From: a virus | Lineage: Duplodnaviria; Caudoviricetes | Virus record (IMG/VR): IMGVR_UViG_3300032225_002228 | Location: 1 to 56,648 of that record | Reading direction: 5' to 3' (one strand) | DNA length: 56,648 nt | Shown here: piece by piece, positions 1 to 56,648 of the stretch | How the letters are laid out: every line of letters begins with the position of its first letter | Numbering within the stretch: the stretch's first letter is position 1 | Notes under the pieces: model-generated | Told to the model about the DNA's origin: nothing | Databases searched by the model: none | Seen by the model: only the letters and a program-made list of their open reading frames with translations | Translations under genes and position numbers: made by a program

Positions 1-2457
1 ATATCAGCATCTGCATCTGATTCAACTAAATTACCACTTGCCGGTGGCACCATGTCTGGTTCAATTGCTATGAGTAACAATGCTATTACTGGAGCAAATA
101 GTATTCAAGTAACAGGTCTAATCGGAGCAAATCAAAATCCTATTAGAATGGCAGGTGCTACAACTTCAGGTCCACCAATTTCCGGCACTTATGTTGTTGG
201 AGATTTTATAATAGATAATACAGCAACTATTTGGATTTGTACAGCATCAGGTACGCCGGGAACTTGGTCGCCAACAATTCAGTCAAGTTTAGTTAATCGT
301 AGTGCTACTGCAACGGCAGGCAATGGTGAACAAACTATATTTACAGGATCTACTCCCGGACAAACTATTACTCTTCCAGCTAATCCTCAAAATGGAGCCA
401 TTTATCAAATCAAAAACCTTTCATCTAATCTTGTTTATATTAATGGTGGCACTAATAGTATTTCTGTTTCAGGACAAATTCATCCACCATATTTTACTGC
501 AACTACTGCAGTTTCAGCAATTTTAACTAACATTTCTTCTTTTAATAATCTTGCAGTTGGCATGGCTCTAACCTCTACTTATGTACCAACTGGAACAACT
601 ATTTCAATACTTAATAGTCCTACCAATATTACAATGAGTGCTAATGCTACAACTGCAGCTTCTCTTCAAAATATTAAAGTTCTTGTAACTATTCCAATAA
701 ACACTGCTTATGGTTTTGTGTACAATAATTCTTTAAATACTTGGTATTTAATTAATACAACAGATCTTGCACAGATGGGTAATATTTTGCCTATTACAAA
801 GGGTGGCACTGGATTAAACTCAATTGGAACTGCAAATCAAGTATTAAAAGTTAATTCTACAGCAAGCGCATTAGAATGGTCAGATACTCCTCTTCCTGCT
901 ACTGCTTCATTTTCAAATATAACAGTATCTCCATCATCAAGTACAGCAGCAACAATGTCTGCAAATAGTGATAATCCCACATTAGTTGTCAAAAGGTATA
1001 ATTCAGCGCAATCGTCTGCAATTCAAGAATGGCAAACAGAATCCGGATCATCCCTAGCCGCAATATTTTCTGGCGGCACGTTTTACGCAGGAAACATTCG
1101 TGCTGGCACATCAGGCACACTTGGAGCAGTTCTAAACGCACAGGCTCCCACTGCTGGCACAACTATTGGTCTTGTTGTTCGTGGTGGCGCATCTCAGTCC
1201 GTTGACCTTCAACAATGGCAAAATAACGGCACTACAGTTTTAGCAAAAGTTGATTTATCAGGAAATATGACTGCCACATCATTTACAGGTTCAGGAACGG
1301 GGCTTACAGCAATTCCCGCTTCAGCAACAACAGGAACGGCGGTAACTCAGGCAGACCTACTGACAACATTCTTTGGATACCCAACAAATGGTTATGAAAC
1401 ATTTCCAAGATTAATGACTTCTACAGCCGGACAGCCTTCAAATCAACAACTTTCTTTAACACTTTTTACACCAATCAAAACAGTAACAATTTCTACTCTT
1501 AGTACAAATGCTACAACTTCTCGTTTAGACTATGGATATTCATCAGCTTATCGTGGTCAGGCAATTTATCAAATGACTGGAACAACTGCATCTCCCCTTG
1601 CAGTAACATGGGATGGAGACACATCTCTCTGGGTAATTAACAATATGACTGCAAGCAGTACGGCTACTAGCCTTACAACATCTGTAGCGTCAAATAGCAA
1701 TAACTTTACTATTGTTACTTGCACAGGAACAGGAGCATCGTTTACAACAGGACAATGGGTAAATATTACTGGAGGCACTGGAGGATTTACAGATTTTACT
1801 GGCAAAGTTGTCGGACTTCCAACAACAACTTCGTGGATATTGCAAGTCAGTGGTTCAGGAGTTGTTTCGGGAACAATGAATGGAGGAACTGCGTCAGGAA
1901 GAAGTTTAAGTCCTTCAACATGTACCATAACATCTGGAAGTATAACTTCAGGAACTGGAACTGTTGCTACTGCAAGTATTGTTTGTAATACAATGAGTAT
2001 TCCATTTTCTCCCGGAATTTATGTTAATATAGTTGGAAGTGTAAACAGTTTGGATGGCGTAGTTGCAGCATCTCCTGTGCCAACTGCAACATCTTTTACA
2101 ATTACCGCTCCATCCACATTAACATCAGGTAGCATAGGAACTGGAACTGCAACACAACCAGATGCTTGGGGCAGATATGTAAGAAAACTTTATGTTCCAA
2201 CGGCAGGAGGAACTGGAGTTGTAACACCAGCATCAGTGACATTAACTGCTGGAACTACATACGCAATTGGAACATTATCATCTCAAACAGGTGGAACAAC
2301 ATCTACACCCTCGCTCGCTGGCGCACCAAGTACAAGCGCAATGGGTTTCTTCAGTCCAATAATATCGCTAGGAGCTACGGGGCAAACTACAATTACATCA
2401 GCTTCTATAACAGTTGGCACTCAATCACCTCCAGTTCTATGGACACGAATGACATAA
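1..2457 (+). CDS. Tail fibre / minor tail protein, Ser/Thr/Gly-rich, 5'-truncated
   Basis: Frame is open from base 1 (ISASASDSTKLPLAGGTMSG), so the ATG at 52 is internal. LPLAGGTMSG and LPITKGGTG motifs are typical of phage fibre proteins. Confidence 0.7.
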   Translation: MSASASDSTKLPLAGGTMSGSIAMSNNAITGANSIQVTGLIGANQNPIRMAGATTSGPPISGTYVVGDFIIDNTATIWICTASGTPGTWSPTIQSSLVNRSATATAGNGEQTIFTGSTPGQTITLPANPQNGAIYQIKNLSSNLVYINGGTNSISVSGQIHPPYFTATTAVSAILTNISSFNNLAVGMALTSTYVPTGTTISILNSPTNITMSANATTAASLQNIKVLVTIPINTAYGFVYNNSLNTWYLINTTDLAQMGNILPITKGGTGLNSIGTANQVLKVNSTASALEWSDTPLPATASFSNITVSPSSSTAATMSANSDNPTLVVKRYNSAQSSAIQEWQTESGSSLAAIFSGGTFYAGNIRAGTSGTLGAVLNAQAPTAGTTIGLVVRGGASQSVDLQQWQNNGTTVLAKVDLSGNMTATSFTGSGTGLTAIPASATTGTAVTQADLLTTFFGYPTNGYETFPRLMTSTAGQPSNQQLSLTLFTPIKTVTISTLSTNATTSRLDYGYSSAYRGQAIYQMTGTTASPLAVTWDGDTSLWVINNMTASSTATSLTTSVASNSNNFTIVTCTGTGASFTTGQWVNITGGTGGFTDFTGKVVGLPTTTSWILQVSGSGVVSGTMNGGTASGRSLSPSTCTITSGSITSGTGTVATASIVCNTMSIPFSPGIYVNIVGSVNSLDGVVAASPVPTATSFTITAPSTLTSGSIGTGTATQPDAWGRYVRKLYVPTAGGTGVVTPASVTLTAGTTYAIGTLSSQTGGTTSTPSLAGAPSTSAMGFFSPIISLGATGQTTITSASITVGTQSPPVLWTRMT

Positions 2458-2489
2458 TGATTGCATTACTATATGATTAGGAGAAATGA

Positions 2490-3347
2490 ATGCCAATTAC
2501 ATTAGGAATATTAGCCATTCCAACAACTACAGCAACTTGGCAAAGTCAGACATTTACATCTACTGGAACATGGACAAAACCTTCTGGAGTTTCTTCTGTT
2601 GAAGTTCTTGTTGTAGCGGGAGGTGGAGGTGGTGGAGATAGTGGATTTTTCTTTTCAAGCATTTCAAACCAAGATAAAGGTTCTGGAGGTGGAGGAGGCG
2701 CTGGTGGAATGGTTTATGCATCAGCAGTTTCAGTATCAGGAAATGTAACTGTAACAATAGGAAATGGTGGAACTGGAAGTTCAACTGGAAGTGATTCTTC
2801 ATTTGGGGCATCTGTAATTGCAAAAGGAGGTGGCTCTGGTGGTGCATATGGAAACCTTGGGTCACCTGCCGATGGCGGCTCAGGTGGAAATGGTGGTGGT
2901 GGAGATGCCTATAAATTTGGTTCAACATCTCAAATAAATGGTTCTGGTGGAACTGTTGTTGCTGGAACTGGTGGAACCTCTTATGGAAATATTGGAGGTG
3001 CTGGAACCAATCTTGCAGCAGGTGGTGGAGGTGGTGGTGCCTCAGCAGCTGGGTCAGGAAATATAACAACAGCTGGCGGCGCAGGTGGAAATGGAAGATC
3101 AGTGACTTGGACAGACTCAACCACATCATCCACATATGCTGGCGGCGGATCTGGAGGCGGAACGACTACTGGAACTGCTGGAACTGGTGGAGGAGGAACA
3201 GGTGGAACATCTTCAAATAATGGTGGAAATGCTACTGCCAATACTGGCGGTGGAGGTGGAGGTGGAGGCAATGCTGTTTCTCAAAATACATTCTTCACTG
3301 GTGGCAATGGCGGATCTGGTATAGTTATAGTAAGGTGGCTAGCATAA
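2490..3347 (+). CDS. Glycine-rich virion-associated protein
   Basis: AGGAG RBS; pattern TFTSTGTWTKP..VEVLVVAGGGGG...GGNGGSGIVIVRW of phage glycine-rich proteins. Confidence 0.7.
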   Translation: MPITLGILAIPTTTATWQSQTFTSTGTWTKPSGVSSVEVLVVAGGGGGGDSGFFFSSISNQDKGSGGGGGAGGMVYASAVSVSGNVTVTIGNGGTGSSTGSDSSFGASVIAKGGGSGGAYGNLGSPADGGSGGNGGGGDAYKFGSTSQINGSGGTVVAGTGGTSYGNIGGAGTNLAAGGGGGGASAAGSGNITTAGGAGGNGRSVTWTDSTTSSTYAGGGSGGGTTTGTAGTGGGGTGGTSSNNGGNATANTGGGGGGGGNAVSQNTFFTGGNGGSGIVIVRWLA

Positions 3348-3556
3348 TGGAGCATTTAGAAGAGCATCCTCATGCATTTATTAATGAAAATAATATAGTA
3401 ATTAGTGTTTTAGTTTTTTCAAATCATGACACACAACTTTTGACGGATGTAAAAGAATTGCTTAATGCATCTGATAGTATTTGTTGTTGTGACAATGGGC
3501 TTGCAAATATTAATTGGATATGGGATAATGGCACTTGGGTAATTCCTACAAAATAA
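3347..3556 (+). CDS. Hypothetical protein (possible tail-fibre accessory)
   Basis: ATG overlaps upstream TAA; small W-rich protein after the Gly-rich gene. Confidence 0.55.
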   Translation: MEHLEEHPHAFINENNIVISVLVFSNHDTQLLTDVKELLNASDSICCCDNGLANINWIWDNGTWVIPTK

Positions 3557-3562
3557 ATAATT

Positions 3563-3571
3563 TGATATAAT
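3563..3571 (+). promoter_or_regulatory. Extended -10 promoter TGATATAAT
   Basis: TGnTATAAT about 30 nt before ATG 3601. Confidence 0.6.
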
Positions 3572-3600
3572 ATATACACTACTAGAAAGGTCTAAAACCT

Positions 3601-3804
3601 ATGGAACAGCAAAATCAACAAACAACGCTAGAGCTTATTGTACAAGAATTGCAGAACAGAATTGGTCAAGTAACAACTAATTATGAGATGCAAATGGCAA
3701 TTCTTAAGGCGCAGGTAACACAAGAGTTGCAAAACAAAGATAGGCAAATTCAGTCACTTCAGGAAGCATTGAATGCTAAGACGCAAGAACCAGCCTCAGA
3801 ATGA
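3601..3804 (+). CDS. Hypothetical coiled-coil protein
   Basis: ORF with GAAAGG RBS, Q/L heptads. Confidence 0.7.
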   Translation: MEQQNQQTTLELIVQELQNRIGQVTTNYEMQMAILKAQVTQELQNKDRQIQSLQEALNAKTQEPASE

Positions 3805-4171
3805 GATTAGCACTTTTGTCCCAAGTGGCTTGATAGCGCATACAGAAAAAGGATATTTTTATGTTAAAGGTTTGAAGAGATTTAAATTTTCTTCAGACCG
3901 CGCAAGAGACAGCTGGAATTTAAAGATTATTGAGACAAAAGAGGCTTATATTGCAAACATAAAAATATCTGGTATAGTTGGTTTTAGAGATGGCACTTTG
4001 ATTAAAGATATTTCTAATTCCAAAATTTATTTAATTTCTGACAATCTTAAAAGACATATTGTTAGTCCAGATGTTTTTAAGATTTTGGGATATACAAAGT
4101 CTGATGTTGTTAAAGTTTCGCAGTCAGAAACATCATTTCATAAAGAAGGAGAAGAATTAAATGGCAAATAA
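3773..4171 (+). CDS. Hypothetical protein
   Basis: ORF tiling with neighbours; start uncertain. Confidence 0.65.
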   Translation: MLRRKNQPQNEISTFVPSGLIAHTEKGYFYVKGLKRFKFSSDRARDSWNLKIIETKEAYIANIKISGIVGFRDGTLIKDISNSKIYLISDNLKRHIVSPDVFKILGYTKSDVVKVSQSETSFHKEGEELNGK

Positions 4172-4610
4172 TTTAATTTTTACTGCAAATGATATTAATT
4201 CATTGCAAGATAGAGTGGGCATTGTTGAGCAAAGGTTTGATATCAAGAATGCAAAGCATAATAATAAAGGTACGGTTACTGATTATACAACTGCTCCCAA
4301 TACTTCAAATGCTTCTTTAAAAATTTATTCTGCAGCATTATCAATTGATATTCCACAAAATGTTAATAAACAGGATGTAAAATTACTTGGAGATGGAGAC
4401 GGCGGAATTTTTACATATAAAGGTTTAACATTTAGTACCCCTCCAGCGGTTACTTTATCTATAAACGCTCAAGGAGGCTACTGGGTAACTACAAACAATA
4501 TTACCGCAGCAGGAACTGAAATTTATTTTCACGCTAGAGCCGCCGCGCAAGCAAAAAAAAGTATTTTCCCTAAAAAAATATCTCTTTCCATAATAGCTAT
4601 TGGCTACTAA
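4161..4610 (+). CDS. Hypothetical protein (beta-rich C-terminus ending IAIGY, fibre-tip-like)
   Basis: AGGAG RBS; FSTPPAV...IAIGY pattern. Confidence 0.55.
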   Translation: MANNLIFTANDINSLQDRVGIVEQRFDIKNAKHNNKGTVTDYTTAPNTSNASLKIYSAALSIDIPQNVNKQDVKLLGDGDGGIFTYKGLTFSTPPAVTLSINAQGGYWVTTNNITAAGTEIYFHARAAAQAKKSIFPKKISLSIIAIGY

Positions 4611-4623
4611 ACTAAGGAATAAA

Positions 4624-5379
4624 ATGACAAATGACATCAAATGGATGATGGTTTCGGACGTTCACTTTCCACGCCATGATTCAAGAAAAGTAGAATTGTT
4701 TTTAAAAGTAATGAAAGCTTGGAAACCAGACGCTGTTGATTTGCTAGGAGACATTGATGATGCAGATTCAACAAGCCGATGGGCTTCCGAGTATCCGCTT
4801 GAATTTTCAGTTCCTGTTGGAGACGGCGGCGTTGAGGGAACAAAACAATTTCTAAAAGAAATTAATAAAATTGTTCCAAAAGCAGATAAACATTTTCATG
4901 ATGGAAATCATGGGTGGACAAGGCATGGAGATTATCTAGCAAAAAAAGCACCAGCCTTCTTGGAAATGATCACTCCAGACTCTTTGTATGATTACAAAAA
5001 TGCAGGGTTTGAATGGCATTACTACAATCAAGCTCCAGTACATCGCTTTGGCGATATGTACGCGCATCATGGAGAATCAATTTCGAAGCATGCAGGAGAG
5101 TCTGTACGCAATGATGTAAACAATTGGGGAGTGTCTCTTGTAAGAGGTCACTCTCATAGAATGGGTTCTTATTTCCAGACATATAATATAACTGGACAAG
5201 AGTTGCGCGGGTTTGAAGTTGGTCACCTGTGCGATGAAACAAAAATGGATTATACAATCCAAAAGAATTGGCAACCCGGATTTGCTATTGCACATGTTGT
5301 AAATGACTATCCATTTATTGAGCTAATTCAAATACATGATTACACTTGTGTAGTCGATGGAAAAATATTTAAGTCATAG
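4624..5379 (+). CDS. Calcineurin-like metallophosphoesterase
   Basis: Motifs SDVH, GDIDD, GNH, HHG, GHSH. Confidence 0.85.
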   Translation: MTNDIKWMMVSDVHFPRHDSRKVELFLKVMKAWKPDAVDLLGDIDDADSTSRWASEYPLEFSVPVGDGGVEGTKQFLKEINKIVPKADKHFHDGNHGWTRHGDYLAKKAPAFLEMITPDSLYDYKNAGFEWHYYNQAPVHRFGDMYAHHGESISKHAGESVRNDVNNWGVSLVRGHSHRMGSYFQTYNITGQELRGFEVGHLCDETKMDYTIQKNWQPGFAIAHVVNDYPFIELIQIHDYTCVVDGKIFKS

Positions 5380-5387
5380 GAGGACTT

Positions 5388-5705
5388 ATGTTAAATAATG
5401 TACAAACAGAATCGGTATTATACGCAGTACTTGGCGTATTTGTAGCGATTACAACTTCTTTTTTAAAAAATGCTAATTGGTCTCCAAAATCCAAGCAAAC
5501 ACTTACTGTAATTTTAAGTACTTTAGCAGGTTGGGTTTCAACTTATTTTGAGGCACATGGAACTGCAGACCTTACAAGCATTGCAAAGAACACTGCATAT
5601 GCGTATGCAGTGTCACAAATATTCTATGGTTATCTATTAAAAGATTCAACTATTAACGAATGGCTTGTAAAGTTTAATTTGCTTCAAAGCAGAAAAAAAA
5701 GCTAA
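5388..5705 (+). CDS. Holin-like membrane protein
   Basis: AGGAGG RBS, three hydrophobic segments, basic C-terminus. Confidence 0.55.
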   Translation: MLNNVQTESVLYAVLGVFVAITTSFLKNANWSPKSKQTLTVILSTLAGWVSTYFEAHGTADLTSIAKNTAYAYAVSQIFYGYLLKDSTINEWLVKFNLLQSRKKS

Positions 5706-5706
5706 A

Positions 5707-5907
5707 ATGATTACTATGTGGTGTAAAGCCTGCAAAGGTAGAGTTTTTATTGACAGGGTGTTCACTACAGAAACTAGATTTGAGCTTTTTTGCATAGCTT
5801 GTGGAAACAGATGGATGTTGAGAAAAGATAGGAATGCATTTACAAAATGGCTAGCAAAAATAGAAAAGGACCTAGAAAGAATGAAAAATGGAACTACTTC
5901 TTCTTAA
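5707..5907 (+). CDS. Small Zn-ribbon protein
   Basis: CxxC...CxxC. Confidence 0.65.
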   Translation: MITMWCKACKGRVFIDRVFTTETRFELFCIACGNRWMLRKDRNAFTKWLAKIEKDLERMKNGTTSS

Positions 5908-6368
5908 ATGGTCAGTTGCATAAAACGCTGCAAACTAAAAGGTCTGAAGATCTAATAGTTGCATGGAACTATCTTGAGGGTAGGCGCGTAGCTTATAGTT
6001 TATCAGATGTATATATGCGTAGGACCCGCGCCTACTCAGTCCCTCAAACCGCTAAGATTTTAAAAAGGCATGTAGATAGTATTAAAAGACATTTTAGGCA
6101 AGGAAACATTAAAAAACCTCAAATGGCTTATTCGCTAGATGGTCAAAAAATTCCAAAGCGGGGATTTTACAATGAAGATGATATAAGAGATATGTATATG
6201 TTCTTTAAAGATGTACATATAGGAAGACCTCGTAAAGATGGTCAAATAAATAATAGAGATTATATGAGCAAGGCAGAACTTGAAGCTTTGCTTAGAAATG
6301 AAAAAATATTATATACTAAGATTGATGATGAAACTTTTGTCCCTGTGTGGAAACAACCAGAATGGTAG
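5847..6368 (+). CDS. HTH DNA-binding protein
   Basis: YSVPQTAKILKRHVDSIKR resembles a MerR/excisionase-type HTH; GRPRK AT-hook-like motif. Confidence 0.6.
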   Translation: MASKNRKGPRKNEKWNYFFLNGQLHKTLQTKRSEDLIVAWNYLEGRRVAYSLSDVYMRRTRAYSVPQTAKILKRHVDSIKRHFRQGNIKKPQMAYSLDGQKIPKRGFYNEDDIRDMYMFFKDVHIGRPRKDGQINNRDYMSKAELEALLRNEKILYTKIDDETFVPVWKQPEW

Positions 6369-6374
6369 GATTTA

Positions 6375-6590
6375 ATGCCAAAACCTAAAAGCTATAGAGA
6401 AGATTTATTGCAAAAATCAGTATCAATGCTTGAAGATATTTATGAAATTGCAAAGAAAAAAGAAGATACCGAAACAATGACATCAGTATCTGATAGAATA
6501 TGTCTTTTGTATGAAAAAGAAATGGATATAGAAACAGATACAAAATCCGCCACAGGATTTACAATCATAGGTAAGGATGAAGATGAGTGA
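6375..6590 (+). CDS. Hypothetical protein
   Basis: ORF with AGGA RBS. Confidence 0.65.
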   Translation: MPKPKSYREDLLQKSVSMLEDIYEIAKKKEDTETMTSVSDRICLLYEKEMDIETDTKSATGFTIIGKDEDE

Positions 6591-6807
6591 ATTAAAACCT
6601 AAAGAATTAAAAACAACAAGCGTAAGGGTGGAACTGCAATATGTACGAAATCTTGGTAACTATGAGAGCATTCGCGTATCAATCGGAGTTGAAGATAATG
6701 TCCGAGTTGACGAGAATGTCAATTCCGCCACAGACAGAGTTTATAAATTTGTTGAAGATAAACTTGTTGAAAAAATGGAAGAGATTGAGAAAGAATTAAA
6801 ATCATGA
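6583..6807 (+). CDS. Hypothetical protein
   Basis: ORF with RNLGNYESIRV segment, coupled to neighbours. Confidence 0.7.
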   Translation: MSELKPKELKTTSVRVELQYVRNLGNYESIRVSIGVEDNVRVDENVNSATDRVYKFVEDKLVEKMEEIEKELKS

Positions 6808-6917
6808 TAAACTGTGATCACATATGGAAAGTGTCCGAATGGGCAGTAAATAAAGAAACATTTAATTTTGATCCCAAATACATTTGCATGAAGTGCGAGC
6901 AGCTAAAGGAAAACTGA
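6804..6917 (+). CDS. 37-aa Zn-binding microprotein (not in ORF track)
   Basis: ATGA overlap; MINCDHIW...CMKCE fills the gap exactly. Confidence 0.5.
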   Translation: MINCDHIWKVSEWAVNKETFNFDPKYICMKCEQLKEN

Positions 6918-6918
6918 T

Positions 6919-7242
6919 ATGACAAAAGACGATGCAAGCAAGGCTTACCAATTGGTAAGCCTTTATCTATCTTTATATAAAGAAAAATACAATAAAACAG
7001 TTATTGTCAACAGGCACAAAGAAAAATGGGCAATGGCTGATGTTATTGATAGTGTCGGATTTGAAAAAGCCAAGGAGCTTTTAACTTATTATTTTAATAT
7101 TTCAAAAAGTGGTCATCCATTGCAATGGTTTTTGTATAATTTTGAGCGACTTGATATTTTGCTTTTAGCAAAAAAGGATGATGAAGAAAAACGTAGTAGA
7201 ATGAGGGAGCTAACAAAGAGAATGGTGGAAGACAATGAATAA
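6919..7242 (+). CDS. Hypothetical protein upstream of helicase
   Basis: ORF overlapping the dnaB start. Confidence 0.7.
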   Translation: MTKDDASKAYQLVSLYLSLYKEKYNKTVIVNRHKEKWAMADVIDSVGFEKAKELLTYYFNISKSGHPLQWFLYNFERLDILLLAKKDDEEKRSRMRELTKRMVEDNE

Positions 7243-8458
7243 TGAAGCTGCATTAATTTCTTCTATATGCAAGAATAAAGATATCTCTGTCGTAATGGCA
7301 GATAATGTAGATGATATTTTTACTTCACACAAAGATGTATGGGAAGGTCTAAAGTCTTATTATTACAAATTTAGGTCAATTCCAGATGCTAGTATTCTTG
7401 TTGAAAAATTTACAGACTTTGATCCAGTAGAAACAAAAGCAGAAACAGGCTACTACTTGGAGCAAGTTAAAAATGAATACCTTACTGCTAAAATTCGTTC
7501 GGTTTTGTTAAATGCAGGAAATGGAATTAAAGCTCATTCTGCATCTAAAATCATTGGAGACATGCAAAAAGAATTAAGCGTTCTAAGCAGAATGACTAAT
7601 AATGTGCGTGACCTTGATTTGACAGACTACGGGCTGGCTGAAAAACATTTTGAGTCAGTTCGTGACCGTTCTGCAGCAATGGGTGGAAGTCCGGGAATTA
7701 TGACAGGGTTTAAAGCTATTGATTATGCCTATCCCACAGGCATGGCTCCCGGTCACCTAATTGTTATGATTGGATGGGCAGGTCGTGGAAAGACTTGGAT
7801 GAGTTCTTATCTTGCATGTAAAGCGTGGGAACAAGGTTTTAAACCTATGATTGTTTCTCTTGAAATGACTCCTGAAAACATGCGCGACCGAATTTACACT
7901 ATGCTGGGAAGCGGCTTGTTTAGGGCTTCAGATTTTTCCAGGGGTGCTGTTGATATTGACAGGTTTGGAGAGTGGGCTAAAACAAAATTTAACAATACCA
8001 ACAACTTTATTCTTGTGTCTAATGAAGGAACAGGAGAAGTAACTCCTCAAACTGTACAGGCAAAAATTGATCAGCACAAGCCCGACTTGGTTATTTTGGA
8101 TTATCATCAGCTATTTAATGACAGCAAGAAGTCTAATTCTGAGGTTGAGCGTAATCGAAACATTTCTCGTGAGTTTAAATTGCTTGCTGTTCGAAACAAT
8201 ATTCCAGTTATTGATATTACCGCTGCAACAATGGATGATATTTCAGATCAAGATGCTCCACCTCTGTTGTCACAAGTTGCTTGGTCTAAAGCAATTGAAT
8301 ATGATGCTGATATGGCTATGGCTGTACATCGTAATCCCGATTCAAATATTATTGAGGTAGTATCACGAAAAAATCGACACGGTACAGAATTTGCTTTCTA
8401 TCTTGATTGGGATATTAACAGAGGTATTGTTAAAGAAATCTATGATGATATGTCGTAA
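7235..8458 (+). CDS. dnaB: DnaB-like replicative helicase
   Basis: Walker A GWAGRGKT, SLEM, ILDY, IEYDAD, KNRHG. Confidence 0.92.
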   Translation: MNNEAALISSICKNKDISVVMADNVDDIFTSHKDVWEGLKSYYYKFRSIPDASILVEKFTDFDPVETKAETGYYLEQVKNEYLTAKIRSVLLNAGNGIKAHSASKIIGDMQKELSVLSRMTNNVRDLDLTDYGLAEKHFESVRDRSAAMGGSPGIMTGFKAIDYAYPTGMAPGHLIVMIGWAGRGKTWMSSYLACKAWEQGFKPMIVSLEMTPENMRDRIYTMLGSGLFRASDFSRGAVDIDRFGEWAKTKFNNTNNFILVSNEGTGEVTPQTVQAKIDQHKPDLVILDYHQLFNDSKKSNSEVERNRNISREFKLLAVRNNIPVIDITAATMDDISDQDAPPLLSQVAWSKAIEYDADMAMAVHRNPDSNIIEVVSRKNRHGTEFAFYLDWDINRGIVKEIYDDMS

Positions 8459-8471
8459 AAGTCCGTTTAGC

Positions 8472-8480
8472 TGATATAAT
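8472..8480 (+). promoter_or_regulatory. Extended -10 promoter TGATATAAT (probably leaderless mRNA)
   Basis: Ends 6 nt before ATG 8487. Confidence 0.55.
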
Positions 8481-8486
8481 TTATGC

Positions 8487-8762
8487 ATGAACAAGAATAT
8501 ACATAATTTTACAACAGCAGGTGTAATTAAAGATGATTCTTTAATCATTAAATCAAGAGAACATTTTGAAAGACTTCTTGTTCAAAGAATGAGAGATGGC
8601 GGATATGTTCCAGTTCTTGACATGTTGCCACAATTTAATTTAAAGTATAATTCTGATATTAATAATTTTTCTTTTGTGCTTACAATGTTTGCAGTATATG
8701 TAGGCAAAAAAAAATCATATCAAGTAGAAGGTTTTTCCGGTCAAGATTTTATAAAAAGATAG
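8487..8762 (+). CDS. Hypothetical protein
   Basis: ORF between helicase and primase. Confidence 0.7.
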   Translation: MNKNIHNFTTAGVIKDDSLIIKSREHFERLLVQRMRDGGYVPVLDMLPQFNLKYNSDINNFSFVLTMFAVYVGKKKSYQVEGFSGQDFIKR

Positions 8763-8769
8763 GAAATCA

Positions 8770-9729
8770 ATGAACAAAACATATAATAAATCCGATATTC
8801 GGGCTATTTTGTCTACCCTAAAAATAGATATTGAGTCAGACACCGCAAAAGATTTTCTTTGCCTCTGTCCATTTCATAATAACAGAAATACGCCATCTTT
8901 TGAAGTTAACTATTACTCCGGTCTATATTTATGTTTTAATCCATCTTGTGGTGAAAGAGGAACATTAAATGCTTTAATTGCTAAAATAACAGGTAAAAAT
9001 GAATTTGAGTCATTAAGATTTATATATCAAATTGTTGGAGACAAAAAAATGGATATCGAGCAAGAACTTGAATTATTGCTTGAAGAAGAAAAGCCATTGC
9101 CAACATTTCCTTCAGAAAAAATTGTAGAAATGTGTCGTGACTTGCGGGATAACGAAGAAGCTTGGAAATATTTATCATCAAGAGGAATTAATCCTATTAC
9201 TCAAACAGAATTTCAAATGGGATATTCCGAAAAGCAGGAGATGGTTGTAGTTCCACTCAGAATGCCTGACGGACAATGCGTTGGAATTATTGGCAGGGCT
9301 ATCAAAGGTAAAGAGTTTAAAAATAGCAAGAATCTGCCACGAAATAAAACACTATTTAATCTGCAAAACGCCAAAAAACATGGTGGCAGAATTATTGTTT
9401 GCGAATCATCATTTGATGCTATGAGAATTCATCAAGCAGGATTTCCTAATGTGGTAGCTACTTTAGGTGGAAATATTTCAAAAGAAAATATTCAAAACTT
9501 GAATAAATATGCAACATCCATTATTATTATGACTGATGCAGATGATGCAGGAAGAAAATTAGGGCAAGACATTGCACAAAAACTTCCCAATAAAGAAATC
9601 TTGTGGGGGTCGTATCAATATGGTATGATATACCCTAACAATGCAAAAGATGCAGGCGACATGACAGATGAAGAAATTCGTCAATGTATTAACAATGCCA
9701 TGCATCACTACGAATACGCAATGCTATAA
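8770..9729 (+). CDS. dnaG: DnaG-type DNA primase
   Basis: CPFH..C zinc finger; TOPRIM motifs ESSFD and DADDAG. Confidence 0.9.
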   Translation: MNKTYNKSDIRAILSTLKIDIESDTAKDFLCLCPFHNNRNTPSFEVNYYSGLYLCFNPSCGERGTLNALIAKITGKNEFESLRFIYQIVGDKKMDIEQELELLLEEEKPLPTFPSEKIVEMCRDLRDNEEAWKYLSSRGINPITQTEFQMGYSEKQEMVVVPLRMPDGQCVGIIGRAIKGKEFKNSKNLPRNKTLFNLQNAKKHGGRIIVCESSFDAMRIHQAGFPNVVATLGGNISKENIQNLNKYATSIIIMTDADDAGRKLGQDIAQKLPNKEILWGSYQYGMIYPNNAKDAGDMTDEEIRQCINNAMHHYEYAML

Positions 9730-9730
9730 T
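9722..9730 (+). promoter_or_regulatory. Extended -10 promoter TGCTATAAT
   Basis: Upstream of SSB gene, which has an AAGGAG RBS. Confidence 0.6.
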
Positions 9731-9776
9731 AGAGTAAGAAGGGCATCCTATAGCCCACTACAGAAGGAGATATAAT

Positions 9777-10442
9777 ATGGGTATCGTAAAGGGTTTATCC
9801 CAAATGAATAAGGCACTGGACAAGCCTACTATGTCGTCAGCGGACGGTCCAAAAGGTCGCTGGCTAAAACTTGACGATGGTCAAAGCGTCAAGATTCGCT
9901 TTCTTCAGGAGCTTGATCCTGATTCAAAGAACTACAACCCTAAGTTGGGTGTAGGATTTATTGCAATTGAACACACTAACCCAAAGGACTACCGCCGCAA
10001 GGCTCTTTGTAGCATTGACGACCAAGGTCGTTGCTTTGGTTGTGAAATGCATCGGCGTGATATGAAGGCAGGCTGGAAAGGTCGCAGTCGTCTATACACC
10101 AATATTTTGGTTGATGATGGCAGCGAAGAGCCTTATGTTGCTATTTTTTCTCAGGGTGCAGGTCCCAAATCTGCTACTCCAGAAATTATCCAATATGCAG
10201 GAGAAACAGGCAGCATCACAGATGTCATCTGGCGCTTAAAGCGTACAGGAGAAAAAACAGATACTAACTACAGCATTATTCCTCTTCCTGCTGCTAATGC
10301 TGAACCAATTGATCCAAGTCTTGAACTGTTTGAGCTTGAAAAGGTCGCAGTTCGTGATGTTCCTTATGCAGAGCAAGAGTCATTTTACACAGGCAATGCA
10401 TCAGGAGAAGCAGGTTCCACTTCATCATCCGTTGAGTGGTAA
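9777..10442 (+). CDS. Single-stranded DNA-binding protein (gp32-like)
   Basis: KLDDGQSVKIRFL, H/C Zn ligands, RTGEKTDTNY, flexible tail ending in W; position after primase. Confidence 0.75.
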   Translation: MGIVKGLSQMNKALDKPTMSSADGPKGRWLKLDDGQSVKIRFLQELDPDSKNYNPKLGVGFIAIEHTNPKDYRRKALCSIDDQGRCFGCEMHRRDMKAGWKGRSRLYTNILVDDGSEEPYVAIFSQGAGPKSATPEIIQYAGETGSITDVIWRLKRTGEKTDTNYSIIPLPAANAEPIDPSLELFELEKVAVRDVPYAEQESFYTGNASGEAGSTSSSVEW

Positions 10443-10445
10443 TAA

Positions 10446-10475
10446 TTGACAACAAATAGTGTGTGGTGGTAGTAT
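10446..10475 (+). promoter_or_regulatory. Sigma70-type promoter TTGACA-18-TAGTAT overlapping a hairpin
   Basis: TTGACA 10446-10451, TGG-TAGTAT 10467-10475. Confidence 0.6.
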
Positions 10476-10500
10476 GAGTACTACCACCCACTACTATTTT
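10455..10500 (+). terminator. Hairpin/intrinsic terminator after SSB
   Basis: GGTGGTAGTA-TGAG-TACTACCACC stem followed by TATTTT. Confidence 0.55.
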
Positions 10501-10510
10501 AAGGAGAATT

Positions 10511-11056
10511 ATGCAAACTTTTATTACTCATGTTGATTTTAAAACTTCTGCAAGCCATTTAGATAACAAGCGTCTAAACAAACAATTGCTTGAGGGTCGT
10601 CAAATTCTTGATATTCTTGCTACTCGCCGCACCGTAGGAGGCTGGGTCAATCACCCCGCAGTTCTTATGTGGCATGGCTATGAGCGAGTCTTTTACAAAT
10701 ATCTTATTGCCATTAAAAATGAATGTGTTAGTCGTAATATTTCTGTTGAAAAAAATTGGCAGGCAATTGAAGAGTTAATGCATAGAGGTGAATACAACTT
10801 CAGTCCCAATGAAATCAATCCTTGGTGGCTCACTGATACAAATATGGTTCTTAGAATTACACAAACACATCGTGCAAACTTATACAAAAAAGACCCAGAG
10901 TACTATCATGATTTTGCTATTAATGCTAAGATGTACGATGATATGCGTGACAAACTAGTCTGTTGCCCCAAGTGCAATTACTGTTGGGCTAGCCATGTTG
11001 CCAAACAAAATGAAGAAAAAGAATTAAAATCTAGGCTATCCAAGCCACTGCCATAA
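10511..11056 (+). CDS. Pyrimidine-dimer DNA glycosylase/endonuclease V family protein
   Basis: MQTF...LDNKRLNKQLLE, HPAVLMWHGYE, HRANLYKKDP.YY. Confidence 0.8.
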   Translation: MQTFITHVDFKTSASHLDNKRLNKQLLEGRQILDILATRRTVGGWVNHPAVLMWHGYERVFYKYLIAIKNECVSRNISVEKNWQAIEELMHRGEYNFSPNEINPWWLTDTNMVLRITQTHRANLYKKDPEYYHDFAINAKMYDDMRDKLVCCPKCNYCWASHVAKQNEEKELKSRLSKPLP

Positions 11057-11065
11057 GGAGAAAAA

Positions 11066-11524
11066 ATGAAAAAGATTATTGTAAGTATGTTTATTGTTGC
11101 TGGAGCATTCTTTTTAACATCCCCAGCATTTGCAGATGAATCACCAGTTCCAGTTGCCTGTGCAGTTGATAGTGATGGAAATACAACTTGTGAAGATGTT
11201 CCAGTAATTGATGCTCCAACAAATGAACCAGTTATTCCTGTATGTACAGAAGATATGTCTGTATGTGAGCGTGGTGCAATAATGTATGATAAAAGTATTT
11301 CACAGATTGATATTCATGTAGAAAATATTCATCAAAACGAAACATGGTGGGATATCTTTACTGATCCAAAGCATATTGCAGCAGAACTTAGCTGGACTAT
11401 TATTCAAGATTTTGTAGTCCTATGGCTGCTATATGGGGTAGTGTTTAAAAAGTGCATTCTACCTAAACTAACAAATAGAATTCACGCTGAAATTGACAAG
11501 GAGCATGGCATCGAACATGAGTGA
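11066..11524 (+). CDS. Signal-peptide membrane protein
   Basis: N-terminal signal peptide (AFA), one C-terminal TM segment. Confidence 0.65.
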   Translation: MKKIIVSMFIVAGAFFLTSPAFADESPVPVACAVDSDGNTTCEDVPVIDAPTNEPVIPVCTEDMSVCERGAIMYDKSISQIDIHVENIHQNETWWDIFTDPKHIAAELSWTIIQDFVVLWLLYGVVFKKCILPKLTNRIHAEIDKEHGIEHE

Positions 11525-14500
11525 TTTAGTACACCTACATGTGCATTCACATTACAGCCTAATGGATGGACTTTGTTCACCTCATGAATTGATGGTGGCT
11601 GCTAGAGATTTGGGTCATACCGCCCTAGCAATCACCGATCACGGAACTTTGTCTAGTCATAGAGATATGCAAAAAGCCGGGAAAGAGTTGGGTATTAAAC
11701 CAATCCTTGGCTTAGAAGCATATATCTCTGAGACAGATAGATTTGACAAGCGTGATGTTAAAGTTCGTGATGACAATACTCAGGTTTACAACCACATTAT
11801 TTTGCTTGCAAAAAATCAAACAGGGTTAAAGAATCTTCAAACTCTATCTGAAATTGCATGGACTGAAGGTTTTTATCGCAAGCCTCGTATTGATATGGAA
11901 ATTTTGAGCGAATATGCAGAAGGTCTTATTGTTCTTTCCGGTTGTCTTAATGGTCTTATTGCAAAAGCTATTGAGCGCAAGGATATGGAAAAGGCTGAAA
12001 ACCTTGCTAAGTGGTTCAAAAACAAGTTTGGGGATGACTTTTATATTGAAGTACAGCCTCATAACCCTATTGAAATTAATAAGCCCATGCTTGACCTTGC
12101 GGATAAATTAAATATCAAGCCTGTTACCACTTCTGACTGTCATTTTGCCACTTCTAGCCAGAGGGCTTTAGAAGAAATTCTTTTGATTTTATCCACAAAG
12201 CCTAGTGTAAACCGCGAATATAATTATGAAAATACCAAGAAGATGGGGGTATTTGATAGATTGAACTCTCTCTATCCAGACCGTCCCATTAGTTTTCAAG
12301 ATATTGATGTGTATTTGCAAAATCGTACAGAGGTTGAAAAGTGGTATATAGAAAATGGAATTAATCGTACAGATATTTATGACAACTCAGTAGAAATTGC
12401 TGACAAGATTGAAGACTATGAATATTACGAAAACCTATCATTACTTCCTGTTCCTAAAAGAAGTGCAATTGTGCAACTTGAAGAAATGTGTAATGTAAAG
12501 CTTTCAGAAAAAGGATTGTCAAGCAAGATTTACAATACACGACTAATGGAAGAGCTAGAAGTAATTCGATCAAAAGATTTTGCATCTTATTTTCTTATTG
12601 TTGCAGACATGGTAAACTGGTCTAAAGAGAATGATATTTTAGTAGGACCCGGACGAGGTTCTGCTGCTGGCTCTCTTGTGTGTTACTTGTTAGGAATTAC
12701 AAATGTTGATCCGATTGAATACGATTTGCTGTTCTTTAGATTTATTAACCCAGAGCGTAACGATTTTCCAGATATTGACACAGACTTTATGGATCGTAGG
12801 CGGGGCGAAGTAAAAGAATACCTTCGCAAGAAGTTTAAGAATGTAGCATCAATTTCAACATTCCAATATTTTAAGGATAAGGGGGTGGTGCGAGATGTCG
12901 CAAGAGTATTTTCAGTACCGCTTGCTGAAGTTGATAAAGCGCTTAAAAATATTGAAAGTCTTGAGGAGTTTGAGAATAGCAAAAACACCTTGGATTTTAG
13001 AGACAAATACCCAGAGGTGCTGGAATTTGCTACGCAATTGCGTGGAAGAATTCGTGGTGTCGGTATGCATGCTGCAGGTGTTGTTGTCTCTAAAGATCCA
13101 ATCTCTGAGTATGCACCAATTGAAACACGCAATGATACAAGTGATACGGTTTCTGGTCGTATTCCTGTGGTTGCTTATGATATGGATAATTGCGCTGAAC
13201 TAGGTTTAATTAAGCTTGATGTTTTGGGTCTCAAAACACTTTCAGTTATTCATGATGCTATTGAGTCTATTGAAAAGCGTACAGGTAAAACAATTGTGTT
13301 AGACGATATCAAATTTAATGACAAAGCTATTTTTAAAGATTTAAGTGCAGGGTTTACCAAGGGTGTGTTTCAAGCTGAAGCAACTCCCTATACCAATTTG
13401 CTTGTTAAAATGGGTGTAGACAACTTTGAAGATTTAGTTGCATCAAATGCTCTTGTTCGCCCCGGAGCCATGAATACTGTAGGCAAATCATATGTTGAGC
13501 GGAAAAAGGGCAAAGAAGATATCACATTTGTTCACGAAATTATGAAGCCTTTTACTTCTAGAACATATGGGGTTATTATTTATCAAGAACAAGTCATGCA
13601 AGCCTGTGTGCATTTGGGCGGAATGTCATGGTCCGAAGCAGACAAAGTGCGTAAGATTATTGGTAAAAAGAAAGATGCAAAGGAGTTTGATGTATTCAAA
13701 GAAAAGTTTGTTTCAGGAGCTTCCACTCATATTACAAAAGAATCCGCCGAAAATCTTTGGCACGATTTTGAAGCTCACGCTGGCTATTCTTTTAATCGTA
13801 GTCACGCTGTTGCTTATTCCATGCTTAGTTATTATTCTGCTTGGCTTAAGAATTACTATCCACTTGATTTCGTATTTGCTTTACTCAAAAATGAGAAAGA
13901 TAAAGATGCAAGAACAGAATACTTACTGGAAGCAAAAAGACTTGGAATAAAGATTCTTCTGCCGCATGTCAATGAATCAGATATTGATTTTAAAATTAGT
14001 AAAAATGCTATTAGATTTGGACTGACAGATATTAAATATATTTCCGATAACATTGCTAATAAAATTATTGCAAAACGTCCATTTAATAGCTATGAGCATT
14101 TATTACAAATTTCTAAATCTAAAGGTAGTGGAATAAATTCCCGCGCTATTGAAGCATTAAATGCAATTGGCGCAGCAGCGTTTGATGATAATGCCATGAC
14201 GGGAATCGAATCTGAAAACCTTTATGAATATTTAAATGTGCCAAAATTTGATATTCGTGGCATTGTTCCTTACATTAAAGCACAAATTAATCCAATTGAA
14301 GAATTTGATGAACATGGTTGTTTTATAATTATGGCTATGGTTAAATCCATTAAAAAGGGGCAGGGTTGGGCTAGAATAGAACTTGTAGATGATACAGGAA
14401 CTATTGGAATTTTTCATTCTGAAAATACACAGATTGAATCTGGAAACATGTACATATTTTTAGTGGGCGAAAATAGAATTCACAGGTATGCTACAATTAA

Positions 14501-14789
14501 TGATGTAATAGATAAAAAAGATGATCCATTTATCAATTATTTATACACTCAAGATTATTCAGATATTAAAAACAAAAAATTAGTACTTGATTTTTCTCCT
14601 TATAAAACAAAAGCTGGGAAAATGATGGCGCATGCAATTTACGCAGATAGCGATAAATCTCTAAACAGAGTTCTTGTATTCTCAAGAAACTTCACTCTTG
14701 CGCTTGGAAAAATGAAGCCGGGAACACTATGTATTCCGGAAGTGGGAACACTTGATGATGGATCTAAATTCGTAAAGGATATAAAATGA
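11517..14789 (+). CDS. dnaE: DNA polymerase III alpha subunit (DnaE-like, family C)
   Basis: PHP HLHVHSHYSLMDG and TDHG; GRGSAAGS; PDIDTD; HAAG; YSFNRSHA. Start moved to ATG 11517. Confidence 0.96.
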   Translation: MSDLVHLHVHSHYSLMDGLCSPHELMVAARDLGHTALAITDHGTLSSHRDMQKAGKELGIKPILGLEAYISETDRFDKRDVKVRDDNTQVYNHIILLAKNQTGLKNLQTLSEIAWTEGFYRKPRIDMEILSEYAEGLIVLSGCLNGLIAKAIERKDMEKAENLAKWFKNKFGDDFYIEVQPHNPIEINKPMLDLADKLNIKPVTTSDCHFATSSQRALEEILLILSTKPSVNREYNYENTKKMGVFDRLNSLYPDRPISFQDIDVYLQNRTEVEKWYIENGINRTDIYDNSVEIADKIEDYEYYENLSLLPVPKRSAIVQLEEMCNVKLSEKGLSSKIYNTRLMEELEVIRSKDFASYFLIVADMVNWSKENDILVGPGRGSAAGSLVCYLLGITNVDPIEYDLLFFRFINPERNDFPDIDTDFMDRRRGEVKEYLRKKFKNVASISTFQYFKDKGVVRDVARVFSVPLAEVDKALKNIESLEEFENSKNTLDFRDKYPEVLEFATQLRGRIRGVGMHAAGVVVSKDPISEYAPIETRNDTSDTVSGRIPVVAYDMDNCAELGLIKLDVLGLKTLSVIHDAIESIEKRTGKTIVLDDIKFNDKAIFKDLSAGFTKGVFQAEATPYTNLLVKMGVDNFEDLVASNALVRPGAMNTVGKSYVERKKGKEDITFVHEIMKPFTSRTYGVIIYQEQVMQACVHLGGMSWSEADKVRKIIGKKKDAKEFDVFKEKFVSGASTHITKESAENLWHDFEAHAGYSFNRSHAVAYSMLSYYSAWLKNYYPLDFVFALLKNEKDKDARTEYLLEAKRLGIKILLPHVNESDIDFKISKNAIRFGLTDIKYISDNIANKIIAKRPFNSYEHLLQISKSKGSGINSRAIEALNAIGAAAFDDNAMTGIESENLYEYLNVPKFDIRGIVPYIKAQINPIEEFDEHGCFIIMAMVKSIKKGQGWARIELVDDTGTIGIFHSENTQIESGNMYIFLVGENRIHRYATINDVIDKKDDPFINYLYTQDYSDIKNKKLVLDFSPYKTKAGKMMAHAIYADSDKSLNRVLVFSRNFTLALGKMKPGTLCIPEVGTLDDGSKFVKDIK

Positions 14790-14971
14790 CAAATGAAGAA
14801 AACCTTAATGTTAATATTGAACAAATTCTTGCCGCTATCTTAAAGACGGTAAAAAAAATAAATGTAACTGTCGAAGACTTGGTTGCAGATTATGGAGATT
14901 ATAGTGTTGCAATTGATCAAGAAGAAGATGGAACTCTAACATTTAAGTTGGTGGAAAATGAATCTAGATGA
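14786..14971 (+). CDS. Hypothetical protein
   Basis: ATGA-coupled to dnaE. Confidence 0.65.
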   Translation: MTNEENLNVNIEQILAAILKTVKKINVTVEDLVADYGDYSVAIDQEEDGTLTFKLVENESR

Positions 14972-15302
14972 TATGGCATTACATATACATAAGACTTCAA
15001 CAGAAAAAGGGTTTTGGGACCCAATGAATAGAATGGATAAGCAAGATCATTTTATTTTTTATTCAAAGCAATTAGCAATGGTTCATTCAGAGGTAACCGA
15101 AGTGCTTGAGGCTTTAAGAAAAAGTAAGGGAGATATTCAGGTTGTTGAAGAACTTGCCGATATTATTATTCGGGTTCTTGACTTATATGTTGGAATGGCT
15201 AAACATGAAGCTATTGATTTAACAATTTCACTAGATGATATTCTTAGACGCAAAATTATTTTTAATGAATCTAGAGATAGATTGCATGGGGTGGCTGGAT
15301 GA
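14958..15302 (+). CDS. MazG-like nucleotide pyrophosphohydrolase
   Basis: SEVTEVLEALRK...EELADIIIR. Confidence 0.85.
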   Translation: MNLDDMALHIHKTSTEKGFWDPMNRMDKQDHFIFYSKQLAMVHSEVTEVLEALRKSKGDIQVVEELADIIIRVLDLYVGMAKHEAIDLTISLDDILRRKIIFNESRDRLHGVAG

Positions 15303-16297
15303 TTACAGAAGATGTTCTAGCTAAGCTTGATCCAAAAACTCGTAAAAGAGTTCAGATGGCAATTGAAGTTCAAATAGAAAAGCAAAGAACTCCAAGTATT
15401 GGATTGAATTTAGCTCTAAGAGGAGGTCTGGGCTTTGGTCGCCAAGTTCTTGTTTGGGGAAACAAATCAGCAGGAAAATCATCGTTTTGTTTGCAAATGA
15501 TTGCTGAGGCACAAAAGAATGGAAAAATCTGTGCTTGGATTGATGCTGAAGCATCTTATTCTTCTGAGTGGGCTGAAAAGCTTGGAGTAGATTCATCTGC
15601 GCTTATTTATTCTTCAGCAAAAACAATTAATGATATGGTTGATGTTGCGGTTCAATTAATTGATGCAGAAGTAGACATTATTGTTGTAGATTCTATTTCT
15701 GCATTGCTTCCTGCTATTTATTTTGAAAAAGATGGTAATGAATTAAAAAATCTACAAGATACCAAACAGATTGGTGCAGAAGCAAAGGATATGACGCATG
15801 CAGTTAAAATGCTTAACTACGCAAACAAAAACACACTACTTGTTCTTATCTCACAGCAAAGGAATCAGTTTGGAAGCATGCATGCTTCCCATATCCCTAC
15901 AGGTGGAATGGCAGTCAAATTCTTTTCGTCTACCGTTATTAAACTATGGTCTTCTGAGGCTGAGGCAAATGCTATTAAAAGTGGTGTTCAAGTTGGCGAC
16001 AAAATTATTGAACAGAAAGTCGGGCGACCAGTCAATTGGATTATTGATTACAACAAGCTTGGTCCCCCAAATCTTTCAGGGCAATACGACTTCTATTATC
16101 AAGGAGAATCAGTCGGAGTAGATACTGTTGGCGAAGTTTTAGATGTTGCAGAAATGATGGGTATTGTGCAAAGAGGCGGATCTTGGTACACAATTGAAGA
16201 AGAGCGTTTTCAGGGTCGTTCTAAATCAATTGAATATTTAAAAGAAAATCCAAAGATAGTTCAATCACTTAAGGAAAAAATCTATGACAAATTTTGA
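15299..16297 (+). CDS. recA: RecA-like recombinase
   Basis: Walker A GNKSAGKS, WIDAE, VVDS, TGGMAVKF, GSWY. Confidence 0.92.
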   Translation: MITEDVLAKLDPKTRKRVQMAIEVQIEKQRTPSIGLNLALRGGLGFGRQVLVWGNKSAGKSSFCLQMIAEAQKNGKICAWIDAEASYSSEWAEKLGVDSSALIYSSAKTINDMVDVAVQLIDAEVDIIVVDSISALLPAIYFEKDGNELKNLQDTKQIGAEAKDMTHAVKMLNYANKNTLLVLISQQRNQFGSMHASHIPTGGMAVKFFSSTVIKLWSSEAEANAIKSGVQVGDKIIEQKVGRPVNWIIDYNKLGPPNLSGQYDFYYQGESVGVDTVGEVLDVAEMMGIVQRGGSWYTIEEERFQGRSKSIEYLKENPKIVQSLKEKIYDKF

Positions 16298-16466
16298 GTC
16301 ATTTCTTTCTTCCAAAAAAGATTATGAATCTTTTGAAAAAGTAGAAGGAACATATGGTTGTAAGAATTGTGAAAAAAATGTTGATTTTGCTTATTTTGAT
16401 CAAAAAAATTTACAAATGTTTTGGATATGTGAAGATAATCATAAAACGCTTGTGCAGATAGGATAA
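16284..16466 (+). CDS. Small Zn-binding hypothetical protein
   Basis: CxxC...CxxxH. Confidence 0.6.
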   Translation: MTNFESFLSSKKDYESFEKVEGTYGCKNCEKNVDFAYFDQKNLQMFWICEDNHKTLVQIG

Positions 16467-16467
16467 T

Positions 16468-16773
16468 ATGTCAGAAAGATCAGAAGCAAAAAGAGATGGA
16501 GCAAAACTTCAAAAAAATTCCGGACGAGGCAAAATTCAAAAAGGCGATGCCACTTGGAAAAATTTTGTAGTTGATTACAAAGAATATGAAAGCTCCATTT
16601 CTATTAGCCCATCTATTTGGGCTAAAATATGCACAGATACATTTAAAGTAAGTAGAGACAAAAACCCTGTTTTAAAATTAATACTAGGTAGCAAAACAAA
16701 AACAAGGTTAGCGGTTATTGAATGGTCGTTGCTAGAAGAATTAATCGAATGCTGGGAGGAAAAAAATGAATGA
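16468..16773 (+). CDS. PD-(D/E)XK nuclease, Holliday-junction-resolvase-like
   Basis: E...NSGRG..KGD...VDYK. Confidence 0.65.
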   Translation: MSERSEAKRDGAKLQKNSGRGKIQKGDATWKNFVVDYKEYESSISISPSIWAKICTDTFKVSRDKNPVLKLILGSKTKTRLAVIEWSLLEELIECWEEKNE

Positions 16774-16936
16774 CTTTGATGATTGGTATCAGTTAGGAAT
16801 TGACAAAGGTTGGATTAGTCCGGGTTTTTGTTTTACTCATGATGGAGATGCCTACATGAATGAAGAAGAGGAAAAGGCTTGGGAAGATGGCGGAGACCCA
16901 TGTTGCCCAGTAGTGAAAGTGTTTGCAGTACAATGA
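16766..16936 (+). CDS. 56-aa acidic Cys/His protein (not in ORF track)
   Basis: GGAGG RBS; MNDFDDWYQLGIDKGWIS..CFTHDG...GGDPCCP; overlaps both neighbours. Confidence 0.65.
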   Translation: MNDFDDWYQLGIDKGWISPGFCFTHDGDAYMNEEEEKAWEDGGDPCCPVVKVFAVQ

Positions 16937-17256
16937 GTGATACCACTTTAGAAATTATTAGTCAGGTTACTGAATTCAATGATTTGTCTGAGTTTATGCA
17001 AGATAAAGATTTAGACAAAGCATTAGAGTTTGTGATAAAATTAGTTATGAAGCCTGATGTTCCATCGGCAAAAGCTCCGGAACTTATTATTCAATTGCAG
17101 GCTCTTAGTGCAAAGTTTTCTGTTTTAGCAAGATATTACACCACTTTTGAAAAAGGTGGCGAGGCATCAAAGAAAAAAAATGCTTACTATACAATGTCTG
17201 ATTGCTTGGATAGACTAGTCGATGCACTTAAATATTCAGCGAAATTTGGTGTTTAA
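16933..17256 (+). CDS. Hypothetical helical protein
   Basis: Start reassigned to ATG 16933 (ATGA overlap). Confidence 0.7.
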   Translation: MSDTTLEIISQVTEFNDLSEFMQDKDLDKALEFVIKLVMKPDVPSAKAPELIIQLQALSAKFSVLARYYTTFEKGGEASKKKNAYYTMSDCLDRLVDALKYSAKFGV

Positions 17257-18035
17257 TGGGAAGAAAAATTATTGGAAACTTAAAGTTTCAAAAAGCTGCA
17301 GCAGACGGCTTTGATGCAAATGAATTTGCAGCTTTGCTAGAGCAAGCTTATGAGGGAGATGGAAATCAGAGTGGATTCAAACAAAAAACAACTTTTAGCC
17401 CTAGCACTATTGGTTATGGATATGGAAACTGTGGACGGTATTGGTTTATTGCCTTTGAGGGCGCGGAATTCGAAGAGAAATTTGACGCAATGGCAAGGGC
17501 TAACATGGAAAACGGAAAATTTGCCCATGATAGGCTCCAAGCCAAAATGGAACTTACTGGCAAGGTTAAGTTTCTGGAAAAAGAAGTAAAAAGTGATGAC
17601 CCACCAATTCGTGGATTTATTGACTTAGGTCTTGACTGGGATGGCGAAGAAGTAATTGGTGAAATTAAAACTGCTAAGGAAGAAATTTATCTTCACAAGC
17701 AATCAAGCATGAAGCCTTCTCCGAACCATTTACTACAAATTCTTACATATATGAAGTTGCGCGGCTCCAAGCAAGGATTTATGTTTTATGAAAACAAAAA
17801 TGATCAAAGTTTTCTTATAATTCCTGTTAACATGAATAAAACAAATGAAGAACTAATTGATTATGTATTTGAATGGTTGCGGGAAGTAAGAAAAAATTGG
17901 GAAAATAAAACTTTGCCTAATAGACCTTTTACAAAATCTACAAGCGCATGTACATATTGTCCAGTAAAGAAAGTTTGTTGGAAAGAGTTGGGCGAAGGAG
18001 AAATTGAAATAGAAGCCCTCAAGGTGCCAAAGTGA
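17256..18035 (+). CDS. Cas4-family (RecB-like) exonuclease
   Basis: N-terminal Cys, RGFID, EIKT, QILTY, C-terminal CxxC..C. Confidence 0.85.
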   Translation: MGRKIIGNLKFQKAAADGFDANEFAALLEQAYEGDGNQSGFKQKTTFSPSTIGYGYGNCGRYWFIAFEGAEFEEKFDAMARANMENGKFAHDRLQAKMELTGKVKFLEKEVKSDDPPIRGFIDLGLDWDGEEVIGEIKTAKEEIYLHKQSSMKPSPNHLLQILTYMKLRGSKQGFMFYENKNDQSFLIIPVNMNKTNEELIDYVFEWLREVRKNWENKTLPNRPFTKSTSACTYCPVKKVCWKELGEGEIEIEALKVPK

Positions 18036-18319
18036 TTTGTGCCTACGAAGAATGCAATAATCATTTTATTCCTAAGACTCATAATCAAAAATATTGCTGT
18101 GATGAATGTTGCAGAACTGCAACTAATCTTAAAATAAAACAAAAGTATTATGATGAAAAAAATAGAAAAAACGGAACAAAAAGATATTGTTCTAATGCAA
18201 ATTGTAAACTTGAATTAAGTAGATACAATTCAGATAAAACTTGCACAACTTGTCAATTAAAAAAAGAAAAAGAAAAAACAAAATTTATGTTAAATGCGGT
18301 AAAAAATGTCATTGGCTAA
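18032..18319 (+). CDS. Cys-rich Zn-finger protein
   Basis: CxxxxC...KYCCDEC, CxxxxC, CxxC. Confidence 0.65.
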   Translation: MICAYEECNNHFIPKTHNQKYCCDECCRTATNLKIKQKYYDEKNRKNGTKRYCSNANCKLELSRYNSDKTCTTCQLKKEKEKTKFMLNAVKNVIG

Positions 18320-18875
18320 ACTTGCAAGCAAAAAAGGCAACAGAATTCTTGGCGTAGATGCAAGTACAAATTCTATTGCTTTTTGCATAATAGACAAAAA
18401 GAAAGTTGTTAAGTATGGAGAAGTGGTATTTGCTGGCGGCAATATCTATGATCGCGTATTGGATGCTAAAAACAAAGTAGCAGCATTAAGGAAACAAGGG
18501 TTTTTTGATGTTGACTATATGGCGATTGAAGCCGCTATCATGGTACGCAGTGTCCATACTGGTATTAAGATGGCTTATGTTTTTGGAGCAATTATGGGGG
18601 AGATCTTGTCAAACAAGATTGAAGTGGTTGAAGTTCACCCCATAACATGGCAATCCTTTATTGGAAACAATAACTTTACAAAAGCTCAAAAAATACAGGT
18701 TAAAAAAGACTATCCCGGAAAATCTGAGACTTGGTATAAAGGAAAAATCCGGGAGATGCGAAAGGATATAACAAATGCATTTGCTAAAAAGCATTCTGTT
18801 ATTACTAGCTCCGATAATGTTTCTGACGCTTTTGGTATCGCTTGGTATGCTGCTAATGAAATAGTGGAGGCTTAA
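18306..18875 (+). CDS. ruvC: RuvC-like Holliday junction resolvase
   Basis: ILGVDAS, AIE, DNVSDAFGIA. Confidence 0.82.
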   Translation: MSLAKLASKKGNRILGVDASTNSIAFCIIDKKKVVKYGEVVFAGGNIYDRVLDAKNKVAALRKQGFFDVDYMAIEAAIMVRSVHTGIKMAYVFGAIMGEILSNKIEVVEVHPITWQSFIGNNNFTKAQKIQVKKDYPGKSETWYKGKIREMRKDITNAFAKKHSVITSSDNVSDAFGIAWYAANEIVEA

Positions 18876-19021
18876 TGAAATTATACGAAAATAAAAATTG
18901 GTTGTATAATAGGTATGTCGTACAACGTAAAAATATTGTTGAGATAGCAAAAGAAGCTGGCTGTAGCCATATGACTATTCAACGCGCCCTTAAACAATTT
19001 GAGCTTACTAGGAAAGGATAG
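18875..19021 (+). CDS. 48-aa HTH protein (not in ORF track)
   Basis: GGAGG RBS; WLYNRY...IVEIAKEAGCSHMTIQRAL. Confidence 0.7.
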   Translation: MKLYENKNWLYNRYVVQRKNIVEIAKEAGCSHMTIQRALKQFELTRKG

Positions 19022-19026
19022 TTTTT

Positions 19027-19590
19027 ATGTCTGTTTCTGTTTCAGGAAAATACAGTTATGGTTGGCAAGAACTTAATATTTTTTATAAAAAACATTCTCA
19101 TGTTAAAATTGGAAATTTTTGTAGTATTGCTCAAAATGTTACTATTTTTTTAGATTCTGGACATACATATAAAGACTGGTTAACCTCGTACCCCTTTAAA
19201 AGTTTAAATCAGGATGTTTTTAATAATTTTGCAGAAATCCCATTTCCAGAAGAGCTTAATAAAAATAAAGATGTTAATATTGGAAATGATGTTTGGATTG
19301 GACAAAATGTTATAATAATGGGTGGTGTAACAATTGGAGATGGATCTATTGTTGCTGCAAATTCTCATGTTGTAAAAAATGTTCCTCCATATTCTATTGT
19401 TGGAGGAAATCCTGCAAAAATAATTAATTATAGATATGACGAACAAACAATTAATAATCTTTTAAAAATTAAATGGTGGTCTTGGGAAGATGAAAAAATT
19501 AATCAGTACCTACCACTCATTTGTCAATCAAATCCTCAAAAATTAATTTTAGCTTATGAAAAGGAGAGCAATGAAAAAGATTTACTCTAA
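19027..19590 (+). CDS. CatB/Vat-like hexapeptide-repeat O-acetyltransferase
   Basis: IGNFCSIA, IGNDVWIG, VTIGDGSIVAANSHV, GGNPAK, KWW.W. Confidence 0.88.
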   Translation: MSVSVSGKYSYGWQELNIFYKKHSHVKIGNFCSIAQNVTIFLDSGHTYKDWLTSYPFKSLNQDVFNNFAEIPFPEELNKNKDVNIGNDVWIGQNVIIMGGVTIGDGSIVAANSHVVKNVPPYSIVGGNPAKIINYRYDEQTINNLLKIKWWSWEDEKINQYLPLICQSNPQKLILAYEKESNEKDLL

Positions 19591-19984
19591 ATTAAATGCA
19601 CAAAAGATACTACATCTTATTAACAGGTTTGATGAAATTGATGGAAGAACTGATGTGGCTCCAGATGACCAATTTATTCAACTTGCAACATTAAAACATG
19701 ATAAAGGAAAAACATTCAGGGCACATCAGCATATCTGGAAAGATGGAAAGACAAGCGTTATTGCACAAGAATCTTGGGTAGTAATTCAAGGCTCTGTAAA
19801 AGTATTCTTTTATGATACAGATGGAACACTAATTGACACAGATATTATAGGTCGTGGAGACTGCTCTATGACATTTGAGGGTGGTCATAATTATGAAATA
19901 CTTGAAGACAATACAGTTGTTTATGAGTATAAAACTGGTCCCTATACAGGTGTGGAGAATGATAAGGTATTTTTAAATGGCTAA
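19571..19984 (+). CDS. WbuC-like cupin
   Basis: HxH, QE, GGH, EYKTGPY; AGGAG RBS before ATG 19571. Confidence 0.7.
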   Translation: MKKIYSKLNAQKILHLINRFDEIDGRTDVAPDDQFIQLATLKHDKGKTFRAHQHIWKDGKTSVIAQESWVVIQGSVKVFFYDTDGTLIDTDIIGRGDCSMTFEGGHNYEILEDNTVVYEYKTGPYTGVENDKVFLNG

Positions 19985-20756
19985 TTACGAATGGAATGGT
20001 GCTGAAAATGAAATGGCAAAATACTTAGCATCTTGTCAAAAAGCTGCAGATAATGATATTTTCTTTGCCTCTTTTAAAAAAGACAAAGATTATTGTCATA
20101 TGTTGGAACATGTTTCTTATGAAATTGGAGAATACTTTATTGACAACATGAAAAACATTGATAGCTTGACCCCAGAAAAAATTAAAAAGTTTAAAGAAAA
20201 CGATTTTTATGGATTTGCAAATCTTCAGGAGTATAAAGAATTTGGAATGATTTCCCCATCAACCGTTAGATATGTAAAAAATACTTTAGACATTTTAAAT
20301 TTTCTCAAAAATAAAGAAGTAAATACAATTGTTGAAATTGGTGGGGGGTACGGAGGTCTATGCAAGACATTAAGTGCATTAATTAATTTTACAGAATACA
20401 CCCTAATAGATTTACCAGAAGCAAATAATTTGAGTAAAAAATATCTAAACAAATTTAATGATACTTTTGGTAAAGTGAATCAAGTTTCCTGCTTTGAGTT
20501 TGAACCTATAGATTCAATAGATTTGTTTATTAGCAACTACGCTTTTTCGGAATGTAGTTTAAAAATTCAAAAAGATTATTACGAAAAAGTTATTATTAAT
20601 GCAAAAAACTTTTACATTATTTACAATAATATTTATGAGAATAATTTAACTCATGAGGAATTTATAAAACTTGCAGAAAAAAATTTTGATATTCTTGTAG
20701 AAGAAGAAATCATTCCAAATCACAGAAATTATATTTTGTATGGCACTAAAAAATAA
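19977..20756 (+). CDS. Putative sugar O-methyltransferase (SAM-dependent)
   Basis: IVEIGGGYGG, IDLPE, ISNYAFSEC. Confidence 0.8.
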   Translation: MANYEWNGAENEMAKYLASCQKAADNDIFFASFKKDKDYCHMLEHVSYEIGEYFIDNMKNIDSLTPEKIKKFKENDFYGFANLQEYKEFGMISPSTVRYVKNTLDILNFLKNKEVNTIVEIGGGYGGLCKTLSALINFTEYTLIDLPEANNLSKKYLNKFNDTFGKVNQVSCFEFEPIDSIDLFISNYAFSECSLKIQKDYYEKVIINAKNFYIIYNNIYENNLTHEEFIKLAEKNFDILVEEEIIPNHRNYILYGTKK

Positions 20757-21276
20757 ACAAAAAGACATTTACATAAATGATTTTGTCTCTATTACTAGAC
20801 CAGAATTGGTAAAACTAGGAAATCATATAGCAATTGATTTTGGTTTTACTTGCACAACCCAGTTGATGATTGGAGATTATGTTCATATTTCTCCAAATGT
20901 TTCTGTGATTGGTGGCAAAAAAACTTCTTTAGTCATTGGAGATTTTTGTTTTATATCTGCAGGAGCCAAACTAATTTGTGGTTCAGAAAAATTTTTGGGA
21001 GAAGGATTAATAGGTCCACTAATTCCAGATGAATATAAGGATGATCAAATCCTAGAACCTATTTTTTTGGAAAGGTTTTCTGGAATCTGCGCTAATTCTG
21101 TAGTGATGCCCGGTGTTACTATGGCAGAAGGATCGATACTTGGAGCAAATTCATTTTTAAAAGAATCAACTGAGCCTTGGACTATTTATGCAGGAAGTCC
21201 CGCAAAGCCAATAAAAAAAAGAAAGAGTGAGATTATGTATCAATACGCAAAGGATATGGGATATGAATACTCCTAA
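20740..21276 (+). CDS. Hexapeptide-repeat acyltransferase
   Basis: Left-handed beta-helix repeats, PWTIYAGSPAK. Confidence 0.8.
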   Translation: MALKNKQKDIYINDFVSITRPELVKLGNHIAIDFGFTCTTQLMIGDYVHISPNVSVIGGKKTSLVIGDFCFISAGAKLICGSEKFLGEGLIGPLIPDEYKDDQILEPIFLERFSGICANSVVMPGVTMAEGSILGANSFLKESTEPWTIYAGSPAKPIKKRKSEIMYQYAKDMGYEYS

Positions 21277-21862
21277 TTTTGATATAGTTTCTGATTTTGA
21301 GAAACAGATAGCATACTTCTTTAATGCCCCCTATGCAATAGCGGTGGATTCTTGTACTCATGGAATAGAGCTTTGTGCTATATATAAAAAGATTGAAAAG
21401 ATAAGTGTCCCATGTAGGACATATTTGTCTGTACCAATGTTATCAAATAAACTAGGATTGCCACTTGAGTGGAGAGATGAGTCTTGGCAAGATTATTATT
21501 ATCTTGGTGGGACAAATATTATTGATGCTGCAGTTCTTTGGAAGAAAGATAGTTATATTCCTAATACCTTTATGTGTTTGAGTTTTCAGTATCAAAAACA
21601 TTTGAGCCTTGGTCGCGGAGGGGCGATATTGTTGGATAACAAGGAAGACTACAAAATTTTAAAGAAGATGTCTTATGACGGAAGATTACCCAATGTTCCT
21701 TGGAGAAATCAAAACATTGATACATTCGGGTATCATTACTACATGACACCAGAGACGGCAAAAATAGGTTTAGAAAAGCTTCCAAATGCTATAATAGATA
21801 TACCAAGAAAGTGGGTAGTCACAGATTGGGTTGACTTGAGAGAAATGGATATTTTTAAATGA
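21263..21862 (+). CDS. Short DegT/DnrJ-family aminotransferase-like protein
   Basis: AVDSCTHG, IDAA, SFQYQKHL..GRGG, GYHYYM; only about 200 aa. Confidence 0.75.
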   Translation: MNTPNFDIVSDFEKQIAYFFNAPYAIAVDSCTHGIELCAIYKKIEKISVPCRTYLSVPMLSNKLGLPLEWRDESWQDYYYLGGTNIIDAAVLWKKDSYIPNTFMCLSFQYQKHLSLGRGGAILLDNKEDYKILKKMSYDGRLPNVPWRNQNIDTFGYHYYMTPETAKIGLEKLPNAIIDIPRKWVVTDWVDLREMDIFK

Positions 21863-22827
21863 AGAAAGCTTTAATTACAGGAATTACTGGGCAAGATGGT
21901 AGCTATCTTGCAGAACATTTATTAGAATTAGGATATGATGTTCATGGTATCGTAAGGAGACAATCAGTTGCAGAGCATCAAAGCTCTAGACTAGATGCTA
22001 TCAATAATGATATTACAAGATACTATGGAGACATGCTTGATGAGCATTCACTATACAACATTGTTGAAAAAGTTCAACCAGATGAAATTTATAATTTAGC
22101 TGCCATGAGTCATGTTAAAATTAGTTTTGATGTTCCAGCTTTTACAATTAAAACAAATTCCTTGGGCGTACTTAATGTTTTAGAGGCATACCGAAAGTAT
22201 GCACCAGATGCAAAATTTTATCAAGCCAGTTCTTCAGAAATGTTTGGAAATTCTGTAGATGATGATGGTTGTCAAAGATTAACAACATCAATGAATCCTG
22301 TAAGTCCATATGGGTGTTCTAAGGTAATGGGTTACAATCTTACCAAGCATTATCGAAATGCTTATGGATTACATGCATCAAACGGAATTCTTTTTAACCA
22401 TGAATCACCAAGAAGAGGAACTAATTTTGTTACACATAAGGTGGTGAAGGGTGCGGTAGAAATTAAAAAAGGTCTTGCAAACAAACTTGAATTAGGAAAT
22501 TTGGATTCTAGTAGAGATTGGGGTCACTCATATGACTATGTTCGTGCTATGCATCTTATTACAAATAATGATGAAGCTAGAGATTGGGTTGTATCAACTG
22601 GAGAAACTAGAACTGTAAGAGAACTTTGCAAATATGTATTTTCATCATTAGATCTCAACTATGAAGATTATGTTGTGCAAAATCCAGAATACATGAGAGC
22701 AGAAGAACTTAAATATCTTCGTGGAGATTCTAGTGAAATTCGTGAAAAACTTGGCTGGCAACCAAAGTATAACTTTAACTCTTTAATGGATGAAATGATT
22801 GAAACTTGGATGAAAAGAGTATCTTAA
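21859..22827 (+). CDS. gmd: GDP-mannose 4,6-dehydratase
   Basis: ITGITGQDGSYLAE, YQASSSE, SPYGCSK, FNHESPRRG, RDWGH. Confidence 0.95.
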   Translation: MKKALITGITGQDGSYLAEHLLELGYDVHGIVRRQSVAEHQSSRLDAINNDITRYYGDMLDEHSLYNIVEKVQPDEIYNLAAMSHVKISFDVPAFTIKTNSLGVLNVLEAYRKYAPDAKFYQASSSEMFGNSVDDDGCQRLTTSMNPVSPYGCSKVMGYNLTKHYRNAYGLHASNGILFNHESPRRGTNFVTHKVVKGAVEIKKGLANKLELGNLDSSRDWGHSYDYVRAMHLITNNDEARDWVVSTGETRTVRELCKYVFSSLDLNYEDYVVQNPEYMRAEELKYLRGDSSEIREKLGWQPKYNFNSLMDEMIETWMKRVS

Positions 22828-22828
22828 A

Positions 22829-23683
22829 ATGATTGGTTTTAATGATTTGGGGTCAAAGGGTTGGCTAGGAAATCAAATGTTCCAGTATGCTGGACTAAGA
22901 GGAATTGCTGCAAAAAACAATTATGAATTTTGCATCCCCCCAAATGATGAAACTCGTGTTCATAATTATTCTTTATTAGAGTGTTTTGAAATGTCTAATT
23001 GTAACAATATTCAGTATATTAATGCTGCAACATATCATTCAGATTACACAGATTTGCCCAATTCATGTAAATTTGAATTTAGTCAAGAAATGCTGGATAA
23101 TTGCCCAGATGAGGTAAACATAACTGGTTTTTTTCAATCTGAAAAATATTTTAAGCATATTGAATATAGTATTCGTCAAGATTTTAAGTTTAAAAAACAA
23201 TATCTATATGAAGCAAAAAGTTTTATTTCACAATTTGAAAAAAATCCAATATTCTTGCATATTAGAAGGCAAGATTATATTGCTTCTGGAAATAATTTTC
23301 ATATACAAACTGAAGAGTATTACAGGGAGGGGCTTAAGTATTTTTCAGAAGATTTGCCAGTCATTATCCTGTCTGATGACATTGATTGGTGCAAGTCACA
23401 GGATATATTTTCTTCTGAAAGATTTTTATTTTATGAAAAGCAACAAAGGTTTTCCAGTATTGTCCCGGGATACTCATACCCAGCTTTGGTCCCATTTGTG
23501 GATTTATGCATTATGAGTCTATGCTCTGGGGGAATTATTTCTAATAGCACCCTTAGTTGGTGGGGTGCATGGTTAATTGAAAAAGAAAATAAAATTATTA
23601 TTGCTCCTAAAAATTGGTTTGGCGCAGGGCTTGTTCACAAAAATACTCAGGATATTATACCTAAAGAATGGATCAAATTATGA
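22829..23683 (+). CDS. Alpha-1,2-fucosyltransferase-like (GT11)
   Basis: GWLGNQMFQYA, HIRRQDY, SDDIDWC, SNSTLSWWGAW. Confidence 0.9.
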   Translation: MIGFNDLGSKGWLGNQMFQYAGLRGIAAKNNYEFCIPPNDETRVHNYSLLECFEMSNCNNIQYINAATYHSDYTDLPNSCKFEFSQEMLDNCPDEVNITGFFQSEKYFKHIEYSIRQDFKFKKQYLYEAKSFISQFEKNPIFLHIRRQDYIASGNNFHIQTEEYYREGLKYFSEDLPVIILSDDIDWCKSQDIFSSERFLFYEKQQRFSSIVPGYSYPALVPFVDLCIMSLCSGGIISNSTLSWWGAWLIEKENKIIIAPKNWFGAGLVHKNTQDIIPKEWIKL

Positions 23684-24453
23684 AAAAAGAAGAAAGTATA
23701 TATAAATTATCGGTAGCTATTGTGGCTCATGACTTTGAAGGGAAAAGTCTGGATTACTTTAAAAGACTATTAGATTCAATAATCATGCAAAATCTTCATA
23801 ATTTTGAAGTAATCATTTCAGATCAGAGTGGAAATAAAAAATTTTTAGAAGTAATTCAAGAAACAATAATTCCTTCCTGTATTGACTTTAAGTATTTTGA
23901 AAGTCAGTCAACCAATGCTTCAGAAAACCTTAACTTTGCTATATCTAAATGCTCTTCTGAATTTATTAAAATTATGTTTTTGGATGATTTTTTTCATTCT
24001 CCAAACGCCTTGAGTAGATTCAATGATGCATTTATTAGTGGAGCAAAATGGGTTGCATCTGCACAAACACATTGGGACGAGCAAGCACAACACTACTATC
24101 GTGATATGGTTCCTTGTTGGAATGATCAAATGGTTTCTGGAAATAATACTATTGGCAATCCTTCAGTAATTGCTTTCCAGCATAATAAGAAATTTAAATT
24201 TGATAATAGATTGTTTTACTTATTTGATACAGATTTTTATCAATTTTTGAAAAATATTTACGGCGAACCTTATATTTTAAATGAGATTCTAATTGCCACT
24301 TCTGCAAATAATGGTGGCGCTTCTCAAAGTATACCAAGCCAAGAAAACTTTAATGATCTTTTACAAGAAGAATTAAAAATATCATATGAAAACCGTTTTG
24401 TTTCCTGTAAAGATTGTAAAAATGGAGGTCTTAATTGTGAAATCCCAAGCTAG
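23680..24453 (+). CDS. Glycosyltransferase family 2
   Basis: FEVIISDQS, FLDD, GNPS, FDTDF. Confidence 0.78.
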   Translation: MKKEESIYKLSVAIVAHDFEGKSLDYFKRLLDSIIMQNLHNFEVIISDQSGNKKFLEVIQETIIPSCIDFKYFESQSTNASENLNFAISKCSSEFIKIMFLDDFFHSPNALSRFNDAFISGAKWVASAQTHWDEQAQHYYRDMVPCWNDQMVSGNNTIGNPSVIAFQHNKKFKFDNRLFYLFDTDFYQFLKNIYGEPYILNEILIATSANNGGASQSIPSQENFNDLLQEELKISYENRFVSCKDCKNGGLNCEIPS

Positions 24454-24910
24454 TTTTGCAACTTATAGTTTAGTTAAAACGGATAAAGAAAAAATAGAAG
24501 ATATGCGAATTATAAGAAATGATTGCAGACTATTTATGACAAATAATCAAAACGAAATTAGTAAATCAGAACAAGAAAAATGGTTTAATGAACTAGATAA
24601 TAATTATCTTATTCCATTTGTTTTTTATAAATATTTTGGTTTAACTGCACAAGAACCCATTGGTTATGCAATTATTAAAAATGAAAAAGATTCAGTCTGG
24701 TTAACAGGTGGATTAATATCTAGTTATCGTGGGAAAGGTATTGGAAAATTGCTTTTTGAAATGATTGTTGAAAAAGCTAAAAAATATAACAAAAAAATAA
24801 TGCTGGACGTATTAAAAACTAATATTAATGCTATTTCTCTTTATACAAAAATAGGATTTGTACTTTCCAGCGAAAATGAAAAAGTTTTTATTATGGAGTA
24901 TCTGGTATGA
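24437..24910 (+). CDS. GNAT acetyltransferase (PseH-like)
   Basis: YRGKGIGK, NINAISLYTKIGF; GTG start with GGAGG RBS. Confidence 0.8.
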   Translation: MKSQASFATYSLVKTDKEKIEDMRIIRNDCRLFMTNNQNEISKSEQEKWFNELDNNYLIPFVFYKYFGLTAQEPIGYAIIKNEKDSVWLTGGLISSYRGKGIGKLLFEMIVEKAKKYNKKIMLDVLKTNINAISLYTKIGFVLSSENEKVFIMEYLV

Positions 24911-25617
24911 AGATTTTAATTTTATTAGCATATTACAACAGACCAGAAATGGTACGGATTGCCTTGCAATCTATAGCAAATCAAGACTATGATAACTGGG
25001 AATTAGCATTTGTAGATGATGGAAGTGATATTTCCGGAGAAAACATAGTAAAAGAAATGTTAGGAAATCACTTACATAAAATAAAATTTTTTAATACAAA
25101 TGATACTAAGGATCAAAAAGTTTTGCAGGGCGGAAGTATCTTTGGAAAGTTTTGGAATAATGCTATGTATAATACCGATGCAGATATAGCAATTATGTTA
25201 TGTGACGATGATGCCTTATACCCAGAATACTTAAAAAAACTTAATGAATATTATTCAAAAAATAATGTTAATTATTCTTTTGGTCATGTCTCCCTATTTG
25301 ACCCATCTGTAGAAAAAGATATTAACAGCATTACCGATAATTTAAATACTTGGCTAAATAATCATTATGGACCAATTCATCCAGCAAATCAAGTAGATGC
25401 TAGTCAAGTTTCTTGGAAAATAGATGCAATAAAAAAGTTTGATATAAAGTTTTCATATCCGAAAACAGCAGATTTAGATTCTGATTTATATATGCAACTA
25501 TATAATTATTTAGGTTATTGTCCCTATAATGCTATAATAACACAATATAAAGGTTGGCATCAAGACCAACTTGGCAATAGAAAACATACCGCACCATACG
25601 AAGTGAGTGATAATTAA
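24907..25617 (+). CDS. Glycosyltransferase family 2
   Basis: YNR, VDDGS, LCDDD. Confidence 0.85.
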   Translation: MKILILLAYYNRPEMVRIALQSIANQDYDNWELAFVDDGSDISGENIVKEMLGNHLHKIKFFNTNDTKDQKVLQGGSIFGKFWNNAMYNTDADIAIMLCDDDALYPEYLKKLNEYYSKNNVNYSFGHVSLFDPSVEKDINSITDNLNTWLNNHYGPIHPANQVDASQVSWKIDAIKKFDIKFSYPKTADLDSDLYMQLYNYLGYCPYNAIITQYKGWHQDQLGNRKHTAPYEVSDN

Positions 25618-26699
25618 TGATACCTCTTTTTAAAGTAAGAATGTCTGACAATGTAATTGAAAAGCTTTCCCCAGTTTTATATTCGGGTTACATTGCTCAA
25701 GGAAGTAAAGTAGATCAATTTGAAGATATTCTTTGGAAAAATTTTAAGTCTAAAAGCAAGCCAATAACAGTTAATTCTGGAACAGCAGCAATTGATTTAG
25801 CTTTAGAGCTATGTGATGTTAGATTTGGAGATGAAGTTATCTCCACTGCACAAACATGTTTTGCGACTCAAATTGGAGCAATGCATAGGGGGGCAAAAAT
25901 TCGTTGGGCAGATATCGACCCATTGACTGGATTAATTGATCCAAAATCAGTTGAAAAACTTATTACTTCAAAAACTAAAGCAATTATTGCTGTAGATTGG
26001 GCTGGTAAGATTGCTGACTACAAAGCTTTAAAATCTTTTGGGATTCCAGTAGTTGAAGATGCCGCACATTGTTGGGATATTTTTCTGGAAGAAAATATTG
26101 AAAGAGGAGATTATATTTGTTATAGTCTGCAAGCAATCAAGTTTTTAACTACTGGAGACGGTGGAATTTTAATTGCGCCCTTGGAAAAAGAAAAGCAAGG
26201 AAGAATTTTAAGATGGTTTGGTTTAGACAGAGAACAAAAAGAAGATTTTAGATGCACTCAAAACATTCAGAAAGCTGGATTTAAATATCACATGAATGAT
26301 ATTGCAGCCACGATAGGCATTGAGAATATTAAATATGCAAACGAATCAGTTCTTAAACATAAGAAAAATGCAGAAGTTTTTTGCAAAGAGTTTGCAAATC
26401 TAGACTATGCCACAGTTCTGCCGTATGATAAAAATTCTTCTTATTGGATTTTTTCTATTGTTTTAAATAATGGAGTAAACAGAGAAGAATTTACTTGCTA
26501 TCTTAAAAACAATAATATTGCTTCAAGTCCAGTACATTTTAGAAACGATGAGTATGATGCAACAGCTTCTTTCAAAGAGGAAGTATTGCCAGCACTTGAA
26601 TTTTTTACGGAACAACAAATAAATGTTCCAGTAGGATGGTGGCTAACAGAAAAAGATTTGAGTCATATCATTAATGTTGTAAAGGAATACAAATGCTAG
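25617..26699 (+). CDS. DegT/DnrJ/EryC1/StrS sugar aminotransferase
   Basis: VNSGTAA, EDAAH, SLQAIKFLTTGDGG, GFKYHMND. Confidence 0.92.
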   Translation: MIPLFKVRMSDNVIEKLSPVLYSGYIAQGSKVDQFEDILWKNFKSKSKPITVNSGTAAIDLALELCDVRFGDEVISTAQTCFATQIGAMHRGAKIRWADIDPLTGLIDPKSVEKLITSKTKAIIAVDWAGKIADYKALKSFGIPVVEDAAHCWDIFLEENIERGDYICYSLQAIKFLTTGDGGILIAPLEKEKQGRILRWFGLDREQKEDFRCTQNIQKAGFKYHMNDIAATIGIENIKYANESVLKHKKNAEVFCKEFANLDYATVLPYDKNSSYWIFSIVLNNGVNREEFTCYLKNNNIASSPVHFRNDEYDATASFKEEVLPALEFFTEQQINVPVGWWLTEKDLSHIINVVKEYKC

Positions 26700-27553
26700 T
26701 AGCAGGAATCACGCAGGTAAGAAATGAATTCGATAATATTGAATTTACTATCTATCATCATCTCCAACAGGGGTTAGACTTTATTTTAGTTTCAGATAAC
26801 GGATCTACTGATGGAACACTAGAAGTATTACGAGATTTGTCAAAAAAATATGATAATATTATTTTGTTTGAGGATGATGGTCCATTTCATCAATCGGCAA
26901 CACAAACATTTTTAGCAAGAGAAGCTTATAAGTTAGGTTGCGATTGGGTTGTACCCTTTGATGGAGACGAGCTTTGGTTGTCACAAAACTCTATAAAAAA
27001 AGATTTGGAAAGCATAACAGCATCATCAATTAAGATAGAGATTCAAAACTTTGTACAAAAAACTGAACATTCAAATAAAATTTATGCAGATGTTCAGTGG
27101 AAAATCCCCAGTTATGCTCAAAACGCAACACAATATGAAATAGAAAATAAAATTAAGTCAAATGTTGAACTTCCTTGGACACCAAAACATATTATTAGAA
27201 CTTCAGAAAATCTAATTATTCATGCTGGTGCCCATCAATACGAAAATCAAGATCAAAATTGTATTGTAGATAATAGATTTATTATTTTTCAAGTTCCAAT
27301 TAGATCATATGAGCATTTAGTTAGAAAAGGTGAGCAGGGAATAAGATTAAAAGAATCTGGATATTCATATACTCATGGCTGGGAATGTCATCGCTGGGGA
27401 GATATGTTAAACGCTGGACAGCTCCATGCTGAGTGGGTAGCAAACTCTGAGTCAGATGGAGTCTTAACTAGATATGATGGTTCAACATTTTCTTTAGAAC
27501 TTGACAAAACTATACAAAAAATATATAATGAATTTTTAACAGAGAGGAAATAA
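26693..27553 (+). CDS. Glycosyltransferase family 2-like
   Basis: VRNE, DNGSTDGT, PFDGDE. Confidence 0.82.
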   Translation: MLVAGITQVRNEFDNIEFTIYHHLQQGLDFILVSDNGSTDGTLEVLRDLSKKYDNIILFEDDGPFHQSATQTFLAREAYKLGCDWVVPFDGDELWLSQNSIKKDLESITASSIKIEIQNFVQKTEHSNKIYADVQWKIPSYAQNATQYEIENKIKSNVELPWTPKHIIRTSENLIIHAGAHQYENQDQNCIVDNRFIIFQVPIRSYEHLVRKGEQGIRLKESGYSYTHGWECHRWGDMLNAGQLHAEWVANSESDGVLTRYDGSTFSLELDKTIQKIYNEFLTERK

Positions 27554-27555
27554 AA

Positions 27556-28566
27556 ATGAAAAGAGTATTGCTCACAGGAGCAAGTGGATTTGTAGGAAGC
27601 CATGTGTTGCGACACATTATTCTTAATACAGATTGGTATGTTGTATGCCCTACAACCTTTACGCACAAGGGTTTGCAGGACAGAATTCGTGTTGCCCTAG
27701 ATGACATTCCAGATGCATACAAGCGCGTCAAGGTAATTCGTTGCGATTTCACATCACCAATTTCACCTATCACCGCACATGAGTTCGGCAAAATTGACTA
27801 TGTAATTAATGTAGCATCCGAAAGCCATGTTGATCGAAGCATTGAATATCCTGCTCCTTTCATTATTAACAATGTATCTTTGATTTGTCACCTGCTTGAT
27901 TGGGCTAGAATTGCTCAGCCAGAAAAATTTTTGCAGGTATCAACCGATGAAGTTTATGGTCCTGCTTCAACAGGCTATGCTCATCAAGAATGGATTGATC
28001 AACATCTTCCAAGTAATCCATATGCTGCTAGTAAAGCAGCCCAAGAAGATATTTGTTTCTCCTACTGGCGTACATATGGAATTCCTATGGCTATTACCAA
28101 TACCATGAATATTATTGGCGAGACACAGGACCCAGAAAAATTTATGCCTATGACTATTAAGCGTGTTCTTAATGGAGAAAATATGACTATTCATGCATCT
28201 CCTGAAGGTGAAATTGGCAGTCGTTTTTACCTTCATGCTCGTAACCAAGCAGATGGTTTATTACATGTTTTAAATCAACCATTTAGATCCTATGGAGAAG
28301 TTGATATGCCAGAGCGCTTTCACATTGTTGGAGAACGCGAAGTAAATAATCTAGAGATGGCACAAATGATTGCAAAAGCAACAGGGAAACCATTAAATTA
28401 TGAACTTGTAGATTTCCATTCATCTCGTCCCGGACATGATTTGCGTTATGCCCTTGATGGAAAGAAAATGGCAGAATCGGGTTGGAGCCTTCCAATTCCA
28501 CTAGAAGAGTCTATTGAAAAAACGGTTAAGTGGACACTTGACCATCCAGAGTGGCTTAATATTTAA
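27556..28566 (+). CDS. rmlB: dTDP-glucose 4,6-dehydratase (extended SDR)
   Basis: TGASGFVG, ASESHVDRSI, STDEVYG, PYAASK, RPGHDLRY. Confidence 0.9.
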   Translation: MKRVLLTGASGFVGSHVLRHIILNTDWYVVCPTTFTHKGLQDRIRVALDDIPDAYKRVKVIRCDFTSPISPITAHEFGKIDYVINVASESHVDRSIEYPAPFIINNVSLICHLLDWARIAQPEKFLQVSTDEVYGPASTGYAHQEWIDQHLPSNPYAASKAAQEDICFSYWRTYGIPMAITNTMNIIGETQDPEKFMPMTIKRVLNGENMTIHASPEGEIGSRFYLHARNQADGLLHVLNQPFRSYGEVDMPERFHIVGEREVNNLEMAQMIAKATGKPLNYELVDFHSSRPGHDLRYALDGKKMAESGWSLPIPLEESIEKTVKWTLDHPEWLNI

Positions 28567-28570
28567 TACT

Positions 28571-29257
28571 ATGACTATTGCTCTTATTGTTCCTGTTTTA
28601 AAAAGGTTTGACCTTTTTACTTACATGATAAAAACTGTTGATTGTGAAATCAAACCGTATGTAATACCTAATTATGAATTTAATATGGGTGTATCCGCTG
28701 CTTGGAATGAAGGAATGAGGCAGGCATTGTCAGATGGCTATGAATATGCTATCATTACCAATGACGATGTTCGGTTTGACAAAAACTGTATAAAGCAAAT
28801 AGAAAAAAGTTTAAAAGAAACTGATGCTGTCATTGTTTGTGCAAATCAAAATGCAATTCATAATTTTAAAAATAAATTAATTGAAGGTGCAGACTTCTTT
28901 TGCTTTGGAGTCAACATATCAAAACTGATTAACCATTGCGGGTTTTTTGATGAAAATTTTTATCCTGCATATTTTGAAGATAATGATATGGAATACAGGA
29001 TTAAGCTGACAGGTTTAAAGAGTTTTATTAATACTCGTGCAATTGCTTATCATGAGCAATCGGCAACACAATTTGCCGATGATCCAACAAGGACAAATCC
29101 GTTCAGATGGAATTGTCGCCCAGAAAAATTTGAAGAATTAAGAGGATATTACATAAGAAAATGGGGAGGAAATCCCAGAGAAGAAAAGTTTATACATCCT
29201 TTTAATAAAGATAAAACACACATATGGGAATGGGAGAAAAATGCAACTATACAATAA
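28571..29257 (+). CDS. Glycosyltransferase family 2
   Basis: GVSAAWN, TNDD, FDENFYPAYFEDND. Confidence 0.82.
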   Translation: MTIALIVPVLKRFDLFTYMIKTVDCEIKPYVIPNYEFNMGVSAAWNEGMRQALSDGYEYAIITNDDVRFDKNCIKQIEKSLKETDAVIVCANQNAIHNFKNKLIEGADFFCFGVNISKLINHCGFFDENFYPAYFEDNDMEYRIKLTGLKSFINTRAIAYHEQSATQFADDPTRTNPFRWNCRPEKFEELRGYYIRKWGGNPREEKFIHPFNKDKTHIWEWEKNATIQ

Positions 29258-30287
29258 CAATAAGCAACTGTGTTTTGACGATATCCTTCTTGTGCCGCAA
29301 GCATCAGATGTGGTGTCAAGATCAGAAGTAGGATTGTCAATGTCAATCGGATATGATAAAAAAGCAATTGAGCTTTATCTTCCTGTTGTAACAGCACCTA
29401 TGGACACTGTTTGCGAAGAGACAATGGCAACAGAAATTTCCAGCTACGGTGGATTAGGAATAATTCATCGCTTTATGGATTTTGAACAACAAAAAAATCA
29501 AGTTTTTAATGTTGCAAAAAAAGGACTTACAGTTGGAGCAGCAGTAGGTCTAAAAGATGCAGCAAAAAATGCACAAAGTCTAGCCCTTTCAGGTGCAAAA
29601 GTTATTTGTTTAGATATTGCAAATGGACATAGCAGTTTAGCAGTAGATGCAGTCAGAGAAATAAGAAAATTGTTACCAGATATTCACATCATGACAGGAA
29701 ATGTTTCAACATGGGATGGATTTTTGGCGCTCTCCTTAGCTGGAGCTGATTCTATCCGCGTAGGTATTGGCGGAGGTTCAATGTGTACGACCAGACTGGT
29801 GACTGGTCATGGCATGCCAACATTATCTTCTATTATGGATATTAGATCAATGCTTGAAAGAATGGACCTTCCAACCTCCATTATTGCAGATGGTGGCATT
29901 AGAAATGCTGGAGATATGGCTAAAGCTTTTGCCGCAGGATCAGATGCAGTAATGTTGGGTTCTGTGTTAGCAGGACATGATGAATCTCCGGGAGAATTAA
30001 TGTTTGACAATGCTGATAGACCATTTAAAAACATTAGAGGTATGGCTAGCGCAGAAGCTCAAATTAATTTTAAAGGCTCTGCATCAGTTGTGGAAGGAAT
30101 TTCTTCAGAAATTGCTTACAGGGGGGCGGTATCAAATACTTTAAACGAAATTCGCGGCGGTCTGGCAAGCGCATGTTCTTATTCTGGAGTTTATCAATTA
30201 GAAGACCTTGCATATAATTCACAATATGTAATAGTATCAACCAATAGCGTAAAGGAGAATCAACCTCATGGTCAAAGAAACATATGA
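29241..30287 (+). CDS. IMP dehydrogenase / GMP reductase family (no CBS domain)
   Basis: [36 protein letters not shown]. Confidence 0.9.
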
Positions 30288-30642
30288 TTTAATGAAAAAA
30301 ATTAATAATAATTTAAGGCTTGCTCCTTCAGGTGAAGTAATTTTTGAAAGATGTTTGCGTCTTGCTGAAAATCTTATTGCAAAAAATATTTCATATGGCG
30401 ATTCAGCACTAAATCCAAATCCAATTTTTTCCAAAGGTGGTCAAAATGAAAGCCTTGCATCACGCATTGATGATAAATTGAATCGTATTGCAAATAGTCA
30501 ATCATACCCCGGAGACAATGATCTTGACGATTTATTAGGGTATCTGGTATTATATAGTATATATAGAGAGCGAGAAATCGGAAATGGGTATGAAGAGCTA
30601 TCTAAGGAGAGAGCATGCCGACCTACACATTTAATTGTTTAA
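30268..30642 (+). CDS. DUF1599/Nmad1-like helical protein
   Basis: KNISYGDS, RIDDKLNRI, DLLGYLVL. Confidence 0.65.
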   Translation: MVKETYDLMKKINNNLRLAPSGEVIFERCLRLAENLIAKNISYGDSALNPNPIFSKGGQNESLASRIDDKLNRIANSQSYPGDNDLDDLLGYLVLYSIYREREIGNGYEELSKERACRPTHLIV

Positions 30643-30782
30643 ATTGTGATACAACTTTTGAAAAAGTTGTAAAGATGGATGATAGAGATAATCAAATTTG
30701 CAAAGAATGTGGTTATAAACTTATTAGGTCAATTGATCGTCCGGGACTTGTATGGGCACCCACAGCTGGAGGATATAGGTGA
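30615..30782 (+). CDS. FmdB-like Zn-ribbon protein (not in ORF track)
   Basis: AAGGAG RBS; MPTYTFNCLNC...CKECG. Confidence 0.75.
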   Translation: MPTYTFNCLNCDTTFEKVVKMDDRDNQICKECGYKLIRSIDRPGLVWAPTAGGYR

Positions 30783-30786
30783 TTAA

Positions 30787-31074
30787 ATGGTTAAGAAAAA
30801 AATCAAAAGCACGGAACTTAAGCCTTACTGGTATAACCCTTATATTTCTGTGTTTTATGAGCTGGAGTTTAATAAAAAAATGGTTGTTTCGGGGACTAGA
30901 CTTAAAATTAAAGGATCTAGAGGAAACTTTGTTTTTCACAAACTAGTCCATCATTCTAAGCTTGACAAAACTTGGATTGATTGCATGGATGACCACACTG
31001 GCGAGTATAGGTCTTTTTATGTAGATAGAATTAAATCTATTATTCCGCCAAAAAGGAGCAGAAAAGATAAATGA
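30787..31074 (+). CDS. Hypothetical protein
   Basis: ORF tiling between neighbours. Confidence 0.7.
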   Translation: MVKKKIKSTELKPYWYNPYISVFYELEFNKKMVVSGTRLKIKGSRGNFVFHKLVHHSKLDKTWIDCMDDHTGEYRSFYVDRIKSIIPPKRSRKDK

Positions 31075-31592
31075 ATGAATTAGAATTAGTTGAACGCTTT
31101 GACAAAATGAATAAAGTTGTTGAAGAAATGCTTAAGGGAAGTAGTCCTACGCAAATTGCAAAACAATTGTCAATGTCTCGCACACAAGTAATTGAATTGA
31201 CAGATGAATGGAAAAATATCATTCATAATGATAGTAATATTCGTGCAAGAGCAAGAGAAGCCCTCGCGGGCGCAGACCAGCATTTTGCTATGATTATTAG
31301 CAAAGCTTGGGAAACTGTAGAACAAGCAGATGCTAATTCACAATACAACACTAAAGCTCAAGCTTTAAAGCTAATTGCTGATGTTGAAAGTAAGCGTCTT
31401 GACATGTTAAATAAAGCAGGAGTGCTTGAAGACAATGGACTTGCTAATCAAATTCTTGAAACAGAAAAAAAGCAAAAAATTATTGTTGATCTTTTAAGAG
31501 AAGTAACTGCAACTTGTAATAGTTGTAAGCAAGAAGTTGCTCGCAGAATTTCTCAAATTACTGGACAAGTAGAAGCAATCAGGATTGATTAA
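31071..31592 (+). CDS. Probable terminase small subunit (N-terminal HTH)
   Basis: PTQIAKQLSMSR HTH plus helical body; coupled to terL. Confidence 0.6.
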   Translation: MNELELVERFDKMNKVVEEMLKGSSPTQIAKQLSMSRTQVIELTDEWKNIIHNDSNIRARAREALAGADQHFAMIISKAWETVEQADANSQYNTKAQALKLIADVESKRLDMLNKAGVLEDNGLANQILETEKKQKIIVDLLREVTATCNSCKQEVARRISQITGQVEAIRID

Positions 31593-33430
31593 TGTTTAAT
31601 TTTAATGATTTTTTAGAAGTATTAGAAGATGATGTTCTTGAAGAAAAACCTGTGCCAATTGAGGAATTTGTTATATCTAAAGATTTTTTAGGTTTGCCCC
31701 CACTCTCTGAACATCAATATACAATGATCAAAGCTTCAACACAAATTTATAAAAAAGAAACATTAATTCAAATTTATGGAGAAGAAGAAGGAACAAAAAA
31801 ATATAAGCAAACTTGTAATGAGATTATCTATCAACTAGGTAAAGGTTCAGGAAAAGATTATACATCCACTATTGCTTGTGCTTATATAGTTTACTTATTG
31901 CTTTGTTTAAAAGATCCTGCGGGATATTATGGAAAACCACCGGGCGACAGTATTGATATTATTAATATTGCTATAAACGCAGAGCAAGCTAAACGAGTAT
32001 TTTTTGAAAACTTTGTTAAACGCATTACAAGATGCCCTTGGTTCGATGGAAAATACGATCCAAAGGTTGCAAGCATTAAATTTAATAAAGAGATTACAGT
32101 ACACTCTGGGCACTCTCAGAGAGAGTCTTGGGAGGGCTATAATGTTCTTGTTGTTATTCTTGATGAAATTTCAGGATTTGATTTAGATTCCACATCTGGA
32201 AGTGAGCAGGCAAAAACAGCAGGTGCTATTTATAAAATGTATAGGGCATCTGTAAATTCACGATTTCCAGATTATGGAAAATTAATTCTTTTATCATTTC
32301 CTAGATATAAAAACGATTTTATTCAGCAAAGATATAATGAAGTAGTTGCCGATAAAGAAATTATTATTAGGTCTCATAAGTTTAAACTTGATATAGATTT
32401 GCCTGATGACACAGAAGGAAATGAATTTACAATTGAGTGGGAAGAAGATCACATTAGAACCTATTCAATTCCAAAAGTTTTTGCTTTAAAAAGACCTACA
32501 TGGGAAATAAATCCAACTAGAAAAATTGAAGATTTTGCTATTGATTTTTATTCAGATCCAATCGATGCTTTATCTCGTTTTGCTTGCATGCCTCCAGACG
32601 CTGTAGATGCATTTTTTAGGTCAAGAGAAAAGGTTGAAGCAGCATTTAGGTCCATGAATTTGGCTATTGACGATAATGGTAGATTTGCAGAATGGTTTCA
32701 ACCTAAAGATGATAAGTACTATTTTATTCATGTAGACTTGGCGCAAAAGCATGATCATTGTGCAGTAGCCTTGGCGCATGTTGAAAGATGGACTACAATG
32801 AAAATTGCGGGACAAATGAAAGAAGCTGCTCCATATGTTATAGTGGATGCCGTAAGATGGTGGACACCTACCTCAGATAAATCTGTAGATTTTACAGAAG
32901 TTAGAGATTATATTACTTCATTAAAGCATCGCGGATTTAATATAAAACTTGTTACATTTGATCGATGGAACTCTCATGACATGATGGAATCTTTAAGAGC
33001 CTATGGAATGAATGCTGAAATACTTTCTGTTGCTAAAAAGCATTATGAGGATATGGCTCTTGTTCTTATGGAGGAAAGACTAGAAGGTCCTAGAATTCAA
33101 TTGTTAATTGATGAATTATTGCAGTTAAGAATTGTTAAGGACAAGATTGATCACCCGCGTAAAGGCTCCAAGGATTTAGCTGATGCTGTTTCAGGCGCTA
33201 TTTATAACGCTGTAAGCAAAACACCTAAAGATTTTAATCCAACCATTGAGATTTATAATTACGACAGAGAAGATGAAGATTTAGATAAAAAAGCATTACA
33301 AGAAAAGGGAGCAACTACAATTAAACTTCCTGAATCTCCAGATATTCCTGATTACATTAAAGATTTTCTTGAAAGTCATATTAATGATGAAAATCCTGAC
33401 GGATATGTTGACAGATTTTCTATTTTGTGA
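31592..33430 (+). CDS. terL: Terminase large subunit
   Basis: GKGSGKD Walker A, ILDE Walker B, HVDLA, TFDRW, DHP...KDLADA nuclease motifs. Confidence 0.88.
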   Translation: MFNFNDFLEVLEDDVLEEKPVPIEEFVISKDFLGLPPLSEHQYTMIKASTQIYKKETLIQIYGEEEGTKKYKQTCNEIIYQLGKGSGKDYTSTIACAYIVYLLLCLKDPAGYYGKPPGDSIDIINIAINAEQAKRVFFENFVKRITRCPWFDGKYDPKVASIKFNKEITVHSGHSQRESWEGYNVLVVILDEISGFDLDSTSGSEQAKTAGAIYKMYRASVNSRFPDYGKLILLSFPRYKNDFIQQRYNEVVADKEIIIRSHKFKLDIDLPDDTEGNEFTIEWEEDHIRTYSIPKVFALKRPTWEINPTRKIEDFAIDFYSDPIDALSRFACMPPDAVDAFFRSREKVEAAFRSMNLAIDDNGRFAEWFQPKDDKYYFIHVDLAQKHDHCAVALAHVERWTTMKIAGQMKEAAPYVIVDAVRWWTPTSDKSVDFTEVRDYITSLKHRGFNIKLVTFDRWNSHDMMESLRAYGMNAEILSVAKKHYEDMALVLMEERLEGPRIQLLIDELLQLRIVKDKIDHPRKGSKDLADAVSGAIYNAVSKTPKDFNPTIEIYNYDREDEDLDKKALQEKGATTIKLPESPDIPDYIKDFLESHINDENPDGYVDRFSIL

Positions 33431-33437
33431 GTATAAT
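33408..33437 (+). promoter_or_regulatory. Sigma70-type promoter TTGACA-18-TATAAT for tRNA-Ile
   Basis: Consensus hexamers; -10 ends 8 nt before the tRNA. Confidence 0.75.
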
Positions 33438-33445
33438 ACTCCTAT

Positions 33446-33519
33446 GGGGCAGTAGCATAATCGGTAAATGCATCAGGCTTATATCCTGACGATAGTGAGT
33501 TCAAATCTCACCTGCCCTA
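33446..33519 (+). tRNA. tRNA-Ile(UAU)
   Basis: GGGGCAG/CTGCCCT acceptor; TCAGG-CTTATAT-CCTGA anticodon arm; TTCAAAT T-loop; no encoded CCA. Confidence 0.9.
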
Positions 33520-33520
33520 C

Positions 33521-33644
33521 GGAATGGTAGGTAGCGCATTTTAGGATGGATTAGTTACCCTATAACCGAGTGGCAGAGTCCCAGTGTGAGATAGTTCTCC
33601 GACCCATTTGATGCAGGACTCGTCAAGGCTCTACCTACCATTCT
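33521..33644 (+). ncRNA. Unidentified structured RNA directly downstream of tRNA-Ile
   Basis: 13-bp closing stem GAATGGTAGGTAG/CTACCTACCATTC; inner stems TAGG/CCTA and TGGC-GAGTCC/GGACTC-GTCA. Confidence 0.55.
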
Positions 33645-33674
33645 TATATGTGATAAAATATACAAGAGGTAAAT

Positions 33675-34172
33675 ATGCGAACTATAACAAAGCAAGAAAT
33701 CGTAGAGATTCTAAGGGGTCGTGATGGCGACTCCTGCTTTATTTGTAAGGGTATATTTGTTGACGAACCTCCAACAATTGATCACTGGATTCCTCGTGCT
33801 GCAAAAGGTTCAGACGATATTGAAAATCTTAGACTAACTCATCGAAAATGTAATACCGAAAAAGCCGATAGAATTCCTAATGAAGATGGTACAATTCCTG
33901 AGCGTGGCATGAATAGTTTTGATAGACATAAATTTAAAAGAATGAATAAAAAAAAACTAAAAGAAAAAGTATGTCGCGTATGCGAAGATGGAAGACTTTT
34001 ACAAAAAGATAATTTGTGTCACACCTGCGGCACAAATCCCGGACCCGAACATGCTCCGCATTATCTTAAAAGACCTTCTCATAAATGTGATCATAATCTT
34101 AACTGGTGCTGGGCTTGTTCAATAGGAATTACAGAAAGAAAATCAACAATGCAAAATTTATTAACAGGATGA
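33675..34172 (+). CDS. HNH endonuclease with extra Zn fingers
   Basis: RDGDSCFIC, TIDHWIP..GSDDIENL..HRKCN. Confidence 0.85.
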   Translation: MRTITKQEIVEILRGRDGDSCFICKGIFVDEPPTIDHWIPRAAKGSDDIENLRLTHRKCNTEKADRIPNEDGTIPERGMNSFDRHKFKRMNKKKLKEKVCRVCEDGRLLQKDNLCHTCGTNPGPEHAPHYLKRPSHKCDHNLNWCWACSIGITERKSTMQNLLTG

Positions 34173-34178
34173 TATAAT
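34170..34178 (+). promoter_or_regulatory. Extended -10 promoter TGATATAAT (probably leaderless)
   Basis: Ends 7 nt before ATG 34186. Confidence 0.55.
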
Positions 34179-34185
34179 AGTTATT

Positions 34186-34755
34186 ATGCCATACGAAATT
34201 AAAAACAATGTAGAAGGTTGCAGCGGTTATGCTGTTGTTTTGCAGAAAACAAATAAAATTGTTGGATGTCATAAAACAAAACAAGACGCTATTAAACATC
34301 TTGCTGCCCTACAAATTAATGTTGTAAATGCAGAAACAAAAAAGTTATTTTTTTCGGGCGGATCACAATCTTTTAAAATAGAATTTAGTGTTCCAGATTG
34401 TCAAGATGGCTGGGCGGTAATGAAAGATGGAACTGGACAAGTTGTTGGTTGTCACAAAACTGAAGAAGATGCAAAACTTCATGCAGAAACACTAACTACA
34501 CAATTAACAGATATTTTAGGTCAAGAAGTAAGAACAACTAAAAATCCTAATGAATATATAGACAAAGCATATAATGCTGAGTCATTTTGGGATGGGGCTT
34601 TTGCTCCTACTGGACAGTTAATTTTAGGTCCAAACTTTGCTTTAGAAAATGAAAATGGAAGGTTTTATTCGCCAATGAATACCCCACCACAAAAAGATGG
34701 CGAGCCTTCAGTCGGATATGGAAATAAATCTGGCTATGGCTATAGCAATTCATAA
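34186..34755 (+). CDS. Hypothetical protein with internal duplication
   Basis: Two C-x-G-(Y/W)AV...VGCHKT repeats. Confidence 0.7.
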   Translation: MPYEIKNNVEGCSGYAVVLQKTNKIVGCHKTKQDAIKHLAALQINVVNAETKKLFFSGGSQSFKIEFSVPDCQDGWAVMKDGTGQVVGCHKTEEDAKLHAETLTTQLTDILGQEVRTTKNPNEYIDKAYNAESFWDGAFAPTGQLILGPNFALENENGRFYSPMNTPPQKDGEPSVGYGNKSGYGYSNS

Positions 34756-34774
34756 TTAAAAAGGAGAAATTAAA

Positions 34775-35476
34775 ATGACAGAAGGTTATTCCTCAACAAG
34801 CAACATGAAAGCTGCTGCTCGCAGAGCTTTAGCTTGGCACAAAGATGGAAAGCGCGGAGGAACCATAGTTGGGTTAACCAGAGCAAATCAAATTGTTAAT
34901 GGTGAAGCGCTCTCTGAAAGTACAATTAAAAGAATGTTTAGTTTTTTTAGTCGGCATGAAGTGGATAAAAAAGCAACTGGATTTAATTCAGGAGAAGAAG
35001 GTTATCCATCTCCCGGAAGAGTTGCATGGGATTTGTGGGGTGGCGATGCAGGATTTTCATGGTCAAAAAAGCTTGTTGCTCAAATGGAAAGAAATAAATT
35101 AAAAAAGTCTTCCAAGCTTGGAGTAGGAGACATGGTTACATGGAACTCTTCAGGTGGCGCTGCAAAAGGTAAAATTACTAGAATTATTGTGTCTGGCAGC
35201 GTTAAAGTTCCAAAAACAGATTTTACTATTACGGGAACAAAAGAAAATCCGGCAGCAATGATTAGAATTTATAAAGATGGCAAACCAACCGATACAATTG
35301 TAGGACACAAACTTGATGCATTAAAACGCTCAGGTCTTAAAAAAGTTGTTTTTATTGAAGAAAAAATACCAAATGATGAATACAAAAGTTTAACTGAAGA
35401 TCAGTTAATAAAATATGAACAATATGAAACATTAGTTTCAGACATATTAAAAAAAATAAGTAAAGGAGATAAATAA
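34775..35476 (+). CDS. Two-domain phage protein (possible head-associated; Tudor-like second domain)
   Basis: RMFSFFSRHE...AWDLWGGDAG domain followed by VGDMVTWNSSGG..GKITRI. Confidence 0.6.
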   Translation: MTEGYSSTSNMKAAARRALAWHKDGKRGGTIVGLTRANQIVNGEALSESTIKRMFSFFSRHEVDKKATGFNSGEEGYPSPGRVAWDLWGGDAGFSWSKKLVAQMERNKLKKSSKLGVGDMVTWNSSGGAAKGKITRIIVSGSVKVPKTDFTITGTKENPAAMIRIYKDGKPTDTIVGHKLDALKRSGLKKVVFIEEKIPNDEYKSLTEDQLIKYEQYETLVSDILKKISKGDK

Positions 35477-35477
35477 A

Positions 35478-36218
35478 ATGACAGAAAAGTCAATTAATGG
35501 CTGGGAGCCAATTACTACTAGGTCGGACAAGCGTCTTACCATGAAGATTGTTCCCGGCACAAATGTAAAGCTGACAATGCACAAGGATGTTCTTCCACTT
35601 TTCCTTGCACTTGCAGCAGATTTTCACAAGGAAGTTGCACCACTTCGTAATGGTGAGTGTGGCGGTTATGCATTCCGCAAAGCCCGTCAAGCCGCTGCTT
35701 ATAGTGACCACAGTTCTGGAACCGCAGTTGACCTTAACTGGGGTCATGAGGGTGCTATGGGACCTAAGGGTGGAATGGTTTTCATGAATGATGCTCAGAT
35801 TAAGGCATGTGCTGAAATTAAGAAGCGTTACCAGATTGTCATCTGGGGTGGAGACAGAGCCAAGGGTGGAGATTACAAGGACCCACATTCTTGGGATCCA
35901 ATGCACTACGCTTTGAAGTCGGGCGTAACAGTAGCAGATATTCAAAAGGTTTTAAAAAACCTAGGAATTGATGCTAATGGTGTTCGTGCGGGCGCAGGAA
36001 CAAAGAAGCCAAGTCTTGTAACAAAGATTACAGCTCCTAAGCCAGCTCCAGTTGTTAAGCCAGCATATACACCACCAGCAGCACCAGCAGCCAAGCCAGC
36101 ACCAGCAGCCAAGCCAGCAGCAGCAGCCAAGCCAGCAGCAGCCAAGCCAGCAGCAGCCAAACCAGCAGCACCTGCTGCAAAGCCAGCTGCACCTGCTAAG
36201 CCAGCACCAAAGAAGTAA
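35478..36218 (+). CDS. Endolysin, M15-type Zn peptidase with Pro/Ala/Lys tail
   Basis: S.NGW, SDHSSGTAVDLN (H-x6-D), WGGD, DPMH. Confidence 0.85.
   Translation: MTEKSINGWEPITTRSDKRLTMKIVPGTNVKLTMHKDVLPLFLALAADFHKEVAPLRNGECGGYAFRKARQAAAYSDHSSGTAVDLNWGHEGAMGPKGGMVFMNDAQIKACAEIKKRYQIVIWGGDRAKGGDYKDPHSWDPMHYALKSGVTVADIQKVLKNLGIDANGVRAGAGTKKPSLVTKITAPKPAPVVKPAYTPPAAPAAKPAPAAKPAAAAKPAAAKPAAAKPAAPAAKPAAPAKPAPKK
36040..36215 (+). repeat. Coding tandem repeat (GCC)AAGCCAGCA(GCA)n = AKPAA
   Basis: About nine KPA units. Confidence 0.85.
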
Positions 36219-36225
36219 TAAAATT

Positions 36226-36261
36226 TAGAATAGGATACTTAATATAAAGCATCCTATTCTA
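36226..36261 (+). terminator. Hairpin after endolysin
   Basis: TAGAATAGGAT...ATCCTATTCTA followed by TTT. Confidence 0.55.
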
Positions 36262-36264
36262 TTT

Positions 36265-36335
36265 GCGACTGTTGCATAATGGTAGTGCGCTATCCTTCCA
36301 AGTTAGTTGTGCCAGTTCGATTCTGGTCAGTCGCT
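36265..36335 (+). tRNA. tRNA-Gly(UCC)
   Basis: GCGACTG/CAGTCGC acceptor; CTTCCAA loop; TTCGATT T-loop; U73. Confidence 0.88.
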
Positions 36336-36349
36336 CTAAATGCCCTTCA

Positions 36350-36358
36350 TGATATAAT
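36350..36358 (+). promoter_or_regulatory. Extended -10 promoter TGATATAAT
   Basis: Upstream of ATG 36394, which has an AGGAG RBS. Confidence 0.6.
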
Positions 36359-36393
36359 TAATTAAGCAAACATTTTTGCTTTAGGAGAAGGGG

Positions 36394-37638
36394 ATGTTGA
36401 AAAAAGTATTAAGAGTAACTTTAATTATTATATTATTAGTTATAATGGCTTACATTCCATCTTCCCGCGCAGCAGAGCAAACAAATTTAGTTCATAATGG
36501 TTCATTTGAAGAACCTAAAATAAACCGTTCTTTTGAATTTACTGAAGTAAAATATTGGCGTGACGGTACATTTGGAGCCTTATTAGAAATATGGAATGCT
36601 TCCAAAATGGAATTAACAGCGCCGGATGGCGATCAAATATTAGAATTAAATTCTACTGCTCAACATGAAATTAAACAGGATATTGTTGTTGAACAAAATA
36701 CAAACTATACAGTATCTTATTTGCATAAAAGAAGAATAAGTATCTGGGAATCTACCGATATAGGTATTGATGGTTCTGATTATGAAATAGCAAGTTATCA
36801 TTGCTATGAAAATACTGAAGAGTGGCACTTATGCCAAATAAAATTTAATTCTGGTCAAAATTATATGATTACTTTAATTATTAATCCATCAACAAGTGGA
36901 TCAAAGGGAAATTTAATAGATGATGTAAGAATGACTAAAGATTTTGTTGTCGAGCCAACGCCAACAGTCCAGCCGACAGAAGAACAAACTGAAACACCAA
37001 CGCCAACGCCAACAGAATCAACATCAGAACCCACTCCAGAACCAACTAGTTCTGGCAGCCCAACTCAGAGCCTTGAGCCAACAATTTTGCCAACTGAGAC
37101 TGTTTTTCCGCCCTTAGTCGATCCTTCTTCCACCCCTCCAACGGCTGAGCCTGAGCCTTCTTTTTCAAAGCTTCCGACAACGCAAACAACATTAATTGCT
37201 CCAATTGAAACACCTTTCCCTTCTGAGTCTGTGATAGATATTGCACCTGATTTTCCTCTTAATGATACCACAGAAGAAAAGGTTAATCAATTAATTAAAA
37301 ATTTATCTCCCGGAGAAGCAGTTACTGCAGAAGCTTTTGCCGAATCGGGTTTAGATTATTCTGATTTGCCTCCAGAAACTCCAATTGAATTGCCAAATGG
37401 GGTAGTCTTGACTGCAGAAATTGCTGATGCTATTCAAATTTTTGAAAATCCCAAGGAAATTATTGAAGCAGTATTTACAGATCCCAAAAAAGCTTTAAAA
37501 GCTTTAAGCAATGTGGGTGCTGACTTGCCTCCTAAAAAAAGAAAAACAGCTCAAGGAGCAGTCTTCCCAATGATTATTGTAAGTCAAATTGCAGCGTCAA
37601 CAACAATGACTTTAATTCGAAGGAGGGTAGGTAAATGA
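36394..37638 (+). CDS. Exported protein: carbohydrate-binding-like domain, P/T/E linker, C-terminal domain
   Basis: Signal anchor, NLVHNGSFEEP...IDDV jelly-roll pattern, TPTPTP linker. Confidence 0.65.
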   Translation: MLKKVLRVTLIIILLVIMAYIPSSRAAEQTNLVHNGSFEEPKINRSFEFTEVKYWRDGTFGALLEIWNASKMELTAPDGDQILELNSTAQHEIKQDIVVEQNTNYTVSYLHKRRISIWESTDIGIDGSDYEIASYHCYENTEEWHLCQIKFNSGQNYMITLIINPSTSGSKGNLIDDVRMTKDFVVEPTPTVQPTEEQTETPTPTPTESTSEPTPEPTSSGSPTQSLEPTILPTETVFPPLVDPSSTPPTAEPEPSFSKLPTTQTTLIAPIETPFPSESVIDIAPDFPLNDTTEEKVNQLIKNLSPGEAVTAEAFAESGLDYSDLPPETPIELPNGVVLTAEIADAIQIFENPKEIIEAVFTDPKKALKALSNVGADLPPKKRKTAQGAVFPMIIVSQIAASTTMTLIRRRVGK

Positions 37639-37838
37639 TAAAAAAATTCTTTAAATGGGTTAAAGATGCATGGGTAGAAATATTAAATCAAACTTTTACT
37701 CTTTTGGGCTTTTTTACTGCGTGGGTGCTTCTTGAAGGAAGTGCAAGAACAATAATCGGATATTCAGTCTTATTGTCCTTGGCAATCTGGTTGATTAGTT
37801 TACGAGTAAGGGAGGGAAAAGATAATGGAGAGAGTTAG
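37635..37838 (+). CDS. Small 2-TM membrane protein
   Basis: Hydrophobic segments; ATGA-coupled. Confidence 0.7.
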   Translation: MIKKFFKWVKDAWVEILNQTFTLLGFFTAWVLLEGSARTIIGYSVLLSLAIWLISLRVREGKDNGES

Positions 37839-38124
37839 AACTTTCATCTTAAGAATTCTTGCCACATTTATTGCTACAGCACTAGGAGTCATTGGAGCCG
37901 GAGCAATTGCTGGAGTTGATGTATTAAAAGCATGTTTGATGGCAGGAATTGCTGGAGTTGCATCAGTAATTGAAAAAATTGCACGAACCTACATGGAAGA
38001 TGGAGAATTGACAGATGCTGATATTAATGAAGCATTTGGAGAAGTAGCAGGCGCGGAAACACCTGAACCAACTGTTGAAGCATCTGTAGAAGAAACAGTT
38101 GCAGAAGAAACAACTGAGGAGTAA
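37825..38124 (+). CDS. 2-TM membrane protein with acidic tail (holin-like)
   Basis: Two hydrophobic helices, DGELTDADINEAF, E-rich tail. Confidence 0.65.
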   Translation: MERVRTFILRILATFIATALGVIGAGAIAGVDVLKACLMAGIAGVASVIEKIARTYMEDGELTDADINEAFGEVAGAETPEPTVEASVEETVAEETTEE

Positions 38125-38128
38125 TTAG

Positions 38129-38178
38129 TGCTATAATATAATCTAGAGTGGGCGTATCTCTCACGACTACGCCCACTT
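38129..38178 (+). promoter_or_regulatory. Extended -10 TGCTATAAT followed by leader hairpin
   Basis: AGTGGGCGTA...TACGCCCACT stem before the dps RBS. Confidence 0.5.
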
Positions 38179-38202
38179 TAGAAAATTTAAGGAGATTGAA
38201 TT

Positions 38203-38649
38203 ATGGAATTAGCAAAAAAGTTAAAAACATTACAAGCCAATGTTTTTCAAATGTATGCTCAAGCACATGGATACCACTGGAATGTTGAAGGCATGTTGTT
38301 TAAAGAATTGCATAAATTTTTCTTAAAAATTTATGAAGATGTATTTGATTCCATTGATCCAATTGCAGAAAATCTAAAAAAGTTAGATGACACAGCCCCA
38401 TTTGGCGCACAAGCATGGCTTAACAATGCTACAGTTACAATTAATGACAGCCAACAGTTGAATCCTATTGAAATGCTTAACAATTTGCAATTAACAAATG
38501 AATTTGTTATTGCAGAATTAAAAGATATTTTTATTGTTGCAAGTGCAGAAAATGAGCAAGGCGTTGCAAATTTTATTGCAGGGCGAATTGATCAACATCA
38601 GTTCTGGCGTTGGCAAATTAGAGCCACGCTAAAAAAAGTCGTAATCTGA
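38203..38649 (+). CDS. dps: Dps/ferritin-like DNA-protection protein
   Basis: HGYHWNVEG..F.ELH, D.IAE. Confidence 0.9.
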   Translation: MELAKKLKTLQANVFQMYAQAHGYHWNVEGMLFKELHKFFLKIYEDVFDSIDPIAENLKKLDDTAPFGAQAWLNNATVTINDSQQLNPIEMLNNLQLTNEFVIAELKDIFIVASAENEQGVANFIAGRIDQHQFWRWQIRATLKKVVI

Positions 38650-38689
38650 CTTGACAAACCAATAATCAATACTATATTATAATCTTTAT

Positions 38690-38763
38690 GCCCTCGTAGC
38701 TCAGTGGATTAGAGCAATAGGTTTCTACCCTACAGGTCGGGAGTTCGAATCTCTCCGGGGGTA
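38690..38763 (+). tRNA. tRNA-Arg(UCU)
   Basis: GCCCTCG/CGGGGGT acceptor; TTTCTAC loop; TTCGAAT; TTGACA promoter at 38651. Confidence 0.9.
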
Positions 38764-38764
38764 C

Positions 38765-38794
38765 TTGACAAATTAATATCACATAGGCTATAAT
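38765..38794 (+). promoter_or_regulatory. Sigma70-type promoter TTGACA-18-TATAAT for hsp20
   Basis: Consensus hexamers. Confidence 0.75.
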
Positions 38795-38850
38795 AATATA
38801 ATGCCCGCCAAATGGGGGTAAAATAATACTCGCTGAAAAGGAGAAATAAT

Positions 38851-39327
38851 ATGGCTACATATCAAAATGAGCATAAAAGGTTTCAAGGTTATAATAATCC
38901 CAATGAATGGAAGCCTGCATATTTTGGAACAAACACTGTCCCAAAGGACATTCTAGATACATTTATCGGATTTGATAAAATGTTTGAACGCTTGTCAAAT
39001 GTTGAAAAAACAACTGCATTCCCACCTTACAATGTTGTTAGGGCAAATGATGATGCCTTTTACATCGAACTGGCTGTTGCGGGCTTTGATCGCAAAGAGC
39101 TTGAGGTTATTGAAGATAATGGTATTTTAATTGTCAAGGGAGAGCAGGAAGAAGATAAAGATGAATATCTCTACAAGGGAATTGCAACACGCAAGTTTAC
39201 GCGCAGGTTTACACTCGCTGAGTATATGCATGTAAAGGCAGTTGATCTTGTTAATGGTATTCTTTCTATTGCAGTAATTCGTGAAATTCCGGCTGAAAAA
39301 AAGCCAAAGACATTTACAATTAAGTAA
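38851..39327 (+). CDS. Small heat-shock protein Hsp20 (IbpA-like)
   Basis: FPPYNV, ELAVAGF, YLYKGIATRKFTRRFTL, NGILSI. Confidence 0.93.
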   Translation: MATYQNEHKRFQGYNNPNEWKPAYFGTNTVPKDILDTFIGFDKMFERLSNVEKTTAFPPYNVVRANDDAFYIELAVAGFDRKELEVIEDNGILIVKGEQEEDKDEYLYKGIATRKFTRRFTLAEYMHVKAVDLVNGILSIAVIREIPAEKKPKTFTIK

Positions 39328-39331
39328 TTTA

Positions 39332-39351
39332 GGTGGGGCGCAAGCCCCACC
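39332..39351 (+). terminator. GC hairpin with GCAA tetraloop
   Basis: GGTGGGGC-GCAA-GCCCCACC; no U-tract, so may be a processing signal. Confidence 0.5.
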
Positions 39352-39356
39352 ATCTT

Positions 39357-39430
39357 AGTGGGGTAGAGCAGTTGGGTAGCTCGTGAGTCTCATAAACTCA
39401 AGGTCGTGGGTTCGAATCCCACCCCCGCCA
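39357..39430 (+). tRNA. tRNA-Met(CAU), initiator-like
   Basis: A1xC72 mismatch, A11-U24, CTCATAA loop. Confidence 0.85.
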
Positions 39431-39431
39431 C

Positions 39432-39503
39432 GCCTCCTTAGCTCAGTGGTAGAGCAACGCACTTGTAATGCGTAGGTCTGGGGTTCGAATCCCTAAGGTG
39501 GCT
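39432..39503 (+). tRNA. tRNA-Thr(UGU)
   Basis: GCCTCCT/AGGTGGC acceptor; ACGCA-CTTGTAA-TGCGT anticodon arm. Confidence 0.88.
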
Positions 39504-39523
39504 CTTAAAGAAAGAAGGATAAA

Positions 39524-39763
39524 ATGGTTGACCAATATTGGTCGTGGCTACTCTCTATACTTGGAGGGTTTTCTATTTATTTGGCAGGAAAAAAAGATTG
39601 GCGGGCATGGGGAATAACCTTACTATGTGAAGCAATCTGGCTAACATATGCAATTACTACAAAACAATATGGATTCTTTGTTGGAGTTGTAATCTATGGC
39701 ATAATTGCAACCAAAAATTTGGTACAATGGAAACGCGAACATGAAAAAAAGGGGACTGAGTAA
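39524..39763 (+). CDS. Small PnuC-like membrane protein
   Basis: Three TM segments, W-rich, QYGF motif. Confidence 0.55.
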   Translation: MVDQYWSWLLSILGGFSIYLAGKKDWRAWGITLLCEAIWLTYAITTKQYGFFVGVVIYGIIATKNLVQWKREHEKKGTE

Positions 39764-40907
39764 ATTGAGAATTGGAATGCTTAGCGCCGACTGGGGAGAT
39801 TACGCTACAAGTAATCCCGGAGGTTGCACATGGATCAGATTCTTTGGTCCCGGTCAAGCACTAATAAATATGGGGCATCAAGTTTCTATCGGAGAATGTG
39901 GCTGGAAAGACGATGAAGGATTTGTCACTGTTCCAACTTACCAAAGATTGTCTCATCATGATAGAAGTTTGATTAATGTTAAAGAAGGAGATATTTACGA
40001 AGGCAATCTTGATGTTGTTATATTAAAATTATGGATGTGGGAACATGCAAACGAATACATTAAGAAAGCCAGAGACCTAGGTCAAACTGTAATAATTGAT
40101 ATTGATGATTGGTTTGACGGACTTCCAACAACCAACATCGCATTCTGGACGACACATCCAGATAAAGATAAAGCATGGAATAGAAATCACATGCTTAGTA
40201 CATATAATAATGTCAATGGATTAATTACTAGCACAAAATTTCTTTATGATAATTATTCAAAAAGAAATAAAAATACATACTTAGTCAGAAACTCGTTGGA
40301 CCCAAATTTTTTTGTTAAAAGATATGATTCTGCAGGAAGTAAACCAACAATTGGTTGGGTTGGAATCATGGTATGGCGTTCGGGAGATATTGAAACTTTG
40401 CAAGGATGGCTTGGGCAATTTCTCGACAAACATGATTTAAAGTTTCATCATGCGGGTCTTCTTTTAGATAATGTTAAAGAATTTGCTGAAGTTGCCAAGA
40501 TAGACCCAGAGAGGCTTCAAGGAACAACAGGATGTTCTCCTCAATATTATGGTAACATCTTGCTGCCATTTGATATTGGAATTGTTCCATTAAACACAAT
40601 GCCATTCAATGAGGCTAAAAGCAATCTAAAAGGTCTTGAATATGCAATGGCTGGAATTCCATTTGTTGCATCTAGCACTAGTGAATATAGATTGCTTGCG
40701 GAACAAGGCGCTGGAAGTGTTGCTACAAAGCCAACTGAATGGCTTAAAAAGTTGGAAAAACTTATTGACCCAGATGTTAGGCGAGAACAAGCTGAAAAAG
40801 GATACAATTTAGTTATGGAAAAATATAATATTAATAATGTCGTACACGAATGGTATAATGCTATTGAAGAAATACATTTTGCAAATGATAAAAGGAGAAA
40901 TAAATAA
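39741..40907 (+). CDS. GT-B fold glycosyltransferase (GT4-like)
   Basis: DIDD, IGWVG, DIGIVPL...FNEAKSNLKGLEYAMAGIP. Confidence 0.85.
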   Translation: MKKRGLSKLRIGMLSADWGDYATSNPGGCTWIRFFGPGQALINMGHQVSIGECGWKDDEGFVTVPTYQRLSHHDRSLINVKEGDIYEGNLDVVILKLWMWEHANEYIKKARDLGQTVIIDIDDWFDGLPTTNIAFWTTHPDKDKAWNRNHMLSTYNNVNGLITSTKFLYDNYSKRNKNTYLVRNSLDPNFFVKRYDSAGSKPTIGWVGIMVWRSGDIETLQGWLGQFLDKHDLKFHHAGLLLDNVKEFAEVAKIDPERLQGTTGCSPQYYGNILLPFDIGIVPLNTMPFNEAKSNLKGLEYAMAGIPFVASSTSEYRLLAEQGAGSVATKPTEWLKKLEKLIDPDVRREQAEKGYNLVMEKYNINNVVHEWYNAIEEIHFANDKRRNK

Positions 40908-41038
40908 TGGGAAAACATCACGATAAGGTATTAAAAGCCTTAGAAATTCGAATTAAAAATACCCCTGCAGGAGCAGGATTTAACAAACCGGGAAGCATGA
41001 ATAAGCGCAAGACTGGATATTCAAGACGCGGAAGATAG
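40907..41038 (+). CDS. 43-aa basic protein (not in ORF track)
   Basis: AGGAG RBS; MGKHHDK...KPGSMNKRKTG. Confidence 0.55.
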   Translation: MGKHHDKVLKALEIRIKNTPAGAGFNKPGSMNKRKTGYSRRGR

Positions 41039-41053
41039 TAGTATAATAGTCTA

Positions 41054-41337
41054 GGGGATGATCGGTTTCGACTTTTTTGGATGTAATTGCGAGGCAGTTC
41101 AAGTTGTAGAACTTGTAAAAACTATAAAAAAAATAACTATCACAATTAGTGAAAACAAGCTCCGTTCTTTGCTCTCCAACTCATTTGTTGCAGCATAACG
41201 GTTGAGCGGCAACTGCTTAGAAACAGAAAGTTGCGTAAAAAAACAAAAAACAGTATAATGTAATAAACGCTAGTGCATAACTGTAACTTTGCAATTATTG
41301 AATAAAATGGACGCGGGTTCGATTCCCGCCATCTCCA
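41054..41337 (+). ncRNA. ssrA: tmRNA
   Basis: 5' GGGGATGATCGGTTTCGAC; 3' GACGCGGGTTCGATTCCCGCCATCTCCA; tag frame 41139-41198 ends FVAA*; TATAAT just upstream. Confidence 0.92.
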
Positions 41338-41351
41338 CAAAAGGAATTAAT

Positions 41352-41663
41352 ATGGAAAATGAAGAACATGAAAAAGAAATTGAAATGCAGCAGCACCTTA
41401 TTGACGAAGGTGTTTTAGAAATATATGGAATGTCAGAAGATGGTGAACCTGTATACAGGATGAATTTAATTAAATTAAAAAAAAGTTTTCCACCATTATA
41501 CAACGAAATAATTGAAGAAATGGATAAAGACCTTATGAATCTTTATGAACAAGGGCTAGTTGATGTTTCATATGATGAAAATTTAGATGCAACATTTAGT
41601 TTAACTCCTGAAGCGCATGAATATTTAAGATCAGTTGGCTATGATTTACCCGATTTAGAATAA
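41352..41663 (+). CDS. Acidic hypothetical protein (winged-helix-like)
   Basis: AAGGA RBS; start moved to 41352, outside the tmRNA. Confidence 0.7.
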   Translation: MENEEHEKEIEMQQHLIDEGVLEIYGMSEDGEPVYRMNLIKLKKSFPPLYNEIIEEMDKDLMNLYEQGLVDVSYDENLDATFSLTPEAHEYLRSVGYDLPDLE

Positions 41664-41672
41664 GGAGTGGTT

Positions 41673-41819
41673 ATGAATAATTTTATTTTTTACTTCTTTC
41701 TTTGGCTATCATTAATTGTAGGATTTTGTATTGCCTCATCAATGGCTGCCGGAAGAATGCAAGACTACTGGAGAAAAGGATATGAAGCGGGAAAGCAAAG
41801 CAAGAATGATATTGAGTAA
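41673..41819 (+). CDS. 48-aa single-TM protein (not in ORF track)
   Basis: AAGGAG RBS; hydrophobic N-terminus then GY..G. Confidence 0.55.
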   Translation: MNNFIFYFFLWLSLIVGFCIASSMAAGRMQDYWRKGYEAGKQSKNDIE

Positions 41820-41934
41820 AATTTTTATTTATTGTGAAGATAAAACTCATTCTTCATGCCCCGGAAAAGATAAAGATGGCAAAATTACAGTAGTATGTGT
41901 TTGTGAATGCCATTCTATGCGCAAAATTAAATGA
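41806..41934 (+). CDS. CxCxCH microprotein
   Basis: C....H..C...CVCECH. Confidence 0.5.
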   Translation: MILSKIFIYCEDKTHSSCPGKDKDGKITVVCVCECHSMRKIK

Positions 41935-42094
41935 AATAAGGTATAATAATGATAAGATGTTCTTATTGTTTTAACAATAAGGCAATCTACAGGATTGCAG
42001 TGGACACAAAAGTGTCCGGCGAGGAATGTAATCTTGAAATGAAGGTATGCATAAATTGCATACCTATCAATAAATATATAAAAAAGGAGTATGA

Positions 42095-42385
42095 ATGTCT
42101 GTAAAACCATTAGGCAAGTTTATTCTTGCCACCCCTGTCGAAGAAGAAAATAATCAAACTAAGTCTGGATTGTACATCACTCTAGAAACGGATGATAAAT
42201 TGCCAGAAGCTATCGTTGTTGAAATTGGAGACGGTTTCTTTGGTCCAGATGGAACAAAGCATGCCATTCCAGTTGATAAGGGTGACAAGATTGTCTACAT
42301 TAAAGGTCATAAGACTGATTACGAAAATAACGGTGAAAAATTTGTTTTCATAAGTGCAGAATCAATTATCGCTGTAATAAAATAA
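42095..42385 (+). CDS. groES: GroES-like co-chaperonin
   Basis: KPLG, TKSGLYI, VVEIGDG, VDKGDKIVY, IIAVI. Confidence 0.88.
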   Translation: MSVKPLGKFILATPVEEENNQTKSGLYITLETDDKLPEAIVVEIGDGFFGPDGTKHAIPVDKGDKIVYIKGHKTDYENNGEKFVFISAESIIAVIK

Positions 42386-42409
42386 AAAAGGAAAGAGGTG
42401 AATTAATAT

Positions 42410-42712
42410 ATGGATAACAATCAACAGGACATGACACCAGTTCAACCAGCAGTATCTGACAAGATTACCCCAGCCAATCAGGTTGGTCCAATCAATTCAG
42501 ATACCTATGATCTAAACACCCGCCCACTTTGGGATAGAGGTTATGACATAACTAACCTTGGCATTCATGAGCCAACAACAATGGCAGGAGCAGCAGTTGC
42601 GAACCCATTAACTGGAGCAAATGTTTCAATGACAACAGGACAGCCTTACGGCGGTCCAATCGTCACAACAGAAATAGAGCCTAATGTACGCCGCGAAGCA
42701 GGTCCATACTAA
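42410..42712 (+). CDS. Hypothetical low-complexity protein
   Basis: GAGGTG RBS. Confidence 0.65.
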   Translation: MDNNQQDMTPVQPAVSDKITPANQVGPINSDTYDLNTRPLWDRGYDITNLGIHEPTTMAGAAVANPLTGANVSMTTGQPYGGPIVTTEIEPNVRREAGPY

Positions 42713-42715
42713 GAT

Positions 42716-43555
42716 ATGGAATATCGTCAAGGTTCTTTGTCACCATTTCAAACTTCTTCAAGTAATCATGAAGAACAGAGTGACAATTACACAGAATATT
42801 ATGTGAAAGGTGGTGAAAAAATGGAAAATAAAACACTTGATGTTAATACTTCTACTACTGTAAACACAGGGTATGACGTAAACGCTTCAACAGAGCCGGA
42901 CCCACAAAGTCAAATTGCAATGCAAAAGGGCGCAGTAGCAGGTGGAACCTATACAAAACCTGCAGAAGTTTTAGGTGAAGGTACTTACAGCACAACAGCT
43001 AATTCAAGAAATAGCGAGCCAGTTGCTGGAGATACAACAGAACCTTCAGAAATTCATAAGGTCGCAGGTTGCTGCGACAATTCTTGTGGACATTGCGAAG
43101 GTCCCGGATGTGGATGTTGTGCCGATTGTCAAAAAATGGAAAAAGCTGCAGGAATTGCTTGCCCATCATGCGGTGGAGATTCTTGCCCTAGTTGCAATAA
43201 ATCAATGCAATTGTGCAATTGTGCAGGCATGACAAAAGCTACCGATCAACAGGATGAAGAACCAGATGCTGATGAAGATGATATTCAAAAGAAAGAATTT
43301 TCAACAGCCCGCCGTAAACAACTCGCAAGAGAAGGCAAGGCAATGGGAGATGGTTCATATCCAATTGAAAACACAAATGATTTAAAGAACGCAATTCGTT
43401 CTTGGGGTCGTGGAGGTGCTGACGCAAAGGTAAAGGCTCACATTATTAGTAGAGCAAAAACCCTTGGAGCATCGGATCTTATTCCAGCTGACTGGAAAAA
43501 AGAAATAACAAAATCTGTATGGGGCGGTCTTTTTGTCCCACAAGACAATTTATAA
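42716..43555 (+). CDS. Modular protein with metallothionein-like Cys cluster and C-terminal DGSYPI domain
   Basis: CCDNSCGHCEGPGCGCCADC...CPSCGGDSCPSC; AMGDGSYPIENTNDLKNAI. Confidence 0.65.
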   Translation: MEYRQGSLSPFQTSSSNHEEQSDNYTEYYVKGGEKMENKTLDVNTSTTVNTGYDVNASTEPDPQSQIAMQKGAVAGGTYTKPAEVLGEGTYSTTANSRNSEPVAGDTTEPSEIHKVAGCCDNSCGHCEGPGCGCCADCQKMEKAAGIACPSCGGDSCPSCNKSMQLCNCAGMTKATDQQDEEPDADEDDIQKKEFSTARRKQLAREGKAMGDGSYPIENTNDLKNAIRSWGRGGADAKVKAHIISRAKTLGASDLIPADWKKEITKSVWGGLFVPQDNL

Positions 43556-43629
43556 AATACATTTGAGAAATGTGAGATCTCACACAACAACGGTCATTGA
43601 CCGTTGTTTGTGTTTTACAAGGAGGAATT

Positions 43630-44028
43630 ATGAAAGTACTAGTTATTGGAAGTAGAAAATGGAATGACTATTTAGAAATCATGCGTAATCTTACACTTGT
43701 TATTGAGGATATTAACCATTATTATCCGGAAGAGAAAAGAGTTGTTTTTGTTCACACCGCTCAACAAGGTGCTGAAAATATGGTAACTGAATATGTCGGC
43801 AAAGTTGAAAAATTTATGCGACAAAAAGGTTATGCAATTAAAGAAGAAATAGTAAGACTTCCCGCAGGTCAATTTGATTCAAAATCAAAAATTCAGCGGG
43901 ATTATGAAATGATGAATTCAGATATCAGTTACGCTATTATATTTAATGACGGGACTTGCAAAAGGTCAGAGTATTGTGCTAGAATACTTAAAGAGCTAGA
44001 TGTTCCTACTAGAGTAATCAAGGGGTAA
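43630..44028 (+). CDS. SLOG-family (YspA/DUF2493-like) protein
   Basis: MKVLVIGSRKW; GAE; GGAGG RBS. Confidence 0.65.
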   Translation: MKVLVIGSRKWNDYLEIMRNLTLVIEDINHYYPEEKRVVFVHTAQQGAENMVTEYVGKVEKFMRQKGYAIKEEIVRLPAGQFDSKSKIQRDYEMMNSDISYAIIFNDGTCKRSEYCARILKELDVPTRVIKG

Positions 44029-44029
44029 T

Positions 44030-44401
44030 ATGTCAAAGGAGTCTGATTCGCGTTTGTCCAATAGGGACAAACAATATCTGAAGCTGGCTTGCAACGCTGC
44101 AATGTCTTCTAAAGAGCGTAGAAAGCATGGAGCCGTAATAATAAAATCAAATAGGGTACTCAGCATAGGGATAAATAAATTCAGGAACCACCCTGACATT
44201 ATCCCGGAGTCTCTTATTAAAACATCTTGTTCTGTTCATGCAGAAGTTGATGCTTTGAATAAAATTAAAGATGCTAGAGGAGCTACAATCTATGTAGCAC
44301 GAATTAATAATTTTGGAAAATCCATGCTTTCCCGCCCATGCAATAATTGCTATTCTGCAATTCGTGAATCAGGCATTAAACATATTGTATATACAGACTA
44401 G
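44030..44401 (+). CDS. Cytidine/dCMP deaminase-like protein
   Basis: HAE...PCNNC Zn motif. Confidence 0.88.
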   Translation: MSKESDSRLSNRDKQYLKLACNAAMSSKERRKHGAVIIKSNRVLSIGINKFRNHPDIIPESLIKTSCSVHAEVDALNKIKDARGATIYVARINNFGKSMLSRPCNNCYSAIRESGIKHIVYTD

Positions 44402-44409
44402 GAGCAGGG

Positions 44410-44550
44410 ATGAGCCGAAAGCCAATGGCTGTATCAGGATTCTGTAACACACAACATCACAATTTATGTAAACATGAGTTTGATTTTGGATCAGACTACA
44501 ACAACAGATATTTTACCTGTCAATGTCAATGTCACAGTAAGGGGAAGTAA
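44410..44550 (+). CDS. CxCxCH microprotein (not in ORF track)
   Basis: AGGAG RBS; SGFCNTQHHNLC...CQCQCH. Confidence 0.6.
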   Translation: MSRKPMAVSGFCNTQHHNLCKHEFDFGSDYNNRYFTCQCQCHSKGK

Positions 44551-44765
44551 TGCTATCTTTTAGATCAAAAGAACCCAATTACGCAGGAATGATGAAAGCA
44601 ATTAAAGAGATTGTAGAGGAACATCGATTATTTAAATCAGACAATCCTTTTTGTGAACTTGACAATGATAATTGTAATTGCTGCAATATTGATATCTGCT
44701 ATTGTTGCAATGTAATCTACCCTTGCAATACAATAAATATTTTAAGCAAATATGATATACTATAA
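44550..44765 (+). CDS. Cys-rich hypothetical protein
   Basis: H...C..C...YPCNT. Confidence 0.55.
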   Translation: MLSFRSKEPNYAGMMKAIKEIVEEHRLFKSDNPFCELDNDNCNCCNIDICYCCNVIYPCNTINILSKYDIL

Positions 44766-44797
44766 TAATATTGTAACTACTATAGATAGGAAACAAA

Positions 44798-45022
44798 ATG
44801 TCTAATTTGACAGAGTTAAATTATGACGAGGCTCACAAATTTGTTGAAAAAAATAAATTTCGTGGCTTTAAATGGAATGGATGGGACATAATTAAGTGGA
44901 CCAAAAATTCAAATGGATACTTTCAGACTAATGGTAAGTTTTCTGACAATGAATGGGGATATGAAACAAGAATCCCATTAACTGAAAACGGCACATGGAA
45001 AGTTCTTACCAAATATGTCTGA
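44798..45022 (+). CDS. Trp-rich hypothetical protein
   Basis: AGGA RBS; TGATATACT at 44753-44761. Confidence 0.7.
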   Translation: MSNLTELNYDEAHKFVEKNKFRGFKWNGWDIIKWTKNSNGYFQTNGKFSDNEWGYETRIPLTENGTWKVLTKYV

Positions 45023-45341
45023 TGAAATTATTAAACATTTAGGCATTCCCAAAGAGGACTTAAAATGGTATCACTTTGCATCATGTAAAAACATGCCTTT
45101 AAATTGGTTTTTTGATGATTATGAAAATGATTCCGGAACAGCCAAGCAAGTTGATGAAATTTGCCTTGGTTGTCCTGTAGCAAAAATTTGTTTGTCTGAA
45201 GCATTAGAAAAAAAAGAAAAATTTGGCGTGTGGGGCGGAATTTATTTAAGTTACGGGAAAGCCAACAAGCAATTAAACAAGCATAAAAGTGCTGAGACTT
45301 GGAAGGCGTTGAAAAAAATACATGGCAAGAGTGTTGTATAA
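45015..45341 (+). CDS. whiB: WhiB-family Fe-S transcription factor
   Basis: W...ASC...FF...CxxCPV...C, GVWGG. Confidence 0.92.
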   Translation: MSDEIIKHLGIPKEDLKWYHFASCKNMPLNWFFDDYENDSGTAKQVDEICLGCPVAKICLSEALEKKEKFGVWGGIYLSYGKANKQLNKHKSAETWKALKKIHGKSVV

Positions 45342-45597
45342 CTATAAAATTGCTAAAGCCATCAGGGAGGTAAAATGCCCTGTAAAAGATTTGCAATTAG
45401 ATATTATGTTACGTCCAAATTATCTTGCGCTTGTTGTCTATGAAGACAATGTTATGCAATACAATTTATTAAAAACAGAAGAGATTATGGCATATTTATT
45501 TTTATTAAAAAATATTGTCGAATCATTCGGCGGGGCTTGTGAAATTGAAGGATTTAGAACCCGCCCAAAGGAAGGATTTATAGGTAAACCAATATGA
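45322..45597 (+). CDS. Hypothetical protein
   Basis: ORF tiling. Confidence 0.65.
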   Translation: MARVLYNYKIAKAIREVKCPVKDLQLDIMLRPNYLALVVYEDNVMQYNLLKTEEIMAYLFLLKNIVESFGGACEIEGFRTRPKEGFIGKPI

Positions 45598-45827
45598 TGC
45601 AATGTTTTTCTTGTAAAAAGAATAAAAATCAACTTTTACCCAAAAAGTCTGATATCATAGAAACAATTACAAACTATTTATGTCAGTCATGTATTGATTT
45701 AAAGCATGAACCCCGCTGGCTGATAGTTTTAGCTGGAAGATCAATAGGAACAGATGCTGTGCGAGATTATATAGTCAAGCGCAGATATGCTGGCTCTGAA
45801 ATTACTGCGCAAGAACTAATTCCATAA
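45594..45827 (+). CDS. Zn-binding hypothetical protein
   Basis: CxxC...CxxC, HEPRW. Confidence 0.7.
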   Translation: MMQCFSCKKNKNQLLPKKSDIIETITNYLCQSCIDLKHEPRWLIVLAGRSIGTDAVRDYIVKRRYAGSEITAQELIP

Positions 45828-45842
45828 TTAAATAGGAGTATT

Positions 45843-46139
45843 ATGTTAAAGTTAACAAATAACATGGCAGAGGTTGCTTTAAGTGATAAAAGTGTTGTAG
45901 CCTTTACTGCTGAATGGTGTCAACCATGTAAACAATTAAAGCCACATTTTGCCAAGGCGGCGGTGTTGGATAAAAACAATGATTATTTTGTTGTTGACGT
46001 GGATAAGATTGACAATAAATATATTGAACAGTATAATATTAAAGGCATTCCTGCTATATTCGTAATGTCAAATAATGAAGTAGTTCGTAATGTTTCTGCA
46101 AGAACCACAGAATCAATCATAGAAGAGGTTGCACAATGA
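45843..46139 (+). CDS. Thioredoxin
   Basis: FTAEWCQPCK, VDVD, GIP. Confidence 0.9.
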   Translation: MLKLTNNMAEVALSDKSVVAFTAEWCQPCKQLKPHFAKAAVLDKNNDYFVVDVDKIDNKYIEQYNIKGIPAIFVMSNNEVVRNVSARTTESIIEEVAQ

Positions 46140-46339
46140 ATAAATGGGAAAAGATTGGTAAATTTGTCGGAATTGTCGTAATTACCGGAATTAACGCATA
46201 TGTCTTTATTGACTTAATTCGTAACATTAGAGCCGATAAATCAATAGTGTCAGACCTATGTGCTATATTTGCTATAGCAGCATGGCAAAACACAATAAAA
46301 TTGTCCATCAAATGTCAAAAGAGTAGAACCCTAACATAA
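46136..46339 (+). CDS. Small membrane protein
   Basis: GAGG RBS, hydrophobic segments. Confidence 0.45.
   Translation: MNKWEKIGKFVGIVVITGINAYVFIDLIRNIRADKSIVSDLCAIFAIAAWQNTIKLSIKCQKSRTLT
46248..46269 (+). promoter_or_regulatory. TGTCAG-box promoter, only + strand copy: TGTCAGACCTATGTGCTATATT
   Basis: Matches the 22-bp consensus; about 80 nt upstream of the HslV-like gene. Confidence 0.65.
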
Positions 46340-46350
46340 GGAGAATCAGC

Positions 46351-46905
46351 ATGACATGTATTGCCGCAGTAAAACACAACAACAAAGTTTACCTCGGCGG
46401 GGATAGTGCATTGGTAGACCTGAATAACGGTAATAAGGTCAAATTAAATTCTCCTAAAGTATTTAGGTGCTACGAATATATTATAGGCTACGCAGGAAGT
46501 GCTAGAATGGGGCAATTGCTTCAAAATTACTTTGAGCCTACAGACCCACCTGACAATCCAGAGGAATTAGAATTTCACATGGTCACAACATTTATTGATG
46601 AGTTGAGAGCGGTGGCAGAAGAAAAAGCCTTACGACTAGATGCGAGCGATGAGCAGGTGAATGATTTTGCTCAGATTATAGTCGGAGTAAATGGAAGAAT
46701 CTTTGTTATTGAAGAAGATTGGCAAGCCTCTGAATGGGCATACGATTACGCTGCAATTGGGTCAGGATGTTCTGCAGCATTAGGCTCCTTATACACAACG
46801 CATAAGTTGGGCGTAGATCCGGAAATCCGCGTAAAATATGCTCTTATGGCAGCAACAGAACATACCTTAACAGTATCAGAACCATATCATATGGTAATTA
46901 AATAA
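46351..46905 (+). CDS. HslV/proteasome-beta-like Ntn protease
   Basis: N-terminal Thr (MTCI), GGDS, K, GYAGS, AIGSG..ALG. Confidence 0.8.
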   Translation: MTCIAAVKHNNKVYLGGDSALVDLNNGNKVKLNSPKVFRCYEYIIGYAGSARMGQLLQNYFEPTDPPDNPEELEFHMVTTFIDELRAVAEEKALRLDASDEQVNDFAQIIVGVNGRIFVIEEDWQASEWAYDYAAIGSGCSAALGSLYTTHKLGVDPEIRVKYALMAATEHTLTVSEPYHMVIK

Positions 46906-46943
46906 GTTACAGTAGTAACTTAAATTATATAAGGAGATATAAA

Positions 46944-47174
46944 ATGGCTGAAGTACCCGTTAGTAATGATGAACTAGAAGATATTGTCTCAGTTGTCGCA
47001 CATGAATTGTACTCAAAATGGGCTGTAGATGATAGATTTACAGAAGAACAAATAGAAGAATTTGCCGGGTATGCGGTAGAAGATACACTATTTGTTATTG
47101 GAATTTATATGGAAAAGGTTAACGAATTAATGGCAGAAAAACAAAAATTGTCTTTGCTCAATAATTTATCATAA
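46944..47174 (+). CDS. Hypothetical protein
   Basis: AAGGAG RBS. Confidence 0.7.
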   Translation: MAEVPVSNDELEDIVSVVAHELYSKWAVDDRFTEEQIEEFAGYAVEDTLFVIGIYMEKVNELMAEKQKLSLLNNLS

Positions 47175-47257
47175 CAATTCATCAATTGTTACTTAATCAA
47201 TGATAAAATAGTAATAAGCCACAGTCATTATTGGCTGTGGCTATAACTATAAAGAGG

Positions 47258-47617
47258 GTGATTGACATCAAGTTATTCCGCATAATAGATAAGAAAGTAG
47301 AAGTACTTTCTGATTTAGCATCGGAATGGTCTGGCAAACCTCTATTCCTCTTCCTTCATCTAATTTGGTGGGGTATATGGATCGGACTAGGAGTTGAGCC
47401 ATATCCATTTGGAATGCTCACACTAATCGTATCGCTTGAAGCCATTTGCTTGTCAGGGTTGATTTTATCAAGCCAAAATAGACAAAGAGCATATGACATA
47501 AAACTGTTGAAACAGACGCGCAATGCGTCAGCTGATACAGAAAATGCCGTAGAAGACATATATGAGGAAATACAAGACATTAGAAAAATACTTGAAGATG
47601 AGGCGGGGGATGAATAA
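47258..47617 (+). CDS. DUF1003-like membrane protein
   Basis: PYPFGMLTLIVSLEAICLSGLILSSQNRQ. Confidence 0.75.
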   Translation: MIDIKLFRIIDKKVEVLSDLASEWSGKPLFLFLHLIWWGIWIGLGVEPYPFGMLTLIVSLEAICLSGLILSSQNRQRAYDIKLLKQTRNASADTENAVEDIYEEIQDIRKILEDEAGDE

Positions 47618-47838
47618 TGATTAACATAATACTCTATATATCTATAACACTTAACATAGTATTAGGATATAAAGCATATAAAAACAAAAACATGTTACAT
47701 AAAGCCTATGACACTATAAATAGGCAATCAAACAATATTCTGACACTTACCAAGAGTATTGCTTATAAGTATTCTAAGTCTGATTTAACCTTTGAGATGC
47801 GTAGAAAACAGCTTCTTAAATCTTTAAATCGTAAATAA
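47617..47838 (+). CDS. Hypothetical protein, N-terminal TM
   Basis: Last + strand ORF. Confidence 0.55.
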   Translation: MINIILYISITLNIVLGYKAYKNKNMLHKAYDTINRQSNNILTLTKSIAYKYSKSDLTFEMRRKQLLKSLNRK

Positions 47839-47963
47839 TGTACACTGGTAAATTAAAATAAATACACTACTAATGTATAGATAATGATTTAGGTAGTATA
47901 AAATAAGACAATTCGGACATCGTAATCCGTATAAATATGGTCTAAATACAACGAAATCAGCAT

Positions 47964-48010
47964 AAAATCGGGTGAAATACTACGGAATTCGTAGCAAATA
48001 ACCCGATTTT
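47964..48010. repeat. Nested inverted repeat at the strand-switch point
   Basis: AAAATCGGGT...CTACG-GAATT-CGTAG...ACCCGATTTT. Confidence 0.7.
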
Positions 48011-48025
48011 GTGTGAAATCCCCCG

Positions 48026-48138
48026 TCAAAGTAATTTTTGATCTATTCGTAATCTATTTTTCAAAGTAAATTTGGGATGCATTCGTAATCTTTTTTTTGA
48101 TATAGACTTCAAAGTAAAAAATAGCTCTTTCGTAATCT
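48026..48138. repeat. Three direct repeats TCAAAGTAA-N11/12-TTCGTAATCT
   Basis: Copies start at 48026, 48061 and 48109. Confidence 0.8.
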
Positions 48139-48262
48139 TTTTGGGGGATGTTAATAGAACATATGGAGAACCCCCGGCTCCATGACCATTTGGAAACCGG
48201 GGGCATATCCCAACATTCGGGCGGCGGGTGAAACAACCCTAATTGCCCTTAACCAATAATGT

Positions 48263-48292
48263 ATTTTATCATACACTACTAATTTTTGTCAA
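48263..48292 (-). promoter_or_regulatory. Sigma70-type promoter TTGACA-18-TAAAAT reading into non-coding DNA
   Basis: Consensus with extended TG. Confidence 0.65.
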
Positions 48293-48600
48293 GGTGAGAT
48301 ATATTCTATTGGCTTAGGTAACTCTCCATATGCATAACTAGGTAGACTAAGTTCATCATCCAATGCATATTCCTTTATCTTCTTACATACTCTGATTATT
48401 TCATATAGGTCACTTCTTACGATACCCGCCTCGTATCTACGAGATTGCATATAGATATAAGCAATGATTGTGTTCCACAATTTCTCGTGAATAACATAGG
48501 GCATAGACGACAGGCGGTGAACGAGGGAGACCTCGTTGTACCTATAATCTGCTAAATTACTTTCTAATGCTTCTAGTACCTTATCTTCTGGCAACTTCAT
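48289..48600 (-). CDS. Hypothetical protein
   Basis: AGGAG RBS and own promoter. Confidence 0.75.
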   Translation of the reverse strand: MKLPEDKVLEALESNLADYRYNEVSLVHRLSSMPYVIHEKLWNTIIAYIYMQSRRYEAGIVRSDLYEIIRVCKKIKEYALDDELSLPSYAYGELPKPIEYISP

Positions 48601-48626
48601 ATTTGCTCCTAACTGTAGGAAAGGCT

Positions 48627-48648
48627 ATTGTATCAGATGCCTCAGACA
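48627..48648 (-). promoter_or_regulatory. TGTCAG-box promoter TGTCTGAGGCATCTGATACAAT
   Basis: 22-bp repeat copy. Confidence 0.7.
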
Positions 48649-48998
48649 TACTGAGCGCTGGGTACCACAGAAACAAGTGGGTCATCAGAACGAACCACAA
48701 TACATGGAGCTTGAATGCCTTCAGGACAGATGCAGTAAATCATATGAGCCTTGCACTTCATGCAACCAGTAAAACGTACCTCTGTGTCCCATTTGGTCCA
48801 GCCCACCAATGCAAAGGATGGGCGGACAGGGGTGGATGAATAAGGAATCCAAGGGGTACCTAGTTTATGTTCCTTTTGAGAGTTAGGTTCATCAAATGTA
48901 CCATCATATGATTCAATAGCATGCTTCATAGCATCAGTAAATCGTCCACGTTCACCTACATTAAATCCTAGGCTACGCAAGTATTCTCGTTTAGTCAT
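48642..48998 (-). CDS. Lsr2-like DNA-binding protein with Cys-rich C-terminus
   Basis: REYLRSLGFNVGERGRF resembles the Lsr2 RGR AT-hook domain; CxxC..CxC. Confidence 0.65.
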   Translation of the reverse strand: MTKREYLRSLGFNVGERGRFTDAMKHAIESYDGTFDEPNSQKEHKLGTPWIPYSSTPVRPSFALVGWTKWDTEVRFTGCMKCKAHMIYCICPEGIQAPCIVVRSDDPLVSVVPSAQYV

Positions 48999-49348
48999 AC
49001 ATTGTACTCCGTTCCATGCTCATCTTCCCAATTTAGAAATAGACAATTGTCATCTACATAGAAATGAAAAACCTTGTCTTCGATTTGACTATTCATCCAA
49101 TCAAGAGCCAATGCGGATTCTTCCCACAATCCCTGCGAAACATCTGCTTGGTCTTCTAGGGATAAGTCGTCATATTCAGCCATATCTTTTTCTAATTGAA
49201 CTTCGTCTACATCGTATCCATAAGAAATTGCTAACTTGATAATGCTATATGAAAGTGTATTTCCACTTTCACTACCACAATCAATCCAGCAACCATACGC
49301 ATCTGGACTGATACTATCATTGATGTTACTCTTCAGATTGTTGTTCAT
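48995..49348 (-). CDS. Acidic hypothetical protein
   Basis: GGAG RBS. Confidence 0.7.
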   Translation of the reverse strand: MNNNLKSNINDSISPDAYGCWIDCGSESGNTLSYSIIKLAISYGYDVDEVQLEKDMAEYDDLSLEDQADVSQGLWEESALALDWMNSQIEDKVFHFYVDDNCLFLNWEDEHGTEYNV

Positions 49349-49532
49349 ATTTCTCCAATAGGCTCAGGGCGTTAAACGCCTCTTCCATGTCTGTATCAGG
49401 GTCAAAGTAGTCTACCACAATCATATCCTTTAAGTCAAGTTTTTGTTCGTCCAACATCATGGGGGCGGAACAAAGAATACCTTGTTTCATAAAGTAACCA
49501 ATGTTTCCTCCCTTAGGTGCTACTACTCTCAT
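49326..49532 (-). CDS. Hypothetical protein
   Basis: ATGA-coupled. Confidence 0.6.
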   Translation of the reverse strand: MRVVAPKGGNIGYFMKQGILCSAPMMLDEQKLDLKDMIVVDYFDPDTDMEEAFNALSLLEKYEQQSEE

Positions 49533-49753
49533 AGATTCCCCACCTTTGTTGTTTCATCAGATAATTTGGTAAGTGCAGCATTTAGCCAATCATATGCATT
49601 TGCATCTTCTTTTATTTCAGATGGATGTGTATGCCGGAACTTGCCTGTGGATGTATCATAGATAGTTCCATCTTTCAAGAAATAATCTTCCCTAGATAGA
49701 TAGTAGTGACCTGTATTTCTATTATATGCAACTACAAAGTGATGCTCAATCAT
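49529..49753 (-). CDS. Hypothetical protein
   Basis: Start MIEHHF with GGAG RBS. Confidence 0.6.
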   Translation of the reverse strand: MIEHHFVVAYNRNTGHYYLSREDYFLKDGTIYDTSTGKFRHTHPSEIKEDANAYDWLNAALTKLSDETTKVGNL

Positions 49754-49755
49754 TA

Positions 49756-50025
49756 TTAGTTGCTCCATTCTTCATAGGAATAAGAAGGCTTATAATCTTC
49801 AACATCATCTGCATACTCGCGGTCTACATACTCATCTTCATAGCCAGCGTCAATTGCCATTTGCCACACGATGCCAAGGGCATCGTTGTCGCCACTCTGT
49901 GCATTCTGCCACACATCGGCGGGAATAGAGCGAATGAACTCTTCATCACTAATAGGAATACTAATCTCATCTGTCTGTGAAACAATAACGTCCTTGTATT
50001 GCTTAATGTAGTAGTAGTTACTCAT
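49756..50025 (-). CDS. Acidic hypothetical protein
   Basis: Start MSNYYY with AAGGAG RBS. Confidence 0.65.
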   Translation of the reverse strand: MSNYYYIKQYKDVIVSQTDEISIPISDEEFIRSIPADVWQNAQSGDNDALGIVWQMAIDAGYEDEYVDREYADDVEDYKPSYSYEEWSN

Positions 50026-50212
50026 CTGCATTCTCCTTATACCATTTGGCGTATGTATGAACGGTGAAGTCATCTTCAGCATCTTGTGCATAGTCTAGCA
50101 CATGGGTCAGACACTCAAAGGTGTCCACATAGTTATCACGGTCATAAGAATCGACATAGACCTCATAGAACACACCACTAGGTCCTCCATCGATTTGGTA
50201 CACATCTAGCAT
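50018..50212 (-). CDS. Acidic hypothetical protein
   Basis: GGAGG RBS; coupled. Confidence 0.65.
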   Translation of the reverse strand: MLDVYQIDGGPSGVFYEVYVDSYDRDNYVDTFECLTHVLDYAQDAEDDFTVHTYAKWYKENADE

Positions 50213-50391
50213 CAGAGTTCGTCCTCCCAGTCAAGTGGTTCCACATTGGATGCAGTCCAATTTTGATATGCAACGCATAGTGTTTCCCACAAATCAGACC
50301 ATTGCTCATCAGTGAGCGGAACAGAGTCGGGGAAGTCATGAAATCTATCAAATACCAATACATCTGGCGGGCAATTAGAAGGTGTATCCAT
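50212..50391 (-). CDS. Acidic hypothetical protein
   Basis: Start MDTPSN after AAGGAG RBS and promoter. Confidence 0.6.
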   Translation of the reverse strand: MDTPSNCPPDVLVFDRFHDFPDSVPLTDEQWSDLWETLCVAYQNWTASNVEPLDWEDEL

Positions 50392-50419
50392 TATCTCTCC
50401 TTTGTTGTAAGTAAGGCAT

Positions 50420-50441
50420 ATACTACCATACACCACTGACA
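50420..50441 (-). promoter_or_regulatory. TGTCAG-box promoter TGTCAGTGGTGTATGGTAGTAT
   Basis: 22-bp repeat copy. Confidence 0.75.
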
Positions 50442-50445
50442 CCGA

Positions 50446-50576
50446 TTCACTCAGGGTATCCTAAGTTCAAAATAGTTTCAAAATAAGATCGTAATGTCAT
50501 CGTAATGTCATCGTAATGGTGAATTTGCTATACATCGTAATGTTCGATTTGTCGCAAATGTCGGGCGGTGCCGCCC
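50446..50576. repeat. Intergenic cassette: CTCAGGGTATCCTAAG palindrome, 4x ATCGTAATG, GGGCGGTGCCGCCC
   Basis: ATCGTAATG at 50488, 50499, 50510 (11-bp period) and 50534; homologous to 55128-55220. Confidence 0.8.
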
Positions 50577-50587
50577 CAGCTCTTGAG

Positions 50588-50668
50588 TGCCTAACCTTGG
50601 AATCGAACCAAGCATACCGAATGGTGACGGTTTTACAGACCGCTTCCCCACCTTGGGGACTGTTAGGC
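50588..50668 (-). tRNA. tRNA-Tyr(GUA)
   Basis: GCCTAAC/GTTAGGC acceptor; GCGGT-CTGTAAA-ACCGT; long variable arm; TTCGATT. Confidence 0.82.
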
Positions 50669-50673
50669 GCGCA

Positions 50674-50695
50674 GGTGGGGGCTTTCGCCCCCACC
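50674..50695 (-). terminator. GC hairpin (GAAA loop on -) after the DUF932 gene
   Basis: GGTGGGGGC-GAAA-GCCCCCACC. Confidence 0.55.
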
Positions 50696-50701
50696 CTTAG
50701 A

Positions 50702-51682
50702 TTAGACTAACACCGACTTTACAATCGTGAGCAGGTTGTTCTTTTTAGCATTGTGCAAGTCATCCATGCCGCTAGCCTTGATAGCAATAGCCTCTGTGTT
50801 ATCCTTGCGCGGATTGGAGAAATAGTCCAAGTGTTCAGTCAGAGTTTGGTATGCACCCCAAGCCGTTCCTGCAATCATGATGTTTGTGGGGGCTGTGTAT
50901 AGGTCTTGCAACAAGTCCTGCTTAGTCTCCCACTTTTTCATGCTACCCTTTGCATCCTTGTCAGGCATTGGGAATGCGCGAACAACAATCTCATCAAACT
51001 GTGCTTTGGTGATTTCTGTCTCAATGAGAGCCTGAGCCTCTGCCTCAAACGCATCCATCCATCCATGAAGACGCAACATACCATCACGAGCATCTGCAAT
51101 ACGAGAAATTGCAGACTCGGTGTGGCGAATAGTAAATCGCTGTGAGCAATCTCCAAGAGCGATAGCCTGCGTGTTAGCGCAAACAACGCGGGTCGGGGTA
51201 ATCATTCCACTAATGGCAAGTGAACCATCGTGTGAAGTGTTAGCCACAAGATAGGTCTTGATTACATCTGCAACGCCTGTCGGGTCAAGAACAACCTCGC
51301 GGTCAAGGGCAGCAGTAGCAAATACCTGTGTGCCATTCTTGATAGAACCGATGGTCTCAATACGCAAGCCTAATTGACCAAGCCAATCAAGTGCGTCTTC
51401 GTTTTGGATTTCCTGATACTTCTTGCCGTTGATAGCAAGCACATCGGGATTTCCTGTTTCAGGATTGTCGCGCACCATCATAAACTTCTGAATCTTGGTG
51501 CTGTATCCATCTGGATAAACGACAGGCTCTTGACGAACATTCCAGCCTGACACCTTTGCGATGTCCATGCCCTCTTGTAGGGTGAACTCGTCAGTCAAGA
51601 CTGTGCCAAGTTTGTGCCATGCCTTCTCGCGCAACGAAACGAATGAAGCCTGACCATTTACGATTTCTAACTCGTGTGACAT
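50702..51682 (-). CDS. DUF932-family protein
   Basis: MSHELE, AWHKLG, QNEDA, SHDGS, TPTRVVCANT, IRHT, GTAWGAY. Confidence 0.85.
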   Translation of the reverse strand: MSHELEIVNGQASFVSLREKAWHKLGTVLTDEFTLQEGMDIAKVSGWNVRQEPVVYPDGYSTKIQKFMMVRDNPETGNPDVLAINGKKYQEIQNEDALDWLGQLGLRIETIGSIKNGTQVFATAALDREVVLDPTGVADVIKTYLVANTSHDGSLAISGMITPTRVVCANTQAIALGDCSQRFTIRHTESAISRIADARDGMLRLHGWMDAFEAEAQALIETEITKAQFDEIVVRAFPMPDKDAKGSMKKWETKQDLLQDLYTAPTNIMIAGTAWGAYQTLTEHLDYFSNPRKDNTEAIAIKASGMDDLHNAKKNNLLTIVKSVLV

Positions 51683-51713
51683 TATTTCTCCTTAGTTGGT
51701 GTTTGATAGCGCA

Positions 51714-51735
51714 AGCATACCATACGGGTCTGACA
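51714..51735 (-). promoter_or_regulatory. TGTCAG-box promoter TGTCAGACCCGTATGGTATGCT
   Basis: 22-bp repeat copy. Confidence 0.75.
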
Positions 51736-51812
51736 AGCATTACATCGGGGGGGTCTTAATAGATCGCAAATTGAGAGAATAGGGGCGGTGGCGCGGGAAC
51801 CATAGAACACAA

Positions 51813-51839
51813 AGGGGACAGGTGGCGAACCTGTCCCCT
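51813..51839 (-). terminator. Intrinsic terminator
   Basis: AGGGGACAGG/CCTGTCCCCT stem, TTTGTGTT tail on -. Confidence 0.65.
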
Positions 51840-51852
51840 CCATACTAGAGAT

Positions 51853-52032
51853 TTACTTCTTGCGTGAGTTAGGCGCAGGCTTAGCACTCTTGAGTGCGGT
51901 AAGCGAAATGTTATCGACAAATCGTCCCTGCTGACGAACGACAACGCGCTCTGACACAGAGCCATCGGGCATACTCCACTTCTCCAAGTAGGAGTAGGAC
52001 TTTGCGGGGGACTTCTTAGATGATTTACTCAT
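51853..52032 (-). CDS. 59-aa basic protein (not in ORF track)
   Basis: AAGGAG RBS; MSKSSKKSPAK...VVVRQQGRFVDN. Confidence 0.65.
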   Translation of the reverse strand: MSKSSKKSPAKSYSYLEKWSMPDGSVSERVVVRQQGRFVDNISLTALKSAKPAPNSRKK

Positions 52033-52056
52033 GTTATTCTCCTTGTGTTTGTTTGA

Positions 52057-52215
52057 TTAGTTTAGTGCGTTATTTAGTGCGATTGTCATTTGCGCAAAGA
52101 TTGAAACTAGAGAGTCATTCAATTCTCCGTCCAACTCATCATGTTCTTCTATAAAGTCTTGAAGTAATTCAAGTGCGTATTCCATTGCATCGGAATAACC
52201 TTCTTGGTATGTCAC
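52057..52215 (-). CDS. Small acidic protein
   Basis: GTG start after GGAGGTG; TYQEGYSDA. Confidence 0.55.
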   Translation of the reverse strand: MTYQEGYSDAMEYALELLQDFIEEHDELDGELNDSLVSIFAQMTIALNNALN

Positions 52216-52216
52216 A

Positions 52217-52411
52217 TTACACCTCCCCAACAATGCGAATAATGTCTGCATGACCAATTTTGCTTAGAAAATAATCAAGTTTCCATTTCTCAGTGACGAC
52301 AACATCAAAAACAGAAGTATCTTGCCTAGTAATAGGCAAACCCATAATCTCCGCTTCTGTTGATGCTACCGCCATGTCTGAACAATTATTTACTTTTATT
52401 GTTACAATCAT
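52217..52411 (-). CDS. Hypothetical protein
   Basis: ATGA-coupled to upstream ORF. Confidence 0.55.
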   Translation of the reverse strand: MIVTIKVNNCSDMAVASTEAEIMGLPITRQDTSVFDVVVTEKWKLDYFLSKIGHADIIRIVGEV

Positions 52412-52539
52412 TGAGTACCCCAATCTTTGTATTTTGGCTTTTTGTAGCCCCCCGATTTGATGGGTTTTTCGTGTTCACGACTTGTGTTCCAAGACTTGCC
52501 CTTGGGCTTTTTGCGTTGTGGCTTGCGCTCTTGTGTCAT
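52408..52539 (-). CDS. 43-aa Lys-rich protein (not in ORF track)
   Basis: MTQERKPQRKKPKGKSW...; starts 6 nt after a -10 (leaderless). Confidence 0.5.
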   Translation of the reverse strand: MTQERKPQRKKPKGKSWNTSREHEKPIKSGGYKKPKYKDWGTQ

Positions 52540-53270
52540 AGCACTACATTACCACTTTCGGAATATGTTGTCAAGCGTTTAGACATTTCTTCTAGTTCTG
52601 CCGCCGTAGGCGTGGGGCAATCATCAAAGAGATAGTCCAATTCCCATTTACCATTTGCTTTGTCATAGTAAATGTTGTCGCAAGCGTGACAATAACCCTT
52701 GCGTTCCATAAGTTCTACATGGCTATCGGGAATGTCCCACTCTTCTTTTTGGAGAACATTATCGCCTTGTAGTGTTACATCACCACCCCAGCCCTGTTCC
52801 TCTTCATACTCAATGTTGATAATCAAGTCGGGGTATTGCTTGGCTAGTTTCTCAATGGCTTCTAGTGGGGGACTCCAAGGGGTATCAAACTTGTAGGAAA
52901 TTGTGAGAGTACCAGCAAGTTCTATGTCGTCTAGCATTTCTACATCACCTGCGTCCCACTTGCAACCCCATTCACGCACATTCCAATGCCACCAATCTCC
53001 ACCTTCTGCAAGAGCCTTTGTGTATGACTCGGTAAAGTTATCTAGGTCTACCTTGTGTGTTGGTTCACCCCAATAAGTGTCAAGGTCGGTGGGGGAAATG
53101 ATGTTCCAGAAAGAGAAGGCAGACTCATGCACATCTTTTACATTCTGAACACCATCTTTGGTCATTGTCCTGTGGTTGGTTTCATACGGTTGTGCAAGTT
53201 TCTCCCTGACTTCATTCACCAAGTCGGTGGAACCTGTGATGGACAAGTTATTGAATACCCAATTAGGCAT
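52536..53270 (-). CDS. DUF1281/YubB ferredoxin-like domain protein
   Basis: MPNWVFN.L, WWHWNVREWGCKWD, FDTPWSPP, YPDL...YEEE. Confidence 0.8.
   Translation of the reverse strand: MPNWVFNNLSITGSTDLVNEVREKLAQPYETNHRTMTKDGVQNVKDVHESAFSFWNIISPTDLDTYWGEPTHKVDLDNFTESYTKALAEGGDWWHWNVREWGCKWDAGDVEMLDDIELAGTLTISYKFDTPWSPPLEAIEKLAKQYPDLIINIEYEEEQGWGGDVTLQGDNVLQKEEWDIPDSHVELMERKGYCHACDNIYYDKANGKWELDYLFDDCPTPTAAELEEMSKRLTTYSESGNVVL
52546..52574 (-). promoter_or_regulatory. Sigma70-type promoter TTGACA-17-TAATGT
   Basis: Consensus -35 and TG extension. Confidence 0.6.
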
Positions 53271-53523
53271 TGTTGTTCTCCTTAGTAGTTGATGAGGTCA
53301 TACTATCAGAAGGGTCTGACATTGGCTCATAGTAATTCAGTAATGACTGCATAGCGCCCCAACCTAATGAAATACATGCATTTTCCAAGTCTTCGGCAAT
53401 AGAGTCAATGGCATCTATGCATTGCTCATCAGTCCATTCAGGGTAGAGTGATTTTACATCTAGCGCACACCATGAGATGTTGGCTACTGGATTGGTCATT
53501 TGGTCTAACATTTGTTCTGACAT
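53263..53523 (-). CDS. Hypothetical protein
   Basis: AAGGAG RBS and own promoter. Confidence 0.7.
   Translation of the reverse strand: MSEQMLDQMTNPVANISWCALDVKSLYPEWTDEQCIDAIDSIAEDLENACISLGWGAMQSLLNYYEPMSDPSDSMTSSTTKENNNA
53300..53321 (-). promoter_or_regulatory. TGTCAG-box promoter TGTCAGACCCTTCTGATAGTAT
   Basis: 22-bp repeat copy inside the 3' end of the upstream ORF. Confidence 0.75.
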
Positions 53524-53550
53524 TTATTCTCCTTTGTTGTTGATGAGGAC

Positions 53551-53572
53551 ATCCTACCACATGGGTCAGACA
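53551..53572 (-). promoter_or_regulatory. TGTCAG-box promoter TGTCTGACCCATGTGGTAGGAT
   Basis: 22-bp repeat copy. Confidence 0.75.
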
Positions 53573-53808
53573 GAGGTTGCATCGGGGTCTAAGTGATAGG
53601 TGACGGGAAGTGGGAATACCTGAAAACCTTCATCTTGATTAGTAGTGTCTAAAAACTTTGTAAAGGCATCACTAAAAATAATTGCATCAGCAATTTCTTG
53701 CTTCCACTGCCAATCTTCCATTTCTACATTAGCCATTTCTCTGACAAAATTATCAAGAGAAATAGTAACTCTTAGGGGAATACTTACCTCTACTACACGA
53801 TTTTCCAT
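53566..53808 (-). CDS. Hypothetical protein
   Basis: AAGGAG RBS; stop codon supplied by the TGTCTGA box. Confidence 0.7.
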   Translation of the reverse strand: MENRVVEVSIPLRVTISLDNFVREMANVEMEDWQWKQEIADAIIFSDAFTKFLDTTNQDEGFQVFPLPVTYHLDPDATSV

Positions 53809-53832
53809 TTTATCTCCTTTTCTTGTAAGGTA

Positions 53833-53854
53833 ATCTTATCATAACCCTCCGACA
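53833..53854 (-). promoter_or_regulatory. TGTCAG-box promoter TGTCGGAGGGTTATGATAAGAT
   Basis: 22-bp repeat copy. Confidence 0.72.
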
Positions 53855-53866
53855 TCTGCAAGTCGC

Positions 53867-53909
53867 ATCGTAATGCCTAGATTCTCTCAAAGAGGGGGCG
53901 GTGCCGCCC
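53867..53909. repeat. Cassette elements ATCGTAAT and GGGCGGTGCCGCCC
   Basis: Same order as at 50.5 kb and 56.25 kb. Confidence 0.75.
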
Positions 53910-53922
53910 TTGTAAAAGCAAA

Positions 53923-53949
53923 GAGGGGCAGGTGACCAGCCTGCCCCTC
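53923..53949 (-). terminator. Intrinsic terminator
   Basis: GAGGGGCAGG/CCTGCCCCTC stem then TTTGCTTTT on -. Confidence 0.7.
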
Positions 53950-53967
53950 CATTCACCCAACCGTCCT

Positions 53968-54411
53968 CTAGTAAGTTCCGTTATCAAACTCCTGAATGGT
54001 GTAGTCATCATACAGGGCAGTTCCATCACCATTGTAGTTGATAGTAACATCAAAGTCATGGTCTTCAATTTTTTGACCAAGTGGCACAGAAATGGTGGCG
54101 GTGTAAACAATAGTCATCTCAATCTCAACCTCTTTGTCAAGGTCAATGCCAAGTAGTTCGGCAATCTCTGAAAGTTCATCAGTAACTTCATCATTTTCTT
54201 CTGCGTATTCTAGAATGTAGTTTCGCACACTCTGAATGCTATCAAAGAGTCGCTTGTGTTCTAGTTCTACATTTTCCAAGCGATTCACTTTTACTGAAAG
54301 GTCATGTGCATTTACTGAGTATTCCTCGGGTGGTCGCACAGCCACTACATGTGGATTTTTGGCTAGCACGATACTAGCCTCGGGGTTGTAGGTGTATGTT
54401 GTGTCGTTCAT
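53968..54411 (-). CDS. Acidic hypothetical protein
   Basis: Start MNDTTY after GAAAGG RBS. Confidence 0.7.
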   Translation of the reverse strand: MNDTTYTYNPEASIVLAKNPHVVAVRPPEEYSVNAHDLSVKVNRLENVELEHKRLFDSIQSVRNYILEYAEENDEVTDELSEIAELLGIDLDKEVEIEMTIVYTATISVPLGQKIEDHDFDVTINYNGDGTALYDDYTIQEFDNGTY

Positions 54412-54443
54412 TGTTTTCCTTTCGGTTGGTTTGTGAGATTTGT

Positions 54444-54465
54444 ATCTTAGCATAGGGGTCAGACA
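54444..54465 (-). promoter_or_regulatory. TGTCAG-box promoter TGTCTGACCCCTATGCTAAGAT
   Basis: 22-bp repeat copy. Confidence 0.75.
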
Positions 54466-54677
54466 CTAATGTATTCGGGGTCTAGGTTTAGAACACACCA
54501 AGAGCCACCCTTATTCATTTCAGTCATGAAGGTAGAAAACTCGGGGGTATCAACAAGAGACAAGCCAACAAGTTTGACAATAGTCTCTTGGTCGTAAACA
54601 TTAGTCGCGTATTGGACAAGAGGGTGATTCTCGTCAAGTTCGGCAATCATTGGGATAGAGAAGTTTAGTTTGAGCAT
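54459..54677 (-). CDS. Hypothetical protein
   Basis: GAAAGG RBS; stop inside the TGTCTGA box. Confidence 0.7.
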   Translation of the reverse strand: MLKLNFSIPMIAELDENHPLVQYATNVYDQETIVKLVGLSLVDTPEFSTFMTEMNKGGSWCVLNLDPEYISV

Positions 54678-54706
54678 TTTGTGCCTTTCGGTTGGTTTGT
54701 GTGATT

Positions 54707-54728
54707 ATCTTACCATGAGGGTCTGACA
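54707..54728 (-). promoter_or_regulatory. TGTCAG-box promoter TGTCAGACCCTCATGGTAAGAT
   Basis: 22-bp repeat copy. Confidence 0.78.
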
Positions 54729-54737
54729 AGGGTATGA

Positions 54738-54775
54738 GTGGGGGAAGCGAGTCGTTAGGGTCGCATTTCCCCCAC
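54738..54775. terminator. Hairpin between cassettes
   Basis: GTGGGGGAA-GCGA...TCGC-TTCCCCCAC. Confidence 0.5.
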
Positions 54776-54785
54776 CCACACTAGA

Positions 54786-54944
54786 CTACTTTACAGTAGT
54801 CCAGCGGTCTTGACCATTGACATCAAGGCGAACACGGAATGAGCCATTCTGATTCTGAATGACTTCCTGAACAGTTCCAACCGTTTCAGACTTTTGAGTC
54901 GTGAACAGCGAGCCAACTGTCGGGGACTTGGTGAGATTTACCAT
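54786..54944 (-). CDS. Small SH3-like beta protein
   Basis: Start MVNLTK after AGGA; VGSLFTTQKS..VGTVQEV...RVRLDV..RWTT. Confidence 0.65.
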   Translation of the reverse strand: MVNLTKSPTVGSLFTTQKSETVGTVQEVIQNQNGSFRVRLDVNGQDRWTTVK

Positions 54945-54980
54945 TTTGCTTCCTATCGTTGTAGTTACTGTGATAAGCAC

Positions 54981-55002
54981 ATCTTACCACAAGGGTCTGA
55001 CA
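54981..55002 (-). promoter_or_regulatory. TGTCAG-box promoter TGTCAGACCCTTGTGGTAAGAT
   Basis: 22-bp repeat copy. Confidence 0.78.
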
Positions 55003-55010
55003 ACCCTTTG

Positions 55011-55083
55011 CGACTCTAGGGGGAAGTCGAACCCCCTCTACTACCGTGACAGGGTAGTGTGCGAACCTTTACACTATAGAGCC
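55011..55083 (-). tRNA. tRNA-Asp(GUC)
   Basis: GGCTCTA/TAGAGTC acceptor; CTACC-CTGTCAC-GGTAG; G73. Confidence 0.88.
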
Positions 55084-55101
55084 TTGTTTAGTTATAGGAG
55101 T

Positions 55102-55123
55102 ACTATACCATACCCCTCTGACA
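55102..55123 (-). promoter_or_regulatory. TGTCAG-box promoter TGTCAGAGGGGTATGGTATAGT
   Basis: 22-bp repeat copy; ends 18 nt before tRNA-Asp with no RBS in between. Confidence 0.8.
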
Positions 55124-55127
55124 TCGT

Positions 55128-55220
55128 TTCACTCAGGGTACCCTAAGTAATAAGTTCAAAAGTGATCTATGTCATATCGTAATCACTTGACAAGCACTAA
55201 GAGGAGGCGCTGTCGCCCCC
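55128..55220. repeat. Intergenic cassette, second copy: CTCAGGGTACCCTAAG, TTCAAAA, ATCGTAAT, GC box
   Basis: 19/20 match to 50446-50465 and same element order. Confidence 0.8.
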
Positions 55221-55228
55221 GATCTTTG

Positions 55229-55301
55229 TGCGCCATGTAGGACTCGAACCTACGACCTACGGATTAAAAGTCCGCAGCTCTACCAACTGAGCTAATGGCG
55301 C
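55229..55301 (-). tRNA. tRNA-Lys(UUU)
   Basis: GCGCCAT/ATGGCGC acceptor; GCGGA-CTTTTAA-TCCGT; TTCGAGT. Confidence 0.92.
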
Positions 55302-55339
55302 GTGGCGGGGTTTTTAGAGAGACCCCAAACTCTTTAGGC

Positions 55340-55846
55340 TCACCAACTAGCCCGATAGATAAACCAATCATTCTCGCTATTAGACAACACGCGGTCAATC
55401 ATAGCGATGGTATTCTGCAAGTCTTGAAAATACCACTCGTCATACTCAAGTCCGCCAAAAAAGAATCCAGCGCGGGTAGGTAGAAGTTCCTCTGCCACCT
55501 TAGTAGAGTTATTGCTCTCATACTCTGAAACAGCAAGCGCACAGTAATCACGCAAGGTAGTAAGGTTATCACGACTCAAACCAATGTCTTGGCAGTTATC
55601 CTCGCCATCGGCAAAGTTCTCAACGATGTAGTTGTGAATAGAGTTAGCCTTGCGCCAATAACCGACAGGGATTCTTACAGTCATTCCCGTCCAAGAGTCG
55701 GGGTCAAGCAGGTGGGTAGCGTCAAGAATGGTGGCAAGATTAGTGAAAGTCTGATTGTCGGTCACATTCAAGTCACCACCCTCGCTGCGGTCATAGTCCT
55801 TTGCTGATACATACTTTTCGACATAGAGATACATGTCCAAGCCCAT
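55340..55846 (-). CDS. Conserved phage protein (MGLDMYL...YWRKAN...GFFFG...YRASW type)
   Basis: Recognisable motif set; GAAAGG RBS. Confidence 0.78.
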   Translation of the reverse strand: MGLDMYLYVEKYVSAKDYDRSEGGDLNVTDNQTFTNLATILDATHLLDPDSWTGMTVRIPVGYWRKANSIHNYIVENFADGEDNCQDIGLSRDNLTTLRDYCALAVSEYESNNSTKVAEELLPTRAGFFFGGLEYDEWYFQDLQNTIAMIDRVLSNSENDWFIYRASW

Positions 55847-55882
55847 TGTTATTGCCTTTCGTTGTTGGTGTTTGTTGAGATT

Positions 55883-55904
55883 ATTCTAGCACAAAGGTCA
55901 GACA
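55883..55904 (-). promoter_or_regulatory. TGTCAG-box promoter TGTCTGACCTTTGTGCTAGAAT
   Basis: 22-bp repeat copy. Confidence 0.75.
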
Positions 55905-56188
55905 TCATAGTCTGCGTCATAGTCATAGTCGGTAGTCCACGCGCCTAAATGGTGTTGTTCGATGATAGCCCAAGCAGGTGCTTCGCTCTTGCCCTTGTAT
56001 GAAACGCCTTCGGGCATAGGAATAAGCGCATCGCAGTCATCTGCCCAATAAGCGTCAATGGCTGTAATACAAGGCTCAACCATAGACAACGGGACGGGGG
56101 GATAGTGATTGCCTTGCAAGTGCCAACCAATAGCCTGCTCCATAGTAAGACCGCTATCGGCGATTTCCACAGAAGTCATGTAGCCCAT
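55898..56188 (-). CDS. Hypothetical protein (HLQGNHYPPVP...HHL type)
   Basis: AAGGAG RBS; stop inside the TGTCTGA box. Confidence 0.75.
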   Translation of the reverse strand: MGYMTSVEIADSGLTMEQAIGWHLQGNHYPPVPLSMVEPCITAIDAYWADDCDALIPMPEGVSYKGKSEAPAWAIIEQHHLGAWTTDYDYDADYDV

Positions 56189-56219
56189 TTATTTCTCCTT
56201 TGTTGGTGTGATAGAACAT

Positions 56220-56241
56220 ACTCTACCATACCCCTCTGACA
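56220..56241 (-). promoter_or_regulatory. TGTCAG-box promoter TGTCAGAGGGGTATGGTAGAGT
   Basis: 21/22 identical to the 55102 copy. Confidence 0.8.
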
Positions 56242-56281
56242 TCGTAATCATCGGGGTGGGCTTAAGGGGGCGGTGCCGCCC
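56241..56281. repeat. Cassette elements ATCGTAAT and GGGCGGTGCCGCCC
   Basis: Same order as other cassettes. Confidence 0.75.
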
Positions 56282-56418
56282 TATTCAAAACTCTTGATTA
56301 GGGCTGGATTGTAAAATGATGAATTAGGGTCTGCGCATTTTTCATAGCATAAATGACACAGTGGAATATTATCTACTTGTTCACTAGAACCACGACACAA
56401 GAAACATTTGTCACTCAT
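56281..56418 (-). CDS. Small Zn-finger protein
   Basis: Start MSDKCFLC...CHLC. Confidence 0.55.
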   Translation of the reverse strand: MSDKCFLCRGSSEQVDNIPLCHLCYEKCADPNSSFYNPALIKSFE

Positions 56419-56569
56419 AGGGAAGACTCTCCAACTGTCGAATGTATTTATCTGTGAAGTTGTCCATTGACTTGACAAAATTTTCCCATGCTTTATCTCC
56501 AAAGTCCCTCCCAACAGAGTCAGTAAACCAATCGCGGGGGAAAAAGAATTTGCGGTCTTGTGCTGGCAT
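56411..56569 (-). CDS. 52-aa hypothetical protein (not in ORF track)
   Basis: AGGA RBS; MPAQDRKFFFPRDWF... Confidence 0.55.
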   Translation of the reverse strand: MPAQDRKFFFPRDWFTDSVGRDFGDKAWENFVKSMDNFTDKYIRQLESLPYE

Positions 56570-56603
56570 TAGTATCCTGCTTTCTCTAAGATTTGTAAGA
56601 GTG

Positions 56604-56633
56604 ATTGTATCTCATTAGGGGTCAATTTGTCAA
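56604..56633 (-). promoter_or_regulatory. Sigma70-type promoter TTGACA-18-TACAAT
   Basis: Consensus hexamers upstream of ATG 56569. Confidence 0.6.
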
Positions 56634-56648
56634 TAGCATCTTGGTCAA

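Follow-up and report, generated by a model that had tools for sequence, protein, structure and literature searches.

What reads the 22-bp element that recurs along the leftward arm of this phage? Within positions 46248–56241 of the window (the whole stretch of 56,648 nucleotides that was analysed) we recognise 14 credible copies, 13 of them on the minus strand, where they form a promoter array on one leftward arm of 8.6 kb, and one on the plus strand. From sequence comparison, we put the probability that host PafBC and SigA drive this arm at roughly two in three. Because actinobacteria use promoters of this type for their DNA-damage genes, it is likely that this uncultured actinobacterial phage switches on the small genes of the arm with a borrowed host activator, the damage-sensing PafBC.

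A sequence-only reading had listed 13 elements, and each of its coordinates does carry one; the list was incomplete, as a 14th copy at 50092–50113 (-) had been overlooked. Its claim of no indels is upheld across the copies. TGTC is indeed invariant, but the GA said usually to follow it gives way in copy 50420, which reads TGTCAGT; this copy fails the strict form and fits the published PafBC skeleton, TGTCNG-N10-TANNNT. That skeleton has 18 matches in the window, compared with 1.68 ± 1.38 in shuffled sequence (0/100 shuffles reach 18), and 14 of the 18 fall in 46248–56241. The strict form, TGTCNGA-N6-TGNTANNNT, has 13 matches in the window (12 on the minus strand, one on the plus strand) and none in the reversed control, and the looser TGTC-N12-TANNNT has 26, against 8.62 ± 2.80 in shuffles. 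Every element (14/14) has TGTC at positions 0–3, G at 5, TA at 16–17 and T at 21. Positions 4–6 are AGA or TGA, and positions 4–9 follow (A/T)GA-CCC/GGG. The two halves are coupled: TGTC precedes 11 of the 12 occurrences of GA-SSS-N3-TGNTANNNT in the window, and TGTC.GACCC, which occurs seven times, has TG and TANNNT after it in every case. A sigma-70 scan of the window returned 24 sites, none of which coincides with a box.

This geometry is, position for position, that of a known cellular promoter. [quoted passage not shown] Judged by what has been published on these promoters in mycobacteria and other Actinobacteria (PMC8635444, PMC11804915, PMC6789036), the spacing of the bipartite motif is identical in the phage, and both share an invariant GTC near -26 (14/14 phage copies), a canonical -10 of the form TAnnnT, an asymmetric box and no -35. 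The earlier placing of a conserved promoter box at -28 to -23, where it cannot be a -35, is supported; PafBC promoters have theirs at the same position. The proposal of a phage-specific promoter class does not survive, because the same box is found in cellular PafBC/RecA-NDp promoters and is enriched in Actinomycetota before DNA-damage genes. The accompanying idea of activation or sigma appropriation survives in part: a factor bridging DNA and sigma region 4 fits the architecture, nothing here points to the phage WhiB, and the host factor that had also been suggested is the best fit among those named.

The phage elements would act, on a model taken from the published PafBC work, as hybrid promoters with a -26 element (GTC at about -27 to -25), an extended -10 and no -35. 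The -10 would be bound by the host housekeeping RNA polymerase with SigA; the host WYL heterodimer PafB/PafC, activated by ssDNA, would then enter between the DNA and SigA domain 4, with the helix-turn-helix of PafB reading GTC and that of PafC gripping SigA domain 4. The module would thereby be wired to the host's DNA-damage and ssDNA alarm, for which infection itself, phage replication and sunlight are possible triggers. PafBC requires ssDNA for its action (PMC11804915), which is awkward if the arm genes are the very first to be expressed; their early status, like the action of PafBC at the phage sites, is something that we infer. A search of RNA runs turned up none that contains the sequence. 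The phage also departs from cellular PafBC promoters in being viral, in arraying 13 copies along a single arm whose boxed genes are tRNAs and genes without known function instead of DNA repair genes, and in carrying (A/T)GA-CCC/GGG at positions 4–9 where mycobacteria have a weak 'gg'. The AGA or TGA at positions 4–6 counts against the PafBC reading; the GACCC form is common in other Actinomycetota.

Followed leftward along the minus strand, the PafBC-type promoter at 56220..56241 (TGTCAGAGGGG..TGGTAGAGT) ends 31 nt upstream of the ATG of a 96-aa ORF (55898..56188), and that at 55883..55904 ends 36 nt upstream of a 168-aa ORF (55340..55846), after which comes tRNA-Lys (55228–55301). The copy at 55102..55123 ends 18 nt upstream of tRNA-Asp (55010–55083). 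Small ORFs then follow 54981..55002 (52 aa, 54786..54944, 36 nt away), 54707..54728 (72 aa, 54459..54677, 29 nt), 54444..54465 (147 aa, 53968..54411, 32 nt), the TGTCGGAGGG variant at 53833..53854 (80 aa, 53566..53808, 24 nt) and 53551..53572 (86 aa, 53263..53523, 27 nt). The promoter at 53300..53321 ends 29 nt upstream of a 244-aa DUF1281_C/Api92-like ORF (52536..53270), downstream of which lie four small ORFs without a box of their own, and that at 51714..51735 ends 31 nt upstream of a 326-aa DUF932 gene (50702..51682). At 50420..50441 (-), the TGTCAGTG variant, a form that in the Planktophila-family sample stands ahead of recA, ends 28 nt upstream of a 59-aa ORF (50212..50391). The overlooked copy at 50092..50113, placed within the 3' end of the ORF before it, stops 60 nt short of ORF 49756..50031, the first in a series of ORFs that extends to 48642, and the TGTCTGAGGC variant at 48627..48648 ends 26 nt upstream of the last leftward ORF (48289..48600). 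The sole plus-strand copy, at 46248..46269, ends 81 nt upstream of ORF 46351..46905, a proteasome homologue (HslV/BPH-like). In all, 11 of the 13 minus-strand copies end 24–36 nt before a Shine-Dalgarno sequence and start codon, and the boxed genes have a short A/C-rich leader and a strong ribosome-binding site.

The suggestion that nearly every early gene has its own promoter was overstated, as there are 13 boxes for about 24 leftward ORFs and three tRNAs, and the arm includes several short operons without a box of their own. Downstream of the boxes we found small ORFs without known function, the DUF932 and Api92-like genes, tRNAs and the proteasome homologue, and no DNA-damage-response genes. 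Such cargo is a trait of the regulon and not of the promoter, and marks the phage's departure from the cellular class. Among 15 proteins of the leftward arm compared with Pfam, 12 had no family, and PHROGs matched four of 10 arm proteins, all to families of unknown function. A canonical promoter-like site (TTGACA-18-TACAAT, 56604..56633, -) at the upstream edge of the arm shows that putative ordinary -35/-10 sites are also present in the phage; another (TTGACA-18-TAAAAT with TG, 48263..48292, -) is directed into a 450-bp non-coding gap. A G+C-rich hairpin core, GGCGGCACCGCC, lies on the minus strand at 56269..56280, in the gap that separates a stop codon from the following box, and the word recurs at 53897–53908 and 50564–50575; these hairpins are probably terminators that set the cassettes apart.

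The same box is found in the cells that such a phage might infect. In 201 sampled Actinomycetota genomes, TGTCAGACCC-N6-TANNNT has 61 matches against four in the reversed control (about 15-fold), and Actinomycetota account for 44 of the 80 titled matches listed in a genome-contig scan for the box, with taxa assigned by hand from the titles. Ten ORFs tested downstream of cellular boxes comprise one RadA-like protein, one SNF2 helicase, three DUF222-HNH proteins, one DinB/MST, one WGR, one TetR and two unknowns. The cellular copies differ from those of the phage at the extended -10: TG at that position (-15/-14, giving TGnTAnnnT) is present in all 14 phage copies and, by hand count, in only nine of the 61 cellular TGTCAGACCC promoters.

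Could the phage copies then work with host RNAP-SigA alone, as self-sufficient extended -10 promoters whose TGTC-GACCC box is a relic or serves to adjust spacer shape or strength? TGn promoters can do without -35 contacts, so PafBC may be dispensable at the phage copies, and independence from it would suit immediate-early expression that precedes any ssDNA signal. The window, however, contains 204 TGNTANNNT words, so an extended -10 by itself is insufficient to define the sites, and the box is the PafBC -26 element at exact spacing. Furthermore, TGTC precedes 197 of the 199 occurrences of GACCC-N3-TGNTANNNT in related phages, with unconserved flanks, and a merely tolerated box would not stay invariant. 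We consider this explanation unlikely. Under the PafBC reading, the TGn common to all phage copies is likely to strengthen the promoters and could allow a degree of basal activity independent of PafBC.

Those relatives extend the pattern. The box occurs in at least 119 IMG/VR stretches, and a homologue of an arm protein is encoded at 75 of the 119 box-bearing loci. Three relatives have 12, 17 and 14 skeleton matches against two, two and four in the control, mostly in one region of about 10 kb and on one strand, and TANNNT follows 237 of 240 occurrences of TGTC.GACCC at the fixed spacing. A position table of 225 distinct copies, drawn from viral loci related to this one, shows no -35: with the T of TGTC as reference, information content is low at every position between -40 and -4, and upstream conservation is confined to AAA at -3 to -1. 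In cultured Streptomyces cousins the boxes are not enriched (Jay2Jay, four vs 12 in the control; Blueeyedbeauty, two vs four), and the equivalent arm of Jay2Jay-type phages has TTGnnn-N17-TAGACT promoters. Kinship with this group is seen in the DnaB of the phage, which is 62% identical to that of Stanwilliamsviridae, and in the DUF932 gene, which occurs in the Jay2Jay-type terminal-repeat arm. We counted the box-poor Streptomyces cousins against the PafBC reading.

A second alternative is that SigA is steered to the box by a phage factor, which could be the WhiB (45015..45341, +; four Cys, a GVWGG turn and a Lys-rich tail) or a small protein not recognised as such, through appropriation in the manner of MotA/AsiA or mimicry of PafBC. 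Wbl proteins bind SigA region 4, WhiB is encoded in all five related phage records, and there is room for an unrecognised factor, given that most arm proteins lack a family and that the window covers only 47% of a genome. Nevertheless, WhiB, which had been proposed as a candidate, is common in actinophages, lies 20–30 kb from the promoter cluster in relatives, and has no evidence tying it to the box. Domain searches of the five records, of which three have a completeness of 92% or more, found no WYL domain, no HTH_PafC and no Sigma70_r2 (PF04542; controls positive in 10 of 14 genomes). MotA and AsiA (PF09114, PF09010) likewise gave no match in the five, a blank that carries little weight as both families were silent in every control genome. 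Cellular genomes without such a phage use the same box, and a phage-made activator cannot serve the first genes expressed. This explanation seems to us less probable still than that of RNAP-SigA alone.

Finally, the box might be an operator through which a repressor shuts the arm, or a decoy that soaks up PafBC-RNAP and blunts the host damage response. Its density invites the thought, with seven TGTC.GACCC in about 5 kb of phage against at most eight in an 8.5-Mb genome, beyond any sampled cellular genome. The fixed register with the -10 and gene starts, though, marks working promoters, and PafBC binds RNAP only when it is already on a promoter (PMC11804915), so a decoy would still fire. In a variant of this idea, the reader would be a host WYL activator of the SiwR type. 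SiwR of M. smegmatis and DriD of Caulobacter are ssDNA-sensing WYL activators of damage genes that act near -26 or upstream; SiwR acts at -26 (PMC10693628), so that position alone is not unique to PafBC. However, SiwR is a homodimer on a 19-bp palindrome with a GGA triplet (PMC10693628), whereas the phage box is asymmetric with GTC. Moreover, Planktophila-family WYL matches beyond the tandem pair are frames of 722–748 aa, which are not SiwR-sized; two more are frames cut short, at 71 and 162 aa. We regard the operator, the decoy and the SiwR variant as very improbable.

How does the arm compare with other viral systems? Arrays of early host-takeover genes are known in large virulent phages, as in the SPO1 terminal redundancy and the T5 pre-early region. 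These, and the leftward terminal-repeat genes of Stanwilliamsviridae, resemble the arm in their small unknown genes with their own strong promoter and strong ribosome-binding site and in their inter-cassette hairpins, but they use canonical -35/-10 host promoters. T4 middle promoters, whose MotA-box sequence and spacing serve here for comparison only, have like the phage a -10 with an upstream box (at -30) in place of a -35, and like the proposed scheme a protein bridging DNA and sigma region 4. In T4 the phage itself supplies the factors, and these remodel sigma region 4, whereas here no phage factor was found, with the MotA/AsiA controls silent, and the box is a motif of the host. The PafBC authors themselves draw the comparison with T4 sigma appropriation (PMC8635444).

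As for the host, we infer an actinobacterium, for which the phage WhiB is a marker. A plausible lineage is the family of a Ca. Planktophila genome, in which WYL proteins occur in each of the 41 genomes sampled, for the most part as neighbouring pairs; in one pair, WYL+WCX adjoins HTH_PafC+WYL. The PafB-like protein of that pair matches PafB of the RNAP-PafBC structures 7P5X and 9FND from end to end (E ~1e-51) and keeps K5, R8, S40, E42, A43, R46, R50, K52 and R56. In the family, the PafBC skeleton is present at eight of 22 recA loci. The strict form with the extended -10 shows no enrichment in the 41 genomes (10 matches vs eight in the control, only four of the 10 with GACCC), and this too we counted against the PafBC reading. 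Phage GroES identity does not discriminate among hosts, at 30–37% to the Planktophila family vs 26–40% across the phylum.

In its widest form, which we hold only tentatively and at somewhat less than even odds, the proposal is that virulent freshwater actinophages of a large group have wired their whole host-takeover module to the WYL-type ssDNA sensor PafBC and, through sigma adaptation, fire a dozen optimised promoters at once. If so, the phage would eavesdrop on a DNA-damage alarm that might be raised by the entry or replication of its own DNA, by UV or by a nuclease-based defence. Sigma adaptation would then be seen in a virus for the first time, and achieved without any viral transcription factor. 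Furthermore, the extended -10 would make each element a 'super-PafBC' promoter, which could also out-compete host repair genes for PafBC-RNAP.

All 13 of the promoter elements described in the sequence-only reading were found in the window (rated 47% complete by CheckV in its 56,648-bp IMG/VR virus record), and one extra copy lies at 50092-50113 on the minus strand. The strict form of the element, TGTCNGA-N6-TGNTANNNT, matches the window 13 times and its reversed pattern control 0 times; the looser skeleton, TGTCNG-N10-TANNNT, has 18 matches (1.68±1.38 in shuffles), and TGTC-N12-TANNNT has 26 (8.62±2.80 in shuffles). The two halves of the element are tightly coupled, and the extended -10 position is occupied by TG in 14/14 credible window copies. 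Of the 13 leftward copies, 11 have their 3' end 24-36 nt ahead of a Shine-Dalgarno sequence and start codon; for the remaining two the distance is 18 nt to tRNA-Asp and 60 nt to a start codon. Among the sequencing runs listed as containing the sequence, none was an RNA run.

Genes in the window are read rightward from 1 to ~47.8 kb and leftward from 56.6 to 48.3 kb. The rightward set includes DnaB, primase, Pol III alpha, RecA, sugar-modifying enzymes, GroES, dCMP deaminase, WhiB and thioredoxin. G+C is 0.40-0.47 in the leftward arm (48000-56648) versus 0.30-0.39 in 1-47800, and the GC and AT skews of the arm are inverted relative to the rest. Since the phage encodes a WhiB protein (Pfam match 2.9e-14), we take its host to be actinobacterial. 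The closest relatives in culture are Streptomyces phages belonging to the Stanwilliamsviridae (DnaB 62% identical, DUF932 42% identical); megablast with both arms gave no match to INPHARED phages, and tblastn with the best-conserved arm protein, of 96 aa, gave none among cultured phages. These Streptomyces cousins lack the feature, as judged from Jay2Jay, which shows no box enrichment and whose equivalent arm has TTGnnn-N17-TAGACT promoters where the arm described here has boxes. Two features of the rightward region are recorded separately. ARAGORN calls a tmRNA at 41054-41338 (+) whose tag peptide is odd; the call overlaps small ORFs and may be false. A looser skeleton match without the TG (TGTCCGG..TAATCT) lies at 42013-42034 (+), 60 nt 5' of the phage GroES gene; ~1.7 such matches are expected in the window by chance, and it may mean nothing.

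The element recurs in many related phages. Scanning IMG/VR with TGTCNGACCC-N3-TGNTANNNT returned at least 119 stretches, and most of those listed have 35-43% G+C; among the stretches listed, 55 carry two or more strict-form boxes, and at 75 of 119 loci at least one arm protein has a homologue. In three records of 92-100% completeness, the skeleton has 12, 17 and 14 matches (control: 2, 2 and 4), most of which fall on one strand of a single ~10-kb region. Tabulated by position, 225 distinct copies hold information only in the box, in an AAA just upstream of it, in the -10 (TGcTAnAnT) and in the A-rich leader with its Shine-Dalgarno sequence, and none at the expected place of a -35 region. A -35 with a short spacer was rejected as a reading of the box: ATGTCA lies just 11 bp from the -10, a T precedes TGTC in only three window copies, and relatives have AAA there. 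A sigma-54 (-24/-12) promoter was also rejected, because a GG is missing and the spacing differs by one base; sigma-54 is not known from actinobacteria. Nor is the box a WhiA site (GACAC) on the opposite strand, as G precedes TGTC in only 4/14 copies, or a 'stoperator' of the cluster-A type, since such sites are not known to keep a fixed register to a -10.

Cellular genomes offered a closer parallel. When each prokaryote species, represented by one genome, was scanned with TGTCAGACCC-N3-TGNTANNNT, Actinomycetota made up 44 of the 80 titled entries among the matches listed. Many cellular boxes lie 6-9 nt 5' of a start codon, as with leaderless actinobacterial mRNAs. Ten downstream ORFs examined with Pfam comprised one RadA-like protein, one SNF2 helicase, three DUF222-HNH proteins, one member of the DinB/mycothiol-S-transferase family, one WGR protein, one TetR and two without a family. 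Together, the dominance of Actinomycetota and the nature of these genes led us to suspect the DNA-damage promoter that Actinobacteria use independently of RecA/LexA. Across the 201 Actinomycetota genomes sampled, TGTCAGACCC-N6-TANNNT was counted 61 times (4 for the reversed control), spread over 24 genomes with at most eight copies in one. Six genomes of the phylum sample, flagged as unpublished, gave no match and underlie none of the claims. Myxococcota or 'Deltaproteobacteria' account for ~10 of the 80 titled entries listed and Gemmatimonadaceae for two; a similar activator outside Actinomycetota may be served by the same box and -10.

That promoter is the target of PafBC, a WYL-domain heterodimer that works with the host sigma factor SigA. 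According to the structural report, its in vivo consensus is the 22-nt tGTCgg(N10)tA(N3)T, in which the 3' part is the SigA -10 and the 5' part, a '-26 element', spans -23 to -28, with no -35 present (PMC8635444). The same report describes a cryo-EM structure in which PafBC lies wedged between SigA domain 4 and the DNA, and in which the PafC helix-turn-helix binds that domain; G and C of the almost invariant GTC are read by PafB R46 and R50, and the authors themselves liken PafBC to T4 AsiA/MotA (PMC8635444). The phage elements have exactly the geometry of this consensus, with GTC invariant. The earlier proposal of an activator-dependent promoter in which the box replaces the -35 is supported, whereas the class is the host's and not phage-specific. 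SiwR, another WYL activator, likewise works at -26, but on a palindrome with GGA (PMC10693628).

The phage copies differ from the cellular ones in several respects. All have the TGn extended -10, compared with 9/61 cellular copies in the 201-genome sample, and no sampled genome approaches their packing density. They precede small genes of unknown function, DUF932, an Api92-like protein, tRNAs and a proteasome homologue, and not repair genes. This homologue (46351-46905, +) lies downstream of the sole plus-strand box, and its product matches PHROG 'peptidase HslV family' (8.7e-20), PDB 5OVS 'BPH' (2e-4) and, weakly, Pfam Proteasome; its position is curious because the Pup-proteasome locus is genetically tied to cellular PafBC. 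PafBC and sigma adaptation are known so far solely from the response of cells to DNA damage. Among the papers listed on PafBC and phage or mycobacteriophage, no title or abstract named a PafBC-type promoter in a phage genome, and searches with the motif strings gave only unrelated primer matches. A 2025 study in ACS Infect Dis reportedly concerns pafBC and mycobacteriophage resistance.

Which partner supplies the factor can be addressed from five phage records, the window and four relatives, three of them at least 92% complete. A WYL domain, the PafC helix-turn-helix and Sigma-70 region 2 were each found in 0/5 records, as were MotA and AsiA, for both of which the controls were also silent. 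WhiB, put forward earlier as a candidate factor, is present in 5/5, but in the relatives a distance of 20-30 kb separates it from the promoter cluster. Because no WYL, PafC or sigma domain was found in these records and WhiB is so distant, host PafBC is the parsimonious factor and, on these sequence comparisons, is likely to act at the phage boxes in preference to WhiB. A further alternative is that SigA recognizes these promoters alone, as the extended -10 could make PafBC dispensable. If host PafBC is the activator, timing could follow from its biochemistry, as it is activated by single-stranded DNA and binds only RNAP-SigA already on such a promoter (PMC11804915): ordinary TTGACA promoters would fire first, and PafBC-type ones once single-stranded DNA appears. 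The phage does contain a few canonical TTGACA-N17/18 sites, among them one at the arm's upstream edge, in keeping with this proposed order. A prophage-induction switch was rejected, as tyrosine or serine recombinases were found in 0/5 records.

The family of Ca. Planktophila, one genome of which contains two copies of the box, is a plausible host lineage possessing PafBC. WYL proteins occur in 41/41 sampled genomes of this family, mostly as adjacent pairs of ~310-350 aa, and in one pair a WYL+WCX protein adjoins an HTH_PafC+WYL protein. The PafB-like member aligns to PafB of 7P5X and 9FND (E ~1e-51) and keeps all DNA-contacting residues named in PMC8635444. The skeleton is found at 8/22 recA loci of the family, six of which have the start of a recA-sized ORF 33-169 nt downstream of it. 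Enrichment of the strict form in these genomes was expected but not observed (10 matches versus 8 for the control). GroES identity was rejected as a guide to the host, as its range in the Planktophila family (30-37%) overlaps that across the phylum (26-40%). Both boxes of the Ca. Planktophila genome, on two contigs, are followed by nearly the same leader of ~90 nt; they form a repeated promoter-plus-leader element, which is possibly a small RNA or a mobile unit.

Three boxes are preceded by G+C-rich hairpins with the identical core GGCGGCACCGCC (56269-56280, 53897-53908 and 50564-50575, all on the minus strand; 0.01 expected). Each follows a stop codon and has no T-run, and they probably act as terminators that need no factor, as in actinobacteria. 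The window contains 25 copies of the word ATTACGA (5.1±2.3 expected), with fourteen copies on the minus strand of 46060-56248, four within 53 bp at 50489-50541 (the first three spaced with a period of 11 bp) and four at 47920-48136. The last are in the 450-bp non-coding gap between the convergent arms (47850-48300), which also holds a TTGACA-18-TAAAAT site at 48263-48292 (-) and, by eye, two copies of the 13-nt word ATTAGTAGTGTAT beside ATTACGA copies. ATTACGA was rejected as a partner of the box: it lies within 120 nt upstream of 3/12 strict minus-strand boxes in the window and 0/168 in relatives, so it does not belong to the promoter class. A regulator or origin peculiar to this phage may have its site there.

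If these phages do use the -26 element, the finding explains a motif found in at least 119 IMG/VR stretches, and the box is a simple sequence marker tying uncultured phages to actinobacterial hosts. Together, the box and TGn would make natural promoters that are compact, strong and probably inducible by damage. A widespread group of uncultured lake phages would depend on PafBC as a host factor and, in Actinobacteria, a host stress sensor rather than a phage factor could set the timing of phage gene expression.

Follow-up and report, generated by a model that had tools for sequence, protein, structure and literature searches.

The window analysed here, a stretch of 56,648 nt (genome G000), holds part of the genome of an environmental phage with relatives among the Streptomyces phages of the Stanwilliamsviridae. 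Its terminase is 62-65% identical to that of Streptomyces phages of the Loccivirinae, and its DUF932 protein is 42% identical to that of the Boydwoodruffvirinae. Core genes and gene order are those of a Stanwilliamsviridae-like actinophage; the succession helicase, primase, Pol III alpha, MazG, UvsX, terminase, tRNAs, tmRNA, thioredoxin and arm is that of phage Jay2Jay. By arm we denote positions 48289-56648 (8360 nt), and by rest the other 48,288 nt of the window. The following features were mapped.

47839..48288, no strand: convergent junction between plus-strand genes and the minus-strand arm (ORF map), AT-rich, with short direct repeats and a hairpin
48251..56648, no strand: purged domain, running to the end of the record, its far edge lying beyond it
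48289..56514, minus strand: about 20 small ORFs, mostly acidic, without a known family (ORF list)
48905..48934, no strand: doubling of contig depth in run X1, candidate outer edge of a long terminal repeat (contig depths)
50096..55906, minus strand: promoter-like motif in eight copies (repeat families D1, D3 and D5)
50424..56266, minus strand: four larger intergenic cassettes (repeat family D2, alignment, site contexts)
50587..50668, minus strand: tRNA-Tyr (gta) (ARAGORN), containing one surviving TCGA
50702..51682, minus strand: DUF932 (TIGR03299-type 'phage/plasmid-like') protein, 326 aa (Pfam PF06067, E 9e-45)
52536..53270, minus strand: acidic 244-aa protein with a DUF1281_C ferredoxin-like domain (Pfam PF18406, E 5e-11)
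55010..55083, minus strand: tRNA-Asp (gtc) (ARAGORN)
55228..55301, minus strand: tRNA-Lys (ttt) (ARAGORN), containing two of the four AGCT (55276, 55290) and one of the seven TTAA

The junction has a GC content of 0.28-0.36, direct repeats D14 and D15 at 48033-48142 and an inverted repeat, I1, at 47961-48013. As originally noted, the small ORFs of the arm are acidic: 14 of 21 have a pI below 4.8, compared with 7 of 36 small ORFs elsewhere, a property that would be compatible with DNA mimicry. Only 4 of the 22 scanned arm ORFs match a PHROG or Pfam family, and the matches are confined to DUF932, DUF1281_C and three PHROGs of unknown function. Of the marker genes identified for the arm, DUF932 is conserved most widely; the arms of the related genomes G001-G004 and G006 contain homologues, as do the two terminal repeats of Jay2Jay, and it is the sole arm gene present in every arm examined. 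The DUF1281_C protein, with 48 acidic and 19 basic residues, has homologues in the arms of G001-G003 and G004. The promoter-like motif reads TGTCWGACCC followed by TG-n-TAnnnT on the transcribed strand (plus-strand positions 50104, 51726, 53312, 53563, 54456, 54719, 54993 and 55895). Eight of its ten matches in the whole record fall in the arm, all in a single orientation, and these eight are probably promoters of single genes; a sigma-70 consensus scan gave no fit to the copies. Each of the larger cassettes (50395-50590, 51685-51850, 55084-55230 and 56190-56330) combines a GC-rich hairpin, ATTACGAT repeats and the promoter-like motif.

The arm is locally depleted of short palindromes. On recount, the sites that had been reported by manual scan were reproduced exactly: GATC occurs four times (50487, 51762, 55164 and 55221), AGCT four times (48708, 50578, 55276 and 55290) and CCGG once (49634). 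All three words are common outside the arm, as had been noted, with 91, 133 and 56 copies, respectively, in the rest. The original prediction of a few dozen occurrences in the arm holds for GATC (33 expected from the dinucleotide and 29 from the trinucleotide content of the arm itself) and AGCT (30 and 19), but is too high for CCGG (14 and 8). Computed windows also show the loss to be regional: of all 4-kb windows in the record, the four with the lowest pooled palindrome observed/expected ratio (O/E) fall in the arm. Several further losses had been overlooked. TTAA is found 7 times in the arm, where 25-41 copies are expected, and 464 times in the rest; ATAT, TATA and AATT are low in the arm as well, whereas CTAG and CATG stay common there. 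Pooled 6-mer palindromes reach an O/E of 0.33 in the arm compared with 0.86 in the rest. GGCC and ACGT are purged genome-wide, with 0 copies of GGCC in 56.6 kb (arm 0 versus 20 expected from dinucleotides) and 12 of ACGT in the whole record (arm 3 versus 21 expected from dinucleotides).

Shuffling synonymous codons of 20 arm ORFs 2000 times gave mean counts of 28.4 for GATC (s.d. 3.9), 25.4 for AGCT and 7.8 for CCGG, and none of the 2000 shuffles was as low as observed for any of the three words. The minima in 80 windows of the same size within 1-48288 were 10, 13 and 3, respectively. Among 136 4-mer classes compared with the shuffles, the four lowest are all palindromes, as are 7 of the 12 lowest, and the median z is -3.6 for palindromes versus +0.6 for other words (Mann-Whitney p = 8e-5), which supports a depletion specific to palindromes. 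It is not an effect of GC content: the arm is GC-richer than the rest (0.44 versus 0.36), and on that ground more copies of these words would be expected in it. The onset is sharp: for pooled GATC, AGCT, CCGG and TTAA the maximum-likelihood change point lies at 48250, where the density falls from 15.4 to 1.9 sites per kb.

The surviving sites sit in constrained or fast-turnover sequence, namely tRNAs and intergenic cassettes. The tRNA genes hold two of the four AGCT, one of the seven TTAA and three of the 11 TCGA survivors of the arm. All four GATCs lie in or beside three of the four larger cassettes. They had been described as intergenic throughout, which is strictly so for three of them, since 51762 falls within the final codons of ORF 51756-51965, provided that this is a genuine ORF. 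The accompanying idea that the retained GATCs are methylation-sensitive switches fared badly: the four sites share no common position in the aligned cassettes, cassettes are swapped out in other strains, and a strain 95-97% identical to the window has no GATC in the stretch matching 50487.

The same pattern recurs among relatives. The homologous arm contains the four 4-kb windows with the smallest pooled palindrome O/E in 6 of 6 freshwater genomes, with 4-mers and with 6-mers alike. Six arm proteins of the window have homologues in roughly equal order in the arms of G001-G003, which indicates that the arm is ancestral and not a recent import. The set of purged words differs from lineage to lineage. 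The 13.8-kb arm of G006 contains no AGCT (48-58 expected; 282 in the rest), two GTAC (48 expected; 307 in the rest) and one TTAA (42-51 expected; 254 in the rest), with no shift in GC (0.470 versus 0.482). In the 14.0-kb arm of G004, ATAT (3 observed, 50-60 expected), TATA (8, 46-55), CATG (3, 41-57), TTAA (19, 72-112) and AGCT (10, 41-43) are depleted, and AATT stays common (134 versus 123-137 expected). The 5-mer GAWTC is absent from the G004 arm (0 of 28 expected; 152 of 186 in its rest), and GCWGC is found once in the G006 arm (1 of 20 expected; 157 of 157 in its rest). An unbiased gap scan over the 136 4-mer classes ranks arm-internal palindromes at the top in G000, G004 and G006. Counting against the restriction reading given below, the effect is mild in G001-G003 (arm-to-rest ratios 0.5-0.75), and in G001 some words of low frequency in the rest are more frequent in the arm (TCGA 24 versus 35, CGCG 6 versus 0). 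We know of no Type II enzyme for ATAT or TATA, both purged in G004, and part of the signal may thus have another cause.

Two observations indirectly support a position of the arm near a genome end, the gene order of Jay2Jay and a step in contig depth, although neither proves a physical end or first entry. Jay2Jay carries an exact 11,438-bp direct terminal repeat that starts about 3 kb past the thioredoxin gene; its DUF932 module lies inside the repeat, with DUF932 1.6 kb from the end. In the assembled contigs of one run, X1, depth steps up at about 48.92 kb: the record over 46700-48934 has a depth of 13.9, and the records from 48905 onward have depths of 27.1, 22.1+5.69, 30.1, 29.2, 25.1 and 28.4, the bubble of 22.1 + 5.69 equalling 2 x 13.9. 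This step could equally stem from co-assembled strains sharing the arm. Such strains do exist, as the break of contigs at about 48.92 kb shows; those of X2, X5 and X6 align only from 48884-48994 rightwards, where their likeness to the window stops. Two further points speak against a terminal repeat. The onset of the purge at 48250 precedes the depth step by about 650 nt, and the purge coincides, in every genome inspected, with the block of genes on the opposite strand, a block (897-18527) that in Jay2Jay is longer than the repeat.

In our view these data are best explained, with a probability of about 0.6, if host restriction enzymes have exerted their selection within a single domain, one that is exposed early and is probably terminal. 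The arm would be the early, host-takeover-type module of a phage of about 100 kb with a DnaE-type polymerase, probably infecting a freshwater actinobacterium, and would comprise small acidic proteins, each with its own promoter-like cassette, together with tRNAs and the DUF932 gene. By position and gene content it appears to be the counterpart of the long direct terminal repeat in Streptomyces phages of the Jay2Jay type. This would place it at one or both ends of the virion DNA, presumably repeated at both, and it would enter the cell, or act, first. Type II restriction enzymes of the host would have cleared short palindromes from it wherever coding and RNA function allow. That the rest keeps most of its palindromes suggests that it is shielded, either by later entry or through protection by arm products, much as with the first-step-transfer DNA of T5. 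Recurrence in 6 of 6 freshwater genomes with lineage-specific words is the pattern predicted by restriction-enzyme selection. The original prediction, which had argued along these lines, is supported in part, by the specificity of the purge for palindromes, its recurrence and the acidity of the ORFs. The GATC switches are not supported, and at cut-offs of E <= 0.001-0.01, neither the 22 arm ORFs of the window nor the 74 of G004 and G006 matched a known anti-restriction family (Ocr, ArdA, ArdB/KlcA and others) in PHROG or Pfam.

The arm agrees with the first-step-transfer DNA of T5 in that restriction sites are lacking in it but are present, and tolerated, in the rest. T5 injects its DNA in two steps, and its injection stop signal and A1/A2-type proteins are known. 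Like the arm, the T5 block spans roughly 8-14 kb and holds small early genes mostly of unknown function; it lies in or near a long terminal repeat, as the arm probably does. According to PMC10644984, T5-like phages resist Type I and Type II restriction unless sites are present in the first-step-transfer region, within the terminal repeat of approximately 9.7 kb; it is in this block alone that restriction sites matter, as would be the case for the arm. The compositional likeness is mild (pooled 6-mer palindrome O/E of 0.63 in the T5 block versus 0.83); the T5 block shows no 4-mer palindrome purge (GATC 24 versus 20-29 expected), whereas in the arms analysed here several 4- and 5-mers are near zero. 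Phage family and host phylum are unrelated, and the 22 arm ORFs gave no PHROG or Pfam match to the T5 pre-early proteins A1, A2 or Dmp, which makes any likeness functional and not one of descent. Jay2Jay (Stanwilliamsviridae, Boydwoodruffvirinae) resembles the window in overall gene order and in a repeat that carries the homologous DUF932 (42% identity) and small minus-strand genes with gaps between them, and is GC-richer than the rest. In contrast to the arm, its repeat shows no extra purge (pooled 6-mer O/E 0.74 versus 0.60 in the remainder of its genome); GATC is absent genome-wide, as are several GC-rich 6-mers. A second cultured relative, Gilson, likewise lacks a local purge, with no 4-mer depletion in the 48 kb seen; judged from a repeated gene pair, it has only a short end repeat. 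In Autographiviridae (Murciavirus, T7), the available portion of PMC12455610 reports experimental proof that only motifs in the first-entering DNA confer restriction sensitivity; those are Type I motifs in a genome of about 45 kb whose repeats are 532 nt long, and that portion describes no widespread loss of short palindromes. Leading regions of conjugative plasmids also enter first, are GC-richer, carry anti-defence genes and, in some plasmid groups, have fewer 6-bp palindromes, but they enter single-stranded and, in the part of the preprint available, its authors report no 4-bp palindrome difference (bioRxiv 10.1101/2025.04.03.647016).

Three other accounts of the purge have to be weighed against host restriction. 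The arm might have its own history or codon adaptation, being GC-richer and tuned for fast translation. This would agree with the higher GC in the arms of G000 (0.44 versus 0.36) and G004 (0.41 versus 0.37), in the Jay2Jay repeat (0.55 versus 0.485) and at the right end of Gilson, with arm proteins diverging faster than terminase (30-55% versus 65-72% identity), and with a Jay2Jay repeat free of purge once trinucleotide-corrected. Plasmid leading regions, too, are GC-richer and codon-adapted and, as far as the latest version of bioRxiv 10.1101/2025.04.03.647016 is accessible, without general depletion of restriction targets. Yet shuffles that preserve proteins and codon usage do not reproduce the loss, which is concentrated on palindromes; the strongest purge is that of G006, which has no GC shift, and arms homologous across lineages have lost different words in each, all of which makes this account rather improbable. 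About as doubtful is a constraint on DNA or RNA structure or on silencing, under which AT-rich and self-complementary words would be shunned in the early module so as to evade a host nucleoid silencer (Lsr2, for example), spurious promoters or hairpins in highly expressed early transcripts. GC is raised in most arms, an Lsr2-like gene is annotated in the Jay2Jay repeat, and TTAA, ATAT, TATA and AATT are low in the G000 arm, with ATAT and TATA nearly absent in G004. However, GC-containing words are equally purged (GATC, AGCT and CCGG in G000; GTAC, AGCT and GCWGC in G006; CATG and GAWTC in G004), AATT stays common in G004 as do CTAG and CATG in G000, and a stable hairpin is impossible from a four-base word.

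The arm could also be avoiding a nuclease of the phage itself, an early endonuclease, encoded or triggered by the arm, that destroys host DNA at short palindromes; the arm would be site-free to survive, and the rest would arrive or replicate after the nuclease is switched off. A model of this kind for the T5 protein A1 is stated, as Davison's proposal, in the available part of bioRxiv 10.1101/866236. The Jay2Jay repeat is annotated with two ParB-like nuclease domain proteins and an HNH endonuclease, and a local, sharp-edged purge fits as well as it does with host restriction. We nevertheless hold this account to be quite unlikely. Scans of arm ORFs, 22 from G000 and 74 from G004 and G006, revealed no nuclease domain. 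Moreover, 8-12 different 4- to 6-bp words are purged per phage, in sets that differ between close lineages; such diversity is to be expected of varied host enzymes but would require the phage to have many nucleases. The loss of GGCC and ACGT is genome-wide, so that some avoidance, at least, is not tied to the arm.

Host restriction acting on an early-exposed domain leaves room for a more specific proposal, in which DNA delivery or exposure in two stages is combined with a broad, sequence-independent shield against Type II enzymes, provided by DUF932 for the DNA that follows. DUF932 is a candidate because all the arms examined have it, as does the terminal repeat of Jay2Jay, and because it lies beside an actinobacterial plasmid relaxase gene; DUF932 genes occur on 120 plasmid records, mostly actinobacterial, and in the single context looked into, DUF932 precedes a MobF relaxase gene by 1.7 kb. 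We regard this proposal as speculative and its truth as unlikely. Taken together, our results suggest that, of all the phage DNA, this block of small early genes has the greatest exposure to host restriction. Should the DUF932 proposal be true, the protein would supply the activity that was sought in T5 and not identified there, and the words purged in each lineage would serve as a record of the restriction enzymes that its uncultured hosts possess.

Within the arm, the block of minus-strand genes that occupies 48289-56648 and runs to the end of the record, GATC occurs four times (50487, 51762, 55164 and 55221), AGCT four times (48708, 50578, 55276 and 55290) and CCGG once (49634), compared with 91, 133 and 56 copies in the rest of the window; every site coordinate in the original prediction is correct. 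Since the arm is richer in GC than the rest (0.44 versus 0.36), these words are expected to be commoner there, not rarer. From the arm's own dinucleotide and trinucleotide content, respectively, 33 and 29 GATC, 30 and 19 AGCT, and 14 and 8 CCGG sites are expected. Synonymous-codon shuffling of 20 arm ORFs (n=2000), with proteins and codon usage preserved, gave 28.4 ± 3.9 GATC, 25.4 AGCT and 7.8 CCGG, and 0 of the 2000 shuffles reached the observed low counts. The minima over 80 arm-size windows within 1-48288 were 10, 13 and 3. Composition expectations, synonymous shuffles and same-size windows thus rule out chance as the cause of the purge. As determined by maximum likelihood, the change point for the pooled words falls at 48250, less than 40 nt from the predicted start of the arm, with 15.4 sites per kb before and 1.9 after it. 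The regional depletion is therefore real, and it is stronger and wider than had been claimed.

TTAA, which had escaped attention, is lost as strongly as the other three words (7 in the arm versus 25-41 expected; 464 in the rest). Two five-base words are also low in the arm only: GGWCC (2 versus 11 expected; 32 versus 33 expected in the rest) and CCSGG (0 versus 4.5 expected; 35 in the rest). GGCC is absent from all 56.6 kb (expected 53-74 in the rest and 17-20 in the arm), ACGT is low genome-wide with 12 copies in all (3 in the arm, 9 in the rest), TCGA is halved across the whole record, and CCWGG is low everywhere, occurring once outside the arm versus 42 expected. Since GGCC, ACGT and CCWGG are scarce record-wide, genome-wide avoidance coexists with an arm-only purge. 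Pooled six-base palindromes show observed/expected ratios (O/E) of 0.33 in the arm and 0.86 in the rest, or 0.60 versus 0.93 after four-base content is factored out.

The loss in the arm is palindrome-specific. Against the synonymous shuffles, the lowest four of the 136 four-base word classes are GATC, ACGT, AGCT and TTAA; palindromes account for 7 of the 12 lowest classes, although they are 16 of the 136, and their median z is -3.6 versus +0.6 for other words (Mann-Whitney p = 8e-5). CATG, CTAG, CGCG, GCGC and TGCA show no depletion in the arm by the same shuffles, so it is the particular words listed that are lost, and symmetry in general is not disliked.

From 48054 onward all ORFs are small and on the minus strand. 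The small acidic ORFs anticipated for the arm are there: 14 of 21 have a pI <4.8, whereas the rest has 8 such ORFs among 68, or 7 among its 36 small ones. The anti-restriction genes expected among them were not identified in a scan of 22 arm ORFs against Pfam and PHROGs, in which three matched a family: one PHROG of unknown function and the two proteins below.

50702-51682, minus strand, DUF932 protein (family match)
52536-53270, minus strand, DUF1281_C protein (family match)

Eight arm genes are preceded by the motif TGTCWGACCC followed by an extended -10-like element, TG-n-TAnnnT; 8 of the record's 10 matches to this motif lie inside the arm, all in the same orientation. Four larger cassettes additionally carry a GC-rich hairpin and ATTACGAT repeats, and three tRNAs lie between the genes. 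A sigma-70 promoter scan of the arm gave no excess (18 matches versus 20.5 in shuffles), so the cassette motif is not a consensus sigma-70 promoter; a terminator scan likewise gave none (6 versus 6.6). The arm has the look of a takeover module read by the host polymerase, and we infer that it acts early. The word ATTACGA(T) and its complement recur at the junction and in cassettes (47900-47926, 48046-48142, 50480-50560 and 53866-53874), with up to four in a row before tRNA-Tyr, and may be a regulator binding site.

DUF932 had no match in the PDB by sequence (best E 0.099), nor had the DUF1281_C protein. An AlphaFold2 model of DUF932 (46 sequences; mean pLDDT 78.3) found nothing at E <= 0.001 with Foldseek (best 0.06), and its best VIA-align hit (Z 5.7) is under the level common by chance; lesser matches are scattered YbjN- and secretion-chaperone-like folds (Z 3.3-4.6). 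These model-based fold searches allow no inference of function, and a literature search returned no title or abstract bearing the term DUF932. Homologues occur in 120 plasmid records, mostly actinobacterial, and in the one genomic context inspected it sits amid spaced small genes, 1.7 kb upstream of a MobF relaxase gene. This proximity is a lead, not evidence, pointing to a shared 'first DNA in' function. Two Streptomyces plasmid records have DUF932 within 1.5-3 kb of one of their ends, which echoes its near-end place in the Streptomyces phage Jay2Jay.

Among the surviving sites, two of the four AGCT copies (55276 and 55290) are inside tRNA-Lys, and 3 of the 11 TCGA copies in the arm are within tRNAs. 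The GATCs had been placed in intergenic cassettes throughout; this holds for three of the four, and the one at 51762 sits in the final codons of a doubtful ORF adjoining a cassette. The ~6.7 kb of arm coding sequence thus contains 0-1 GATC, 1 AGCT, 1 CCGG and 0 GGCC. In contigs of other sequencing runs, unrelated sequence of much the same length takes the place of cassettes and of some small ORFs (50400-50600, 51750-51860, 52030-52420 and 53520-53920), with joints including 50467-50577 and 51771-51853, while the flanking genes are 90-99% alike; spacer turnover is faster than that of the genes. Cassette alignment revealed no common position for the GATCs, and a strain with 95-97% identity in the arm (L002) has no GATC in the 2 kb spanning 50487. 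The suggestion that the retained GATCs are methylation-sensitive switches is therefore unsupported, and we interpret them as sites recently acquired by spacers that turn over rapidly, rather than as conserved switches.

The window is a partial genome whose plus-strand genes encode a DnaB-like helicase, a primase, a Pol III alpha-type polymerase, MazG, a UvsX-like recombinase, a Cas4-like nuclease, RuvC, a terminase with an HNH partner, dCMP deaminase and thioredoxin, along with tRNAs and the following features.

19027-30287, plus strand, sugar-nucleotide/glycan biosynthesis island
39705-40907, plus strand, additional glycosyltransferase
41054-41338, plus strand, tmRNA-like gene with a 20-residue tag (ARAGORN)

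The island comprises a hexapeptide transferase, DegT-type aminotransferases, two epimerase/dehydratase-like genes, a dehydrogenase and four glycosyltransferases of families 2 and 11. Scans of all 68 plus-strand ORFs called in 1-48 kb against Pfam or PHROGs revealed no DNA methyltransferase. Among cultured phages, the closest relatives are Streptomyces phages of the Stanwilliamsviridae (terminase 62-65% identical), and the window has the gene order of Jay2Jay, in which a tmRNA is annotated at the syntenic place (record 97949-98231). IMG/VR contains 564 terminase relatives (the best 80 were retained), and the runs in which parts of the arm occur carry freshwater or lake-water labels. Near-identity searches against 50,697 phage records returned no match for the arm and a tRNA only for the 30-48 kb part; a related-locus search with the HslV-like protein adjoining the arm found none. 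Over the tRNA-Asp and tRNA-Lys stretch (55000-55331) contig depth is 190-2750 in all four runs aligned, so many other genomes in the samples evidently share these tRNA sequences.

Jay2Jay carries an exact direct terminal repeat of 11,438 bp, with DUF932 located 1.6 kb inside it in both copies. After the thioredoxin gene, the Jay2Jay repeat starts at ~3 kb, the purge in the window at 2.1 kb and a depth step in the window at 2.8 kb. In run X1, which is perhaps the source sample and hence non-independent, the assembled contig over 46700-48934 has a depth of 13.9, and those from 48905 on have 27.1, 30.1, 29.2, 25.1 and 28.4; a bubble sums to 22.1 + 5.69 = 27.8, that is 2.0 times 13.9. This doubling is exactly what a collapsed terminal repeat predicts, and is equally open to other strains sharing the arm without its flank. 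Contigs of runs X2, X5 and X6, which cover the arm in part, cease to match the window at 48884-48994. If the repeat is present at both ends, the arm would enter first from either end. A terminal, first-entering position is plausible: Jay2Jay synteny and the X1 depth step indirectly support the end position that had been predicted. In view of the cultured relatives, any simple rule should be treated with caution. In Jay2Jay the repeat is GC-richer and has no local purge; over its full 133,531 nt this genome lacks GATC (~350-475 expected in the unique part alone), AGGCCT, GCATGC and GTCGAC, and GACGTC is nearly absent. The Streptomyces phage Gilson has a short end repeat only and, in its right arm, a plus-strand gene of DUF932 size; in the 48 kb examined, it lacks GATC and shows no four-base purge.

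We compared five long related freshwater records with a DUF932 homologue (G001-G004 and G006), and all five have an opposite-strand arm with DUF932. Homologues of six of the window's arm proteins occur in G001-G003, with their order roughly conserved; the arm is therefore ancestral to the group, and a recent foreign insert is ruled out. For four-base and six-base palindromes alike, the four 4-kb windows with the lowest pooled O/E lie within the arm in all six genomes. G004 and G006 are as extreme as the window, with different words gone. In G006 (88001-92341 plus 1-9500, 13.8 kb; GC 0.470 versus 0.482) the arm has AGCT 0 (expected 48-58; rest 282), GTAC 2 (48; rest 307), TTAA 1 (42-51; rest 254), CASTG 1 (33; rest 119), GCWGC 1 (20; rest 157) and GGWCC 0 (23; rest 92). 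The G004 arm (32001-46000, 14.0 kb) has ATAT 3 (expected 50-60; rest 755), TATA 8 (46-55), CATG 3 (41-57), TTAA 19 (72-112), AGCT 10 (41-43) and GAWTC 0 (28; rest 152). The edges of both zones are sharp when resolved to 1 kb, each zone is coextensive with the opposite-strand block, and in a gap scan of all 136 four-base classes arm palindromes rank first in the window, G004 and G006. A mild though real effect is seen in G001-G003, where the O/E of GATC and AGCT is 0.5-0.75 times that of the rest. A few words that are scarce in the rest are more frequent in the arm (TCGA and CGCG in G001, GCGC in G003), so arm avoidance is not always a superset of that in the rest. The flanks of the G004 zone (27000-32000 and 46000-48000) reach densities of 18 ATAT and 23 TATA per kb, reminiscent of the non-coding, repeat-rich border of first-step-transfer DNA in T5. 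A WhiB-family gene inside the purged G006 arm (8681-8965) is consistent with an actinobacterial host and with a role in early regulation.

The lost words fit Type II enzymes: MboI/DpnII (GATC), AluI (AGCT), HpaII/MspI (CCGG), MseI (TTAA), HaeIII (GGCC), RsaI (GTAC), NlaIII (CATG) and TfiI (GAWTC). On the basis of these results, selection by host Type II enzymes on one domain only is the best-supported reading of the purge, and local restriction-type purging of an early module, as originally predicted, is well supported; the original interpretation as a whole is partly supported. Host enzymes would select against sites in this domain, and the remainder of the genome might be shielded by later entry, an arm-encoded inhibitor or host shut-off, with the acidic ORFs as candidates. 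There is precedent in T5. Its relatives resist Type I and II systems except when the ~9.7-kb repeat carries sites in its first-step-transfer DNA, and the product that protects them has yet to be identified (PMC10644984); for Autographiviridae, another study finds that motifs matter in the early-injected region only (PMC12455610). In our T5 control (positions 1-50000), first-step-transfer DNA has no purged four-base word (GATC 24 versus 20-29 expected) and a mild deficit of pooled six-base palindromes (O/E 0.63 versus 0.83). The idea is the same, but the actinophage arms are a much stronger case.

Three other explanations were weighed. Adaptation of composition or codon usage in a distinct module would suit a block of raised GC content; the words are lost relative to shuffles that preserve codon usage, and we consider it improbable. 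Avoidance of AT-rich words or silencer sites has in its favour the loss of ATAT and TATA from the G004 arm, which is the piece least well explained by restriction, as we know of no enzyme for either word; CCGG, GGWCC and CCSGG are among the words lost from the window arm, and this explanation is similarly unlikely. A phage-encoded early nuclease, of whose sites the arm must be free, would also confine the loss to one domain. The family matches in the window arm are two DUF proteins and a PHROG of unknown function, and we give this possibility an equally small chance. Selection by host Type II enzymes is preferred.

The purge is an unusually clear case of an already known phenomenon. To our knowledge, surveys of phage restriction-site avoidance handle genomes as wholes. 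A 2025 paper describes the location of sites as not yet addressed (PMC12455610), and our search of the literature on site or palindrome avoidance in phage terminal repeats or early genes found no comparable purge described. In this uncultured phage clade, a sharply bounded domain of ~14 kb is almost devoid of four- and five-base palindromes that the remaining 85% of the genome retains, the effect being mild in G001-G003. Such a purge offers a sequence-only marker of the early-exposed domain, and probably of genome ends, in metagenomic phage contigs. The purged words provide a route to inferring the restriction specificities of uncultured hosts, and the conserved arm genes, namely DUF932, the DUF1281_C protein and the homologues of 54786-54980, 55340-55846 and 55898-56188, form a short list of candidates for a protective activity that would spare the rest of the genome.
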